Virus record (IMG/VR): IMGVR_UViG_3300042429_000720
Direction: 5' to 3' (one strand)
DNA length: 57,652 nucleotides
Source of the DNA: an uncultured virus (IMG/VR IMGVR_UViG_3300042429_000720)
Lineage: Duplodnaviria > Heunggongvirae > Uroviricota > Caudoviricetes
Part shown: in pieces, positions 1 to 57,652 of the stretch
Position numbering within the stretch: position 1 is the first letter of the stretch
Layout: every line of letters starts with the position of its first letter
The notes under the pieces: generated by a model
Databases searched by the model: none
What the model was told of the DNA's origin: nothing
The model's input: the letters and a program-made list of their open reading frames with translations, nothing else
Translations under genes and position numbers: made by a program

Positions 1-28
1 TTCCTCTCAACTGGCAGAGAAATTTAAC

Positions 29-652
29 ATGCATAAGATGAACGATATCTCTCTTACCGAACAAGAGAAATACGTTATTATTGAAAGAGCAGCTAAAGCA
101 TTCGGTGAGTTTCTCGATGCATTAGGAGTTGATTGGAAGAACGATCCTAACTCTTCAGATACTCCACGTCGTGTAGCAAAAGCTTATGTAAACGATTTAT
201 GGTACGGCCGATTCAATCCTATGCCTGCTATCACAGCCTTCCCTTCAGATGGTTACGACGGCATTGTATTTGAAGGAAATATTCCTTTGACTTCGATGTG
301 TTCACATCACCATCAGACCATTACCGGTCGAGTTCATATCGGCTACATCCCCTCTAAGGACGGAAAGGTAATCGGGCTTTCTAAACTGAATCGTATTGTA
401 GAGCATTTCGGCCGTCGAGGAGCTATTCAGGAGCAGCTTACTGTTGCTATCCATAACGCAGTTGATACTGTGTGTGAAGGTAACCTTGGAGTAGCTGTAA
501 TGATTGAGGCAGGTCATAACTGTGTATCATGCCGAGGCACCAAGCACGCCGGTGCATCAATGAAAACATCAAAGCTTTCAGGCAGCTTCCTTGAAGAAGA
601 TTCAGCCCGTGCAGAGTTTTATGAATTTGTAAAAGGATACGCATGCAAGTAA
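29..652 (+). CDS. folE: GTP cyclohydrolase I (probably starts upstream of the window; the frame is open from position 2)
   Basis: TPxRVAKAY, SMCSHH, IGLSKLNRIV, QEQLT and HNCVSCRG Zn-ligand motifs. Confidence 0.96.
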   Translation: MHKMNDISLTEQEKYVIIERAAKAFGEFLDALGVDWKNDPNSSDTPRRVAKAYVNDLWYGRFNPMPAITAFPSDGYDGIVFEGNIPLTSMCSHHHQTITGRVHIGYIPSKDGKVIGLSKLNRIVEHFGRRGAIQEQLTVAIHNAVDTVCEGNLGVAVMIEAGHNCVSCRGTKHAGASMKTSKLSGSFLEEDSARAEFYEFVKGYACK

Positions 653-1137
653 AATTTGTTGACGAAGTAGAACTATTTAATTCTACCTTCGGTAAGCCGA
701 ATAACTACACCCCTATCATTCCTAATGATAAGAAGCTTACAGACTTTGTTGTTAACTTTATTAAAGAAGAAACCGATGAACTCGCCGAAGCAATCGAAAA
801 TAAAGACATCGTGGAAGTGTTGGATGCTATTTGTGATCTCCTGTATGTTGCCGTGGGCAATGCTACTATGGTCTTTGGCCTCAAAGATAAGTTAGAGGCA
901 GCTTACGCTGAGGTACAGGCATCGAATATGTCTAAGAGCTGTGAGACCTACGATGAAGCAATGGAAACTATCGATGCTCATTATAAAGACCATGGTACTT
1001 GTTACACTCGCCAGGTGGGAGATCGATGGGTTGTATACCGTGAATCGGACGATAAGGTAATGAAGTCAATCAATTACTTTGCTCCTAACCTAGAGCAATT
1101 TTTTACCGAAGAAGAAATTAAAAACTCCAAGCAATGA
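643..1137 (+). CDS. MazG-like all-alpha nucleotide pyrophosphohydrolase
   Basis: EExxEL...EVLDAICDLLYV...VQASNMSK...KVMK pattern. Confidence 0.85.
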   Translation: MQVKFVDEVELFNSTFGKPNNYTPIIPNDKKLTDFVVNFIKEETDELAEAIENKDIVEVLDAICDLLYVAVGNATMVFGLKDKLEAAYAEVQASNMSKSCETYDEAMETIDAHYKDHGTCYTRQVGDRWVVYRESDDKVMKSINYFAPNLEQFFTEEEIKNSKQ

Positions 1138-1322
1138 CACCCCAGCAGCTAATCGATCAAAATAAAACCTTCTCAGAAGAGTTGCAGCAATGGATTGTAC
1201 CTCTTATCTTTGTAGACGAAGCTCTTCAGATGAAAACTGCCCAGGATGTAGATGCTAGTATGAAGAGACTTGAAGAAGTAATGCAAGACCTCAACACAGT
1301 AATTAGCAAGATAAATGATTAA
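1134..1322 (+). CDS. hypothetical protein
   Basis: Overlaps both neighbouring genes (ATGA coupling at its start). Confidence 0.6.
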   Translation: MTPQQLIDQNKTFSEELQQWIVPLIFVDEALQMKTAQDVDASMKRLEEVMQDLNTVISKIND

Positions 1323-2145
1323 AATTGCCCATGAGTCTCCAAAAGCTATTTTTAAAGAGATTCAAGAACTTACCGACTACGACTACGCTCTAGTTCACCT
1401 CTTTGAAGAGGATCCTGAATACCTTCAGAAGTTTAAGGATGCTCTGGCAGCCGGCCGAGAAGTTATTCTAGATAATTCTATTTTTGAGTTAGAAGAAGCT
1501 TTTGATGCTAATCGTTTTGCTTACTGGATTAACGAACTTAAGCCAACCTGGTACATCGTTCCTGACTCGTTAGAGAATGTAGAGAAGACTATGTCTAATA
1601 TGGCAGAATGGAATATACACTATGCTGATAAAGTTCCTGCAGAATGTAAGAAGATTGGAGTAGTACAGGGAAAGACTTACTCTCAGATAGTCAATTGCTA
1701 CGAATACATGGTCAGTATAGCCGAAGTAGATATGGTGGCAATCTCTTTCGATTACAGTTATTTCCAAGAGAAATTCCCTCATCCTAACAAATACGTTAGC
1801 TGGATGCTAGGCCGGGTACAGTTGCTAGGTCGAATGCTTAAAGACGGAGTTATTAATCCTGACGTACCTCACCACCTTTTAGGTTGCGGACTACCTCAAG
1901 AGTTTCAATTCTACCGAGAGGCTAAGTACGATTGGATTTACTCCCTAGATACTTCCAATCCTGTGGTTCACGGACTGAAGGAGATTTACTACAAAGACCA
2001 AGGACTGTGGAATAAAGAATCTCAGAAGCTCTTTACCATGATTAACTCCGAAGTTACGGAGAAGCAAATGGAGGTCATTCGTCATAATGTTTCACGCTTT
2101 AGATGGTTTGCAAATGGAAACGCGCCCGTGGGTAACATTCTTTAG
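1315..2145 (+). CDS. dpdA: TGT-fold 7-deazaguanine transglycosylase, DpdA-like
   Basis: ILDNS, VPD, GVVQG, HHLLGC and SLDTS motifs of TGT-like barrels; lies among folE and queF. Confidence 0.75.
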   Translation: MIKIAHESPKAIFKEIQELTDYDYALVHLFEEDPEYLQKFKDALAAGREVILDNSIFELEEAFDANRFAYWINELKPTWYIVPDSLENVEKTMSNMAEWNIHYADKVPAECKKIGVVQGKTYSQIVNCYEYMVSIAEVDMVAISFDYSYFQEKFPHPNKYVSWMLGRVQLLGRMLKDGVINPDVPHHLLGCGLPQEFQFYREAKYDWIYSLDTSNPVVHGLKEIYYKDQGLWNKESQKLFTMINSEVTEKQMEVIRHNVSRFRWFANGNAPVGNIL

Positions 2146-2650
2146 TCAGACAGGTTCTGAGATCGTTCAGATCTCGGAAGCTCTAGGGCGGTGGCCGGAT
2201 ATGATTATTAGTAATCGCCGACCGACTGATGCTAGAATTATTAGTCCTGCTCTTCCTAAAGATCGTCTGTACTTTACCTCCAATAAGCCAGAAGCTTACG
2301 AATACTTACATTATCTCCGTCAGGCAAAAGATCCGATTGTAACTCTACACGGATGGCTTAGAGTACTTCCTGAAGAGGTTTGTGACAGTTACGAAGTTTA
2401 CAACGGTCATCCAGGTTTGATTACCCGCTACCCTGAACTGAAGGGTAAAGATCCTCAGATGCGAGCTTTTGAAGGAGATTATAATACTGGTGGTTGCGTG
2501 ATTCATAAAGTAACTCCCGGAGTAGACGAAGGAGAGATTCTAATGGAAAAAGAAATTAGCATTAGACTGTTGGATCTTGACGGACTATTCCGTACATTAC
2601 ATAAGACTTCAGTCAATATGTGGATTGAATTCCTTAAAGAACGTCTATGA
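2114..2650 (+). CDS. PurN-like formyltransferase (DpdN-like preQ1 formyltransferase)
   Basis: YNGHPGL...KG, GCVIHKV...GVDEGEIL formyltransferase motifs; ATG at 2114. Confidence 0.85.
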   Translation: METRPWVTFFSQTGSEIVQISEALGRWPDMIISNRRPTDARIISPALPKDRLYFTSNKPEAYEYLHYLRQAKDPIVTLHGWLRVLPEEVCDSYEVYNGHPGLITRYPELKGKDPQMRAFEGDYNTGGCVIHKVTPGVDEGEILMEKEISIRLLDLDGLFRTLHKTSVNMWIEFLKERL

Positions 2651-3165
2651 TTAAAAGAGTTGCATTAGTAGGAGCTAGTAGTACCGGTAAGACGACTGTG
2701 TATGAGCTTCTTAAGAATCAGTTCCCGAAGTGGGAGTTTGTAAATGAGAGTACTCGTTCGGTAGCTCGTTACGGCTTTCCTATCAATGAACTAGGTACTA
2801 CAGAAACTCAGTTAGCTATCTCAAGCTTTCATTTAGAGGCATTGCTTAAACCTTATAATCTTATTCTGGATCGTTGTTACTTAGATCTAATAGTTTACTC
2901 TCGTCATATGCCGGGACTATCTCAATCAGGCTTAGATTTTATCGAAGCTACCTGGCAGCGAGTTCAAGACGAATATACTCATTATATCTACTTTCCTATC
3001 GAATTCGATGCAGTCGATGACGGAGAAAGAAGTGTTGATGAAGATTGGAGAAAAATTATCGACGAAGAGTTCAAGTATCAATTAGACCTAACAGACAGGC
3101 ATTACCTGACTGTAACCGGTTCACCTATGCAAAGAGTAAATCAAATCCTTAAATACATTAAATAA
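2647..3165 (+). CDS. P-loop nucleotide kinase-like ATPase (AAA_28/NadR-type)
   Basis: GASSTGKTT Walker A, LILDR, DDGER lid. Confidence 0.8.
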   Translation: MIKRVALVGASSTGKTTVYELLKNQFPKWEFVNESTRSVARYGFPINELGTTETQLAISSFHLEALLKPYNLILDRCYLDLIVYSRHMPGLSQSGLDFIEATWQRVQDEYTHYIYFPIEFDAVDDGERSVDEDWRKIIDEEFKYQLDLTDRHYLTVTGSPMQRVNQILKYIK

Positions 3166-4079
3166 TGGACGCTAACAAGAATCAAAGCGCAGTTGTAGAG
3201 ATTGCAAGTAAACACCTCGGACAGGTAGGTGGTGCAGGCTACTCAGACAAATACGATCCCTCACTGCTAGTAGCAGTACCTCGTTACCTCAACCGAGAGG
3301 CTTACGGCATCAAAGAAGACAGCCTACCTTTCGTAGGAGTTGATTCATGGAATGCCTACGAAGTATCAGCAATCACAGAGAAGGGACGTCCGGTAGCAGG
3401 CATGCTTAAGATTGTATGCCCGGCCGATTCACCATTCCACGTTGAGTCAAAGTCAATCAAGCTTTACCTCAACTCATTCAATATGACTCCTTTTGGCAAG
3501 ACAGCCAAAGAGTGTATCAAGTTTATCGAAACTCAAGTAGCTAAGGACCTTACCGAGCTTCTGCAAGGGGATGTTATTTGTACCTTCTTCGGTAACGATT
3601 ACGGAGTTGAGTTTCAATTCGATGGCTACCAAGACCTAGCCGGTCTAGTAAACCTAGATGAAGTAGAATTTACTTCATTCCACTCAGATGCTTCTCAATT
3701 GAAGGTCTGGGAGGTAAAAGAAGAAAACGTTGTTAAAGAGATTCATTCAGACCTTCTACGTTCTAACTGCCGGGTAACTAATCAGCCGGACTGGGGTGAT
3801 GTTTACATCCGTATGGAAGGTAAGAACGTAGCTGATGAAGCATCACTAGCACAGTACATTGTATCTCACCGCCAGGTCTCTCACTTCCACGAAGAGATCT
3901 GTGAGATGATATTTACTCATCTCATGCAAGCTTATCAGCCTGAAAAACTGATGGTTGCATGTCTTTATACGCGACGTGGAGGAATTGATATTAATCCTAT
4001 TCGAGCCACTCATGCCGAATTGATCCCGGGATGGTTTAAGGATTCGAATAAACGGATGAAAAAAACTTTACGTCAATAA
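3165..4079 (+). CDS. queF: NADPH-dependent 7-cyano-7-deazaguanine reductase, two-domain type
   Basis: ESKSIKLYLNSFN, LLRSNCRVTNQPDWG, FHEEICE, YTRRGGIDINP. Confidence 0.96.
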   Translation: MDANKNQSAVVEIASKHLGQVGGAGYSDKYDPSLLVAVPRYLNREAYGIKEDSLPFVGVDSWNAYEVSAITEKGRPVAGMLKIVCPADSPFHVESKSIKLYLNSFNMTPFGKTAKECIKFIETQVAKDLTELLQGDVICTFFGNDYGVEFQFDGYQDLAGLVNLDEVEFTSFHSDASQLKVWEVKEENVVKEIHSDLLRSNCRVTNQPDWGDVYIRMEGKNVADEASLAQYIVSHRQVSHFHEEICEMIFTHLMQAYQPEKLMVACLYTRRGGIDINPIRATHAELIPGWFKDSNKRMKKTLRQ

Positions 4080-4112
4080 GTTGGAGCCTACGGGCTCCTT
4101 TCTTATTTTTAG
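4079..4112 (+). promoter_or_regulatory. Promoter (AGTTG...TATTTTTAG) with embedded GGAGCC-TACG-GGCTCC terminator-like hairpin
   Basis: Matches the window-wide promoter motif; the ATG follows about 5 nt later. Confidence 0.6.
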
Positions 4113-4116
4113 ATAT

Positions 4117-6450
4117 ATGGCTATAGAAAAAAAGTACTACCTGGTTACAGACAAAGAGACTGTTAACCTACTTATTCAACACATCCAAGAATCAAAGGTT
4201 ATCGCTTATGATACCGAGACTGACTCCCTCAACATGAGGAAAGGTCAGATTATAGGATTCTCCGTATCGGGGGATATCGGGATGGGGTTCTACCTCCCTA
4301 CTATGGCCTGGAACCACCAGACCGGTACCCTAGATGAACTTAATATTGAAGGGGTACCTTGCCACTCTATAGCAAAAAAAATCTTACCTATGCTTATCGG
4401 CAAGAGGCTTGTGATGCACAACGCATCGTTTGACTGCCGGTTTACTAAAAACTTCTACGGGGTGGACCTCCTAGAGAGTTTATGGGTAGATACTGCCTTA
4501 CTAGTCCACACCGTCCAAGAGGAGGGTGCAGGGATGGGGGTATTCGGTCTTAAGTCCCTAGCAATATCAGTACAAAATGAAATCGGACTCGACGTCGAAA
4601 AAGCTGCTAACGAAGAGCAGGTCCTTCTCAAGGAATCTATTAAAGCCAACGGAGGTTCAGCTACTAAGGAAAACTACGAGATTTATAAAGCCGACATGGG
4701 GCTCCTGGGTAAGTATGCTGCTGCTGATACCGACCTTACTCTTCGTCTGTGCAGTCATTTTATGGACGTCCTTCAACGAGAGGGTCTTGAGAAATTCTTC
4801 TTCGAAGATGAAGTAATGCCCCTTTACAAGGAGGTTACTATCCCGATGGAGGAGATGGGTGTTGATTTGAATATAGATTTGCTGCTTGAGACCAGGGATG
4901 AGATTTTAAAAGACTTAGCTGAGAATAAGCAGATCGTTCTTAAATCTTTGATAGGTACTAAGGCCGGCCAGGAATGGGTGGTAGACACTGCTCTAAATGA
5001 GTTCCCGCCCTCTAACAAAGGTACATGGGCACAGACACTAGCCGAGCGATACTCCCTCTCTCTGCCTAAATCTGATAAGACTGGTAAGTTCTCTATTACT
5101 AAAAAGACTTTAGAGGAGCTGGAAGATTCTCCTGCTAAGGAGTACCTACTGACCGGGGACCTAAACCTCTTAGATACTATGGAGGCTATGAAGATCTCGA
5201 TGTCTTTATGGAAGCAAAAGAACGACGGTGACTATGTTAACATCCAGTCTAAAAAACACCTAGGAGAGATAGCATTCAAGTATATGAATATCCGGGCTAG
5301 ATCTCAGACCGCTAAAGGTCAGGATCAGTTCGATATGGATATGCTAGAGGACTTATCTAAGACTCATTCCTGGGCTGAGAACCTCCGGGTTTATAATAAG
5401 CTTCTTAAGATTAAGTCCACTTACATCGATCGGTTTGTTGATAATGCCGAAGATGGGAAGTACTTCTTCTACTTCAAGCAGCACGGTACGGTTTCTGGCC
5501 GATACGGCTCCGATGCCCAGCAGCTACCCAAACCCAAGGAAGAGGGTGAGGACGTTCCAATTATCGTTAAGTACAATAACGCCGTCAGGGCTTTCTTGAT
5601 AGCGGGAGAAGGAAGGAAGATTATCGATGCTGACTATGAGTCACTGGAACCTCACTGCTTTGCTTCAGTATCCGGGGATAGAGGTCTGCAAGATATCTTT
5701 AATAACGGGTGGGACTTTTACTCTACAGTCGCTATTAAGGCCGAAAAGCTTGAACAGGATACAGTCAACTACCCTAATGGAGTTAGTCCGGATAAAAAAT
5801 CTCCGGTCTACCTTAAGAAGATCGATCCCGTTAAAAGGAATAAAGCCAAGGCTTACTCGCTAGGAATAGCTTACGGAATGGAGGCTTACGCGTTAGGAAA
5901 ATCTTTGGACATAGATCAGAAAGCAGCCCAGATCCTAGTTGACGGCTACTTGGATGGGTTCCCCGAACTTAAAGCCTGGAGGATCAACTCCCGTCAGCAC
6001 GTCAAAGAGCACGGCTCTATCAAAAATAAAGTAGGCCGGATAAGGCACCTGCCTAAAGTCCAGAGACTCTACCAGAAGTACGGAGATCAGATCATGGACT
6101 GGAGATATAGGAATGAGCTCGCTAATACCTACGGCAAGGAACAGGTCATGAGTATGTATAGGGATTATCGCAACGGACTTAATAACTGCTTGAACTATCA
6201 GCTGCAATCACTAGCAGCGGCTGTTGTTAACCGGGCTGCTATCCAGATCAATCGTAAGTTAAAAGAGATGGGGATTGACGGCCGGGTTCAGGCTCAGGTC
6301 CATGACCAGCTTATAATTAACGTCCCTGAACATCAAGCCGAGTTAGTAGCACCTATCGTAAAAGAGATCATGGAAAACACCACCCAGCTAGAAGGAGTAA
6401 CTCTAAAAGCACCTCCTGAGATTACAAACAATTGGAGAGATGGGCACTAA
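4117..6450 (+). CDS. polA: Family A DNA polymerase with 3'-5' exonuclease
   Basis: ExoI YDTET, ExoII HNASFD, ExoIII YAAAD; motif A DADYESLE, motif B RNKAKAYSLGIAYG, motif C VHDQL. Confidence 0.95.
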   Translation: MAIEKKYYLVTDKETVNLLIQHIQESKVIAYDTETDSLNMRKGQIIGFSVSGDIGMGFYLPTMAWNHQTGTLDELNIEGVPCHSIAKKILPMLIGKRLVMHNASFDCRFTKNFYGVDLLESLWVDTALLVHTVQEEGAGMGVFGLKSLAISVQNEIGLDVEKAANEEQVLLKESIKANGGSATKENYEIYKADMGLLGKYAAADTDLTLRLCSHFMDVLQREGLEKFFFEDEVMPLYKEVTIPMEEMGVDLNIDLLLETRDEILKDLAENKQIVLKSLIGTKAGQEWVVDTALNEFPPSNKGTWAQTLAERYSLSLPKSDKTGKFSITKKTLEELEDSPAKEYLLTGDLNLLDTMEAMKISMSLWKQKNDGDYVNIQSKKHLGEIAFKYMNIRARSQTAKGQDQFDMDMLEDLSKTHSWAENLRVYNKLLKIKSTYIDRFVDNAEDGKYFFYFKQHGTVSGRYGSDAQQLPKPKEEGEDVPIIVKYNNAVRAFLIAGEGRKIIDADYESLEPHCFASVSGDRGLQDIFNNGWDFYSTVAIKAEKLEQDTVNYPNGVSPDKKSPVYLKKIDPVKRNKAKAYSLGIAYGMEAYALGKSLDIDQKAAQILVDGYLDGFPELKAWRINSRQHVKEHGSIKNKVGRIRHLPKVQRLYQKYGDQIMDWRYRNELANTYGKEQVMSMYRDYRNGLNNCLNYQLQSLAAAVVNRAAIQINRKLKEMGIDGRVQAQVHDQLIINVPEHQAELVAPIVKEIMENTTQLEGVTLKAPPEITNNWRDGH

Positions 6451-6558
6451 AATAAAAAGTTTATATATTTATATAAAAGAGCAGGGGACCGCTCTAAATG
6501 GCTTACCGATTGGGAGCCGGGTTATACTAATTTATTAATAAAAATAGATCTAAGGACT

Positions 6559-6999
6559 ATGACACACATCAAGTACACTCCGTGGACTGCAGACTATACG
6601 TCATCCACATTCGACATCCTATTCAAGGATTTCTTTAACACGAACTCAACGTTCGTATCACCGATCGACCAAAAGATCGGACATCCAGTAGACATTTATG
6701 AAACCGAAAAAGGGTTATTCTTCGAGATCGCCGCAACGGGGCTATCGAAGCAAGATATCAAAATCTCAATTGAAGGTGAAATCCTTCGAATTATTCACGA
6801 TAAAGTGGAAGAACAGGTCGATAAGACTAAAGTTCGTTATTACAACAAAGGACTTAGTAGACGATCATTCAATCTAGGTTATAAAATTGCTCGTAGGTTT
6901 GACCTCAGCACAATTGACGCCCAGATGAAAGACGGATTGCTTAAGATCTTCTTACCTCACACCGAGGAACATAAACCTCAAGAAGTAAAGATTAAGTAA
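6559..6999 (+). CDS. Small heat-shock protein (Hsp20)
   Basis: HPVDIYE, GLSKQDI, GLSRRSF, DGLLKI alpha-crystallin motifs. Confidence 0.93.
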   Translation: MTHIKYTPWTADYTSSTFDILFKDFFNTNSTFVSPIDQKIGHPVDIYETEKGLFFEIAATGLSKQDIKISIEGEILRIIHDKVEEQVDKTKVRYYNKGLSRRSFNLGYKIARRFDLSTIDAQMKDGLLKIFLPHTEEHKPQEVKIK

Positions 7000-7057
7000 A
7001 GTTACATTTGGTCCCCTGCGATTTTTTTCGTATCTTTAAGTATTAATCAAAACAGTT

Positions 7058-7339
7058 ATGGCAAGAGGTAAAAAAGTTGGCCACGTAAAGCCGCAAGTCA
7101 CTATTAAAGATGACTCTATCACTCCCTACTATATTAGTATGGACGAGAATCAATTCACCGTTCAGGTGGAAGGTTCCACTCTCCCGCTAGGCTACTACAG
7201 TAGGTTAGATGGAGCTGTAAAACGTATTGCAAAATACAAAGTACTGGAGAATCTTAATCAATCTACAGTTGACCTGACGGACTTTTTAAAGGCTTACGAT
7301 AAAGTATTAACGCAAATTAATGACCGAATTCCGGTATGA
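7058..7339 (+). CDS. hypothetical protein
   Basis: Promoter motif upstream (TTCGTATCTTTAAG); coupled to groES. Confidence 0.7.
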   Translation: MARGKKVGHVKPQVTIKDDSITPYYISMDENQFTVQVEGSTLPLGYYSRLDGAVKRIAKYKVLENLNQSTVDLTDFLKAYDKVLTQINDRIPV

Positions 7340-7635
7340 AGAAACTAATTCCACTTAACGACCGTATTGTGGTAAAGCCGATCGAAGAGGTCGAGCAGAC
7401 TTACGGTAACATCATTATTGCCGATATGGGCAGAGAGCGCCCAGAGATGGGCGAAGTAATCGCAGTAGGACCTGGACGTATGTCAGAATACGGCAAGTTT
7501 GTTCCAGTGAACGTAAACGTTGGCGATATTGTACTCCTTCCTAAAATTGGTACCATCCGAGTTGAATTCGATGGTGAAGAGTATTATATTGGTCAAGCAA
7601 GAGAAATCCTTTGTAAAGTAATCGAAAATGAGTAA
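7336..7635 (+). CDS. groES: Co-chaperonin GroES
   Basis: PLNDRIVV, GEVIAVGPG, VNVGDIVL. Confidence 0.95.
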   Translation: MKKLIPLNDRIVVKPIEEVEQTYGNIIIADMGRERPEMGEVIAVGPGRMSEYGKFVPVNVNVGDIVLLPKIGTIRVEFDGEEYYIGQAREILCKVIENE

Positions 7636-9262
7636 GAAGATTGAATTTTCAAATCAAGCCCGCGAACAGCTCCTTGCTGGAGTTGAGAAGCTTGCTAACG
7701 CAGTAGCTTCCACCCTCGGTCCTAACGGCCGGAATGTTATTATCGAACAGCAGATGGGTAATCCGGTCTCAACCAAGGATGGTGTTACGGTAGCCAAAGC
7801 AATCGAGCTAGAAGACACTATCGAGAATATGGGTGCCCAGCTTGTGAAGCAGGCCTCAATCAAGACTGCAGACGGAGCCGGTGATGGTACTACTACCTCA
7901 ACTCTCCTTGCATACGAAATTTACAAAGAAGGTTTGAAGCATCTGGATAAGCACAACGCAGTAGACATTAGCCGAGGTGTGGCTAAGGCTACCAAAGAGG
8001 TTGTAGCTTACCTAGAGCAACAAGCCCGAGAAATTACCGACGAAAATCAACTTCGTCAGGTAGCAACTATCTCAGCTAATAACGACCCTGAGGTGGGAGA
8101 GCTAATCGCTGCAGCTATGGACAAGGTGGGGCGTGACGGCGTAGTGACTATCGAAGAATCTCGCACAGGCGAGACCTACCTAGAGACGGTAGAGGGTATG
8201 CAGTTTAATCGTGGATATAAATCAATTTACTTTGTAACTGATAATAACACGATGACGGCTGCATTGAGCAACCCACTGGTTTTAATTGCAGATAAAAAGA
8301 TCACTGCCGCCAAAGAGCTTCTTCCAATCCTGGAAGCATGTTCAGCTCAGAACAAAGCTCTGTTAATCATTGCCGATGATATCGATGGCGAGGCTCTCTC
8401 CACCCTGGTCGTAAATAAGATGCGAGGAATCTTGCAAGTAGTAGCAGTTAAGGCTCCAGAATTTGGAGATCGTAAAAAAGCTATGCTAGAAGATATCGCT
8501 ACGCTGACCGGTGGTCAAGTTGTATCAACTGAGAAAGGAATGCGACTGGATAAGTTCAATCCTGATTGGTTAGGTTCAGCCCGCAAAGTTACCATCGGTA
8601 AAGAAGAAACCACGATTGTGGATGGCAAAGGAGCTTCTGAAGCTATTGAAACCCGGGTAGATGAGATCAAAGCTCTGATCGATAATGCTAAATCTCCTTT
8701 CGAAAAAGAGACTCTCCAGGATCGATTAGGACGATTGATTGGCGGTGTAGCGATTGTTTACGTCGGAGGTCAATCAGAACTTGAGATGAAAGAGAAGAAA
8801 GATCGAGTAGAGGATGCATTGCATGCTACTAAGGCAGCCCTTCAAGAAGGTATTCTGCCAGGTGGTGGTACCGCTCTTTTAAATGCAGCTGAATACCTGC
8901 ATGCTAACAAGACACTAGTACCGTTTGCAAATACTTCTGCAGAACTCGGCTATACAATCCTTCTACAGGCTATCAACAAACCTTTCTTTAAGATTTTATC
9001 CAATGCCGGATACGAACAAGGATACTCAGAAGATATTATGAATGAGGTCCTTAATTCAGATAATTTCTGGCAAGGATTTAATCTACGTACCGAAGAGTAT
9101 GTTGATATGTTTGAGGAAGGTATTATCGACCCTGCCAAGGTAACACGCCTGGCGCTAGAAAATGCAGCTTCGATTGCAGGTACTATGCTAACAACCGAAT
9201 GTGTTGTAAGCAACCTAAAAGAGAAGAGCAGCGATCCTATGGATTTTAATTCAATGATGTAA
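7628..9262 (+). CDS. groEL: Chaperonin GroEL
   Basis: TLGPNGRNV, TKDGVTVAK, AGDGTTT, APEFGDRKK, GIIDPAKVTR. Confidence 0.98.
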   Translation: MSKKIEFSNQAREQLLAGVEKLANAVASTLGPNGRNVIIEQQMGNPVSTKDGVTVAKAIELEDTIENMGAQLVKQASIKTADGAGDGTTTSTLLAYEIYKEGLKHLDKHNAVDISRGVAKATKEVVAYLEQQAREITDENQLRQVATISANNDPEVGELIAAAMDKVGRDGVVTIEESRTGETYLETVEGMQFNRGYKSIYFVTDNNTMTAALSNPLVLIADKKITAAKELLPILEACSAQNKALLIIADDIDGEALSTLVVNKMRGILQVVAVKAPEFGDRKKAMLEDIATLTGGQVVSTEKGMRLDKFNPDWLGSARKVTIGKEETTIVDGKGASEAIETRVDEIKALIDNAKSPFEKETLQDRLGRLIGGVAIVYVGGQSELEMKEKKDRVEDALHATKAALQEGILPGGGTALLNAAEYLHANKTLVPFANTSAELGYTILLQAINKPFFKILSNAGYEQGYSEDIMNEVLNSDNFWQGFNLRTEEYVDMFEEGIIDPAKVTRLALENAASIAGTMLTTECVVSNLKEKSSDPMDFNSMM

Positions 9263-9402
9263 TGAGTAAAGTTTCAAGCAAAGCCCGTTACGAGGCGTTT
9301 ATGGAATGGCACAAGTGGGCTTCAGCTCACTACTCTTCGATGAAAAGAAAAAAGAGAGCCAATTCAGAGTCCCACGGTAACGACTTTAAAACCCAAGAGT
9401 AA
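9262..9402 (+). CDS. small basic hypothetical protein (46 aa)
   Basis: ORF read by eye, TAATG-coupled to groEL and to the next ORF. Confidence 0.5.
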   Translation: MSKVSSKARYEAFMEWHKWASAHYSSMKRKKRANSESHGNDFKTQE

Positions 9403-9569
9403 TGAAATTTCAACTAGGCGATACTGTCAAGCTGTTGGATTCTCGTATTACAACCTTACCGTGTACGGTGATGGAGATTAAAGGAAGTATTATCTTAGTT
9501 GAAGATGCTTCCGGAATCATTCACGAGGTCTTTGCCGAGCAGTTACACAAGCAGATGCTATTTGGATAA
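9402..9569 (+). CDS. small hypothetical protein (MKFQLGDTVKL...; SH3/KOW-like)
   Basis: ORF read by eye; the FxxGDxV start is typical of small phage proteins. Confidence 0.55.
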   Translation: MKFQLGDTVKLLDSRITTLPCTVMEIKGSIILVEDASGIIHEVFAEQLHKQMLFG

Positions 9570-9570
9570 A

Positions 9571-9630
9571 GCCGAAGGGGCGGGAGAGGGGGCGTGATCT
9601 CCTCCCCGCACCGAAGGTGCCACGCGCATT
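9571..9630 (+). repeat. GC-rich structured element, copy 1 (copy 2 at 51405-51461)
   Basis: 24-nt identical core CGCACCGAAGGTGCCACGCGCATT plus a covarying upstream hairpin. Confidence 0.85.
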
Positions 9631-9713
9631 TTCTATAAAAGTTCCTACCGGGCCTTGGACCCCGGGCTATTTATTAGGGTATTATCTCTAGTTTAATTTT
9701 GGTGTTATCAACA

Positions 9714-9884
9714 ATGGATGCAAATCGTGTCGAGGAATTAGGTTTTTTGGCTGACAAGGAAGGATTCTTCCCACAATGGCAAGACACGGCCTCAAGATAC
9801 CTCAAGGAAGAACAGTACCAAGATAAGACATTAGCATACGAAAGAGCTTACGCAAAATACTCCCAAACAGTTGGATCTAATTAA
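9714..9884 (+). CDS. hypothetical protein
   Basis: ORF downstream of a TATTTAT motif. Confidence 0.55.
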   Translation: MDANRVEELGFLADKEGFFPQWQDTASRYLKEEQYQDKTLAYERAYAKYSQTVGSN

Positions 9885-9922
9885 AGGAGTTACTTTATCT
9901 AAGATTTAATAAAAATAGTGCT

Positions 9923-10255
9923 ATGGAACAAAGTACAGGATTTCAAAAACTTTTAATCTCTATGATGACAAGAAGGTGGTTAATCACCTTGATTGTATTG
10001 ATTACTTTTATGTTTACTACCTTCGGGATTCTGATCTCTATTCACGTAGAAACAGCTGTAGGTCAGGAGTGGAAAGAACTTTTACTTTTACTCTTAGGAG
10101 CTTTCATCGGTTCCTACGGTAAAATTATCGACTACTGGTTCTCGGATACTGATAAAGATAAGATGTTAGTCCAAAAGATGGACGAAGAAGACGGTGTAGC
10201 TCTTTCCAATACAGGAGGCTCAGTCGAACCTTTAAACAGTAGCGAGGAAGAGTAA
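9923..10255 (+). CDS. two-TM membrane protein with acidic tail
   Basis: Two hydrophobic segments; IIDYWF motif. Confidence 0.7.
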   Translation: MEQSTGFQKLLISMMTRRWLITLIVLITFMFTTFGILISIHVETAVGQEWKELLLLLLGAFIGSYGKIIDYWFSDTDKDKMLVQKMDEEDGVALSNTGGSVEPLNSSEEE

Positions 10256-10461
10256 TGTCTTCAATGCCATGCCCTGCCTGTAGACATCCATTAGGGTTGA
10301 CTTTAGAGTTTATATCCAAGCACCCAATGTCAATGTGCCCCAATTGCCAGACTATGTTTAATTTTGAAGTCGGTGATGAAATTAAAGAATCACTAGCTAG
10401 CGCGTTATCTGATATAAATAAAATTAAAAAACAATATAAAGGTACGGTTAAGTTTAAATAA
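10255..10461 (+). CDS. Zn-ribbon protein
   Basis: CPAC...CPNC. Confidence 0.7.
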   Translation: MSSMPCPACRHPLGLTLEFISKHPMSMCPNCQTMFNFEVGDEIKESLASALSDINKIKKQYKGTVKFK

Positions 10462-10550
10462 ATTTAACAACTTTACTATTGTTTGATACTAGTTATATAC
10501 AAACAAACGGTTACAGGAGAAATAAATAACAATATAAAAAAATAAAAAGT

Positions 10551-11156
10551 ATGGCTTCAGATATCTCAGCCCAATTTACCGGTTTACCAATAGAGGATTT
10601 AATTGTATCTCCTATCATCGGAATGGCAAAGGGGCAAGCAAAATTAAACGATGTAACATGGCAGTACATCAACCAAGTCGCATTCGTAACTGACGAAAAA
10701 ACAAAGGCTGTGACAGCCCGTTCTTTGGATGTACAGATGCAAAGAGTAATGACTGATCCTGATACTGGAGCGCAGGAATTAAAGACACTGTACTCTAAAG
10801 TACCAATGCTACCATTAGTACCGCTTCCAGCTCTAGCTATCACATCAGCTGACATTGAATTTACTATGGAAGTAAAAACTTCTGAAGTAAACAAAGATTC
10901 AGTAGATGCTAAGTCTAGCTTTGAAGCAACAGTCGGCGGCGGGTTCTGGGGTATGAAATACTCTGCTACAATGGCAGGTAGTGTTGCAACTCACAAAGAA
11001 AACACTCGCTCAAGCGATAACTCAGCTAAGTACAATGTAAAGGTTCACGCCGAGCAGTTGCCACCAACTGAAGGTATGTTGAAGCTATCTGACTACCTAA
11101 CTCAGATGCTAGAGCCATCTTTGATTCCATTCGGAGAAGGTACTGCAGCTAAGTAA
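10551..11156 (+). CDS. DUF2589 family protein
   Basis: F.GLPIEDLI..P....AKGQ..L; VP(M)LPLVPLPALAI....IEF.MEV; SAKYNVKVHA. Confidence 0.8.
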   Translation: MASDISAQFTGLPIEDLIVSPIIGMAKGQAKLNDVTWQYINQVAFVTDEKTKAVTARSLDVQMQRVMTDPDTGAQELKTLYSKVPMLPLVPLPALAITSADIEFTMEVKTSEVNKDSVDAKSSFEATVGGGFWGMKYSATMAGSVATHKENTRSSDNSAKYNVKVHAEQLPPTEGMLKLSDYLTQMLEPSLIPFGEGTAAK

Positions 11157-11181
11157 TAAGTAAAACAAAAGAGGTTATAAA

Positions 11182-11646
11182 ATGTCAAGATTAAATGTAG
11201 AGGAACTAGTTGGCGGTCTATTAGAGGCCGCCATGGTTTCTCAAGGAATAAGTGAAAGACAGCATATTAATGCTCTCCGGAACTATTTCAATGAAGACGG
11301 TACACCCAAAACCACCACCTTTACTGTAGGTGAGAAGGAATTGGTTGTACCTCTTTATATTTTAGCAGACCACTCATCTATTGGATTAGAAGAATTAGAT
11401 ATTGAGTTCTCTTGTAGGCTTATATTTGGTGATGAAGAAAGAGAGGTTTCCAATCTTAAAAAGTCTCTACTAGGGTTATTTAAGAAAAAAGGATACGAGC
11501 ACAATATCAAAGGTATTGAAGTTGACTCTGGGTTTAATCCAAATGAAACGGGGGTAGCTAAAATAAAGGTTAAGTTCAAGGCCGATGAAAAGCCCGAAGC
11601 GGTTAGTAGATTGGTTGACGAGTACATAAAATTGCTAGCTAGCTAA
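11182..11646 (+). CDS. DUF2589 family protein (second, shorter paralog type)
   Basis: VPLYILADHSSIGLEELDIEF; KIKVKFKA...PEAVSRL. Confidence 0.7.
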   Translation: MSRLNVEELVGGLLEAAMVSQGISERQHINALRNYFNEDGTPKTTTFTVGEKELVVPLYILADHSSIGLEELDIEFSCRLIFGDEEREVSNLKKSLLGLFKKKGYEHNIKGIEVDSGFNPNETGVAKIKVKFKADEKPEAVSRLVDEYIKLLAS

Positions 11647-11696
11647 AAGAATAATTAACCAGATGAATGATTTTAGATTTCTGTATTGGGATAATT

Positions 11697-11834
11697 ATGA
11701 AGCGCCAAAGAGAGACACAGCAGGAGAGAGCTCTAGCACAGCTTATTCGCCGGAAGATGATTCAACGGGATCACGGGGCGGCAAAGACAAGCTATAGGCG
11801 CGATAAAAGTTGGATGCGCTATGAGTTGGAATGA
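11697..11834 (+). CDS. small basic protein (45 aa)
   Basis: ORF read by eye: MKRQRETQQERALAQLIRRKMIQRDHG... Confidence 0.45.
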   Translation: MKRQRETQQERALAQLIRRKMIQRDHGAAKTSYRRDKSWMRYELE

Positions 11835-11956
11835 TGAATATGATAATTGGTCACCCGACGCTTCTATCCACGGGCATACAATCTACCGAGAAGAAGAAGA
11901 GGAATAGTTGCTAGATCGAAAGATCGTTCGTATATTTAGGTATAAGAAAAAAGGTT

Positions 11957-12130
11957 ATGAATGATAGTGATGCTTGTCGTTATTTGTTTAGTCTGTACAT
12001 GGCACAGGCTGAAAGTCTGAATCTGGAGATTGAATTTCTAGACAAATTAAATGAAATTTTTGTGGAAGCTCCTGAGTACGAGCTGTGGGATGCCATACAG
12101 GGCGCAGCCTTTGACTGTGATATGGTCTAG
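11957..12130 (+). CDS. small acidic hypothetical protein
   Basis: Preceded by the full promoter motif and a GGTTATG start context. Confidence 0.6.
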   Translation: MNDSDACRYLFSLYMAQAESLNLEIEFLDKLNEIFVEAPEYELWDAIQGAAFDCDMV

Positions 12131-12140
12131 GAGCAGGAAC

Positions 12141-12225
12141 GCACCAGTGATGAAATGGTAGACATGAGGGACTTAAAATCCCTTGGGCAGGAATGCCCGT
12201 GCCGGTTCGAGTCCGGCCTGGTGTA
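12141..12225 (+). tRNA. tRNA-Leu(TAA)
   Basis: Cloverleaf; AGGGA-CT-TAA-AA-TCCCT; long variable arm; GGTTCGAGTCC. Confidence 0.95.
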
Positions 12226-12312
12226 CAGAAGAAGGGTTGGAGGTAAGAAAAAAAATTCGTATCTTTAATCTATAGAACAAAGAGGTTCTTTGACTTGTTG
12301 GCGGTATAGAAT

Positions 12313-12395
12313 GCCGAGGTGGTGGAATGGTAGACACGCTGGTCTTAGGAACCAGTGCTTTACGCGTGCGGGTTCGAGTCCCGCCCTCGGTACCA
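12313..12395 (+). tRNA. tRNA-Leu(TAG)
   Basis: CTGGT-CT-TAG-GA-ACCAG; encoded CCA. Confidence 0.96.
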
Positions 12396-12401
12396 TAATA
12401 T

Positions 12402-12475
12402 GGTCCGGTAGCTCAGCTGGATAGAGCATCGCACTTCTAATGCGACGGTCTCAGGTTCGAATCCTGATCGGATCA
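12402..12475 (+). tRNA. tRNA-Arg(TCT)
   Basis: TCGCA-CT-TCT-AA-TGCGA. Confidence 0.95.
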
Positions 12476-12569
12476 CTACGCAGTCAAGTGTTCGAGGTTT
12501 CTTTGTTCCTAGGGAAAAACAAAGTGGAGCTACAGTGGCAGGTTGCGGTTGTCCTACAACAACCGAGTT

Positions 12570-12642
12570 AGGGGAGTAGCGCAGGTGGTAGCGCAGCTGG
12601 TTTGGGACCAGCGGGTCGCAGGTTCGAGTCCTGTCTTCCCTA
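12570..12642 (+). tRNA. tRNA-Pro(TGG)
   Basis: GCTGG-TT-TGG-GA-CCAGC; A1-U72 first pair. Confidence 0.93.
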
Positions 12643-12664
12643 CTAACTTTTAAATATCTAAACT

Positions 12665-12856
12665 ATGTCAAAAGCAGAGAAACTTCTCTATGGGGTTATG
12701 TACGTCCTGTTTACCCTCGGGATTATTCTTGCAATTGCCCGTAATGATTACGGAACTGCAATTTGGACTATTGTGGGTGGAATGTGGATGCACACTTCAT
12801 TCATGCATCGACGTGAAGTAATTGACCTTCTAAAAGAGTTGGAAAATACGAAGTAA
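12665..12856 (+). CDS. small two-TM membrane protein
   Basis: Two hydrophobic segments. Confidence 0.65.
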   Translation: MSKAEKLLYGVMYVLFTLGIILAIARNDYGTAIWTIVGGMWMHTSFMHRREVIDLLKELENTK

Positions 12857-12922
12857 GTTCGTATATTTATCCTATAACGATCCCAGGCGTGTACACTAAT
12901 TGTTTAATTTAAATTTTCTAAT

Positions 12923-13087
12923 ATGAAGAAGATTCTTGCAATGATTGCCTTTGCTACTTTGGTAGCAGCTTGCAACAATGCTACTGAAGAAGCTGTAGTA
13001 GAGGAAGTAGTAGTTGATTCTACTGCTATCGACACCACAGTTACTGAAGAAGTAGCAGCAGAAGGCGAAGAGGCAGCAGCCGAATAA
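12923..13087 (+). CDS. small acidic lipoprotein (54 aa)
   Basis: MKKILAMIAFATLVAAC signal/lipobox followed by an E/V/T/A-rich mature part. Confidence 0.75.
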   Translation: MKKILAMIAFATLVAACNNATEEAVVEEVVVDSTAIDTTVTEEVAAEGEEAAAE

Positions 13088-13198
13088 TACTGAGTCTAGC
13101 CAAAAAATCCTGTTGCACTCGAACAGGTTGACTTCGGGGAAAAGATTAAAAGGGGGAGTACGTGAACCGATAGCGTCTTAGAATAAACCTCCCTGTAA

Positions 13199-13271
13199 GC
13201 CTCCTTAGCTCAGTTGGTAGAGCCACTGATTTGTAATCAGTAGGTCGTTGGTTCGAGTCCGACAGGAGGCT
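13199..13271 (+). tRNA. tRNA-Thr(TGT)
   Basis: ACTGA-TT-TGT-AA-TCAGT. Confidence 0.95.
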
Positions 13272-13362
13272 CTAACAGTACTCGCCACGCTTCTCGTCAG
13301 ATCAGCGCACCCGGGCGAGTCTTTTACGAGGGTAGGTAGTTGCAAATGCTTACCCTCAACAT

Positions 13363-13485
13363 AGTCAGGTGGCGGAATAGTAGACGCATCAAATTAGGTT
13401 ACTGCGTGAAATACTTACTAATTTGATTATACAGTGCAGCAGTTTTAATAACTGAGTATTGCTGGTTCAAATCCAGCCCTGACTA
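13363..13485 (+). ncRNA. tRNA-like RNA with extended, non-canonical anticodon and variable arms
   Basis: Acceptor AGTCAGG/CCTGACT, Leu-type D arm, T arm GCTGG-TTCAAAT-CCAGC; a 10-bp stem with 20-nt loop replaces the anticodon arm. Confidence 0.75.
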
Positions 13486-13490
13486 CATAC

Positions 13491-13573
13491 TGGAAGGTGG
13501 GTGAGTGGTTAAAACCGGCAGACTGTAAATCTGCTCCCTTACGGGTACAGCAGTTCGAATCTGTTCCTTCCAA
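13491..13573 (+). tRNA. tRNA-Tyr(GTA)
   Basis: GCAGA-CT-GTA-AA-TCTGC; U1-A72 first pair. Confidence 0.93.
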
Positions 13574-13577
13574 CTAC

Positions 13578-13700
13578 AGAAACAGAGGAAGCGTAGAACA
13601 ACTAGCTGGGAGAGCAGCGACGCAAGGGTACACACTTAGTAGCTCTCTTATTGGTGTGTTAAGCATTTGTTAGATTCCTGATAAAGTTGTTCCTGTTTCT
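13578..13700 (+). ncRNA. putative pseudoknotted ncRNA between tRNA-Tyr and tRNA-Ser
   Basis: Nested stems AGAAACAG/CTGTTTCT, GAACAACT/AGTTGTTC, GAGAGC/GCTCTC; loop ACACAC can pair with GTGTGT. Confidence 0.55.
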
Positions 13701-13708
13701 TTTACAAT

Positions 13709-13796
13709 GGAGGTTTGGCAGAGTGGTCGATTGCGGTAGTCTTGAAAACTATTGACTGTAACAGGTCCCGGGGTTCGAATCCCTGAGCCTCCGCCA
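13709..13796 (+). tRNA. tRNA-Ser(TGA)
   Basis: GTAGT-CT-TGA-AA-ACTAT; long variable arm; GCCA end. Confidence 0.95.
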
Positions 13797-13798
13797 TC

Positions 13799-13872
13799 GG
13801 GCCTGTAGCTCAGTCGGTTAGAGCGAGGGACTCATAATCCCCAGGTCCCAGGTTCGAGCCCTGGCAGGCCCA
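13799..13872 (+). tRNA. tRNA with CAT anticodon (Ile2 more likely than Met)
   Basis: GGGA-CT-CAT-AA-TCCC; GGGCCTG acceptor is Ile-like. Confidence 0.9.
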
Positions 13873-13961
13873 CTTAGGTTTCTTAATAAAGGCTTAATAC
13901 TGATCTAAACTCGGTAGCCTATCTTAAACGTAGTTATTAATAAACAATTACGTTTACATTT

Positions 13962-15512
13962 ATGAAACACTTATTTACCCTTGTAGCTCTTTCGGCAGTT
14001 ACGTTATTCGGCCAGACCTCTTTCTGGACCCCAACAAGTTATAGAGGTGCTTTTGCACCAGCTCCTACCACCCAATGGACTGACGGATGGACTAACTGGG
14101 ATGCTCAAAACACAGTCTACCCGATCCACACCCAGACAGTTTCAGGAGAACTACTTAGTAGTCTAACTTGGACAAGCAGCAATGTTTACTTAGTTCAAGG
14201 TCCGGTATACTTGAAGAGCTCGCTTACTATCCAACCCGGTACAGTAATTCTTTTTGATAAGAACACTGCAGGATCGGCTCTGATTGTAACTAAGCAGGGA
14301 ACATTATATGCTGAAGGTACAGCTACTCAACCAATCGTATTTACTTCTAGTGCAGTTCCTGGCCAACGAACAATCGGTGACTGGGGAGGAATTGTTATTC
14401 TAGGAGAGGCTGTTAATAACATCCCACCCAACACAGCAGCAGGATCTAATGCAGGCATCGGTAACATCGAAGGCTTACCTACTTCAGCTAATACTGAGTA
14501 TGGAGGTAATAACGACCAGGATAGCTCAGGTGTTTTAAAATACGTTAGAATCGAGTTCGGCGGATATGCTTACATGCCTGACAAAGAGATTAATGGATTA
14601 ACTTTCGGTTCAGTAGGAAGTAAGACAGTAGTTGATTATGTTCAAGTTTCATTTACTAATGATGACGCTTTTGAATGGTTTGGTGGTACTGTGAATTGTA
14701 AGCACTTGGTATCGTACCGCAACCTGGATGATGACATGGACTGCGATTTTGGATACCGAGGTAAAGTTCAATTTGCTTTAATTGTTAGAGATCCTTTTAT
14801 TGCTGACCAGTCATCAGGCTCAACCTCAGAAGGGTTTGAATGTGATAATGACGGCGCCGGTTCTAACAACGGACCTAAGACAGCTGCCACATTCTCTAAC
14901 GTAACTGCTATCGGACCACTAAGAGGTAACCTACAGGCTACAGTCGATCCTAAGTTTAGAAGAGCTTTGAGACTTCGCCGGAACAGTGAAATGAAAATCT
15001 TCAACTCAGTCTTTACAGACTTTAAAGACGGTATTCATATTGACGGAACTTCTACAGAAACAAATGCACTACAGAATAGGTTAGTATTCCAAAATAATCT
15101 GATTGCTGGCTGCAGCGGCAAATTCATCCTCAGAGGAACTAATCCTTCTTTTAATGCCGGTGCTTGGTATTTTACTTCCAATGATACTCTAGCAGCTTCT
15201 ACTGGATTGTTTACCACTCCTTACAGCTACCTACAGCCTGACTATCGTCCATCAGCTACTAGCGGACTAGACACAGGAGCTAGCTTTAACGACACAAACC
15301 TAATCGGCAATACTATCTCAGTTGCAGAATTTAACTCACCAATCAGCCTATACCCTAACCCGGTTGCTGATCAGCTCTACTCTCAAGAGCAAGCTCTGAT
15401 CTTTGACAACACCGGTAGAGTAGTTGGCAAGCTTGAAAAAGGCTGGAACGATTTAGGATACCTTCCTAAGGGAGTTTATACAGTTAAAAATATAAGAGTT
15501 ATTAAACAATAG
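13962..15512 (+). CDS. Secreted beta-helix protein with T9SS type A C-terminal sorting domain
   Basis: Signal peptide; GDWGGIVILG, DSSGVLKYVRIEFGG, DDAFEWFGG; C-terminal LYPNP...L.KGVY. Confidence 0.85.
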   Translation: MKHLFTLVALSAVTLFGQTSFWTPTSYRGAFAPAPTTQWTDGWTNWDAQNTVYPIHTQTVSGELLSSLTWTSSNVYLVQGPVYLKSSLTIQPGTVILFDKNTAGSALIVTKQGTLYAEGTATQPIVFTSSAVPGQRTIGDWGGIVILGEAVNNIPPNTAAGSNAGIGNIEGLPTSANTEYGGNNDQDSSGVLKYVRIEFGGYAYMPDKEINGLTFGSVGSKTVVDYVQVSFTNDDAFEWFGGTVNCKHLVSYRNLDDDMDCDFGYRGKVQFALIVRDPFIADQSSGSTSEGFECDNDGAGSNNGPKTAATFSNVTAIGPLRGNLQATVDPKFRRALRLRRNSEMKIFNSVFTDFKDGIHIDGTSTETNALQNRLVFQNNLIAGCSGKFILRGTNPSFNAGAWYFTSNDTLAASTGLFTTPYSYLQPDYRPSATSGLDTGASFNDTNLIGNTISVAEFNSPISLYPNPVADQLYSQEQALIFDNTGRVVGKLEKGWNDLGYLPKGVYTVKNIRVIKQ

Positions 15513-15534
15513 TAAAATTTCTGAGTAAATGTTT

Positions 15535-15556
15535 GGAGCCCCGAAAGGGGCTTCTT
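15535..15556 (+). terminator. Hairpin GGAGCCCC-GAAA-GGGGCTTC overlapping the next promoter
   Basis: GNRA-capped stem followed by TT and TATTTAT. Confidence 0.6.
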
Positions 15557-15568
15557 ATATTTATTACT

Positions 15569-17134
15569 ATGAAAAAGTTGTACGTTGTTTTAGCGTTGTT
15601 GATGAGCTTTGTCTCAACAGCATCGCACTTAGCGGGTGGTGATATACAATACCGCTACATTGGAGATTCTACCGGAATCGCCCGTCATTATAAAATCATT
15701 CTGAGAGTCTATAGAGATGTTACCGGTATAGCAATGCCCACTACTGAGACAGTAACAATATCCTCAGGATGTTATTCTAACACCAACGTTACTGTCAACC
15801 TAACAGCCGGAAGCGGGGTTGTATCCCCAACCCTATTTGATTGCGTAAACCCGGGACCTGGTGTGAAGACTCTGGAAGTTTACCGGTACACCGGGTATGT
15901 AGTACTGCCGGGCAACTGCGGTGACTTTGTATTCTGGTATTCAAATTGCTGCCGTCCTCCTGGAGTAACTAATATCTCAAACTCAAATGGAACTGGAACC
16001 GACGGCTTCTACTTTGATGCTCTACTCAATAACCTTAATGGACAGAACTCATCTCCGATCTTTGTATCGGAGCCTGTTCGGGCATTCTGTGTAGCTAATC
16101 CTTTCAACTGGAAGCAAAGCTCGGTCGAGTACGATGGAGACTCGGTGGCATACTCTCTGATCAATTGCCGGGAAGGAGCTTACCCAAACCAGACTAACAT
16201 TCCGTTTGACTTTGGATTCAATAAGAATCAACCTGTATCCTCAACCTACTTCAATATCAATCCTCAGACCGGGCAGATCTCTTTCTATCCTACAACTCAG
16301 GAGGTTGATGCACTGTCGGTATTGATTGAAGAATACAGGTATGATTCGCTTTGGGGAGTATGGACTAAGGTAGGTTCAGCCTCAAGAGATATGATGATAT
16401 CAATTGCATATAATTGCAATGCAGTAGCGATGCAAGGCGTAAAATACGACCCTACTCAATACCCGGTTGATACAATTACAGGACTAAAATATAAAGAAGT
16501 AGCATGCGGGGATACAGCCTTTGGACTTAAGTTTCACATTGCCTTAGATGGGTATTCAATTAACGATGTTGATTTTAGAATGACCCGGACACAGACCAGC
16601 CAACCTGTTGCAATCAAAAAAATCTGGTCTAATGTCGATGTCAATTACGAGACCGACTCAGTACGTATTGTAATGCTCATGCCCTTTAGTTACGCAGGAG
16701 AGTACTACCTCTACTCTAAGAAAGGAAACGATGGAAATACTTTAATGAATAAGTGCGGTATTGAGATGGACGAGTTTGATACAATCCTAATCAAGGTAGG
16801 ACCTTGTCCACCTCCACCACCTCCAGACCCTATCGGTCCAGTTGACGATATTAGGAACGGAGAAGAACCTATTGTTATCCCTACGCAACCTATTCTTATC
16901 CCGAACGTAGTAACTCCGAACGGAGATAACAAAAACGATCTGTTTGTAATTAAGAACCTAAGCAATCACAGTCCTGCCAGTATAAGTATTATGAATAGAT
17001 GGGGGCAGATAGTCTACACCAATCCAGATTATAAGAATGATTGGGATGGAGGAAATGTAGCAGATGGAGTTTATTTTGGAGTATTAGACACCCCAGATCA
17101 GTCTTACAGCTTTACAGTTACAGTCCTAAGATAA
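15569..17134 (+). CDS. Secreted protein with T9SS type B (gliding-motility/CHU_C) C-terminal domain
   Basis: Signal peptide, ASHLAGGDIQY N-terminus, CCR motif, Pro linker; IPNVVTPNGDNKND...NRWG...NDWDG...DGVYF. Confidence 0.9.
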   Translation: MKKLYVVLALLMSFVSTASHLAGGDIQYRYIGDSTGIARHYKIILRVYRDVTGIAMPTTETVTISSGCYSNTNVTVNLTAGSGVVSPTLFDCVNPGPGVKTLEVYRYTGYVVLPGNCGDFVFWYSNCCRPPGVTNISNSNGTGTDGFYFDALLNNLNGQNSSPIFVSEPVRAFCVANPFNWKQSSVEYDGDSVAYSLINCREGAYPNQTNIPFDFGFNKNQPVSSTYFNINPQTGQISFYPTTQEVDALSVLIEEYRYDSLWGVWTKVGSASRDMMISIAYNCNAVAMQGVKYDPTQYPVDTITGLKYKEVACGDTAFGLKFHIALDGYSINDVDFRMTRTQTSQPVAIKKIWSNVDVNYETDSVRIVMLMPFSYAGEYYLYSKKGNDGNTLMNKCGIEMDEFDTILIKVGPCPPPPPPDPIGPVDDIRNGEEPIVIPTQPILIPNVVTPNGDNKNDLFVIKNLSNHSPASISIMNRWGQIVYTNPDYKNDWDGGNVADGVYFGVLDTPDQSYSFTVTVLR

Positions 17135-17169
17135 GTTGCTTTTTTAAATAAAAGTTACTATCTTTAGGT

Positions 17170-17673
17170 ATGTTAGATCTATGTCCGTTTAAGCCCGTTC
17201 ACTCGGTAGAGTGGTTGGAGAGTTACTTTGCTGAGAACTGCTACAAGAAGCCTTACGATCGTTTTATGTGGTGGAGAGGTTATGTAGCTAAGAAGAAGCC
17301 TTTGTTTCCTCAAGCTCATTTCAAGGAGAAGGTTATGAACGGTGACTTTGACTTTCCTCATTATAAGTACGAGGCCGAGTTAGTAGAGCATAAACTCCGT
17401 CATGCCTATATAAATAAAGTTGATATCGTTGGATTTAATGAATCTCAGAGTCTGAATATGGCTCGGTGGAAACGCCTGCTTGAAGATCATACTAAAGAAG
17501 AAGCCAAGCGGTTGGAAGGTATATATAAGGAGTGTAAAAAGAACTACGGCTTATCTCGAGAAAAAGTAGAAGAAGAGATTATGAACCTGGATGGCGATAG
17601 TGTAAAGGAGCTTTACCTAGTACTTGAAAAGAAGTACGGGTACAAGCAAGTAAGCGTTCCTAAGTTCAAATAG
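17170..17673 (+). CDS. hypothetical protein
   Basis: ATG directly after the TATCTTTAGGT promoter box (likely leaderless). Confidence 0.7.
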   Translation: MLDLCPFKPVHSVEWLESYFAENCYKKPYDRFMWWRGYVAKKKPLFPQAHFKEKVMNGDFDFPHYKYEAELVEHKLRHAYINKVDIVGFNESQSLNMARWKRLLEDHTKEEAKRLEGIYKECKKNYGLSREKVEEEIMNLDGDSVKELYLVLEKKYGYKQVSVPKFK

Positions 17674-17719
17674 GTACTCTGCTACGAAGGTGCTATTTAT
17701 ATGTAAAACCTCTCGTAGT

Positions 17720-18742
17720 ATGCCACTAACTCTAAGACTTGTTAAAGGTTCTGAACTAACCTACTCAGAACTTGATGGCAACTTTACATACCTGTCCAGC
17801 AGCCTTAACTCACTTATAGCAACAGGTTCCGTCTCCAGTAACGTGCTTACGTTTACTAAGGGGGATGGTAGCACATTTAACTTAACCGTCAATACAGGTT
17901 CAGGCGGTGGCGTCGGTGGTGGAACTACTCTAGTTCAAAATTTAACTTCAAACCAGACAGTAGGAGGGGTCTCCCCAGGTGACTTATTTACTGCCGGCTC
18001 CACTATTGAAGCTCTACTAAGATCAATGCTGATAACTTACATAGAGCCTACTATTAGTAGCTTACTGATTAAACTTGACGGTACTACTAGATCAACAGCC
18101 ACTAGAGATGTAGGTAACTCTTTTACCTGTAACTCAGCTTCATTCCTAGCAACCGTGGATAGCCCAGATGGAAACTATCCAGTATCTGCTAGCATTACAG
18201 GTTCTGGAGCAGATTCAGGACTACTCCAGGCGTATTTTTCTAACACTCTTTCAGGAACTAACGCCTTTACATTAGGATCTGCTCTGACGATTAATAGAGC
18301 AACTACAGCGGGCAATGTTACGTTTATTGTCAATACTAAGAGTCAGACTACTGCCGATACTCAATCTACAAATACAGGCTTTGCTTTCTACTGGAGAAAC
18401 TATTTAGCTGCTAGCTCTACTCCAATTACAGATAACGCCTCAGCTCAGAGTGTTATCAACTCTGATACTGTGACTAGTACCCTCACCACAACTAAAGCCT
18501 GGACTCCAACCTGTGATGCTAATAATAACGACCCTACTAAATACACTTACATAATCTACCCAGCGTCTTATGGTGATTTATCAAATGTAATTAAAGATGG
18601 GGCATTATCGGTAATAACAGCATTCGATAAAGTAGGAGACTTTACCGTGGCAAACGCTTATAGTTCCTCAACTTCATTTAGAGTATATCAATCAAAACAA
18701 AAAGGTGCATTTGGTTCAGGAGTAACATTAACAATATCTTAA
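17720..18742 (+). CDS. S/T/G-rich putative virion fibre/decoration protein
   Basis: N-terminal LRLVKGSELTYSELDGNFTYL and LTFTKGDG motifs typical of large-phage fibre proteins. Confidence 0.65.
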   Translation: MPLTLRLVKGSELTYSELDGNFTYLSSSLNSLIATGSVSSNVLTFTKGDGSTFNLTVNTGSGGGVGGGTTLVQNLTSNQTVGGVSPGDLFTAGSTIEALLRSMLITYIEPTISSLLIKLDGTTRSTATRDVGNSFTCNSASFLATVDSPDGNYPVSASITGSGADSGLLQAYFSNTLSGTNAFTLGSALTINRATTAGNVTFIVNTKSQTTADTQSTNTGFAFYWRNYLAASSTPITDNASAQSVINSDTVTSTLTTTKAWTPTCDANNNDPTKYTYIIYPASYGDLSNVIKDGALSVITAFDKVGDFTVANAYSSSTSFRVYQSKQKGAFGSGVTLTIS

Positions 18743-18746
18743 GATC

Positions 18747-20537
18747 ATGGCTATATTTTTTCCTGACATTCTAGAAAATAACAACACTAACTACCCGTTA
18801 GTTGATGCTACTTCTTTAAAAGGAACTGCATACCCTCTAGCTTCTATTAACAATACTGGAAGTATACCTTCCGATAAGAGGAATGTGGGTACGATAGTAT
18901 TTGATTCTGGATCCGGTAAGTTTTACGGGTTTAAAGGAAGCAGTGTATCTAACTGGAATACTGGTTCTAACTGGATAGAGTTTGGAAGTGGAAGCGGTGG
19001 CGGCACTACTGTAAATCATTTATTTGATAGATGTATTGTTAACGGCTTTACGTACGATGGATACAACGCAGGTATTCTTAATCTCCAATTTGTTCCTACA
19101 GGCAGTACTTTAAATGGCCTGTTCGGTGAAAATCTAGCCTACAAAGTTGGAGATAAAATGATAGTCTACGTAGATGATAAAAACTATATTAAGGGTACAG
19201 TTAACCAAGTTCCAGGAGGCTTTGGAGTAGGTTCAATTAACGTATTGGTTAACGCAGTTATTGGAACTACTGCGTCTGATGACTACTGTATAACATTAGA
19301 TTTAACTAGAGATTCCTACGTTTATGCTACCCAAACAGGTTCATTCCTATACAGCGGTTCTTACAACAGTACAACTTCCGCATTAACATTACATAGTAGT
19401 ACCAATACCTACAACCTAGACCTATCCGGACTTGCCGGAGGTGGTGGTGGTGGTTTCGCTATCACAGCATCTAATGAAGGTACTGTGTTAACTGAGAATG
19501 CAAGAACCTTTGATTTCGTAGGTAATGCTGTTACTGCTACTAACGTAGGGTCAGCCGTAACTGTTACAATCAATACAGGATCTACATCAGCAACAGACAT
19601 TACAGCTCTTAACAACTTTACAGGCTCAGCTCAAACAAGCATTACCGGATTAAATACTTTCTCAGGCTCAGCTCAAACAAGCATTACCGGATTAAATATT
19701 TTCTCAGGCTCAGCTCAAATAAGTATTAATGCATTAAATAGCTTCTCAGGCTCAGCCAACACTAGACTTGGTAGCTTAGAAGCTGCTACAGGTTCTTACG
19801 TTACAAATGCTAGGACAGGTTCATTCTACTACTCGTCTTCAATAAGCAGCAACGTCATTACTTTCAACCAAGGAGACGGAACTACAGAAAGTATTACTCT
19901 AGTATCTGTACCTAGTGCTTCGTTTGCTCCTAATTTATATAATTCAGACGGTACTTTAACAGCAGCAAGAGAAGTTAACCTTAGTACTAATGCTCTAAAA
20001 TTTAATAATACTAACGCTTTCTTTACTGTTAGTGGATCTGATAGAGTAACTTTTAATAACCTCAGTGAAGCTAATTATGGGTATGTTGCAGGGTATGACT
20101 TAACCGGTATTTCAGGCACACAAGGTCTATTAGGTTACGTAACTGCTTCAAAACTTACAGTAGCTAGTGCTTCACATGCTCCTAACCTCTACAATTCAAA
20201 CGGAACATTAACAGGAGATAGAGTTATCACACTCGGAGCTAATAATGAGCTTAGAATACAGCCTGGAACAGGTGCAAGTGAGTTTAGAATCTCAGACGGT
20301 CCTTCAGGTGGACCATTTATCTACGAAGTAGTTGTTAACGGAGCTGGATCGCTTAGAGTTAATAGCCCGGATAGTGCTAGCTTTGCAACTGATATATTCA
20401 TAACCTTAGGAAAGGTACTTACACTTCAGCCAACTTCTGTACTTCCGATAGGAGCACCTGTAGGCTCATTTGCAGTATCCAGCAGTGTTCCTCCTAGACC
20501 TTATATGTGGGATGGAACTACTTGGTATGCTCTTTAA
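18747..20537 (+). CDS. putative tail/head fibre protein
   Basis: S/T/G-rich; 14-aa coiled-coil repeats; two NLYNS.GTLT repeats; ends YMWDGTTW. Confidence 0.65.
   Translation: MAIFFPDILENNNTNYPLVDATSLKGTAYPLASINNTGSIPSDKRNVGTIVFDSGSGKFYGFKGSSVSNWNTGSNWIEFGSGSGGGTTVNHLFDRCIVNGFTYDGYNAGILNLQFVPTGSTLNGLFGENLAYKVGDKMIVYVDDKNYIKGTVNQVPGGFGVGSINVLVNAVIGTTASDDYCITLDLTRDSYVYATQTGSFLYSGSYNSTTSALTLHSSTNTYNLDLSGLAGGGGGGFAITASNEGTVLTENARTFDFVGNAVTATNVGSAVTVTINTGSTSATDITALNNFTGSAQTSITGLNTFSGSAQTSITGLNIFSGSAQISINALNSFSGSANTRLGSLEAATGSYVTNARTGSFYYSSSISSNVITFNQGDGTTESITLVSVPSASFAPNLYNSDGTLTAAREVNLSTNALKFNNTNAFFTVSGSDRVTFNNLSEANYGYVAGYDLTGISGTQGLLGYVTASKLTVASASHAPNLYNSNGTLTGDRVITLGANNELRIQPGTGASEFRISDGPSGGPFIYEVVVNGAGSLRVNSPDSASFATDIFITLGKVLTLQPTSVLPIGAPVGSFAVSSSVPPRPYMWDGTTWYAL
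19607..19760 (+). repeat. 42-bp in-frame tandem repeat (about 4 units; LNxFSGSAQTSITG)
   Basis: CAGGCTCAGCTCAAACAAGCATTACCGGATTAAATA repeated. Confidence 0.9.
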
Positions 20538-20597
20538 AAAAAAGTTTGAACGAAAAGTAAATCTTTATATATTTATATAAAATAAAAAGTCAAAACT

Positions 20598-20894
20598 ATG
20601 TTAAAACGTTTTTGGAATTGGTTGTTAGGTAAGACTACTATTGACGAGAAGATTGTTGAGAAAGTCGAGCAAGTTCAAGAGAGAGTTGAAAGAGTAAAGG
20701 AAGAAGTAAAAGATGTAGTTGCCGCTGCAAAAGAGGTAGCTAAACAAGCTTCTGACGTTGCTGAAGCTGCTGCAGGTAAGCCACGCCGTGGTCGTAAACC
20801 AGTTGCAAAAAAAAATGCTCCTGCAGAGACTGCAGCTGTAGCTAAGCCTGCTCCTAAGAGAACTGCTACTAAAGGTCGCAAAGCTAGTAAGTAG
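20598..20894 (+). CDS. K/A-rich basic protein (histone H1-like tail)
   Basis: Coiled-coil followed by KPRRGRKP and an AKPAPK-rich tail. Confidence 0.7.
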   Translation: MLKRFWNWLLGKTTIDEKIVEKVEQVQERVERVKEEVKDVVAAAKEVAKQASDVAEAAAGKPRRGRKPVAKKNAPAETAAVAKPAPKRTATKGRKASK

Positions 20895-21136
20895 TGAATC
20901 AGAACTTAAATGTAAGTCTGGATCAAACCCTTCCGGTAGAGTGTGAGAAGTGCGGAGGTATTTACTTCGAGCAGGCACTACACATCCGCAAGGTATCAGG
21001 GCTACTAACCGGCACAGGTCAAACATCCTACCTCCCAATCCCAGTCTTTGCATGCAAGTCATGCGGACACGTCAATACAGAGTTCTTGCCTAAAGAACTA
21101 AAAGACCTGGGGGGAGATGAAAGCAGTACAGATTAG
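20894..21136 (+). CDS. Zn-ribbon protein
   Basis: CEKC...CKSCGH. Confidence 0.75.
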   Translation: MNQNLNVSLDQTLPVECEKCGGIYFEQALHIRKVSGLLTGTGQTSYLPIPVFACKSCGHVNTEFLPKELKDLGGDESSTD

Positions 21137-21238
21137 CGTTCACTTCAACGAGCCGGTATGGATGTACGATGGAATGCAAGAATCCATCTACAACGACCAC
21201 TCTGAAGAAGAAGAGTAAGCGTAAGGTATACTTTAATT

Positions 21239-21270
21239 AGGAAAGGGACTTCTGGTCCCTCTTCCTGTTT
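21239..21270 (+). terminator. Putative intrinsic terminator
   Basis: AGGAAAGGGAC-TTCTG-GTCCCTCTTCCT followed by GTTT. Confidence 0.5.
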
Positions 21271-21334
21271 ATATTTATAATGGAATTGTTGTAGGTAATT
21301 GTTTTTGGAATTTAAACATAACTTACGACCCTCT

Positions 21335-23269
21335 ATGAAAAAAATCTTTGTAGTACTCGCTGCAATTTTAGGATTAACAGCTCAAGCACAGAATGGTGCT
21401 AATGAGATCCTACCAGCTCCTAACTCATCTACTCCTTACATTCTAGTAGATACTTTGTTTACTCTGGCTAATCACCCGGCCACCTACACCGATATCTACG
21501 TACACTTTGCTAACCCAACTGCAACACCAGTTAAAGCTGTCCAGTTTAGATTGTTTTACGACAATACTAAATTCTCTGGAGCTACCATGTTCTGGGGTCC
21601 AACAGCACAGTCGGTATCAGATAAGTACGGATCTTACTTCGATGTAAATGCTAGCGGGTATATCAACGTTGTAGCAACTTACACCGGTACCAATACTTCC
21701 TATGACTGGAATGATGGTGCGATGTTTAAGTTAAGACTTAATCACGGATCTAACTACAAAGGAGTTACTAACTCAATGGCCATCACAGGAGCCAGCTCCT
21801 ACACCAACCTTGCAACAGTTGGTAGCGGTACCGACGTTACTCTAACCTTATTCAACTACGGAGGTGCATTCCAAATGACTCCGATGACTTTCCCAGTCAG
21901 AGCTAAGAACGCAGACGGATCACCAGCTCAAGGAGTTTGGTTCTCAGCTGCAAAGAGACTCAAGTCAACTCCTCTTGCAACTTGGCAGCCAATCTCTTCT
22001 GATTCAACTAATGCAGCAGGTCTAGTAGAGTTTACTCACCCTCTTGATACAAACTACTGGCATCTTAAGATCGCTGCTCAGACTGACTCAATGTCTGACG
22101 GTGGTGCAATCTCAATCACAGACGCCTATAAATTAGCCAACCACGTTACCGGCCAAGATACTTTAGCAGGTATAGAGTGGTACGAAGGTGATATCAACCA
22201 ATCACAGACAGTAACTATCTCTGACGGCTTTGCCGTATTCAATAGATTAGCTCTTCAGTCAACTACCTGGAGTGGATTATTTACAGGAGTAAACAACGTT
22301 GCAACATTATGGCCTGGTGAGTACGATCCTGCAACTCTAGCTACCGGAGCTCCTAACTGGGCTACTACTCCTAGAAGATACGCAATCGATACTATTGTTA
22401 ATAGTCTAGACTCAATCAATCCTTACATCTACGTAGTTGGTGACGCTACAACAACCGGCTACAACAATCCAGCAACAATCCTTGCTAAGATCAACCCAGC
22501 CGGAGGCGGTATCACAGAATACGTTCTAGACCCAGCAGTCTATATGTCAAACAAGCCTGACACAGTTCAGTTTAGATTCCCTAAGCTAGTACTTACTGCA
22601 GACAACTTCGTTGACGTTCCAGTTACTATGTACACATTCGGTAACAAGATTGGAGCAGCTCAGATGGGCTTTGAATACGACACCAACATCTTTGAGTTCA
22701 TCTCAATCGAAGCAGGACCAGTAGCAGCTAAATGGACCAGTCTTATTAGTGTAGAGAAAGGCAGAGTGTTCTGGGCCGGTCACGAAGATAAGATGAACCC
22801 TGCAGTGCTAGAAGCAATGAGCAATGCATTTACATTCCGCTTTAGAGTTAAATCAATCCTAGGATGGACTTCAGCTCCTCTAAGAATCTTCGACAAAGCA
22901 GCTGGTAACGAAAAAGCAGATGACCTATCAGTTAAGCCTTCTCTTAACGATGGTTCGATCATCAACGGAAGAGCTACTCTAGATCCTATTACAACGGAGA
23001 AGATCTACGGCTTCCACGTATACCCTAACCCAGTATCGGATATGACCGGTGGATGGGCTATAGCAGAATTCTACACAGAAGATAAGCAGCCTCTAACTAT
23101 GGTGATTGCAAACATGCAAGGTCAAATCCTAAAGGCTGAAAAAATTAATCAAACAGATCTAGGCTTCCAATACAAAGGAATCTACCTGGGTGATTTACCA
23201 AAAGGTACTTACTTCGTAAGACTGGTTATGAACGACAGAGATAAAGTTTACAAATTAATTAAATTCTAA
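21335..23269 (+). CDS. T9SS type A cargo with cohesin-like and dockerin-like domains
   Basis: Signal peptide; VKAVQFRLFYD and VDVPV...GAAQMGFEYDTNIFEF (cohesin-like); ISITDA...GDINQSQTVTISDG (dockerin-like); VYPNP...L.KGTYFV CTD. Confidence 0.8.
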   Translation: MKKIFVVLAAILGLTAQAQNGANEILPAPNSSTPYILVDTLFTLANHPATYTDIYVHFANPTATPVKAVQFRLFYDNTKFSGATMFWGPTAQSVSDKYGSYFDVNASGYINVVATYTGTNTSYDWNDGAMFKLRLNHGSNYKGVTNSMAITGASSYTNLATVGSGTDVTLTLFNYGGAFQMTPMTFPVRAKNADGSPAQGVWFSAAKRLKSTPLATWQPISSDSTNAAGLVEFTHPLDTNYWHLKIAAQTDSMSDGGAISITDAYKLANHVTGQDTLAGIEWYEGDINQSQTVTISDGFAVFNRLALQSTTWSGLFTGVNNVATLWPGEYDPATLATGAPNWATTPRRYAIDTIVNSLDSINPYIYVVGDATTTGYNNPATILAKINPAGGGITEYVLDPAVYMSNKPDTVQFRFPKLVLTADNFVDVPVTMYTFGNKIGAAQMGFEYDTNIFEFISIEAGPVAAKWTSLISVEKGRVFWAGHEDKMNPAVLEAMSNAFTFRFRVKSILGWTSAPLRIFDKAAGNEKADDLSVKPSLNDGSIINGRATLDPITTEKIYGFHVYPNPVSDMTGGWAIAEFYTEDKQPLTMVIANMQGQILKAEKINQTDLGFQYKGIYLGDLPKGTYFVRLVMNDRDKVYKLIKF

Positions 23270-23274
23270 AAGTC

Positions 23275-23655
23275 ATGAGTGAAGAACAAGAAGGCGGAAT
23301 GTCTAGCGTAAAGAAGACAGTCCTAGGAGTATTAGGTACAGCTGTAACAGGTATTGGTATCTGGGCTACTACTCACATTAATAGCTTGTTAGGTATTGAG
23401 GATGAAGAGGAGACTAAAACTGAGCAGGTAGCTCCTGCCCCGGCTCCAGTTATCGTTAACCTTGAGAACAACAATACCCAGCAGCAGAACAACTCCGGTG
23501 GTGGTACTACTATCATCAAAGAGACTGTTCGTGAAGTACCAGCTCAAGCAGCAGCACCAGCTCCAGCAGCTCCAGCTGAAGAGAAGAAAGAAACTCCAGC
23601 CGAAAGAATGGCTCGCCTTAAAAAGCAGAGAGAAGACCAGAACGCCGGTAAGTAA
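23275..23655 (+). CDS. membrane-anchored protein with N/Q- and A/P-rich linker
   Basis: N-terminal TM segment; low-complexity remainder. Confidence 0.7.
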   Translation: MSEEQEGGMSSVKKTVLGVLGTAVTGIGIWATTHINSLLGIEDEEETKTEQVAPAPAPVIVNLENNNTQQQNNSGGGTTIIKETVREVPAQAAAPAPAAPAEEKKETPAERMARLKKQREDQNAGK

Positions 23656-24395
23656 TGAGAACTAGAAGAGACGAGATTATGGAAAAGATTTTCGCTCCTA
23701 TAGGGGTACTTCTGGTTGTAGGTGGAATGTTAGTTGTAGGTACGTTAGCGACCTCATGTAAATCTTCTGTAGGTGTACAACAGTATACAGCCGAGTTTGA
23801 GAAAGCAGAAGCTCTAAATACTCTTCCAGCCTTTACCGGTCAGAAGCAGGTAGTGCAGCTATCTAAGCTTAATGTCAATAAAGAGCTTTGGGATATGTTC
23901 CCTGAGTTAAGAGACAAGAGAGTGGGTATGGGTGTATCGAATAGAATCATTGAGAACTTCGAACAGACCGGTCGCTTTACTTACGCTGAAGAGAAAGAAG
24001 CAATTCAGAATCAGATGCTTGATGCTTGGGAGACTGAACTAAACGGACTTTCAAATGGCAAGACTCAACTTACAATGGAAGGCATTGCCGTTCCTAAGTA
24101 TGTTGTGTATGCTGAGATCTATGACTTCTCTGTATCATATGCTGAGACTTACGATAAAGGTAAAACAAATAAGACCAATACTACTATCATCGGCATTCAG
24201 ATCCGAATGGTAAATGTGGATAACGGACAGTATATTGTGGCTTCAGGTCAAGGAACTTCAACCCAAGTTGGTGAGGGCTTCTTTAAGAATCCTCAGATGG
24301 GGTTTGATGGTTCAACAGTTGGCGTTGCTACACAACGTGCGTTAGAGGTTGCGACTGTAAACCTCGTCAAGCGCATGGAGCAGTATGGATGGTAA
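23655..24395 (+). CDS. CsgG-like (curli pore/TolB-N fold) lipoprotein
   Basis: LATSC lipobox; TGRF..E, I.DFSV, IGIQIRMVNVDNGQYIVASG. Confidence 0.75.
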   Translation: MRTRRDEIMEKIFAPIGVLLVVGGMLVVGTLATSCKSSVGVQQYTAEFEKAEALNTLPAFTGQKQVVQLSKLNVNKELWDMFPELRDKRVGMGVSNRIIENFEQTGRFTYAEEKEAIQNQMLDAWETELNGLSNGKTQLTMEGIAVPKYVVYAEIYDFSVSYAETYDKGKTNKTNTTIIGIQIRMVNVDNGQYIVASGQGTSTQVGEGFFKNPQMGFDGSTVGVATQRALEVATVNLVKRMEQYGW

Positions 24396-25932
24396 ATGGA
24401 AAATAGCGTTAATATTTCTAATTGCATGGTTCAAAGGGTATAGTCAGTATATCTATACCTACACCGATCCTTGCACAGGAATACTTAACTCTGTTACCAT
24501 TACCCAGCCATCAGGCTCTGTAACGCTCTTTTATGCCGGACAATACAATACTTTTACAGCAGCCCAGCTACAGGCCGGAGCCTTCGAGCTTTGGGTACAA
24601 AGTGTTAATGCAAGTGTGCCTGCAGGAAGTAACCCCTGCGCTGGAGGCGGGGGTACTATCACAACAGGATCAAATGCAGCTATTGGCACTAATACGGTCA
24701 ATAACGTATCAGGCATAGTTAGTATCGCCGCCAGTCTAGGCGGGAACATAGGATCATCCGCTATTCCGGGCGGAGGTGTAGCAGGTGGTGGAACTTCAAA
24801 TACAAATAATAATGACAATGGTTCGAATTCTTCTGGTAGCAGCTCTAGTAGTTCTGGGAATGGCGGTAGTAGTTCTGGGTCTAGCTCCGGTAGCTCCGGA
24901 ACAGGCTCTACAGGCAGTGGAGGGAGCACTGGTGGGAGTGGCGGTAGCGGTAGTACTGGTGGCGGTGGCTCTGGCTCGGGTTCTGGCGGAGGTTCCGGAG
25001 GAGGTTCAGGAACTGGAGGCTCTGGTTCTTCAGGCGGCTCAGGCTCAGGCGGTTCGGGATCGGGTGGTTCGGGATCAGGTCAACCTTCCTCCGGTCAGGG
25101 TGAAGGCGGAGGAGGATCTATTCCATCTTCAGGAGGAGGAGGCTCGACTGAGGGCGGTGGTACGGAATCAGGAGCAGTCGGTGGGCAAGAAAACACAACC
25201 TCAGCATCAGGTGGGGAGTCTGAAAGCTCGTCAAATGGCAATGGTGGTGGTAAAAGCGGCGGCGGAGGTCAAAAGCAAAAAAGCAGGCAAGAGAAAGTAG
25301 GTAGAGGAGCTCTCATAGGCTCCGGTGACTTTGTCGCCATCAGAAACTCCGGCAACATCAGGGACACGGGTCAGGATAATTTTAGGTTCAACTCCTCCAT
25401 CACCCATGTCAATACCAAGCAAAACTTTATCAAAGGAGTTAATCTGAATTACACTACCGGTGAGAATGTTCTGAATACTACTCTATATGGTTCTTATAAA
25501 GCTAAAGGGTTTATGGGGGTATTCTCCAATTCGGTGATGACTAACTTTAAGACCGATTGGTTTAATACAACCACAGCTCTAGCAGCTCAAAAAGCAGGAC
25601 CTGCTACAATGATGTTGGGTACTAATTTTACTGCCGGGCAGCTGGGGAAGAGCTGGTTCCGGAACTGGTCCATAGTCGGAGGAGGATTTACAAACTTTAA
25701 AGGAGGAAAATCAATAGGTGGAAACGTAATGCTGTTGGGCGTATATTCACCTTATATCTTCTACTACCAAGGTCAGTGGTACAGTTCAGGAATGCTACTA
25801 GTACCTCTAGCTAACATAGATTTTAAATTAACTGATAAGTTCAAATGGAGTATTTCATTCTCAGGAGCTTATCAATGGAATGCAGAAATACTTAATTACC
25901 AGATATCAACAGGAACAAAAATACTGTTATGA
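24385..25932 (+). CDS. Secreted protein with long Gly/Ser tract and C-terminal beta-barrel-like domain
   Basis: Signal peptide; YTYTDPC N-domain; about 170-aa G/S tract; amphipathic strands at the C-terminus. Confidence 0.7.
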   Translation: MDGKWKIALIFLIAWFKGYSQYIYTYTDPCTGILNSVTITQPSGSVTLFYAGQYNTFTAAQLQAGAFELWVQSVNASVPAGSNPCAGGGGTITTGSNAAIGTNTVNNVSGIVSIAASLGGNIGSSAIPGGGVAGGGTSNTNNNDNGSNSSGSSSSSSGNGGSSSGSSSGSSGTGSTGSGGSTGGSGGSGSTGGGGSGSGSGGGSGGGSGTGGSGSSGGSGSGGSGSGGSGSGQPSSGQGEGGGGSIPSSGGGGSTEGGGTESGAVGGQENTTSASGGESESSSNGNGGGKSGGGGQKQKSRQEKVGRGALIGSGDFVAIRNSGNIRDTGQDNFRFNSSITHVNTKQNFIKGVNLNYTTGENVLNTTLYGSYKAKGFMGVFSNSVMTNFKTDWFNTTTALAAQKAGPATMMLGTNFTAGQLGKSWFRNWSIVGGGFTNFKGGKSIGGNVMLLGVYSPYIFYYQGQWYSSGMLLVPLANIDFKLTDKFKWSISFSGAYQWNAEILNYQISTGTKILL

Positions 25933-26747
25933 AAAAATTTTTACTACTCATCTTAATACCTTTCAATGTCTTTGCCCAGACTACCCAAGAGGGCTCTGAA
26001 TCAGTCTCGGAGTGGACTTCAATTCAGTACGTTGATCTTGATAACGACATCATTAGTAGTTCAAGCCTATCCTTCGGGTTCCTAGGTCAGTTTAGTATCT
26101 TCAGCTATAATCTCGCCTACCAGCTTAAGAATAAGAATCACACCAACGGGTTCTTCCTTTCAAGGACTCCTTCATTTAATTTTACTAAGTTCGGCTACAA
26201 CTACATCAGAGAGAAAGAATTCCCTAACGGCCTGCTTAGAACCAACACATACAGCCTCACGATAGGAGGGAGTGATGTAGGAGTGAATACAATTTCAGTT
26301 ACTCCTTTCCTTAATCAGACTTACCAGAAGAGTAGCTACAAGCTAGGGTACACTTTGTTTGTGAAGGATAATAGCTGGGACGGGTTTCAATTCCTTGATA
26401 CTTACATCCCGGCAGGCTTCCAGACTAAGTTCAGTGTCATGCTCTTAGGAATGAAAGAGTTTCAAGCAGGAAGATGGGTGGCAAGACCTGAGATCTTTAT
26501 GTTGTCATCTCTTAGAACCCACTTTAAACATTTAGAGGACTCGGAAGATTATTTAGATATCTGGTTTTGGAATAGAACTAACTTGACTACTTACTTCGGT
26601 ACTACTATTCAATACAATGTTACTGATGTATTTGCATTTGCTACGAAGTTTAGAACTAGTTATACTTATGATATATCTGATATAGAGAATGGATACAGCA
26701 AAACCACGCCTTATATCGTTTCAATAGGCGCTAATTATGACTTCTAA
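25929..26747 (+). CDS. putative outer-membrane beta-barrel protein
   Basis: Signal peptide; aromatic-rich strands; C-terminal IGANYDF beta-signal. Confidence 0.7.
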   Translation: MKKFLLLILIPFNVFAQTTQEGSESVSEWTSIQYVDLDNDIISSSSLSFGFLGQFSIFSYNLAYQLKNKNHTNGFFLSRTPSFNFTKFGYNYIREKEFPNGLLRTNTYSLTIGGSDVGVNTISVTPFLNQTYQKSSYKLGYTLFVKDNSWDGFQFLDTYIPAGFQTKFSVMLLGMKEFQAGRWVARPEIFMLSSLRTHFKHLEDSEDYLDIWFWNRTNLTTYFGTTIQYNVTDVFAFATKFRTSYTYDISDIENGYSKTTPYIVSIGANYDF

Positions 26748-27732
26748 GGTTCTTATCACTTCAGCTTTTGTATTCCTGGTACAGTTACTAGGTCTCTCTC
26801 AGACCTTTACTCACTCGGGTGCTATAAGGACCGAAGGCAATATAGGAGTTCCAGGAGTAACAGTCAACCTTTATAAAAGAGTCACCCCAGTCATTACAGG
26901 TTTTACAAATCAGCAGAACTACAACGGTCATTCCTACTACAGGTCAACAGGTTCAGCATTTTGGTCAGCAGCCAAAGCTGCCTGTGACAACATGGGTGGA
27001 CATCTAGTAACAGTCACCACGCAGGCTGAAAATAACTTTATATTTGGGTTATGGCCATCGGGTTGGATAGGATTAACCGATGAAGTAAATGAAGGAGTAT
27101 GGAGATGGGTTACCGGTGAAGCTTACTCTTACACTTCTTGGAACCCTGGAGAGCCAAACAACGCAGGTAATGAAGACTACGTTCAGTTTGTCGGTAATGG
27201 AAAATGGAATGACCTACCTAACAATGTAAACTTGCCCTATGTTTTAGAGTTTGAATACATAGTTACTACTACTGCCTGGACTATTCAAGCCACATCAGTC
27301 ACTAATTTAAATGGGCAGTATTCTTTCTCCCAACCCACCAATCCTTCCGTTGAGTGGTATATCGAAGTAGTAGTTCCTACTGTAACTTCTAATCTTACTT
27401 CTGCAGATTTTGAAGGAGTGGGTGATGTTGTAACTCAGAAAGTTACCTTAAGACCCTTCCACTATCACAAGTACGATTTAAACCTTGAAGGAAAGATTAC
27501 TACTGCCGATATTTGCATTATAGCTGATAGAATTAACGGAGCACCTTTTACTAAAAGCACATTGCTTTTTACAAATGCTCAATGGACTAGCCTTAATAGC
27601 GGTTCTTCAAACCTAATGGGTTCAATACCTGGCTTGCAATCTAACTTTACCTTTACTCCTACTTCAGGAGGTATAAGCAACTTCTATTTATTATCGCCTG
27701 GATACTCTAACCAAGCCACGTTACAATACTAA
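26737..27732 (+). CDS. Secreted C-type lectin domain protein with dockerin-like repeat
   Basis: W..AK.AC...GGHLVTV...EN, WIGL, W.WVTG, W.PGEPNN, WND; YDLNLEGKITTAD. Confidence 0.85.
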   Translation: MTSKVLITSAFVFLVQLLGLSQTFTHSGAIRTEGNIGVPGVTVNLYKRVTPVITGFTNQQNYNGHSYYRSTGSAFWSAAKAACDNMGGHLVTVTTQAENNFIFGLWPSGWIGLTDEVNEGVWRWVTGEAYSYTSWNPGEPNNAGNEDYVQFVGNGKWNDLPNNVNLPYVLEFEYIVTTTAWTIQATSVTNLNGQYSFSQPTNPSVEWYIEVVVPTVTSNLTSADFEGVGDVVTQKVTLRPFHYHKYDLNLEGKITTADICIIADRINGAPFTKSTLLFTNAQWTSLNSGSSNLMGSIPGLQSNFTFTPTSGGISNFYLLSPGYSNQATLQY

Positions 27733-27741
27733 GTCAATATC

Positions 27742-28164
27742 ATGATCAATCCAATCCTTACTATGTGCTTTTACGTCGCTACGGTGACTTCAAATGCCAA
27801 CCTTGCCGGTATCGACAATCAAAAATTTACTTTCGGACTAAGACAAATCACCGAGGACGTTCTCAATGAAAGAGGAAATCCTTTATGCCCGGAAAGCGAT
27901 CTTAATGCAAGTCCGATCTACGTTACAGTAACTGAAATTAAAGCTCCTACTCAAGGAATTAGAATCGGACCTTTTGAATTCAAACAAAAGAAAACAATCG
28001 TTGAGGTAGATATTGCAATCGGTTCATCAGTCTATCACGGAGTAGGAAAAGCTAATACAAACGTTGCTGCTACATTAATGCAGCTGCAAGATGAAAATCT
28101 TCCTTTCGAAAGAACAGAATTTTCAGTAGCTGTTAAAAAAGCTATTGTGGATGCCCTAGACTAG
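27742..28164 (+). CDS. hypothetical protein (CsgG/LptE-like alpha-beta pattern)
   Basis: Last gene of the envelope operon. Confidence 0.55.
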   Translation: MINPILTMCFYVATVTSNANLAGIDNQKFTFGLRQITEDVLNERGNPLCPESDLNASPIYVTVTEIKAPTQGIRIGPFEFKQKKTIVEVDIAIGSSVYHGVGKANTNVAATLMQLQDENLPFERTEFSVAVKKAIVDALD

Positions 28165-28241
28165 GTCTATTTATACCAAAGGGTTGCCGTCAATTGTTTT
28201 CTTAATCAGTTCTATAAGTTAAACTTTTTAAATAACAATTT

Positions 28242-28484
28242 ATGGCATTTTGGGACATTTTTAAAGATAAAAATGACTTCAACGAGAAAACAATCGTTGG
28301 CTTTTTATCATTCTCGGTGATGGCTATCTTCGCTGGAGCTGACATCGTTACAGGTATTTTAGGTAACCAACTGGTAATCAGTGATACTATCTTCAATTCA
28401 TTTGTAATGATCACTCTAGGTGCATTTGGTATCGCCGAAGCAGGAAAGATCTTCGGAGGAAAGAAAGAAGAAAATAACGATTAA
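28242..28484 (+). CDS. two-TM holin-like membrane protein
   Basis: Two TM segments, charged C-terminus, immediately upstream of the endolysin. Confidence 0.6.
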   Translation: MAFWDIFKDKNDFNEKTIVGFLSFSVMAIFAGADIVTGILGNQLVISDTIFNSFVMITLGAFGIAEAGKIFGGKKEENND

Positions 28485-28494
28485 AAATTAAACT

Positions 28495-29106
28495 ATGAGC
28501 TTAAAAAGTTTACAAGAGAAGATGGGCATAGCCGCTGATGGCGCTTTTGGTCCCGGAACAATGAAGAAGGCAATGGAGTTTTATAAGTTGACTCCAGTTA
28601 GAGCTGCACACTTCTTCGCTCAAACAGCCCACGAAACAGGAGGCTTTAAAGCATTTTCAGAGAACCTAAACTACTCCGCCCAAGGCCTGCAAGGTATCTT
28701 CGGCAAGTACTTCCCCGGTAACCTCGAAGAGTCTTACGCCCGCCAGCCTGAAAAGATTGCAAACCGAGTCTACGCCGACAGGATGGGCAACGGAGCCGAA
28801 GCATCAGGGGATGGATACAAGTTCAGAGGCAGAGGAGCTCTTCAGTTGACTGGTAAAGCCAACTACGAAGCATTTGCAAAGTACTTAGGCAATGACGAGG
28901 TCTTGACTAACCCTGATACGGTTGCTACTAAATACGCTTTTGAATCAGCTATGTTTTTCTTTGAAAGAAATAAGCTATGGACTATCTGTGATAAGGGCAT
29001 CAACGATGCAGCTATCCTGGAACTGACCAAGCGCATCAACGGCGGTACTCACGGACTTGAAGACAGAAATGCCAAGACTAAGAAGTACTACGAATACGTG
29101 AAGTAA
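28495..29106 (+). CDS. Glycoside hydrolase family 19 endolysin
   Basis: ADGAFGPGT PG-binding motif; AHFFAQTAHETGGF, ENLNYS, FRGRGALQLTG, TKRINGG. Confidence 0.93.
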   Translation: MSLKSLQEKMGIAADGAFGPGTMKKAMEFYKLTPVRAAHFFAQTAHETGGFKAFSENLNYSAQGLQGIFGKYFPGNLEESYARQPEKIANRVYADRMGNGAEASGDGYKFRGRGALQLTGKANYEAFAKYLGNDEVLTNPDTVATKYAFESAMFFFERNKLWTICDKGINDAAILELTKRINGGTHGLEDRNAKTKKYYEYVK

Positions 29107-29522
29107 TGAAACCAACAGCCATATTTTTGTCTATCGCCACCACACTTTCATTCGGATGCTCTTATTTTCTAGAGCTGACAATGGGTAACTTTGAGCAGTA
29201 CCTTGCTCTAATTGCTGTGGTGTTTGTAGATGGATTTTTTGGCATCATTGCTGGAATCAAGAGAGAAGGTTTTAAGACCTTTAAAGCTGTTAGAGTACTA
29301 CAAAGAACAATAGTATGGGTAATGTTCCTAACTGTTATCCTGATGGTCGAAAGAGGCTTTGCAGGAACTAGTTGGTTATCTGAAACCATTATCGTACCTT
29401 TCATTCTACTTCAGCTTATAAGTGCTCTTAAGAACGCTTCGATGTCTGGCTTTATCCATATAGGGGACTTAAATAAGATCTTAGATCGAATAGATCCTCA
29501 CAAAGGAGAAAGAAAAGAATAA
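29106..29522 (+). CDS. phage holin family protein
   Basis: Multi-TM; VDGFFGI and SALKNA pattern of holin_4-like proteins. Confidence 0.7.
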   Translation: MKPTAIFLSIATTLSFGCSYFLELTMGNFEQYLALIAVVFVDGFFGIIAGIKREGFKTFKAVRVLQRTIVWVMFLTVILMVERGFAGTSWLSETIIVPFILLQLISALKNASMSGFIHIGDLNKILDRIDPHKGERKE

Positions 29523-29530
29523 AAAGTTTA

Positions 29531-29559
29531 AAGAGCCCTTGCTTCGCAGGGGCTTTTTT
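29531..29559 (+). terminator. Intrinsic terminator overlapping the next promoter
   Basis: AAGAGCCCTTGC-TTC-GCAGGGGCTTTTTT. Confidence 0.75.
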
Positions 29560-29573
29560 CGTATATTAAGGTT

Positions 29574-29933
29574 ATGAGCGAAGATAAAAATATATACGAA
29601 AGAGGCGCAGTCGAGATCCTCAAGGAAGAATACCCGACTATCTACTACGGCTACATTCAGATTCAAGCAGAGCAGTTAGAGCTCTTTGCAAAGAAGCATT
29701 TAGATTACGGAATGCATAACATCACTGCAGGTACTCAACTTGCTAACGAAGATGAGATTGGCTTTGCATTGACCGGACTCTGGTACCGAATCTCAGATAA
29801 GGTTAACCGCTGGAAGAATCTGCTGATTAATCGACGTAGTGTACAGAATGAATCCTTAATGGATACTTATCAAGACCTGGCTAACTACGGCATCATTGCT
29901 CAGTTAGTGGCTCGAGGTATGTGGAAGAAGTAA
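29574..29933 (+). CDS. DUF1599/nucleotide-modification-associated domain protein
   Basis: KKHLDYG..N, R..DK..R, NES..DT..DLANY.II. Confidence 0.8.
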   Translation: MSEDKNIYERGAVEILKEEYPTIYYGYIQIQAEQLELFAKKHLDYGMHNITAGTQLANEDEIGFALTGLWYRISDKVNRWKNLLINRRSVQNESLMDTYQDLANYGIIAQLVARGMWKK

Positions 29934-29934
29934 A

Positions 29935-30873
29935 ATGGCTAAGAAGAAACTCCCTAAGGAGGTAAGCCTGGTTCGTGAATACAAAGTAGAGAAGTACGAC
30001 ACAAAGGAGAACAAAAACATCTCCTACAGTCAATACTCAATCTACAGTACTTGTCCACATCAGTGGTATCTTTCGTATCCGAAAAAGCTAGCACCTTATA
30101 CTCCTAGCATTCATACAGTCTTTGGAACTGCTCTACACGAGACAGCTCAGAACTGGTTGGATGTACTTTACAACCAATCGGTAAAGGCTGCTACTGAAAT
30201 CGATCTATCAGAGTATCTGATTGACCGAATGAAGAAGACTTACAAGAAAGAAAGATTTAATAACGGACACAAAGACTTTACAACTCCTCAGGAGCTTCAA
30301 GAGTTTCACAACGACGGAGTAGCCATAATGGACTACCTAAAAAAGAAACGTTCGATATACTTTAGCACAAAAGGAACTTACCTGGTAGGAGTAGAGGTGC
30401 CGCTGGTACAGCAGCTTAAGACTGGATTGTACTTCAAAGCCTATCTTGATCTGGTCTTCTACAATGAAGTTACAGGAAAGTATTTGATCTTAGATATCAA
30501 GACTTCGACTAAGGGTTGGAGTGATTACGAAAAGAAAAGCGATACTAAGATCTCTCAGGTACTATTCTACAAAGAGTTCTTTGCCAAGCAATTCAATACC
30601 GATGTAGAGAACATCGATGTAGAATTCTTTATCGTACGTAGAAAGATTTACGAAGGAGGAGAGTTTGTACCCAAAAGAGTACAGCAATTCAGACCTGCTT
30701 CAGGAAAGATTAAGCGAGGTCAGGCGATGTCCGGCTTAAATAGATTTGTAGAAGAAGCATTTTCGGATACAGGAGAATATCTTGAGAAAGACTATAATAA
30801 GAATGCATCTAAAAACAACTGTAGATTCTGTCCGTTTAACAAAAGCCCTCTCTGTAGCGCAGCTATTTTATAA
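29935..30873 (+). CDS. PD-(D/E)xK nuclease (Cas4/RecB-like)
   Basis: ISYSQ...CP, FGTALHE, YLDL, ILDIKTS, QxxxY, C-terminal CRFCP...C. Confidence 0.88.
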   Translation: MAKKKLPKEVSLVREYKVEKYDTKENKNISYSQYSIYSTCPHQWYLSYPKKLAPYTPSIHTVFGTALHETAQNWLDVLYNQSVKAATEIDLSEYLIDRMKKTYKKERFNNGHKDFTTPQELQEFHNDGVAIMDYLKKKRSIYFSTKGTYLVGVEVPLVQQLKTGLYFKAYLDLVFYNEVTGKYLILDIKTSTKGWSDYEKKSDTKISQVLFYKEFFAKQFNTDVENIDVEFFIVRRKIYEGGEFVPKRVQQFRPASGKIKRGQAMSGLNRFVEEAFSDTGEYLEKDYNKNASKNNCRFCPFNKSPLCSAAIL

Positions 30874-30913
30874 TTCCAAGCTATTTATATATGTATATAA
30901 ACATATAAAGGCT

Positions 30914-31096
30914 ATGGACAACAAAAAGCTGACAAGCGTTAGAGTAGAACAGCAGTTATTCGACGAGTTTAAAGTTCAATGCGTACGCTATAAATTTTCT
31001 TTTCAAAAGTTGGCAGATAGAGCTATTTTTTTCTATCTTACAGACGATACGTTTAGAGACAAGGTACATAATCAGAACGATATAAACTTAAAATAA
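30914..31096 (+). CDS. small ribbon-helix-helix-like protein
   Basis: KLTSVRV..LFDEFK...SFQKL; ATG at 30914. Confidence 0.6.
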   Translation: MDNKKLTSVRVEQQLFDEFKVQCVRYKFSFQKLADRAIFFYLTDDTFRDKVHNQNDINLK

Positions 31097-32544
31097 TGCA
31101 AGACAAATTTCGTTATGTTGAGCAGAAAGATCGAAAAAAGATTCTTCTGCTGTGTGATGATATAAGACTCCATTCCGGAGTCGCTACTATGGCAAGAGAG
31201 ATTGTAGTAGGCACATCACATCACTTCAATTGGGTAAACTTAGGAGGTGCTATGAAGCATCCCGATGAAAAGAAAGCCTTTGATCTCTCAGAAGATGTTA
31301 ACAAGCAGACCGGTATAACAGATGCTTCAGTGAAGCTATATGCAACATCAGGCTACGGCACTATTGAGGTTATAAGAGAGCTTCTAAGAGTTGAAAAGCC
31401 TGACGCTATCATGCTCTTTACCGATCCTAGATACTGGGCTTGGTTGTTTGATATCGAAAGAGAGCTTAGAACAACAATGCCTCTCCTGTACTTAAACATT
31501 TGGGACGATTACCCTACCCCTCTTTACAATAAAGCTTATTACGAGTGCTGTGATCTTCTTATGTCTATTTCAAAACAGACTAAGAATATTAACGAGCTTG
31601 TGCTAGAAGATGCTGCTAAAGGTAAGGTACTTACTTATGTACCTCACGGTATTAACGAAGAGCACTTCTTCCCTATTACACCTGAGTCTAAGAATTACGA
31701 CAAGTACCAGGAGTTCAAAAAGAGCATCTTTGAAGGAAAAGATATTGAGTTTGTAGCGTTCTGGAACTCTAGAAACATCCGACGTAAATCACCGGGTGAT
31801 GTTATTCTAGCCTATAGACAGTTCTGTGATCAAGTAGGTCCAGAGAAAGCAAAGAAATGTGCTCTAATTATGCACACCCAGCCTGTAGATGAAAACGGAA
31901 CAGATCTTTACGCAGTTAGAGAAGCTATTTGCGATCCGAGCTACGTTAATGTATTCTTCTCTCAGGACAGATTAGGTCACGAGCAGATGAACTGGCTGTA
32001 CAACCTCGCAGATGTTACTATGCTCATCTCTTCTAATGAAGGATGGGGCTTAAGCTTGACTGAATCTATGATGGCAGGTACTATGATCATTGGTAACGTT
32101 ACCGGTGGTATGCAAGACCAGATGAGATTTGTAGATGATAAAGGTCAGTGGTATACTCCTTCGCTTGAAATACCTTCCAACCACATGGGTACTTATCTAG
32201 AGCATGGAGAGTGGGCTATGCCTGTCTACCCTTCCAACATCTCACTAGTAGGTTCGGTACCTACTCCGTACATCCACGATGACAGATGCGACTTCAGAGA
32301 TGTAGCTGATGTCCTTGAAAGAATCTACATATTGTCTCCCGAAGAAAGAAAGCAGAAAGGACTTGCCGGACGTGAATGGGTAACATCAGACGAAGCAATG
32401 ATGTCTGCTAAGAATATGTCCAAGAATGTGATTCTATCTATCGATCAAACATTTGAAAACTTTACACCTCGTAGCCGATACGATGTGATTAAGGTTGAAG
32501 ATCTTCCTACTAAATATGTAAAACACCCAATGGTATATGAGTAA
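31096..32544 (+). CDS. Glycosyltransferase (GT-B/GT4)
   Basis: SGVA, VPHGI, RNIRRK, EGWGLSLTESM. Confidence 0.88.
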   Translation: MQDKFRYVEQKDRKKILLLCDDIRLHSGVATMAREIVVGTSHHFNWVNLGGAMKHPDEKKAFDLSEDVNKQTGITDASVKLYATSGYGTIEVIRELLRVEKPDAIMLFTDPRYWAWLFDIERELRTTMPLLYLNIWDDYPTPLYNKAYYECCDLLMSISKQTKNINELVLEDAAKGKVLTYVPHGINEEHFFPITPESKNYDKYQEFKKSIFEGKDIEFVAFWNSRNIRRKSPGDVILAYRQFCDQVGPEKAKKCALIMHTQPVDENGTDLYAVREAICDPSYVNVFFSQDRLGHEQMNWLYNLADVTMLISSNEGWGLSLTESMMAGTMIIGNVTGGMQDQMRFVDDKGQWYTPSLEIPSNHMGTYLEHGEWAMPVYPSNISLVGSVPTPYIHDDRCDFRDVADVLERIYILSPEERKQKGLAGREWVTSDEAMMSAKNMSKNVILSIDQTFENFTPRSRYDVIKVEDLPTKYVKHPMVYE

Positions 32545-33808
32545 GCCAACAGTTTTAGTTAGTTGTCCAATTGATACGTACTCTGGATACGGAGGCCGTT
32601 CTAGAGATTTTGTTAAAGCCTTAATTAGTACAGGTAAATATAATGTCTATATTCTATCTCAACGCTGGGGGAATACTCGGTTTGGATATCTAAAAGACCA
32701 TTCAGAGCATGATCTAGCTTCAAAGATTGTACCAAACGTTACAGGTCAACCTGATATCTGGATTCAAATTACAGTACCTAATGAGTTCCAACCTATTGGA
32801 AAGTATAACATAGGAGTTACAGCCGGTATCGAAACTACAATCTGTGATCCAAGTTGGATTGAAGGCTGTAATAGAATGAACCTCACACTAGTATCCTCTC
32901 AGCATGCTAAAGAAACTTTTGAGAGAAGTAAGTTTGAAGTGCAAGATAAGGGTAAGACTACAGGTACAATTGAACTGCAGAAGCCTATTGAAGTATTATT
33001 TGAAGGATTGGATATTGAAAAATATAAACCTGTTACTAGTAGTACTTTTAACCTCTCTGCAGTAGAAGAATCTTTTGCTTACCTCTTTGTAGGACATTGG
33101 CTGCAAGGAGACTTTGGACAGGATAGAAAAAATGTAGGATACCTTGTAAAAGCTTTCTTAGAAAGTTTTAAGAATAAGAAAGACGCTCCTGCTTTAATCT
33201 TAAAGACTCAATCTGCTAACGCTTCTATCTTGGATAGAAACCAAGTACTAAAAAAGATTGACGATATTAGAAAGAGTATTAAAGGTACTTTACCTAACAT
33301 CTACCTACTTCACGGAGAGATGTCTGATGAAGAAGTTAATATGTTATACAATCATCCTAAAGTCAAAGCAATGGTTAGCTTTACTAAAGGAGAAGGATTT
33401 GGCAGACCTCTTCTAGAATTCTCAGCTGTGAATAAACCTATCATAGCTTCAGGATGGTCAGGGCATATCGACTTCTTAGATAAGGAATTTACTTACCTTG
33501 TTGCCGGTACTCTGACTAACGTACATAAGAGTGCTGCAATAGATAAAATGCTATTAAAAGAAGCTCAATGGTTTACACCAGACGATGCACAGACAGGAAC
33601 TGCTTTGCGTATGGTATTTGACAACTATAAGAAGTATGCAGAGCTAGCTAAGAGACAGGGATATAAGTCTCGTACAAACTTTAGCTGGGAGAAGATGGCA
33701 GAGCAATTAGATCAAATTCTCTCAAGTAATCTTCCTGAGTTCCCTAAGCAAGTTGAACTTAAACTACCAACATTACAGCTACCTAAACTACAGAAAATAA
33801 ATGGATAA
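32537..33808 (+). CDS. Glycosyltransferase (GT-B/GT4)
   Basis: SGYG, RKNV, GEGFGRPLLEF. Confidence 0.88.
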   Translation: MSKPTVLVSCPIDTYSGYGGRSRDFVKALISTGKYNVYILSQRWGNTRFGYLKDHSEHDLASKIVPNVTGQPDIWIQITVPNEFQPIGKYNIGVTAGIETTICDPSWIEGCNRMNLTLVSSQHAKETFERSKFEVQDKGKTTGTIELQKPIEVLFEGLDIEKYKPVTSSTFNLSAVEESFAYLFVGHWLQGDFGQDRKNVGYLVKAFLESFKNKKDAPALILKTQSANASILDRNQVLKKIDDIRKSIKGTLPNIYLLHGEMSDEEVNMLYNHPKVKAMVSFTKGEGFGRPLLEFSAVNKPIIASGWSGHIDFLDKEFTYLVAGTLTNVHKSAAIDKMLLKEAQWFTPDDAQTGTALRMVFDNYKKYAELAKRQGYKSRTNFSWEKMAEQLDQILSSNLPEFPKQVELKLPTLQLPKLQKING

Positions 33809-34238
33809 GTTAACCGATTGTAAAAGATGCGGCTCTAATGCCTGCTACGAACAGCACATCAACGAACAGCTAACAACCTGGTTATGTATGGGATGTGGCT
33901 TTACAACCTCTACTGTTATGACAGAAGGAAGCCAGCCAGTCACTCAAGCCTTAGAATCCTCTCCAGAACTCTACAAAGACCTTCTTCATAAAGATCAAGA
34001 CGATCATATATGGATGCCTGCTACGGTAACACTGCCTGGTAAAGGAATGGTGTTTATCGACGGCAGTACTAAAGAGAATTGGAGATGGGCAGCCGTTAAA
34101 GCTGTTGAGATTCTTAAAGAAGAACAGCACAAGTACCCTGAAGGGCAGACTCATAAAATGGATATGAAAGGAGCTCAAAACTTCGAACAGAGAGACTTTA
34201 TGGACGCATTACAAGTAATTGGCTTTTACGAAATGTAA
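33801..34238 (+). CDS. Zn-finger hypothetical protein
   Basis: CKRC...CMGCG. Confidence 0.7.
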   Translation: MDKLTDCKRCGSNACYEQHINEQLTTWLCMGCGFTTSTVMTEGSQPVTQALESSPELYKDLLHKDQDDHIWMPATVTLPGKGMVFIDGSTKENWRWAAVKAVEILKEEQHKYPEGQTHKMDMKGAQNFEQRDFMDALQVIGFYEM

Positions 34239-34864
34239 TGAAAATTAGTTACGCAGTAACGGTTTGTAATGAGCTTGTAGAGATACAACGACTGCTTCCT
34301 TTCCTAATTCAGAACAAGAGGCAGGAGGATGAGATCATTATCTTTTACGATTCCAATAATGGAACTAAGGCAGTAGATGAGTATCTAAGAAGTCTATCTA
34401 CGAATACATTTGCTCCATTTCGGTACATTAGTTACCACTTCGACGGGCACTTTGCTAACATGAAGAATGCTTTGACTGAAGCTTGCTTGGGAGATTATAT
34501 CTTTCAGATTGATGCTGATGAGATGCCTAGCAGTTTTCTAATGCAGCATCTCCCTGCTCTACTTGAAATGAATCAGGTAGATGTTATACTAGTACCTCGA
34601 ATCAACACAGTAGAAGGACTAACCCTAGAGCATGTACAGAAGTGGAACTGGGCTATTAACGAAAAAGACTGGGTAAACTTTCCAGACTATCAATGGAGGA
34701 TCTATAAAAGATCTTCAGATATTAAATGGGTAAGCAAGGTACATGAATACCTAGAAGGATTTAAAACCGCTTCCCCGCTTCCCCCTCAGGAAGAATGGTG
34801 CTTGTTCCATCCTAAAACAATCCAGCGTCAAGAAAAACAAAACGCTTACTACGATACTTTATGA
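34238..34864 (+). CDS. Glycosyltransferase family 2
   Basis: ISYAVTVCNE, QIDADE, PDYQWRI, VHE. Confidence 0.88.
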   Translation: MKISYAVTVCNELVEIQRLLPFLIQNKRQEDEIIIFYDSNNGTKAVDEYLRSLSTNTFAPFRYISYHFDGHFANMKNALTEACLGDYIFQIDADEMPSSFLMQHLPALLEMNQVDVILVPRINTVEGLTLEHVQKWNWAINEKDWVNFPDYQWRIYKRSSDIKWVSKVHEYLEGFKTASPLPPQEEWCLFHPKTIQRQEKQNAYYDTL

Positions 34865-35886
34865 TAAAGATTCGGTTAGTACAACCTGACCTACACCGCA
34901 ATGAGATTGCTTTCCGTCCATATTGGAGAGCTAAAGACTTATTCAAAGAGGTAGGTATAGAGTTTACAACCGAGGATAGTTCATACGATTTTGCTTTTAT
35001 TGCTCAAGCAAGCTTCATAGATAAGCAAGCAAGCTTAGCCGAATCGGTTGAGAAAGGTATTGAGTTTGTATCAAAGTTTGGTAAGGATGTTCTACTGCTT
35101 GATGGACAAGATTCACATTCCCTAATAGGAACAGTTGAAGTACTCCAAGCAACCGAGGTAAAAGTTTTATTTAAGAATACTTTACTCAAAGATCTCTCGC
35201 TATACGAACAGGGCTGGGTTAATGGAAGAACATACTGGGGTGCTGGAGATTACAAAGTACCTTTTATTAATCAAGTTAAGGACAGGATTAAGCTAAGCGG
35301 TACAAACTGGCTCTCTACAATCACCCCAACCTGGTATAATTACTCTTCAGACAAGCCTTACGATGTGTCGTGTATGTTTAGCTGGGGGGATAATTTAAAT
35401 TATGAGTATACAAATTTAACTTCTCCTTACTACGACACCCACCGCAAAGAGTTACTAGAGAAGTTAGAAGGTACTTCTTATAAGGTTGCAAGGAGAGAAA
35501 AAGGAGTAAAAATTCCTCAAGAGCAATTCTACCAGAATATGTACAACTCTAAGATTGTAACAGCTCCTATCGGATATGGAGAGATGGCAGTACGGGATAT
35601 TGAAGCAGCAAGCTTTGGAAGTATTCTTCTTAAACCTGATATGTCTCATCTAGATTCTTATCCGTTTATCTACCAGGATAATGAAACCTATATTGCCTGT
35701 AAGTACGATTGGTCGGATGTAGAAGAAAAGATCGAACACATCTTCAGGAACTATAAAGAACTTCAACCCTACTTAGTAGAGAATATGCGAAGAGCTTACA
35801 CTACTCAGTACTCTAATCAGAGCTTAGTAGAATATTTTTACAAACAGTTATCAACAGTAGAGGGGATAGGGTATGAGAATAACTAA
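34861..35886 (+). CDS. GT-B-like glycosyltransferase
   Basis: SKIVTAPIGYGE...RDIEA...G..L.KP. Confidence 0.7.
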   Translation: MIKIRLVQPDLHRNEIAFRPYWRAKDLFKEVGIEFTTEDSSYDFAFIAQASFIDKQASLAESVEKGIEFVSKFGKDVLLLDGQDSHSLIGTVEVLQATEVKVLFKNTLLKDLSLYEQGWVNGRTYWGAGDYKVPFINQVKDRIKLSGTNWLSTITPTWYNYSSDKPYDVSCMFSWGDNLNYEYTNLTSPYYDTHRKELLEKLEGTSYKVARREKGVKIPQEQFYQNMYNSKIVTAPIGYGEMAVRDIEAASFGSILLKPDMSHLDSYPFIYQDNETYIACKYDWSDVEEKIEHIFRNYKELQPYLVENMRRAYTTQYSNQSLVEYFYKQLSTVEGIGYENN

Positions 35887-36301
35887 TATAGATACGCTGA
35901 GTGCGTACTTGGATAGGTTGATCACTGAAAATATTAAGCTATACTTCTTTGAGAAAGATAACCTAGATGAAAAAGCTAGCCACCAGAAGCTTTTAATTAA
36001 AGAAGTAAAAGGAAAAATAACCGAACTACTAGTTGACTCTCTAGAAAATAGGTCTTATATTTATTTAGAAGAGCATCGTACCTTTGACGAAAATTCTATT
36101 GTTGAACAGCTAGAGGAGCTTATCCGAAACGATATCAACATAGGAGAAGCCGATCGAGCTAGATTAGAAGAGACTAAAAAAAGCAAACCTAATCTTGAAA
36201 GAATGGTTGTTAACGAAAAAAGGCTTCGCAAAGCTAACGAAGGTAGAGCAGCCAACAAAAACAATATCGATAAAATATTTAAACGCATAGCTGAAAAATG
36301 A
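35873..36301 (+). CDS. helical hypothetical protein (DUF4254-like)
   Basis: DRL...NIKL and N..RA..KN.ID motifs seen in sugar clusters. Confidence 0.55.
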   Translation: MRITNIDTLSAYLDRLITENIKLYFFEKDNLDEKASHQKLLIKEVKGKITELLVDSLENRSYIYLEEHRTFDENSIVEQLEELIRNDINIGEADRARLEETKKSKPNLERMVVNEKRLRKANEGRAANKNNIDKIFKRIAEK

Positions 36302-37296
36302 ACAAGACTGTTTTAATTACAGGTGTAGCTGGCCTACTAGGATCTAGACTAGCAGATTGGATTATAAAAAATAAACCCGGCTACAGGGTAGTAGGTATTG
36401 ACGATCTTAGCGGCGGATATAAAGAAAACGTTAACCCAGAAGTTGAGTTCTGGCAGATGGATTTAGTCAATCATCCTATCGAAAATTGCTTTGAAGTTCA
36501 TAAACCAGACTACGTTTTTCACTTTGCAGCCTATGCCGCAGAAGGTCTCTCTCCTTTTATTCGGACTTACAATTACAAGAACAATCTCGTAGCTACAGCT
36601 CGGATCGTTAATGAATGTATCAAGCACGATGTAGAGCGACTAGTATTCACTTCCACCATGGCAGTTTACGGCTTTGGGGAAGGAGGAATCTTCCACGAAG
36701 ATATGAGACGAGCTCCTATCGATCCTTACGGAGTAGCTAAAGCAGCTTGTGAGCATGATATTGAAATTGCAAACGAACAGCACGGACTTGACTACTGTAT
36801 TATCAGACCTCATAACGTCTACGGTGCTAACCAAAACATCTGGGATAAGTACCGCAACGTTCTTGGAATCTGGATGTACTATCATATGGAAGGTCAGCCG
36901 GTAACTATTTTTGGAGACGGTACTCAAAAGAGAGCATTTAGTTACATCGATGATTCTTTAGAGCCTCTATGGAATGCTGCAGTACGCCCTGAAGCTTCCA
37001 AGCAGATTATTAACCTAGGAGGTATTCAAGAGTATTCTATCAACGAAGCAGCTGATATTCTAACTGAAGTTGTTGGAGGTGCTGAAAGAGTTTATTTAGA
37101 GAAACGCCACGAGGTACATTACGCTATCCCAACCTACGACAAGTCTATCGAGCTACTAGGATTCCAGCACAAAACAGATCTTAAAGAAGGTTTGACTAAG
37201 ATGTGGGAATGGGCTCAGCACCAACCTAAACGAGAGAGATTTGTTTGGGAGAATTACGAAATAGAAAAAGGAATTTATTCGTTCTGGAAAAAATAA
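36298..37296 (+). CDS. NAD-dependent epimerase/dehydratase
   Basis: ITGVAGLLGS, YGVAK, RPHNVYG. Confidence 0.92.
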   Translation: MNKTVLITGVAGLLGSRLADWIIKNKPGYRVVGIDDLSGGYKENVNPEVEFWQMDLVNHPIENCFEVHKPDYVFHFAAYAAEGLSPFIRTYNYKNNLVATARIVNECIKHDVERLVFTSTMAVYGFGEGGIFHEDMRRAPIDPYGVAKAACEHDIEIANEQHGLDYCIIRPHNVYGANQNIWDKYRNVLGIWMYYHMEGQPVTIFGDGTQKRAFSYIDDSLEPLWNAAVRPEASKQIINLGGIQEYSINEAADILTEVVGGAERVYLEKRHEVHYAIPTYDKSIELLGFQHKTDLKEGLTKMWEWAQHQPKRERFVWENYEIEKGIYSFWKK

Positions 37297-37298
37297 AC

Positions 37299-38183
37299 AT
37301 GAAGCGGATTGTTATAATTCCTTGCTTTGGTGAAGGGCACTTTACTGCCTTACAGATTGAAAATCTTGTAAACACTATAAAGCCTACTCACATTATTTAC
37401 AATGAAGGACTATTCCCAAAAGGACCTGAAAATAAAGGAGGAGTAGATGAAAGCTTTCGTAAAGAGTTCTGTTTCGAGGATACTAACCTAGCCTGGGATA
37501 CGCAAGTAGTACAAGCAGCTGTAAAAGAAGCTCAAATAAAGTACCCCGAGATACAAATTACCTGGAATGCAGTAGACTACTCAGCCATAGATGCTAACGA
37601 CTGCTACGTACATTCAGTTAGTAACTTTGAAGAATTAGGTGTAGTTGTACAAGAAGGAGATTTGATATTTCCTCTCGAAGGAGATGTATTCTTTCACAAA
37701 AATGATACCGACTTACTAGAAGAACTTATCTCCAATTTAAATCCTGATGAAGGTCTTCAAGCTCCGTACTTAGACTTTATGGAGAATCAATACTACATAG
37801 AGGCAGAAAGTTTAGATCCTTCCCGCATTCATAAAAGAAGAATTGTTATTAAGTTTGGAACCTGGGAATACTACAGAGAGGTTGTAAAGAACTTCACAAG
37901 TCAGAAATACCCTCAACTAACAATCTTTCCAAGATACGTATTTCACTATGCCTGGTGGAGACCCGGTAAGTATAAAGATCTTAGATTTAGACAACTCATA
38001 CGCCCAGAAGCTTACAGAAATGCTTTTAAGTCTGCATTAGAGCAGGCTAAGCATAACAACCAGGACAATATTATTATCAGGCCGGATAGATTAGAAGCTG
38101 ATCCTCTACGTTATATAACTCGAATTAATATAGATCACCCGTTGGAGATCTATACTCATCCTAACTATATTAAAGCATTATGA
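37299..38183 (+). CDS. GT2-like protein
   Basis: IVIIPCF; EGDVF DxD-like motif; FHY; cluster context. Confidence 0.6.
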   Translation: MKRIVIIPCFGEGHFTALQIENLVNTIKPTHIIYNEGLFPKGPENKGGVDESFRKEFCFEDTNLAWDTQVVQAAVKEAQIKYPEIQITWNAVDYSAIDANDCYVHSVSNFEELGVVVQEGDLIFPLEGDVFFHKNDTDLLEELISNLNPDEGLQAPYLDFMENQYYIEAESLDPSRIHKRRIVIKFGTWEYYREVVKNFTSQKYPQLTIFPRYVFHYAWWRPGKYKDLRFRQLIRPEAYRNAFKSALEQAKHNNQDNIIIRPDRLEADPLRYITRINIDHPLEIYTHPNYIKAL

Positions 38184-38914
38184 CACTAGCAGTTATTTAC
38201 AACCACAATCTTCCTGATCTAACCGATCAGCTTTTTGAATCTCTAGAAGCACATAGAGATGATTCTTATGACCTAATCATTATAGATAACGGTTCTACAC
38301 CGGAAGGTAAAAGCAAATACACTACTCACGAGACAGGACAGAATGTTTACTTTGGGGGAGCTTTAAACCTTGCTATGCAATTGTTTTTAGAGAACAAAGA
38401 ATACGACAGTCTGCTTTCTCTCAATAACGATTTAATTCTACATGGAGGTAACTTTGTTAAATCTCTTCGCAAAGCTATGTTCGAAAAAGATTACAAAATT
38501 GTTTCTCCTTGTGTACTACAGCCTCAAAAGAACCAGTGCAAATGGAAGTATGTTCATTGCTGGTCTGCTACCGAAGTACGTGATGTTAAGTGGGTAGACT
38601 TTCAAGCACCTTTAATGCATAGAGACTTAGTTGAGAAGATTAGTCAGTTTTCTAATCAGCTGATCTACGGCTGGGGACAGGATGTATACTCAGGTATTGT
38701 TTGTGAACAGAACAACTGGAAAGTAGGAGTTGTTGACTGGTGTCCAGTCATACATTACTCTGCTCAGACCTACAAGCAGGAAAAGAGTGACTTATCTCTT
38801 AATGAATATTGCCGTAATGCTGAAGGAAATATGTTCAAGTTCTTTGAAGATAACGATTTAGTTCGTATATTCAATGAATACAGAACTCTCTCTGCAAACT
38901 ACACATATGCGTAA
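38180..38914 (+). CDS. Glycosyltransferase family 2
   Basis: IIDNGS, LNND, GWGQD. Confidence 0.82.
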   Translation: MTLAVIYNHNLPDLTDQLFESLEAHRDDSYDLIIIDNGSTPEGKSKYTTHETGQNVYFGGALNLAMQLFLENKEYDSLLSLNNDLILHGGNFVKSLRKAMFEKDYKIVSPCVLQPQKNQCKWKYVHCWSATEVRDVKWVDFQAPLMHRDLVEKISQFSNQLIYGWGQDVYSGIVCEQNNWKVGVVDWCPVIHYSAQTYKQEKSDLSLNEYCRNAEGNMFKFFEDNDLVRIFNEYRTLSANYTYA

Positions 38915-39644
38915 CGTTGTTTTTATCACAAACCTTAACACTAATTACGACACTGTTAACTATTCTCAGTTCTGCTTAGCTACCTGGCAGCACTGGTGTA
39001 AGCGACACGATGTAGAACTTATCGTATTAGATCAACCTCTAGTAGATCCTACTGAGATGAAAGCTACCTGGCAGAGGTGGTACGTCTTAGACATACTAGA
39101 GACAAATAATATTGAATACGATCAAGTAGCATTAGTGGATATTGATACGATGATACACTGGGATGCTCCTAATTTCTTTAATGAAACTAAGCACAACCTA
39201 GCAGCCTGTGTCGATAACGATAATGTAGGTTGGGTATGGCAGAGCTTGGAAGGCTACCAACACTTATTTCCAGAAGTAAAGCTGGATTGGGTCAACTATT
39301 ACAACTGCGGATTTGTTGTAATAAACAAACAGCATAAAGAATTGTGCACTGCTATTACAGATTTCTGGCATAATAACGCAGAAACGTTAACAAACCTGCA
39401 GACAACTTTGCGCAAAGGTACAGATCAAACACCTGTTAACTACCTTACACGGCAGTTAGACTACGATGTAACTCTACTTAATAAGAGATGGAATCTCACT
39501 CACTTAAATCGCAAAGAACTTCTTAACGATTTTATGTTTGTAGATTGCGGTTACGTATGGCATTTTAACGGCTTTGATAAAGAGCACCGTGTTCATTTTA
39601 TGAGTCAGACCTGGAGCAAATACAGAGATCAATATGAAAACTAA
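38907..39644 (+). CDS. GT8/GT34-like glycosyltransferase
   Basis: VDIDT, YYNCG, DQTPVN, WN, WHF. Confidence 0.8.
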   Translation: MRNVVFITNLNTNYDTVNYSQFCLATWQHWCKRHDVELIVLDQPLVDPTEMKATWQRWYVLDILETNNIEYDQVALVDIDTMIHWDAPNFFNETKHNLAACVDNDNVGWVWQSLEGYQHLFPEVKLDWVNYYNCGFVVINKQHKELCTAITDFWHNNAETLTNLQTTLRKGTDQTPVNYLTRQLDYDVTLLNKRWNLTHLNRKELLNDFMFVDCGYVWHFNGFDKEHRVHFMSQTWSKYRDQYEN

Positions 39645-40596
39645 ATTTGCAATTGGCTGTCTAGTACAATGGTACGAAATTGAAATGCTTCCAGAGTATA
39701 TTGATACTCTTTTAGCAGCTGTTGACATATACGATAAAGACCAAGTACTTATCGATATTAAGCTCACCACTAACCAAGAACTAGAACAATTAGATAATCC
39801 AGACAGGTTAGCTTATATTCTATCTCAGTTTGAGAAGCAAGTGGAAAGACTTAATGAATACTCAGCAAATGTTTATATTGATGAAACTCTTATAACTATA
39901 GCAGATTATCGAAGAGAGTTTAATGCCAAGTACTGTACTATGGTTGATGTACTGGTGTGGGGTGAATCAGATATGTTAGTCCCAAAGCAGGCATTTGTAG
40001 TCACAGATCACCTACACCAGAATGTAAAACATACTCCTAAGTACATTGCAACATTCGGTATTTGTAAAATGTGGGATAAAAGCTGGGAACCACTAGAGCA
40101 TCCAGAATTTACAAATAAACCTTTTATAGAAGGAGATACAGAAAATTGGTGGAGCATTCCTTATACTATGTCAGAAGAGGAAATGAATAGCTTTAACAAC
40201 ATTGAAGAACTACAAGTATCTACTATTAGTCCGCACAAATTTAACGGATGCGGATTAGTAATATCTTCAGAAGTTATTAAAGCAGGAGTTAACATTCCTT
40301 CCTCTGTTTTCTTTATTCACGAAGATACAGCGTTCATGCACGTACTGCATCAGTTACTCCCTACTACTCCTCAATACCATTTTAGGAATTTGCTAGTAGT
40401 ACACAATAGAAAACATCCTCAGAAGAGAAACTACATTGCCGGAGAGCAATCTTTTGAAAGCGTGGATATCGATAATAAGAGAAAATCTCATAACTGGTAT
40501 AAATTAGCTAACGAATATTGCAGAACCAATACCAACAATTTATTCAACCCTAACTACAAGTCCTACACCTGGCAGGACGTTTTTAAAGATGCTTAA
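39634..40596 (+). CDS. putative glycosyltransferase
   Basis: ESD and HED motifs; cluster context. Confidence 0.55.
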   Translation: MKTKFAIGCLVQWYEIEMLPEYIDTLLAAVDIYDKDQVLIDIKLTTNQELEQLDNPDRLAYILSQFEKQVERLNEYSANVYIDETLITIADYRREFNAKYCTMVDVLVWGESDMLVPKQAFVVTDHLHQNVKHTPKYIATFGICKMWDKSWEPLEHPEFTNKPFIEGDTENWWSIPYTMSEEEMNSFNNIEELQVSTISPHKFNGCGLVISSEVIKAGVNIPSSVFFIHEDTAFMHVLHQLLPTTPQYHFRNLLVVHNRKHPQKRNYIAGEQSFESVDIDNKRKSHNWYKLANEYCRTNTNNLFNPNYKSYTWQDVFKDA

Positions 40597-41335
40597 AATA
40601 TACTACAGAATATCTGAGGCAGGTTATAATAAGATTAAACCACCTTATATTAATAATGAGAATTGCCTGCGAAACTTTGTAAAGCATTTCGATCCTAGCT
40701 CTATTACTGTAATTGCGGATAATATAGGAGAGGAGACTTTTGAAATGATCTGCAAGTATGTACCGGCTGAAAATATTCAAAGACATTCTGTAGGTAATGG
40801 AGCAGGTACATTCAATCTTGCTTTAGATCAAGCCCTTCAGCTAGAAGATGACACTACAGTATACTTCGTAGAAAATGACTACCTGCATAGAGCAGGAGCT
40901 AGACAAGCTCTAGAAGAAATCTTTCAGACAGGAGTACAGTACATTACTCTTTACGATCATCCAGATAAGTACGTACTAGCAGAACATGGAGGAAACAAAC
41001 TATGTAAAGATGGTCCTGAGATTACTCGTGTATTTGTATCTCGCTACTCTCACTGGAAGGTTACTAATTCAACTACTATGACCTTTGCTGCTAAAGCAAA
41101 GACATTAAAAGCAGACGAAGACATCCTACGGAAGTATACAAACGGCATACATCCAGAGAGTGGAAAAGTTACAGGCCATCCTTATGACTTCTCTATGTTT
41201 TTGGAATTAAACGCTCGCAAGCGTGTATTAATAAGCCCGATACCCGGGTACTCAACTCATGGAGAGACTTATTTTATGTCTCCTTTAATCAACTGGGAAA
41301 ACGAAGTCGATGATTACCACGTGCATCTCCACTAA
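40589..41335 (+). CDS. GT2-like glycosyltransferase
   Basis: YFVENDYLH, LYDHPDKY. Confidence 0.7.
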   Translation: MLKIYYRISEAGYNKIKPPYINNENCLRNFVKHFDPSSITVIADNIGEETFEMICKYVPAENIQRHSVGNGAGTFNLALDQALQLEDDTTVYFVENDYLHRAGARQALEEIFQTGVQYITLYDHPDKYVLAEHGGNKLCKDGPEITRVFVSRYSHWKVTNSTTMTFAAKAKTLKADEDILRKYTNGIHPESGKVTGHPYDFSMFLELNARKRVLISPIPGYSTHGETYFMSPLINWENEVDDYHVHLH

Positions 41336-42215
41336 CAACAACTTAAACTACCTTAAGCTAGCAGTTGCTTCTGTAAGAAAGAATGCATACTATAAGGATC
41401 AACCTATTATTGTACATGCTGAAAATTGCACAGACGGTACAGACGAATGGTTGAAAGCTCAAGCAGGTGAGGTAGGTATTGAGTACTACATAGATCACAA
41501 CACCAAACCTAAAGGTATTGGCGGTGGGATGAACTTCTGTGTAGACAAAGCTCAAACTGAATTCGTAAATATTATCCACTCAGATATGTGGATCGGTCCT
41601 AATCAAGACCTAGAGTTATTAAAGCTATTTGAAAATAATAACAGCAGGCTGATCGCATCTTCGTTTAGAATTCAACCTAAAATCTTCCCAGCTGATCCGG
41701 ACTACAGACCCGGTACAGTTTTCTTCCCATCAGAAGTTTTTGGGGAGTACCATTACAACTTTAATACAGAGTTATTCGATCAGTTTGCCTCAGAGTTCTC
41801 CGAACTTAACAAAGGTACGGAAGTTCGAAAAGGAGGAGGAGCTGGCTTCTTCTGCCGCAAAGAAGACTTTACCCACATAGGAGGAAACGATCCTCTCTTT
41901 GCTCCCTCTAGTTGGGAGGATATGGACCTGTTTGTAAGAATGCAGCTAGAAGGCTTTGAATTCAGAATGGTAGCTACTTCGGTACTATACCATTTTTCTG
42001 CTAGAGGAAGTCACTTTAAGGACGATAACCTAGCAGTTAAATCAGATAGACAGCAGCTAGCAGAGCAAGCAAACATCAACAAATTTAACAGCAAGTGGGG
42101 CCGTCTTCCTGATCACGATGAACAGACATTTGTTAAACCTATTTATAATAGTGGAGTAAATCCTGTTATGTCTTTTACAGAAAATCTAAAATATTTTGAA
42201 GGTTATGAAAGGTGA
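41310..42215 (+). CDS. Glycosyltransferase family 2
   Basis: TDGT, HSDM, WEDMD, YHF. Confidence 0.85.
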   Translation: MITTCISTNNNLNYLKLAVASVRKNAYYKDQPIIVHAENCTDGTDEWLKAQAGEVGIEYYIDHNTKPKGIGGGMNFCVDKAQTEFVNIIHSDMWIGPNQDLELLKLFENNNSRLIASSFRIQPKIFPADPDYRPGTVFFPSEVFGEYHYNFNTELFDQFASEFSELNKGTEVRKGGGAGFFCRKEDFTHIGGNDPLFAPSSWEDMDLFVRMQLEGFEFRMVATSVLYHFSARGSHFKDDNLAVKSDRQQLAEQANINKFNSKWGRLPDHDEQTFVKPIYNSGVNPVMSFTENLKYFEGYER

Positions 42216-43134
42216 AAAAATTTTTATCACCGGCGGAGCAGGGTACCTGGGCCGAAATCTTGTCGAGAGGTATTACACTGATAATGAAATAACAGTGTAC
42301 TCTAGAGACGAAGCAAAGCACTACTACCTTAAAAAAGAGTTCCCAAACATTAATTGCGTCGTAGGAGACGTTCGCAACTACGACTTGCTTAGAAGAGCTT
42401 CCGCCGGACATACTATTGGGATTTTTGCTGCATCTTTAAAACAGATTGAAGCTGTAGATCAGAATGTAGAAGAAGGAGTACGAGTGATTGTAGATGGAGC
42501 TATTAATTCTAGAAGAGTAGCAGAAGAGAATAACTTTAAAGCAGCTTGCTTTATCTCTTCAGATAAATCTAGAGCAGCTACAACCCTGTACGGTGCTATG
42601 AAGTTTGTAGCAGGAGAAGCTTTTATTGTAAACGCAGAGAAGTCTAACGTTAAGCTTTCAACTGCTATCTATGGTAACGTACTAAACTCAACCGGTTCGA
42701 TTATTCCTTTGATGTGGGATGCAATTAAGAAAGGTTATAAACTTACTCTGTACTCTCCTGAGATGACTCGCTTTATGATCGATATCGAGCAAGCTATCGA
42801 CCTTATAGAAGCAGGACTACAGGAAACTGGTTATAATGTTATACCTAATTTAAAGGCTTTTAAGGTAAGAGATCTATTTGAAATTTATGCTGAAAAGTTT
42901 GGATTAGAATATAAACTCGGCACACCACGCATCTCAGAGAAGCTACATGAAATGATGGTATCTAAGGAGGAAAGACCTCGTACGTTCTACAACAAGGACA
43001 ACGATACTTACTACATGCACTACAAAGACATCTCAGACAGACAAGTAAGCTGGGAAGAATTTACAAGCGATCAAGTAGCAGTAAGTAAGCAGGAACTTGA
43101 AGATATTCTACAACACTATAATTACTTTCAATGA
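42205..43134 (+). CDS. UDP-GlcNAc 4,6-dehydratase-like (PseB/FnlA/CapD family)
   Basis: TGGAGYLG, YSRDEAK, GDVR, SSDK, YGAMK, YGNV.NS.GSIIP, MTRF, EKLHE. Confidence 0.88.
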   Translation: MKGEKIFITGGAGYLGRNLVERYYTDNEITVYSRDEAKHYYLKKEFPNINCVVGDVRNYDLLRRASAGHTIGIFAASLKQIEAVDQNVEEGVRVIVDGAINSRRVAEENNFKAACFISSDKSRAATTLYGAMKFVAGEAFIVNAEKSNVKLSTAIYGNVLNSTGSIIPLMWDAIKKGYKLTLYSPEMTRFMIDIEQAIDLIEAGLQETGYNVIPNLKAFKVRDLFEIYAEKFGLEYKLGTPRISEKLHEMMVSKEERPRTFYNKDNDTYYMHYKDISDRQVSWEEFTSDQVAVSKQELEDILQHYNYFQ

Positions 43135-43850
43135 ACGTTTTAGTGCTAGGGCATAAAGGCATGCTTGGACATATGGTTTCCGAGTACCTCTCTAATAATG
43201 GAGTTACAGTTACTGTTACTCCTTTCCGCTACTTAACTCCTGATTTTGCTGATGCAGTAACTTCCTTTAAAGGAGAGTATATTATTAACTGTATTGGAGC
43301 TATTCCTCAACGGACTAAAGACTTTTCTATCAACGAAGATCTTCCTACCTGGTTAGATATTCTAGCAAATACTAGAGTTATACACCCTGGAACTGATTGT
43401 GAAGTAGACGAAGATGTTTACGGCGTATCTAAAAGAAAAGCTAGAGACTTTATTATTGAAAAAGGAACACGTACTAAGATACTCAAAACATCTATCATAG
43501 GACCTGAATTAGACTCTAAAGTTAGTTTACTTGAATGGTTTTTAAATAGCGAGAACTCAGTAGGAGGCTACACCAAAGCTATGTGGAGCGGCATTACAAC
43601 TTTAGAATGGGCTAAACAATGTTATAAACTAATGCAGGATTGGGATAGCTACAAAGTAGAAAATACTATTGAAAGTACTTGCCTCTCTAAATTTGATTTA
43701 CTATCTTTGATTAAAGAAGTATTTAGTAAAGATATTGAAATCGTACCAAACTCTTCAGTAGAAGTAAATAAATGCCTCGTAGGAGAGATAAAAACAAAAT
43801 CAATTAAAGAGCAGCTCATTGAGCTAAAAGAATACTATTATGATAGTTGA
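43131..43850 (+). CDS. RmlD-like NDP-sugar reductase
   Basis: VLGHKGMLG, INCIG, TDC, YG.SK, TSIIGPE. Confidence 0.82.
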   Translation: MNVLVLGHKGMLGHMVSEYLSNNGVTVTVTPFRYLTPDFADAVTSFKGEYIINCIGAIPQRTKDFSINEDLPTWLDILANTRVIHPGTDCEVDEDVYGVSKRKARDFIIEKGTRTKILKTSIIGPELDSKVSLLEWFLNSENSVGGYTKAMWSGITTLEWAKQCYKLMQDWDSYKVENTIESTCLSKFDLLSLIKEVFSKDIEIVPNSSVEVNKCLVGEIKTKSIKEQLIELKEYYYDS

Positions 43851-44772
43851 CCTAAACCCAGAGTTTGGCTATGAACTTGTATGTGCAGCTCCTTATGCGT
43901 ACTGGCTTAAAGAGCAAGGAGAGTATGTTAAGGTAATAACAAGCAAAGGAATGAAACCTTTCTACTGGTTTTGTGACGAAGTAGAAGAGAAGTATACAAC
44001 TAGGTCTGTAGATAATTCCTCTAACGGAGTACAGAATCTACCTAACAGCTGGATACATCATAATGCTCTAGCTATTTTCGGGAAAGACTATAGCCTACTT
44101 ACTGAAGAAGAACAGAAGCAAGCCAACGGATGGTTAGATTACTCTCAATGGGTAGCACCTCCTTATGCTGAGAAGTATTACAAGAAAGATACACCTGCTT
44201 TGAGTAACTATGTTATTATCTCAAATAGGTTTAACTTAGAACACGGGCAGACACCTATTGGGTACTTTGATATAGAGAGTCTGTATATAATGTTTAATCT
44301 TTTAACTGAGAAAGGTTATAACATTATCTATAAACGACCTCGTAATACAGAGTTTGCTACCGATCCTAATGAGCTACAGAATAGAGATATCTTAGCTAAT
44401 GTAGAAGGTCAAGGAGTAATTACTGATTATCAGCTTACTGAATACTTTGAAAATGTATACCTATTCGATGATATTGTTAACCAGGTAGGAGGTACATACA
44501 ATGAAGCTCAGTTAGCAATATACTCTAGTGCCGAAGGATTTATATCTATGGGTGGAGGCTCAAGCATACTTTGCAGCTACTTTAACAAACCTGTTATTAT
44601 TTACGTTAACACTTCTAAAGATATTAGACCGGGTTATTTTGAAGGAGAATCTTACTTCAATAAATTATCTAAAGCAAAGGTAGTACCTGTAGTTGATACC
44701 TTAGACGAAATAGTTAAGAGAGGTTATCGAGATTACTCTAAGGTATTTGAATCTATTAAAGAAGTATTGTAA
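43840..44772 (+). CDS. putative GT-B glycosyltransferase
   Basis: EFGYEL; FISMGGGSS...KP; cluster context. Confidence 0.55.
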   Translation: MIVDLNPEFGYELVCAAPYAYWLKEQGEYVKVITSKGMKPFYWFCDEVEEKYTTRSVDNSSNGVQNLPNSWIHHNALAIFGKDYSLLTEEEQKQANGWLDYSQWVAPPYAEKYYKKDTPALSNYVIISNRFNLEHGQTPIGYFDIESLYIMFNLLTEKGYNIIYKRPRNTEFATDPNELQNRDILANVEGQGVITDYQLTEYFENVYLFDDIVNQVGGTYNEAQLAIYSSAEGFISMGGGSSILCSYFNKPVIIYVNTSKDIRPGYFEGESYFNKLSKAKVVPVVDTLDEIVKRGYRDYSKVFESIKEVL

Positions 44773-45611
44773 TGAAAGTTTTAGTAACAGGAGGAGCAGG
44801 ATTTGTTGGTACAAATTTAATCAAGAGACTTCTTGAAGAAGGTCATGAAGTAGTTTCTATTGATAATTACAGCACTGGCCTGGAGAGCAATCACCAAGAC
44901 GGAGCAGAGTACCTGAACTATGATATCAGAAATATCACCAGCTACGATTGGATCAAGCCTGAGTTTGTTTTCCATATGGCTGCCATTGCTCGTATTCAAC
45001 CTTCATTTGAAAAGCCTCAAGACTATTTTGAAGTTAATGCACTAGGTACAATGAGGTTAGTAGATTGGTGTGCTAAATCAGGAGTACCCGTTGTGTATGC
45101 AGGTTCATCTTCTAAGCATAGTGGAAGGTACAAAAATCCTTACACTTTTTCAAAAGATTTAGGAGAAGATATAATCAAACTATACCAGCAACACTACCAA
45201 CTAAAAGCTTCAATTGCGAGGTTTTACAACGTTTACGGACCTAATCAATTAACAGAAGGAGGTTATACAACTTTAATTGGTAGATGGATTAATAGTTGGT
45301 ACAAGCAAGAGAAGTTCGTAATTTATGGCGATGGAGAACAACGCAGAGACTTCACACACGTCGATGATATTGTTGATGCTCTAACACTAGTTATGTACAA
45401 GCAGACTTACGGATACGAATTTGAGCTGGGAAGAGGTAAAAATTACTCTGTAAACGAAGTACTACAAATGTTCCAACAGACTGCCGAGTATTTCCCAGCA
45501 CGCCCAGGCGAAGCCTTAACTACCCTGAATACAGATAATACTGCTAGAGAAGTTCTAGGATGGAAACCTACCCGCAACCTTACAGATTACCTAAAAGAAG
45601 TTATTAAATGA
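44772..45611 (+). CDS. NAD-dependent epimerase/dehydratase
   Basis: VTGGAGFVG, YTFSK, RFYNVYG, GDGEQRRDFTHV. Confidence 0.92.
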   Translation: MKVLVTGGAGFVGTNLIKRLLEEGHEVVSIDNYSTGLESNHQDGAEYLNYDIRNITSYDWIKPEFVFHMAAIARIQPSFEKPQDYFEVNALGTMRLVDWCAKSGVPVVYAGSSSKHSGRYKNPYTFSKDLGEDIIKLYQQHYQLKASIARFYNVYGPNQLTEGGYTTLIGRWINSWYKQEKFVIYGDGEQRRDFTHVDDIVDALTLVMYKQTYGYEFELGRGKNYSVNEVLQMFQQTAEYFPARPGEALTTLNTDNTAREVLGWKPTRNLTDYLKEVIK

Positions 45612-46786
45612 AAATTAGCTTAATACAGCCAAGCCGTAATAATCTTAAGTACCTTAAGTGGTCTTATGAATCAATTAGAAAAAATCAAGGAGAGCACGAG
45701 ATTGAAATTTGTGTAGCTGACGATGCTAGTACAGACGGAACGTGGGCATGGTGTGTAGAGACGGAGAAAAAAGATCCTAACTTTAAATGGATTCGTAACC
45801 AAGGTCCGGAAAGATTAGGGCATACTATTTTATACGACCGTTTAATTAATAATGTAGCAACTGCAGATGTAGCGATGATCTACCATGCTGATATGTACTT
45901 ATGTCCAGGTGCTATTTCTGCTATTGAGAAACATATTAAGCCAGGTGTAATTGTATCTCTAACTCGAATTGAGCCACCACTACACCCTCCAGGACCAGAA
46001 AAGGTTTTAGCTAACTTTGGTACTGAGCCTGAAGAGTTTAACGAAGAGGCTTTCTTAAACTGGTATAGTAAGCTAGAGGTGCAGCAAGCTACAGAAGGTG
46101 TTTTTGCTCCCTGGGCTTTCTACCGCAAAGACTTCCAGAAGATTGGAGGACACGACCCTTTATATGCTCCGCAATCAAAAGAAGACTCCGATATTTTTAA
46201 CCGCTTTCACCTAGACGGAGTTAAATTTGTGCAGACTTGGGAAGGACACGTATACCATATGACCTGCAGAGGGTCTAGGTTTAATCCTACCTTGACAACT
46301 CCAGGTAAAAATAGTAGCGAGTGGGAAGCTCAAAATATGAGATCTACTCGTAATTTTATTCGGAAGTGGGGACATTTTGTAAAACATGATAGTATGATGA
46401 AACCAATTGTATCTCCTAAGTACGACATTGGTATTAAAGTCACAAATTGTACCAGTGAATTATTAGAGCTTCTTGAACCCTGGTGTTCAACAATTCTGAT
46501 CGATGATGAGATGCAGGTACTAACTACTCACTACTTGGATAAAGAACAGCATAACACTCAATATAATCTTGCAGAGAAAATCAAAACAACTCCGTTCGAT
46601 ACCTTACAAAATGAAATCATACTAACTGTGGATAAAAATACTTTTACTGAATATGACTTTCAAGTACTGCAACAGTTACCGGAGATTATCCAAATGAATG
46701 GAAACCCAGGTACATATACCGTAAGTAGTATGTCTTTAGAAATTAGTAAGATGAACGAATATCAGAATAGTTTAATTAACTTATAG
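45608..46786 (+). CDS. Glycosyltransferase family 2
   Basis: DDASTDGT, HADM, EDSD. Confidence 0.88.
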   Translation: MKISLIQPSRNNLKYLKWSYESIRKNQGEHEIEICVADDASTDGTWAWCVETEKKDPNFKWIRNQGPERLGHTILYDRLINNVATADVAMIYHADMYLCPGAISAIEKHIKPGVIVSLTRIEPPLHPPGPEKVLANFGTEPEEFNEEAFLNWYSKLEVQQATEGVFAPWAFYRKDFQKIGGHDPLYAPQSKEDSDIFNRFHLDGVKFVQTWEGHVYHMTCRGSRFNPTLTTPGKNSSEWEAQNMRSTRNFIRKWGHFVKHDSMMKPIVSPKYDIGIKVTNCTSELLELLEPWCSTILIDDEMQVLTTHYLDKEQHNTQYNLAEKIKTTPFDTLQNEIILTVDKNTFTEYDFQVLQQLPEIIQMNGNPGTYTVSSMSLEISKMNEYQNSLINL

Positions 46787-46945
46787 ACAAATGGGCAAGA
46801 TTCATTTGCAAGATCTAGACCGCTACCAGGAAGAAGCACGTCCTTACCAGCCGATCAAGACAAATAAGAAGAAAAAAGTAGGTCCTATTTATAAAAAGGA
46901 CGACGATCAGTTGGATCGAAACTAACTTCTTCTTATATTTAAAGC

Positions 46946-47287
46946 ATGAAAGAGCTACTCTTAAAAGAAATCCAAAACGTAATTGCTGAAGCCACTAAAG
47001 TAAACTTTAAGGGTAAGCAGTTTGTACTTAAGGTGGGTGTTAACGAAGATCCAAACAAAAAAGGAATCAAAGTACAATTCATTCCTGCTGATATGTCTCC
47101 TATCAATCCTACCGAGCAGAATGAAATTGCAATGGCATTAGCTGAAAAGCTTGATACAGGTCTTAAGCAGTACGGTATGCAAGTAGAGAGAGACAGAGAG
47201 CTTAAAGACAAATCAATCGTAGGCTTCTTCATCTACATCGAATATGTAGATAAAATTATCCGTCAAGCATTAGGAACTGGAGCTTAA
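46946..47287 (+). CDS. hypothetical protein
   Basis: Clean ORF downstream of promoter motifs. Confidence 0.7.
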   Translation: MKELLLKEIQNVIAEATKVNFKGKQFVLKVGVNEDPNKKGIKVQFIPADMSPINPTEQNEIAMALAEKLDTGLKQYGMQVERDRELKDKSIVGFFIYIEYVDKIIRQALGTGA

Positions 47288-47453
47288 CCTAACTTACTTT
47301 TATGAAAAGATTCTCTTTCTACAGTCGAACAGATAGTAGCCAGGAGGCTATTGGATCTACTTTTACATTTAACCGCCTTGCTGCTGCTAGGTACTTTGCA
47401 GAAAGAAAACATTTACCGCTTAAGAGCTTCTTAAGCCTATTTAAAGTCACTAG

Positions 47454-47858
47454 ATGAATCCTAAGGAAATACTTAGACGAATACTAAAAGAACAGTTACC
47501 TTTGAAGTACCGAATAAAAGAGGTACCTCGAAATAAAGAAGCTATGCATAAAGAATTATTTATAGAAATACTTAAGCTGTTAAAAGAAATCGACGATCGA
47601 ACAGACTTTGTAGCTTCCGAAATTGGAATGGATATTGCAGCTTACGAAGATAAGTTCTTTAGAGTTATCCACAACTTAATGAGAATGACCTTTAACAGGG
47701 AACAAGTTTTTCTAATCGAGCTGTACTTGAATGAAATCGACTACAACGAAAAAGAAGAATGGGATGGATGCATCTCAGTAACTGTTGGTAAAAAAGAGCA
47801 GAAGATTGCATTCCGCACCCCAGAAGATGTTTGGGAAGCTATTCAGAAATTTAAATAA
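47454..47858 (+). CDS. hypothetical protein
   Basis: ORF. Confidence 0.7.
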   Translation: MNPKEILRRILKEQLPLKYRIKEVPRNKEAMHKELFIEILKLLKEIDDRTDFVASEIGMDIAAYEDKFFRVIHNLMRMTFNREQVFLIELYLNEIDYNEKEEWDGCISVTVGKKEQKIAFRTPEDVWEAIQKFK

Positions 47859-47909
47859 AAGTTGGATCCTAACCAACTTCTTGCTATCTTTAGGTAAATA
47901 AATAAAAAC

Positions 47910-48302
47910 ATGGATAAAAGGTTCTGTACTGTGTGTGGGGATGAGATTAATCCCTTGCGTGTTAAGGCTCTGCCTGAAACTAAGACTTGTATTAATCACT
48001 CTACTGTAGGAGCGAAACGAGGTCGTATTCTCACTTTAGGAGAAGGAGATCATACTTACAATGAGATTGAAATTCTTGACGAAGAAACCTACCGCAAGGT
48101 AGTAGCTATAGAGTTAGGTGTGGATCGTCTAGCAGAAGAGATGCCTGAGATTCAAAACTACGATCAAACTCTGGTTGCTGATGATACTCGTGCATTGAAA
48201 GAGAAAGCAGAGAAGTTTTTGGATGATGAAGAAGATGTAAAACTTCTAGAAGATCCAGATGAAGTAATTGAAGACTCAGAAGAAGAAGAGGAGGAAGAAT
48301 AG
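47910..48302 (+). CDS. DksA/TraR-type zinc finger protein with acidic tail
   Basis: CTVCGDEINPLRVKALPETKTCINHS. Confidence 0.8.
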   Translation: MDKRFCTVCGDEINPLRVKALPETKTCINHSTVGAKRGRILTLGEGDHTYNEIEILDEETYRKVVAIELGVDRLAEEMPEIQNYDQTLVADDTRALKEKAEKFLDDEEDVKLLEDPDEVIEDSEEEEEEE

Positions 48303-48949
48303 TGGAGGAAAGAAAGAGAGGGAGACCGAGTAAGATACTCCTCAGAGAGGATATCGAGCGTGCAATCCGGATGACTAAATCCAATAAGGCTGCCGCTCGA
48401 TACCTTCACTGCTCCTTTCCTCATTACAAAAAGTACGCCAACCTCTTCAAGGCAGAAGATGGAAGGACGCTTTTTGAGACACATCTCAATCAAGCCGGTA
48501 AAGGAGTTCCCAAGTTTCTAACAGGAAGAGCTAAACAAGCTCCTTTGAAAGAGATCTTAGACGGAACGTTCCCAGTAGAACATTTTAAGCCAGCTAAGAT
48601 CAAGGCAGCTCTAATTTCAGAAGGGTACCTAGCCGAGCAGTGTAATAGATGTGACTTTGGAGAAGCTAGATTGCTTGACGGTAAAGTACCTCTCATTCTT
48701 ACTTTCAAAGATAAGAATAAACATAACTACCATCGAGATAACATCGAGCTACTTTGTTATAACTGCTCCTTTCTCTATGCTGCTTCTCCTATTTCCGATG
48801 ATCAGGTAGAACAGATGGAGGATTATGTAGAGCTGCAAGTAAAAGACTATGATTGGGAGATCGATCAAGCACATATCGATCACCTAAAGGAGTTAGGACT
48901 GTGGGAAGATAATAAAAAACCTGGTGAGGAATTTATATCTCGGCAATGA
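48302..48949 (+). CDS. HTH + HNH-like Zn-finger protein
   Basis: AAARYL HTH; CNRC...N...NIELLCYNC; the catalytic His appears replaced. Confidence 0.65.
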   Translation: MEERKRGRPSKILLREDIERAIRMTKSNKAAARYLHCSFPHYKKYANLFKAEDGRTLFETHLNQAGKGVPKFLTGRAKQAPLKEILDGTFPVEHFKPAKIKAALISEGYLAEQCNRCDFGEARLLDGKVPLILTFKDKNKHNYHRDNIELLCYNCSFLYAASPISDDQVEQMEDYVELQVKDYDWEIDQAHIDHLKELGLWEDNKKPGEEFISRQ

Positions 48950-49167
48950 AAGTACCTAAGAAGCGACAAAGACCTCAGCTAGATTCAGAGAAGAATAAAC
49001 AGTTCCTACTAAAGAAGCACGCTGATAAACTTCTTGAACAGGACCAAAAAAATAAAAAGCTGTCGGAAAAGTTGCTCAATCGAGACATCTTTACTATCTT
49101 TAGTGAAGAAGAAACAAATAAAGGTTATGAGCGAGAAGAGAGGACAGACGGAGAAGATCAGATTTGA
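48946..49167 (+). CDS. hypothetical protein
   Basis: ATGA-coupled ORF. Confidence 0.5.
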   Translation: MKVPKKRQRPQLDSEKNKQFLLKKHADKLLEQDQKNKKLSEKLLNRDIFTIFSEEETNKGYEREERTDGEDQI

Positions 49168-49402
49168 CTTCAATACCGCAGGTGTATTAGAGATTCAACT
49201 TCATAACGAAACCTGGTACCGAGTTACTGCTGCTACTTTCCGTGCTTACGACGGACCTCGCCGCATTACCGAGCCTCAGTTTACTGAACGAGGTAACCCC
49301 TGGGTACCTATGCATACCTATGTATACGAAGGACCGGTATATTACTACGGCTCTAATAAGCAAGCTACCAAGCAGAATAACTATACTACCCGACAGCTAT
49401 GA
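49127..49402 (+). CDS. hypothetical protein
   Basis: Promoter motif and GGTTATG start at 49127. Confidence 0.7.
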   Translation: MSEKRGQTEKIRFDFNTAGVLEIQLHNETWYRVTAATFRAYDGPRRITEPQFTERGNPWVPMHTYVYEGPVYYYGSNKQATKQNNYTTRQL

Positions 49403-49707
49403 AACAATTTGTATTTGAATCTCCGCAAGAGTTTGATGCTTTCTTTACCGGAGAGAATCTCAAAGTAACAGAAGCAATCACTGAGGGTATTCGACTGGCT
49501 GTGCAAGCTAAGAAGAGGCATGCCGACCTATTTGAAGTTAGCTTTGAAGGAGGAGATACTGCATTTGATATCAGCCTTCCGTCTATGGAGTGGCCTCAAG
49601 CATTATCTAAATGCCTGGAGATCTATGAGCAGAAAGAGATGTACGATGATGCAATCGATACCTATCAGTTAATCAAACAGATTTCAGATGCAAGAGATCT
49701 TATCTAA
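49399..49707 (+). CDS. hypothetical protein
   Basis: Coupled ORF. Confidence 0.7.
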   Translation: MKQFVFESPQEFDAFFTGENLKVTEAITEGIRLAVQAKKRHADLFEVSFEGGDTAFDISLPSMEWPQALSKCLEIYEQKEMYDDAIDTYQLIKQISDARDLI

Positions 49708-49921
49708 GACTCACTCAGACGGAACTACCATTAGGTACTTTATGTCTGAAAATGGAAGGGTTATAACATCTGAAACCTCTTACAGTAAGGGTCATAAGAG
49801 TCTCTATGAAGAGTTAGAAGAGAAGAATAAAGGACTACCTAAGACCAAACACCAGTACATGACTGATGAAGGTAAGGTGGTAGGATATCTTACTGCAAAA
49901 AAGTTAGGAATTATTACTTAG
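49688..49921 (+). CDS. hypothetical protein
   Basis: ORF. Confidence 0.6.
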   Translation: MQEILSKTHSDGTTIRYFMSENGRVITSETSYSKGHKSLYEELEEKNKGLPKTKHQYMTDEGKVVGYLTAKKLGIIT

Positions 49922-49975
49922 AAGAGTTGGAACCAACGAAGTTAGTTCCTATCTTTAAGTATAATTAAAAACAAA

Positions 49976-50803
49976 ATGGTTATGATGATTTCAAACAGCA
50001 ATGCAGACCGCGTAATGACAATCGAAGAGTTGAAGAAGGTAGTTCCTTTTGCCTTCATCGACAAGCCTACTCGACAGGTATCAGACAAGTACGTTCACGT
50101 ACCTACTAGCCGAGTAATTGAAGACTTAACGACGATGGGATGGGAGCCAGTTCAAGCTGCTCAACGCCGAGGTCGTGCAGGTAAGACTTCTATCTTCTCT
50201 AAGCACATGATTAAGTTTCAGAACCCTAACCTCCTTATCAAAGGTGCAGAAGGTGATGATGTATTTCCTCAGATCATTCTGACTAACTCTCACGATGGTA
50301 CTCAATCATTCAAGTTTATGATGGGGCTGTATCGTCTGGTGTGCAGCAATGGATTGGTAGTAGCTGATGAGCAGTTTGCTAACTTTAAGATCCGCCACAT
50401 GGGTTACTCGTTTGAGGATCTGCAGAAGCTTATTGAGACTGCAGTGCAGGAGCTACCTAAGAAGGTTGAGGTTATCAACAAGATGAAAGAGGTTGTGATG
50501 ACGGAAGAGCAGCAGAAAGACTTTGCTTTGAAGGCTTACCTACTACGTCGTGGTATCGAACTAACCGATGAGGTTAAAGTAGAAGATGAGGTGTTGGAAG
50601 GTATTCTTTCTAGCCGCCGTAAGCAAGACGAAGGAAATGATTTGTGGTTGACTTTCAACCGAGTACAGGAAGCTATCACCCAAGGAGGCTTCAAAGGAGC
50701 ATTGAATGGAGCTAAGGTACGCCAGGTACGTAAGATTCGTTCATTCGAGAAAGACTTGAAGATCAATCAAGACCTATTCGAACTTGCTCTGCAGTATGCG
50801 TAA
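49976..50803 (+). CDS. DUF932/DUF945 family protein
   Basis: S.KY.HVPT, KHMIKF, NSHDG, GLYRLVCSNG, R..D.GNDLW..FNRVQE. Confidence 0.85.
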   Translation: MVMMISNSNADRVMTIEELKKVVPFAFIDKPTRQVSDKYVHVPTSRVIEDLTTMGWEPVQAAQRRGRAGKTSIFSKHMIKFQNPNLLIKGAEGDDVFPQIILTNSHDGTQSFKFMMGLYRLVCSNGLVVADEQFANFKIRHMGYSFEDLQKLIETAVQELPKKVEVINKMKEVVMTEEQQKDFALKAYLLRRGIELTDEVKVEDEVLEGILSSRRKQDEGNDLWLTFNRVQEAITQGGFKGALNGAKVRQVRKIRSFEKDLKINQDLFELALQYA

Positions 50804-50818
50804 GATCAGAGATAAGAA

Positions 50819-50908
50819 AGCTACCCCACCTGTCCGTTTCGAAAGAGACGGGCAGCTGTGGGAGGTAGTTCACAAGACTTCTCAAATGGCGTACGCTGTG
50901 AGGTTGTG
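50819..50908 (+). ncRNA. double-hairpin structured element upstream of the GIY-YIG gene
   Basis: Long GAAA-capped stem followed by a CACAA...TTGTG stem. Confidence 0.5.
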
Positions 50909-50919
50909 TAAGAAAGGTT

Positions 50920-51396
50920 ATGCGTTCGGTGTTGTTGAAAGATTCTATGAGCATGTCTAAGATTAAAGCAATTATCGATCAGAAGTTTAAACTGGTAGGC
51001 ACGATGGCTACCGGGATGAAGGGTGGTGAAGAAGGTAAGAGAGGTAGAAAGGTTAACCCAAGTAAAAGACTTATCTTTAACTTCAACCCAGACCTAGCCA
51101 AAGAAGAAGATGTAGTGTATATGATGTGCGATGGAGAAGAGATTCTTTACATCGGGTATACAGCTAACTCTCTACAGCAACGCTTTGAAGGATACGACAA
51201 AGGCCGCTTTGCAAAGATGGGCGGAACTAACAAGAAGATCTTTAAGAAGATGATTGAGAACGATCACATGCTTGAGATATATTCCACAAAGGGGGATAAA
51301 TTATTCTGGCATGGTGTTATTCTCTCACTAAGCAGGAGCTTGGAATACGCTTTGATTAACAAATACAGTCCAAAGTGGAACAGCAGGGTCCGGTAA
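50920..51396 (+). CDS. GIY-YIG endonuclease
   Basis: VVY...LYIGYT...R...LE..LI..YSPKWN. Confidence 0.8.
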   Translation: MRSVLLKDSMSMSKIKAIIDQKFKLVGTMATGMKGGEEGKRGRKVNPSKRLIFNFNPDLAKEEDVVYMMCDGEEILYIGYTANSLQQRFEGYDKGRFAKMGGTNKKIFKKMIENDHMLEIYSTKGDKLFWHGVILSLSRSLEYALINKYSPKWNSRVR

Positions 51397-51404
51397 GCAG
51401 GGAG

Positions 51405-51461
51405 GCCGAGGGGCGAGCAGGGGGCGTTTCCCTCTCTCGCACCGAAGGTGCCACGCGCATT
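51405..51461 (+). repeat. GC-rich structured element, copy 2 (copy 1 at 9571-9630)
   Basis: Shares the 24-nt core and covarying hairpin. Confidence 0.85.
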
Positions 51462-51501
51462 CTCATCAAAAGCCCGCAGGGCTTGTAATCAAAACTTAAC
51501 A

Positions 51502-51756
51502 ATGGCGTACGGAAGTATTAAATGGGAACCTTGGGTAGTAGTGCTTAAGGATGAAAAGAAGAGGACAGTAGAGGTTGTAAGATTTGACAACTTCGAAGAT
51601 ATGATGATATGGAAGAAGTCCGAAGAAGGGACGGCTGTCCATAACATGCAGTTCCTAACAGTTGTCTCAATGACCGAGCGGTACTATCTTCAGTTATACT
51701 CCTACGAACAGGAGGTGTGGTGGAATGAAGTCGAACATCTAATCAGAAAGCTATGA
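51502..51756 (+). CDS. hypothetical protein
   Basis: ATG at 51502 after an A-rich leader. Confidence 0.6.
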   Translation: MAYGSIKWEPWVVVLKDEKKRTVEVVRFDNFEDMMIWKKSEEGTAVHNMQFLTVVSMTERYYLQLYSYEQEVWWNEVEHLIRKL

Positions 51757-51976
51757 CCAAGAGAATACCTCTAGACCAGGACCCGGCCTTTCGGGACCTA
51801 AATTGGGACCTTCCTTCAATCCAGGAATGGGATAATACATTACAAGACGGACTAGAGGATGAGGAGTGGAGTGATGATGAAGAGTGAAGAAAGAGAAGAG
51901 AATGGCTATGAAGATGGAGTAGATATCTTCTCAGCATACAAAAGAAAAAAGACAACCTTCAGTGAATCTTTAGAAG

Positions 51977-52240
51977 ATGATGAATAAGATAAAATCAACA
52001 CATAAGGCAGAGTTACTCGGCTACCACTGGACAGAGGCATACTCTAAAACTAGGAATACAATCTGGACAAGTACTGGGGAGGAACATCTGGAGGCATGTC
52101 TGAGGATGGTAGAAAATTATGAGAGACTTGTGCTAGACTTTGGTCCTACCTCCCTACAAGGACGTCAAATTGCTAAAGGGACTGTTAATGATCTCCTTTC
52201 TCTCATTAAGATAAAACGTAAGTTGATTAAGAAGGGATGA
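51977..52240 (+). CDS. hypothetical protein
   Basis: ORF. Confidence 0.55.
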   Translation: MMNKIKSTHKAELLGYHWTEAYSKTRNTIWTSTGEEHLEACLRMVENYERLVLDFGPTSLQGRQIAKGTVNDLLSLIKIKRKLIKKG

Positions 52241-52447
52241 TGTTTAGAGGAAACCGTAGCGTATATAAAGATATTTGTATAGAGTGATATAGAGATATGG
52301 AGATATAAATTGTGTGTAGACTTAAAGCAGAGAGTGAAGTTAAAGTAAAGATTCAATAGCTAGTACCTGCCTACCCCTCTTGCAACTTTTTTCTCTATAG
52401 AATTTATTAAATTTTCAACCTTAAAGTAAAGCTTTAAGTATTCAGTA

Positions 52448-52641
52448 AACCGTAGAAAAAACCGTAACCCAGAAAACCGTATGCAGATAATCCTCCTTAC
52501 AATCATCAGTGCCTTAACGTACAGAAAACCGTACCTACTAGGTAACCGTAGCCAGGAAACCGTCCCAGGTAACCGTAGGGAGACAACCGTCCAGAAAACC
52601 GTAGGAGGAAACCGTAGGGAGGGAACCGTCCAGCCAACCGT
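52448..52641 (+). repeat. Array of 12 AACCGT direct repeats (iteron-like)
   Basis: Mostly 12-15 bp spacing; one more copy at 52252. Confidence 0.9.
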
Positions 52642-52713
52642 CCGTCTAGTGATCGATCTAGAGACTGGGACAGTTAAATCAAAGCTTGAAGTTAAAGCAG
52701 AGCTTTAAGTCGG

Positions 52714-53058
52714 ATGTACGTGGTGTATGCTCTGAGGCTGGATGACTATGTAGGTGTCCGCCTCTCTCCCTCTCAGGTTATTCTTAAGGTAGGAGTGTCG
52801 ATGCATGATGCGGAGTACCGCCTAGACGCTAATGAGCGCTACGAAGGTAGAAATTCCTATCGAGCGCTTTTTAAAAAAATAGAAGTACTAGGGCAGAAAA
52901 AATTTAGGACCAAGGTAGAGGCTCTAGGGTATGAGCAAGCCCTACTGCAGGAGTTAGGCAGCAAGGACCTTAGTATACAGGAGCAGGTGAAGGGAGTAAC
53001 TGAGTTGAGAGTTCTGACTCCAGACCGCCTGGCAGTAGTGCATCAGTGGATGAAATAA
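52714..53058 (+). CDS. GIY-YIG/T5orf172-like protein
   Basis: YVVY...LKVGVS...R...EQAL...GVTE. Confidence 0.6.
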   Translation: MYVVYALRLDDYVGVRLSPSQVILKVGVSMHDAEYRLDANERYEGRNSYRALFKKIEVLGQKKFRTKVEALGYEQALLQELGSKDLSIQEQVKGVTELRVLTPDRLAVVHQWMK

Positions 53059-53163
53059 CCTTCAAGCAAAGCTTTAAGTTAAAGTAAAGCTTTAAGTCTA
53101 GAGTATAAGGTACCGGCCCGTCTACTCTTCCGCCTCTCTTCCAAGGGCAGGCCCGTCAACCAT

Positions 53164-53198
53164 CCTAAATGTACGAAAAAAAAAGTTTGTGACCAACT
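53164..53198 (-). promoter_or_regulatory. Leftward promoter pointing into the repeat locus
   Basis: Reverse complement reads AGTTG-~20 nt-TACATTTAGG. Confidence 0.65.
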
Positions 53199-53271
53199 AA
53201 AAAAAAGTTGGATTGAAAAAAGTTTGTGCCTATCTTTAGGTATAATTAAAAACAACAACGTTATTGCAAAC

Positions 53272-53508
53272 ATGAGCTACTGTCGATTTGAGAATACGTA
53301 TAACGATCTTTTAGATTGTTTTGACAATATTTGGAATGAGGCTGAGAATGAGAGGGATGAAAGGTATCGTGTTCGAATGATTCGTTTCCTTAAGGAGCAG
53401 CTTAATGAGATTGAGGAACTGAATGAGGAGTTAGATTTGAATGAAGAGTTAGATAAGCCCGGAATGTTTATCGATGATAAAGAATGGGAAAAAGAAATGG
53501 GTCGGTAG
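53272..53508 (+). CDS. small acidic early protein (MSYCRFENT family)
   Basis: ATG at 53272 after a promoter. Confidence 0.75.
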   Translation: MSYCRFENTYNDLLDCFDNIWNEAENERDERYRVRMIRFLKEQLNEIEELNEELDLNEELDKPGMFIDDKEWEKEMGR

Positions 53509-53562
53509 TTGCCTATTTGAAATATAGTTCCTATCTTTAGTAAACAAATAAAAACAACGGTT

Positions 53563-53895
53563 ATGAAAAATGAAAAGTTAATATTGAATGAGGAGATGGT
53601 TGGTACTTATATCAACCGGGTGCTATGGTCGGATATTATGCCCCTAGGCAGGATAGTATCTATCAAGAGTAAGACCAAGGTACTGGTCCAGAGAGTGAAA
53701 GCAGGAGAGAATAAGGTCAAGATGGAGTTTGTGCCCGGAGGCTTTGCAGGTCATTGTGTCAACAACTACCAGCAGGACTATGACTTCTACGATGAAGGGC
53801 AGCCCTTTGAGCTTTCTCTCAGTAGGAGCTCTATGAAGAGAAGCTTCTTGCAGTTTGCTAACTGCCCGATGAAGCATCACGATTATAACTTCTAG
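53563..53895 (+). CDS. hypothetical early protein
   Basis: Promoter cassette. Confidence 0.75.
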   Translation: MKNEKLILNEEMVGTYINRVLWSDIMPLGRIVSIKSKTKVLVQRVKAGENKVKMEFVPGGFAGHCVNNYQQDYDFYDEGQPFELSLSRSSMKRSFLQFANCPMKHHDYNF

Positions 53896-53971
53896 GAAAA
53901 AAGTTTTGGGAGGGGGTTGGTTTATCCAACCTTCCTTCGTATATTTAGGTACAAACAAAAAAATAAAGGTT

Positions 53972-54124
53972 ATGAATGAAAACATTAAAGAATTGGTGGT
54001 TGAATTTGCAGAAGCATTAGACGAATCAGTTGTAATAGCATTATTTGATGAGCTAAAAGCTGAGGATAAGCCTTTTGCAAAAGAGGCACTACTTCGGTAT
54101 TTGTCAAAATATTTACCAATTTAG
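53972..54124 (+). CDS. hypothetical early protein
   Basis: GGTTATG start. Confidence 0.7.
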   Translation: MNENIKELVVEFAEALDESVVIALFDELKAEDKPFAKEALLRYLSKYLPI

Positions 54125-54215
54125 GTAAGATAATTTCAAAAAAGTTTAGGAGGGGGTTGGTTTTACCGACCCTCTTTCTTATCTTTAGGTATTAATAACA
54201 ACAAACACAACAGTT

Positions 54216-54458
54216 ATGGAATTGAAATTGAAAGAAAGAGTTTTCGGATTTACTTGGAACTTCGAAACTGGTGAAGTAGGAGAAGTGTTTACTGAAGAGC
54301 TTACTTCAAAAGAGGTCCAGTTGATAGGTCGTGTCATGGGAGATGATGTATCATTGATTATATATAACTCAGATATCAGTTTAGTATTTGGTGATGATAT
54401 CGAAAACCAAGATGAATTAGAGGAGATGGGATTAGCTGAAGTAATGGAATTTCTTTAG
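54216..54458 (+). CDS. acidic hypothetical early protein
   Basis: Promoter cassette. Confidence 0.7.
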   Translation: MELKLKERVFGFTWNFETGEVGEVFTEELTSKEVQLIGRVMGDDVSLIIYNSDISLVFGDDIENQDELEEMGLAEVMEFL

Positions 54459-54519
54459 GAGGGGGTTGGTTTATCCAACCCTTCTTCGTATCTTTAGTAA
54501 ACAAATAAAAAAAACGGTT

Positions 54520-54720
54520 ATGGAATTAGTAGAAGTAAAAAATCAGACTATCAATTATACTATCAAATTCGGTGGTAATATTTACAACCTCTTCTATTAT
54601 GAAGATTTGATGTCTTATTCAGAGGAATTGACTGAAGTTTCAACTGGTTTGCCAGTCACAGATGATGATGAGTATGAAGCAGTGATGGAATTTTTTGCTG
54701 ACAATCAGCCAAAGCTTTAA
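54520..54720 (+). CDS. acidic hypothetical early protein
   Basis: GGTTATG start. Confidence 0.7.
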   Translation: MELVEVKNQTINYTIKFGGNIYNLFYYEDLMSYSEELTEVSTGLPVTDDDEYEAVMEFFADNQPKL

Positions 54721-54782
54721 AAAAATAGTTGCTCAATTGAAATTTCGTTCTTATCTTTAGGTAAATAAAAACAACAACGGTT

Positions 54783-54893
54783 ATGGATGTACGTGATGTA
54801 CTTGCTCAAAAGGAATTTGGAATGGATTATAATCAATTAGGTCCAAATGAGAAGGAGTGGGTGAATGATGAACTTGATAATTCCCTTAACTAA
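54783..54893 (+). CDS. 36-aa acidic early peptide
   Basis: Own promoter and GGTTATG start; read by eye. Confidence 0.65.
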   Translation: MDVRDVLAQKEFGMDYNQLGPNEKEWVNDELDNSLN

Positions 54894-54945
54894 TAGTTGG
54901 TTGGTATTAGTCTAGTTACTATCTTTAGGTAAATAAAAACAACAA

Positions 54946-55191
54946 ATGGTTATGGGTTATCCTAGAAATTCAGTTAATCAAGTAGTAGAATATTTGAAAA
55001 AGCATAATTTTCAAACAGAATCTGAAATTCAAGAAAATGTTTGGGGTTATTTTAGAAATGAAACTAGGTTAGCAAATAAGAAATTTGCTGACTTATTAAG
55101 AAGGGGTTTACGTAAAGGTTTATATTATAGAGTTAAACATAAAAAAAATAAAAGTCAATATGTTTATTTTATAGTTCCAGAAAATACCTAA
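54946..55191 (+). CDS. basic winged-helix-like early protein
   Basis: Promoter cassette. Confidence 0.65.
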   Translation: MVMGYPRNSVNQVVEYLKKHNFQTESEIQENVWGYFRNETRLANKKFADLLRRGLRKGLYYRVKHKKNKSQYVYFIVPENT

Positions 55192-55260
55192 TTATAAAGG
55201 GTCTAGTTTAACCCAGATCTTGTTCGTATATTTAGGTATAATAAGAAATAAATAAAGGTT

Positions 55261-55386
55261 ATGAAAAAGAATGATTTGATTGTAGTAATGCAGATAGCTA
55301 TTTCGCTTTTAGATAAAGGTGAAGCAAATAAAGCTAATGGAGTTTTGAAAATAGCTCTAACGGAGGAATTTAGTTCTGGAAAATAG
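55261..55386 (+). CDS. 41-aa early peptide
   Basis: Own promoter and GGTTATG start; read by eye. Confidence 0.6.
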   Translation: MKKNDLIVVMQIAISLLDKGEANKANGVLKIALTEEFSSGK

Positions 55387-55440
55387 TTGGTTGGTATTAG
55401 TCTAGTTACTATCTTTAGATAAATAAAAACAACAACGGTT

Positions 55441-55917
55441 ATGAAAGTAAAAGAATTGAATGAAGGAATTTACAAGAAATTGGTTAATCTAGACTACAGC
55501 CGCAAAGAAAATTATTTGTATAAAACAAATGAAACTGAGTGGTGTGAGTTGGATGGTGAAATAAAAGATACAATTTTATCTTTTCCTATTCTCCAAATAG
55601 ATTGGTATGCAGATCTAATGGATATTGAAGTCCTAGATGGTGACCAACAGTTTTACTTATTTGAAAGTGAAGGTAGAACGTTTCTAGTAGATACACAGGG
55701 TTATAATTACCCACGCTATATCATTGAGTTAAAAGGGTTCAATGGTGTAGATGACACATATGAACGAATGGATGGATTGGTTCGAATTGCTGATGTTGCG
55801 ATTTTGAAATCTGTGGTTAAGAGTTTGGCTTTTGATTTGCAGGAAGAAGGATTTGATAGAGCAGATATCATCAACTTCATCGATGCTCAAATCTACGGAG
55901 CACTTTTAGAAAAATAG
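55441..55917 (+). CDS. hypothetical early protein
   Basis: Promoter cassette; VDTQGYNYPRY motif. Confidence 0.75.
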   Translation: MKVKELNEGIYKKLVNLDYSRKENYLYKTNETEWCELDGEIKDTILSFPILQIDWYADLMDIEVLDGDQQFYLFESEGRTFLVDTQGYNYPRYIIELKGFNGVDDTYERMDGLVRIADVAILKSVVKSLAFDLQEEGFDRADIINFIDAQIYGALLEK

Positions 55918-55974
55918 TTGCCTCCTAAGAGTATAGTTCGTATCTTTAGGTATAATTAAAAACAAACAACGGTT

Positions 55975-56727
55975 ATGATGAATGAAATTCAAGATCCCAA
56001 TCAGCTTACTCTCGGTATTGAAAGCCAAGTATTGACTGTCGATCAGATAGAGCGAGTGGAAGCATTTAAAGAGCGATTGGATAAGAGTAATAAGAATCTG
56101 AAAGCTTCTTTGCTCCGTAAGCAAGCTCTACTGTTAGAAAATGGCTTTGTCGAAGGTAAGGATTTTAGCTTCTCTATGGAGGAGGTAAATGAAAACGTAG
56201 ATGTTAATGCTAATGGCTGGAATGATGCTGAATTAATCGTTACTGTGGATATTCTGCACGTCAAGGGGCAGTGTGCATTACTCTACGATCGATATGAAGT
56301 TACTTCTGATACGATTGTTCAGTCGACGGCTGGCTTTAGTATCGAGCAAAATAAAGTAGAGTGTTATACTATCAATAATAATGGCCGGTGGGTTACCTTC
56401 CGTACGCTAAAAGAGAAGTTGGCTGATAAGAATTCTGCTGCTGAATGGGAGATGATATCTACTCGTAATAGGAAGTCAGTACTCAGCTATACTGCTGAGA
56501 AGTATCAGAAGCTTGCTCCTGGGGCTGAAGTGGTGGTGGGTCGTGATGGTACGTCTAGAGGCCGTGATTACTACTCCTTCGATACTGTGACTGTAAAGTT
56601 TGAGAATGGTAATCTGTTAGTTGTTAAGCCCGGATTTAAGAATGATGAGGAGTCAGTTTATCGCTTTATCGATGTAACGACTACTGGTAAGAGTGCTGAA
56701 GAATTGGCTCAGTACCTCGGTCAATGA
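55975..56727 (+). CDS. hypothetical early protein
   Basis: Promoter cassette. Confidence 0.75.
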   Translation: MMNEIQDPNQLTLGIESQVLTVDQIERVEAFKERLDKSNKNLKASLLRKQALLLENGFVEGKDFSFSMEEVNENVDVNANGWNDAELIVTVDILHVKGQCALLYDRYEVTSDTIVQSTAGFSIEQNKVECYTINNNGRWVTFRTLKEKLADKNSAAEWEMISTRNRKSVLSYTAEKYQKLAPGAEVVVGRDGTSRGRDYYSFDTVTVKFENGNLLVVKPGFKNDEESVYRFIDVTTTGKSAEELAQYLGQ

Positions 56728-56891
56728 GGAGTAAGCTGATCAGAGTCTCTGAAGAGATTGCTAAGACGCTACGGAGGTGGGATCCTAGTTCGCTAGGGTC
56801 CTACTCCATCGAGAGGAAGAAAGGTCCTAGGTACTTCACTGCAGTACAGGATTCGGACGGATGGGATATTATAACCTATTACGTCGACTAA
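56724..56891 (+). CDS. small hypothetical protein (55 aa)
   Basis: ATGA-coupled; read by eye. Confidence 0.5.
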   Translation: MRSKLIRVSEEIAKTLRRWDPSSLGSYSIERKKGPRYFTAVQDSDGWDIITYYVD

Positions 56892-57038
56892 GATATTTAG
56901 CCTCCTGGTTGGGCGCATATACACCAGGGTTGTTGTTTGTCTGGGTTGGGATCCTTCGGGATCTCTTCCTGGTTACAATAGTTGCCTTTAGAGAGTTTAG
57001 TTCGTATATTTAGGTATAATTAAAAACAAATAAAGGTT

Positions 57039-57221
57039 ATGTCAAACATCAAAGAAGAAGCGCTAATGGAAGTCGCTTATGCTTACGCTCATGCAGTAGG
57101 CATCCTCTCAGGCACTATGAATGTCCTGATCGATCATGTAGCTTCTTACACTGAAGAAGAGAAGATCGAGATGATGAAGAAAGCTTTGAAAGAGGCTGAT
57201 GAAGCAATCGCTAATGCCTAA
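57039..57221 (+). CDS. hypothetical early protein
   Basis: Promoter cassette. Confidence 0.7.
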   Translation: MSNIKEEALMEVAYAYAHAVGILSGTMNVLIDHVASYTEEEKIEMMKKALKEADEAIANA

Positions 57222-57282
57222 ATAAGAGTTGGCCCTTCGGGGCCTTCTTCTTATCTTTAGTTAAATAAAAACAACAACGGTT

Positions 57283-57549
57283 ATGGTAAAAGAAATCACC
57301 TCAATGATGTCAGCACTCAAAGCAAAGGGTGTGAAGGTATGCGGCACAGCTTCAGAGTTCTACAGTGCTAAGACTCACATCGACGGTATCTGGGTAGCAG
57401 CTGAGTACACCCCGGACCTATTCAACTACTGGTCTGAGGCTTGGGCTGATACGTTCGGTGTTAAGCCTTCACTCAACAAGCTGGTTGAGGAGTCGGGCTG
57501 GTACTTTGAGTGGCATGACGCCGGAACGATGATGGTGTGGAAGCAGTAA
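57283..57549 (+). CDS. hypothetical early protein
   Basis: Promoter cassette; GWYFEWHDAGT motif. Confidence 0.75.
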   Translation: MVKEITSMMSALKAKGVKVCGTASEFYSAKTHIDGIWVAAEYTPDLFNYWSEAWADTFGVKPSLNKLVEESGWYFEWHDAGTMMVWKQ

Positions 57550-57619
57550 CATAGAGTTGTCACCTGAGAGTATCCTTCGTATCTTTAGTAAACAGAATAA
57601 CAACTAACAACAGCAAGAC

Positions 57620-57652
57620 ATGAACAAGAAAAAGTATCCTAAAGCCCAGCTT
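57620..57652 (+). CDS. 5' end of a gene truncated by the window edge
   Basis: ATG after a promoter copy. Confidence 0.5.
   Translation, partial: MNKKKYPKAQL

Follow-up and report, generated by a model that had tools for sequence, protein, structure and literature searches.

A DpdA3 deazaguanine operon in an uncultured virus and a tentative nucleotide-level route to complete guanine replacement

The DNA analysed here (the window; 57,652 nt of an uncultured virus, IMG/VR record IMGVR_UViG_3300042429_000720) opens with an operon, positions 2 to 6450, in which FolE, a MazG-like protein, a 62-aa ORF, DpdA3, DpdN, a P-loop kinase, QueF and PolA are encoded one after another on the plus strand. Gene calls were tested against Pfam, PHROG and NCBIfam models; the eight genes are all found where the original prediction had placed them. 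The features are:

2..652, plus strand: FolE, GTP cyclohydrolase I (PF01227, E 6.3e-44; phrog_2197); 5' end beyond the window
643..1137, plus strand: MazG-like all-alpha NTP pyrophosphohydrolase (PF01503; phrog_671, E 6.5e-30)
1134..1322, plus strand: 62-aa ORF, overlapping both neighbours
1315..2145, plus strand: guanine transglycosylase of the DpdA3 type, 276 aa forming a minimal TGT barrel (by homology and TGT fold)
2087..2650 (start 2087 or 2114), plus strand: DpdN, PurN-like formyltransferase (PF00551, E 7.4e-13)
2647..3165, plus strand: small P-loop nucleoside or NMP kinase, AAA_28 type (PF13521, E 2.6e-15; phrog_2107, E 1.4e-24)
3165..4079, plus strand: QueF, two-domain preQ0 reductase (QueF_N PF14819, E 8.9e-33; PF14489, E 1.9e-20)
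4083..4109, plus strand: GC-rich hairpin with a U-run behind it, resembling a terminator; lies after the queF stop (4079) and before the polA ATG (4118)
4118..6450, plus strand: family A DNA polymerase with 3'-5' exonuclease (PF00476, E 3.9e-59; PF01612, E 3.8e-13)

From folE to queF, neighbouring genes overlap by 10, 4, 8, 59, 4 and 1 nt (from ORF coordinates). The folE gene runs past the edge of the window; a longer record identical to the window (0 mismatches over 10,142 nt) places its start 59 nt further upstream and its length at 236 aa (L003:6628-7338). The 62-aa ORF had zero matches in Pfam, PHROGs and NCBIfam, and phmmer found its homologues in the closest loci only. Both PF14819 and PF14489 score above cut-off in QueF, with TIGR03138 at 260 bits, below its cut-off of 293. 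Upstream, where the original prediction had suggested looking for queC, queD and queE, the same phage record carries QueE and QueD, some 8 kb ahead of the window, and QueC, some 15 kb ahead of it, and the pathway to preQ1 is complete within one phage record. A megablast search of the region against phage records gave no match.

The overlaps support the predicted coupling from folE through queF, but polA, although adjacent, is probably not coupled to queF because the terminator-like hairpin sits between them. This hairpin has a folding energy of -16.6 kcal/mol (z -2.94; 2 of 200 shuffles fold equally well), in a scan where terminator-like sites showed no excess overall (7 against 5.5 expected from shuffles). 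The polA ORF opens at a TTG at 4081, and the first ATG, at 4118, is the more likely start. Adjacency of polA was considered as support for a nucleotide-level route and dropped, because DpdA1 loci adjoin polymerases as well and the hairpin separates queF from polA.

By sequence similarity, the protein encoded at 1315-2145 is a member of the DpdA3 subfamily described in PMC10516641, in agreement with the DpdA/TGT-like call originally made for it. It has no Pfam match, matches phrog_19058 (E 1.9e-45), and is 70.5% identical to the annotated DpdA of immuto_2-6A, 37-40% to Campylobacter phage proteins (37% for CP220) and 27% to that of phiST, with profile E values of 1.6e-115 (immuto_2-6A), 5.2e-81 (CP220) and 6.7e-25 (phiST). 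Its AlphaFold model (pLDDT 96.3) is a TGT-type (beta/alpha)8 barrel, and all 50 Foldseek matches listed were tRNA-guanine or archaeosine transglycosylases (probability 1.00, TMq 0.59-0.67). The family is large, with 3,450 proteins found at E <= 0.001 in one search and 1,425 representatives of clusters in a second; a search of loci with the divergent DpdA3 P0262 found no locus.

Residues D53, D84, H187 and D212 of DpdA3 are invariant. Its HLLG...D motif aligns to bDpdA (7ui4) in a weak profile alignment (E 0.094) that pairs D212 with the SID-motif Asp, corresponding to the nucleophile Asp256 of Salmonella DpdA if, as we infer, a 20-residue tag offsets the 7ui4 numbering. D53 (LDNS) and D84 (PD) occur in the order of the general acid/base Asp (Asp95) and the base-recognising Asp (Asp130) of DpdA, a match in order that lies outside the span of the residue-level alignments to solved structures. 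DpdA3 shares the TGT-type barrel with bacterial DpdA/DpdB and the DpdA1 of phage 9g, and its HLLG motif and nucleophile Asp can be aligned. The large Ins8-type insertion past the nucleophile is absent from DpdA3, which has about 64 residues after D212, whereas bDpdA carries there a 128-residue insertion that forms its DNA-binding face. Because 9g DpdA1 is also short (317 aa), the short tail of DpdA3 excludes no DNA substrate by itself; 9g DpdA1 is acidic too (net charge -8, against -12 for DpdA3), and size, charge and insertion loss were rejected as ways of telling DpdA3 from DNA-acting DpdA proteins.

DpdN is a homologue of the immuto gene, stands beside DpdA3 and QueF, and is fused to DpdA3 in P0169, P0227 and L125. 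Its family profile matches GAR transformylase structures (best E 2.3e-14), and N106, H108 and D147 are invariant across 38 DpdN sequences; this Asn-His-Asp set we take to be the catalytic residues of PurN. Where GAR transformylases have S-G-x-G-S-N, a loop that in PurN holds the substrate phosphate, DpdN has S-Q-T-G-S-E with an invariant Glu, which cuts both ways, and the loop was set aside as a clue to the substrate.

The kinase is a small-molecule kinase as judged from modelled fold and profile. The model (pLDDT 92.2) is nearest to NadR ribosylnicotinamide kinase, thymidylate kinases and deoxynucleoside kinases, and the nearest profile match is the deoxynucleoside kinase 8puu (E 2.8e-6). The PHROG label of phrog_2107, 'thymidylate kinase', was not adopted: PF02223, the thymidylate kinase family, matched neither the window kinase nor anything else in the record (G002), and the fold is equally that of TMPK, dNK and NadR kinase. 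As a search of these phages turned up no canonical thymidylate kinase, the window kinase could be their general dNMP kinase. Among loci with enough flank, the kinase lies within 4 kb downstream of DpdA3 on the same strand in 57 of 59 (missing in L087 and L088), compared with 57 of 59 for DpdN and 58 of 59 for QueF, and these loci span PolA phages and T4-like phages with Gp23, UvsW, UvsY and PolB. Synteny shared by relatives is in part inherited and to that extent no independent evidence. Six of 11 divergent non-actinobacterial MAG loci showed no kinase within the flank read, one of the loci being truncated. The family also occurs in 89 Streptomyces phage records; in Samisti12, the sole Streptomyces-phage neighbourhood examined, no DpdA is annotated beside the kinase.

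The MazG-like protein belongs to the PF01503 (PRA-PH) family (E 1.1e-12; 48.6 bits against a cut-off of 21.3) and scores below cut-off on PF03819 (MazG; 18.1 bits against 22); phrog_671 is annotated 'nucleotide pyrophosphohydrolase'. Its proposed linkage to the DpdA3 subfamily is moderate: of 66 loci, 37 have a homologue near DpdA3 (up to 3 kb upstream of it or 4 kb downstream) and 29 have none. A 145-aa ORF in the FolE-DpdA3 gap of T4-like loci was considered as a further MazG and rejected, since it was missed by the MazG profile and has no Pfam match; by eye it shows a nuclease-like D...D-x-K pattern. Just upstream of FolE lies a PRTase that is an HGPRT homologue (E 2e-29); it adjoins FolE in 34 of 66 loci (6 + 28).

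The operon is, as far as homology tells, one more example of the described fdPreQ1 system and a relative of that of Flavobacterium phage immuto, which has the DpdA3/DpdN/QueF/FolE set and full replacement of G by fdPreQ1; the original prediction was right in the background it drew from a Flavobacterium phage. According to PMC10516641, immuto_2-6A DNA contains fdPreQ1 and gives no dG peak. The gene set and gene order of immuto_2-6A match those of the window, with the NTP pyrophosphatase, kinase (65.1% identical), PolA, GroES and GroEL among the shared genes; in the window phage, by comparison, QueD, QueE and QueC are found further upstream, GroES is preceded by an inserted Hsp20, and QueF and PolA have no genes between them. 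The word kinase is absent from the main text and one supplement of PMC10516641.

More distant relatives keep part of this arrangement. Firehammervirus CP220 of Campylobacter, which has a dADG system and complete G replacement (PMC10516641), carries an orthologous kinase (profile E 4.5e-56) directly after its DpdA3 homologue; unlike the window, it has no DpdN or QueF nearby, and an HD + AAA_33 fusion takes the place of MazG. DpdA3 and kinase were found in the same 14 Campylobacter records, and neither in Fletchervirus NCTC12673. The predicted linkage of this DpdA subfamily to the kinase is strong, as these Campylobacter records, the CP220 ortholog and the 57 of 59 loci show. The P-loop domain of the CP220 fusion is closest to the polynucleotide kinase Pnkp1 (E 9.2e-7); the protein may therefore be an end-healing polynucleotide kinase-phosphatase, not a dGTPase, and was dropped as support. 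Neither its AAA_33 domain nor phiST gp041 was accepted as a kinase paralog (kinase profile E only 0.42 and 0.63), the second kinase-family match in CP220 being a separate gene (5419-5922). phiST itself has MazG and an AAA_18 P-loop protein; in the phiST-like loci L111 and L113, DpdA3 is accompanied by a PRTase, a DCD-like protein of the dUTPase superfamily and an AAA_18 protein, and in five actinobacterial loci a DpdA3-like gene is paired with thymidylate-kinase-family genes. Among six DpdA1 control loci, a small set mostly of one lineage, five showed no kinase or NTP pyrophosphatase within 7 kb and the sixth has PnuC nearby together with an AAA_28 protein and MazG.

The kinase and pyrophosphatase in the operon suggest a base swap on free nucleotides ahead of copying. 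The reading that we tentatively prefer, while giving it slightly less than an even chance, is that fdPreQ1 replaces all G and that DpdA3 swaps the base on a free dG nucleotide or nucleoside before replication. It is backed by the kinase and pyrophosphatase travelling with the DpdA3 operon, by the small-molecule fold of the kinase and its ortholog in CP220, by the different kinase and pyrophosphatase types that occupy their positions in phiST-like loci and those of actinobacteria, and by the five DpdA1 control loci that showed neither enzyme. FolE, QueD, QueE and QueC, along with QueF, by homology make preQ1 as a free base from GTP. The MazG-like enzyme would convert dGTP to dGMP, keeping G from phage DNA and feeding DpdA3; DpdA3, by homology a TGT-fold base exchanger, would exchange guanine for the deazaguanine on dGMP or the nucleoside and not in finished DNA, a step we put below even odds. 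DpdN, by homology a PurN-like formyltransferase, would formylate the aminomethyl group of a small molecule, much as PurN does with glycinamide ribonucleotide. The kinase would re-phosphorylate the product, which host guanylate kinase may refuse, and the last steps would fall to host NDP kinase and to the polymerase of the phage. The HGPRT-like enzyme could return released guanine through GMP to GTP, from which the next preQ1 is made. The outcome would be DNA with 7-formamidomethyl-7-deazaguanine (fdPreQ1) and all G replaced, as in immuto_2-6A.

In its wider form, which to us falls just shy of even, this reading would make DpdA3 the first TGT-family enzyme to exchange the base on free deoxynucleotides or deoxynucleosides and full 7-deazaguanine replacement (fdPreQ1, dADG, dDG) pre-replicative, the product of the dedicated kinase being incorporated by ordinary phage polymerases of three families. 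We know of no TGT-family enzyme that acts on a free nucleotide; all known ones use polynucleotides. In T4, the hydroxymethylcytosine pathway has the layout proposed here, namely a triphosphatase (dCTPase gp56), modification at the monophosphate level (dCMP hydroxymethylase gp42) and a dedicated kinase (dNMP kinase gp1), although there the base is modified in place rather than exchanged and the enzymes are unrelated. The analogy originally drawn with the PurZ/MazZ/DatZ/DpoZ set of Z-genomes (cyanophage S-2L) holds in logic only, that is, a canonical dNTP is removed and a substitute built and polymerised; the window has no PurZ, and PolA scores 61.1 bits on the DpoZ model NF038380, whose cut-off is 500.

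As for exchange on free nucleotides, the original prediction gains from the co-occurrence and fold of the kinase but contradicts the authors who defined DpdA3, for whom all such modifications are inserted post-replicatively (PMC10516641), and it faces a rival in guanine recycling. It is quite possible, though clearly below even, that DpdA3 very efficiently puts preQ1 or formyl-preQ1 in the place of G once the DNA has been replicated, with the kinase and HGPRT-like enzyme recycling guanine to GTP for FolE or boosting nucleotides, and MazG serving house-cleaning or host takeover. The characterised relatives TGT, bDpdA, DpdA1 and DpdA2 all act on polynucleotides, the catalytic motif is common to DNA-acting bDpdA, and the PRTase, as an HGPRT homologue, fits guanine salvage; insertion after replication likewise agrees with the kinase family occurring in phages without DpdA3, with the polymerases beside DpdA1 genes and with the kinase-less divergent MAG loci. 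What it leaves unexplained is why modification reaches 100% only in DpdA3 phages, other DpdA types modifying 0.1-32% of G, and why E. coli, in which DpdA1 and DpdA2 are active, yielded no product with DpdA3 (both as given in PMC10516641). Nor does it account for CP220, in which the kinase adjoins DpdA3 and 16.7 kb of sequence showed no PRTase, or for the frequency of a dNTP pyrophosphatase type in DpdA3 clusters. These findings on the extent of modification and on E. coli count for the free-nucleotide reading, as does the ADG nucleoside detected in infected cells (PMC10516641). Our literature search, which covered journals outside subscription, found no published pre-replicative deazaguanine route.

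It is unlikely that both routes operate, with a modified dNTP being polymerised and DpdA3 converting stray G in DNA (primers, repair, residual dGTP); this would cover TGT ancestry and nucleotide enzymes alike, and total absence of dG (PMC10516641) would be easier with two layers, but a second enzyme would be needed to join base to sugar phosphate if DpdA3 does not. Very improbable is a ribonucleotide route, in which the HGPRT-like enzyme joins preQ1 to PRPP, the kinase makes the diphosphate, and ribonucleotide reductase and NDP kinase yield the dNTP: the PRTase beside FolE and in L111 and L113 favours it, and actinomycete deazapurine nucleosides are built this way, but it gives the signature gene DpdA3 no role, no PRTase was detected near DpdA3 in CP220 or phiST, and HGPRT chemistry uses the purine N7 that deazaguanines lack.

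The cluster belongs to a system already described; its interest lies in sharpening the question of pre- versus post-replicative insertion. If DpdA3 does act on the nucleotide pool, it would add a new reaction to those of the transglycosylase superfamily, give phages a fourth means of complete base replacement and open an enzymatic route to 7-substituted 7-deaza-dGTPs, and the pair of DpdA3-like protein and kinase on actinobacterial chromosomes would mark a cellular pathway to deazapurine deoxynucleotides.

The original prediction had placed a deazaguanine gene cluster at the start of the window, and this was borne out by family scans, with eight + strand genes in the first 6.5 kb:

29-652, + strand: FolE (family scan)
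643-1137, + strand: MazG-like all-alpha NTP pyrophosphohydrolase (family scan)
1134-1322, + strand: 62-aa ORF without family-scan matches
1315-2145, + strand: 276-aa TGT-like protein (DpdA3), without a Pfam match
2087-2650, + strand: PurN-like formyltransferase, DpdN (family scan)
2647-3165, + strand: small P-loop protein, the kinase discussed below (Pfam AAA_28; PHROGs label thymidylate kinase)
3165-4079, + strand: two-domain QueF (family scan)
4081-6450, + strand: family A polymerase with a proofreading domain, PolA (family scan)

From FolE to QueF, neighbouring genes all overlap, by 1 to 59 nt, which makes translational coupling across this stretch plausible. A GC-rich hairpin with a U-run is found at 4083-4109, between the queF stop and the first polA ATG (4118); therefore, 4118 is the probable start of polA, whose transcription may be separate from that of the operon. 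Elsewhere in the window, about 15 kb (31096-46786), a sugar-metabolism block large by phage standards, carries genes for glycosyltransferases and nucleotide-sugar epimerases (phrog_2170, phrog_540) with many matchless ORFs between them, and near the window end (54001-56000) G+C drops to 0.318, with GC skew climbing to 0.289.

By tblastn, the TGT-like gene was matched in 23 phage records, comprising four immuto records from Flavobacterium (70.5% identity, with the gene annotated as DpdA), 14 Campylobacter records (37-40%) and five Cellulophaga records (27%), and these are the phages on which the DpdA3 subfamily was defined, according to PMC10516641. Expression of DpdA3 by itself in E. coli was unsuccessful in the published trial. 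The AlphaFold model of DpdA3, built from an alignment of 46 family members, had a pLDDT of 96.3, and all 50 of the Foldseek matches listed for it were tRNA-guanine or archaeosine transglycosylases. A weak profile match (E 0.094) to Salmonella DpdA (7ui4), covering the HLLG strand and the next Asp, places the invariant D212 of DpdA3 on the nucleophile Asp256 (numbering from PMC10164549). In the Salmonella enzyme a 128-residue insertion after the nucleophile forms the DNA-binding face (PMC10164549), whereas DpdA3 has only about 64 residues in all after D212; this shortness was dropped as an argument on substrate and given no weight, because the DNA-acting DpdA1 of phage 9g is likewise short and acidic.

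The locus of Flavobacterium phage immuto_2-6A, which infects Flavobacterium sp. LMO8, matches the window in gene set and order, including the NTP pyrophosphatase, kinase, PolA, GroES and GroEL. Directly 3' of polA the window encodes Hsp20, GroES and GroEL (6559-9262), whereas Hsp20 is not annotated at the matching place in immuto. The DNA of immuto shows no dG peak, and formylated preQ1 (fdPreQ1) reaches 345,000 per million nucleotides, as reported in PMC10516641. Taken together, the common gene order and this measurement indicate that the window cluster, as judged from its sequence, is of a known kind, one more example of the fdPreQ1 system already published, and it is very likely that fdPreQ1 replaces G in the DNA of the window phage. 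The word "kinase" appears nowhere in the main text of PMC10516641 or in one of its supplements.

Furthermore, the window matches part of a 111.5-kb IMG/VR record exactly (0 mismatches over 10,142 nt; completeness estimate of the record 68%), and there FolE begins 59 nt upstream of the window edge. A homolog of solved HGPRTs (E 2e-29) lies 5' of FolE, as do genes for a thioesterase, a 310-aa protein without assigned function, a non-specific endonuclease, ThyA and a HAD phosphatase. Farther 5', QueE, QueD and QueC were all found, as the suggested upstream search had anticipated, so that the predicted GTP to preQ1 route is complete in the phage. The non-specific DNA/RNA endonuclease (PF01223; positions 4176-4769 of the longer record) recurs in many related loci and could supply dNMPs from host DNA.

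The closest folds to the kinase model (pLDDT 92.2) were the ribosylnicotinamide kinase domain of NadR (TMq 0.79) and those of thymidylate and deoxynucleoside kinases. Against solved structures, the family profile best matched a deoxynucleoside kinase (E 2.8e-6), NadR and deoxyguanosine kinase, with thymidylate kinase weaker (E 0.009), and the AAA_28 protein is thus predicted to be a small-molecule kinase, with either a nucleoside or a monophosphate as its candidate substrate. The family is also present in 89 Streptomyces phage records; in the Samisti12 group it is widespread, often beside a methyltransferase and as part of the replication module. In the one such neighbourhood examined, that of Samisti12 itself (kinase-family gene at L089:7049-7618), a MazG-like gene lies 5 kb off and no DpdA is annotated. 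No canonical thymidylate kinase was found in any phage checked, and the kinase may therefore have a general role.

The original prediction was that the base is swapped on a free deoxynucleotide, which the kinase re-phosphorylates and the polymerase incorporates, and that kinase and MazG genes would co-occur with this DpdA subfamily. This was examined in 80 IMG/VR DpdA3 loci (the best 80 of 557; 52-100% identity to the window DpdA3). Among those in which 3.5 kb or more follow the start of DpdA3, the kinase was found on the same strand within 4 kb of DpdA3 in 57/59, DpdN in 57/59 and QueF in 58/59. The expectation thus held for the kinase and only in part for MazG, which was present in 37 and missing from 29 of the 66 loci with at least 3 kb upstream. 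Where both flanks could be read (50 of these best 80), 32 loci had kinase and MazG, 17 the kinase alone, none MazG alone and one neither. DUF3310 proteins occupy the kinase place in the kinase-less loci L087 and L088; such small proteins (L087:2451-2708, L088:8267-8536, L120:556-789 and protein relative P0245) lie at the usual kinase place or adjoin DpdA3, one being fused to its C-terminus. A DCD-like gene occurs in 13 of the best 80. Two backbone groups were seen, immuto-like with PolA and T4-like with Gp23, UvsY, UvsW and PolB; the DpdA3-DpdN-kinase-QueF block is therefore found in unrelated backbones.

Campylobacter phage CP220 makes dADG (PMC10516641). Its kinase ortholog directly follows DpdA3 (profile E 4.5e-56), with no DpdN or QueF nearby, and a second gene of the family lies far away (5419-5922; E 9.7e-27). 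The Campylobacter records with DpdA3 and those with this kinase are the same 14, an exact phyletic match, and Fletchervirus NCTC12673, from the same collection, has neither. In phiST, DpdA3 neighbours MazG and an AAA_18 P-loop protein; in two phiST-like loci DpdA3 is accompanied by a PRTase, an AAA_18 protein and a DCD-like member of the dUTPase superfamily, with PolIII alpha following. Other families thus stand in for the kinase and the pyrophosphatase in phiST-like loci, as they do in the actinobacterial loci described next.

Among 22 MAG or genome loci (15 examined by profile, 9 by Pfam), the AAA_28 kinase was present in 5/11 non-actinobacterial loci and was not found within the flank read in six, one of them incomplete. 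L125, a phage module of gut type that lacks genes for preQ synthesis (1889-8826), has the order AAA_28 kinase, DpdA3-DpdN fusion, DCD/dUTPase-like protein and preQ-type transporter (Vut_1, YhhQ-type), as if the base were imported; its PolA is split by a GIY-YIG homing endonuclease. Five actinobacterial loci (L131-L135; MAGs and one Longispora isolate, 686-kb contig) have a common block (e.g., L133:800-6800) of two thymidylate-kinase-family genes, QueD, QueE, an FAD oxidoreductase, an HhH-GPD glycosylase-like protein and a distant DpdA3-like gene (profile E 1.6e-13 to 4.4e-22), along with a phiST gp040 homolog and, in L132, a PfkB kinase. The block could encode a DNA modification system or a deazapurine nucleotide pathway of the cell, or it could belong to a prophage.

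Several observations count against exchange on the free nucleotide. We know of no TGT-family enzyme that uses one; synteny among the relatives is in part inheritance; the kinase family also occurs in the 89 Streptomyces phage records, and MazG is missing from 29/66 loci. An HD/P-loop fusion beside CP220 DpdA3 moreover resembles polynucleotide kinase, which weakens the argument drawn from its HD domain. The adjacency of polA was given no weight, because DpdA1 genes adjoin polymerases too and the hairpin with its U-run parts queF from polA.

For comparison, a small DpdA1 control, mostly of one lineage, was examined (6 scanned of 17 loci around DpdA1 relatives). In five of the six, neither a kinase nor an NTP pyrophosphatase lay within 7 kb; in the sixth, PnuC and an AAA_28 protein of NadR type were present, with MazG 4-5 kb away. 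Neither function is annotated in the 50 of 56.7 kb read of phage 9g.

A purely post-replicative reading, in which kinase and HGPRT recycle excised guanine to GTP, fits the published model and is a substantial possibility, though on balance doubtful. A two-layer model is improbable and a ribonucleotide route very improbable. Replacement of G at the nucleotide level, for which no proposal was found in the literature searched, deserves to be taken seriously as an unpublished hypothesis that can be tested, and we give it somewhat less than an even chance; by this route, the modified base would enter the phage genome through the polymerase.
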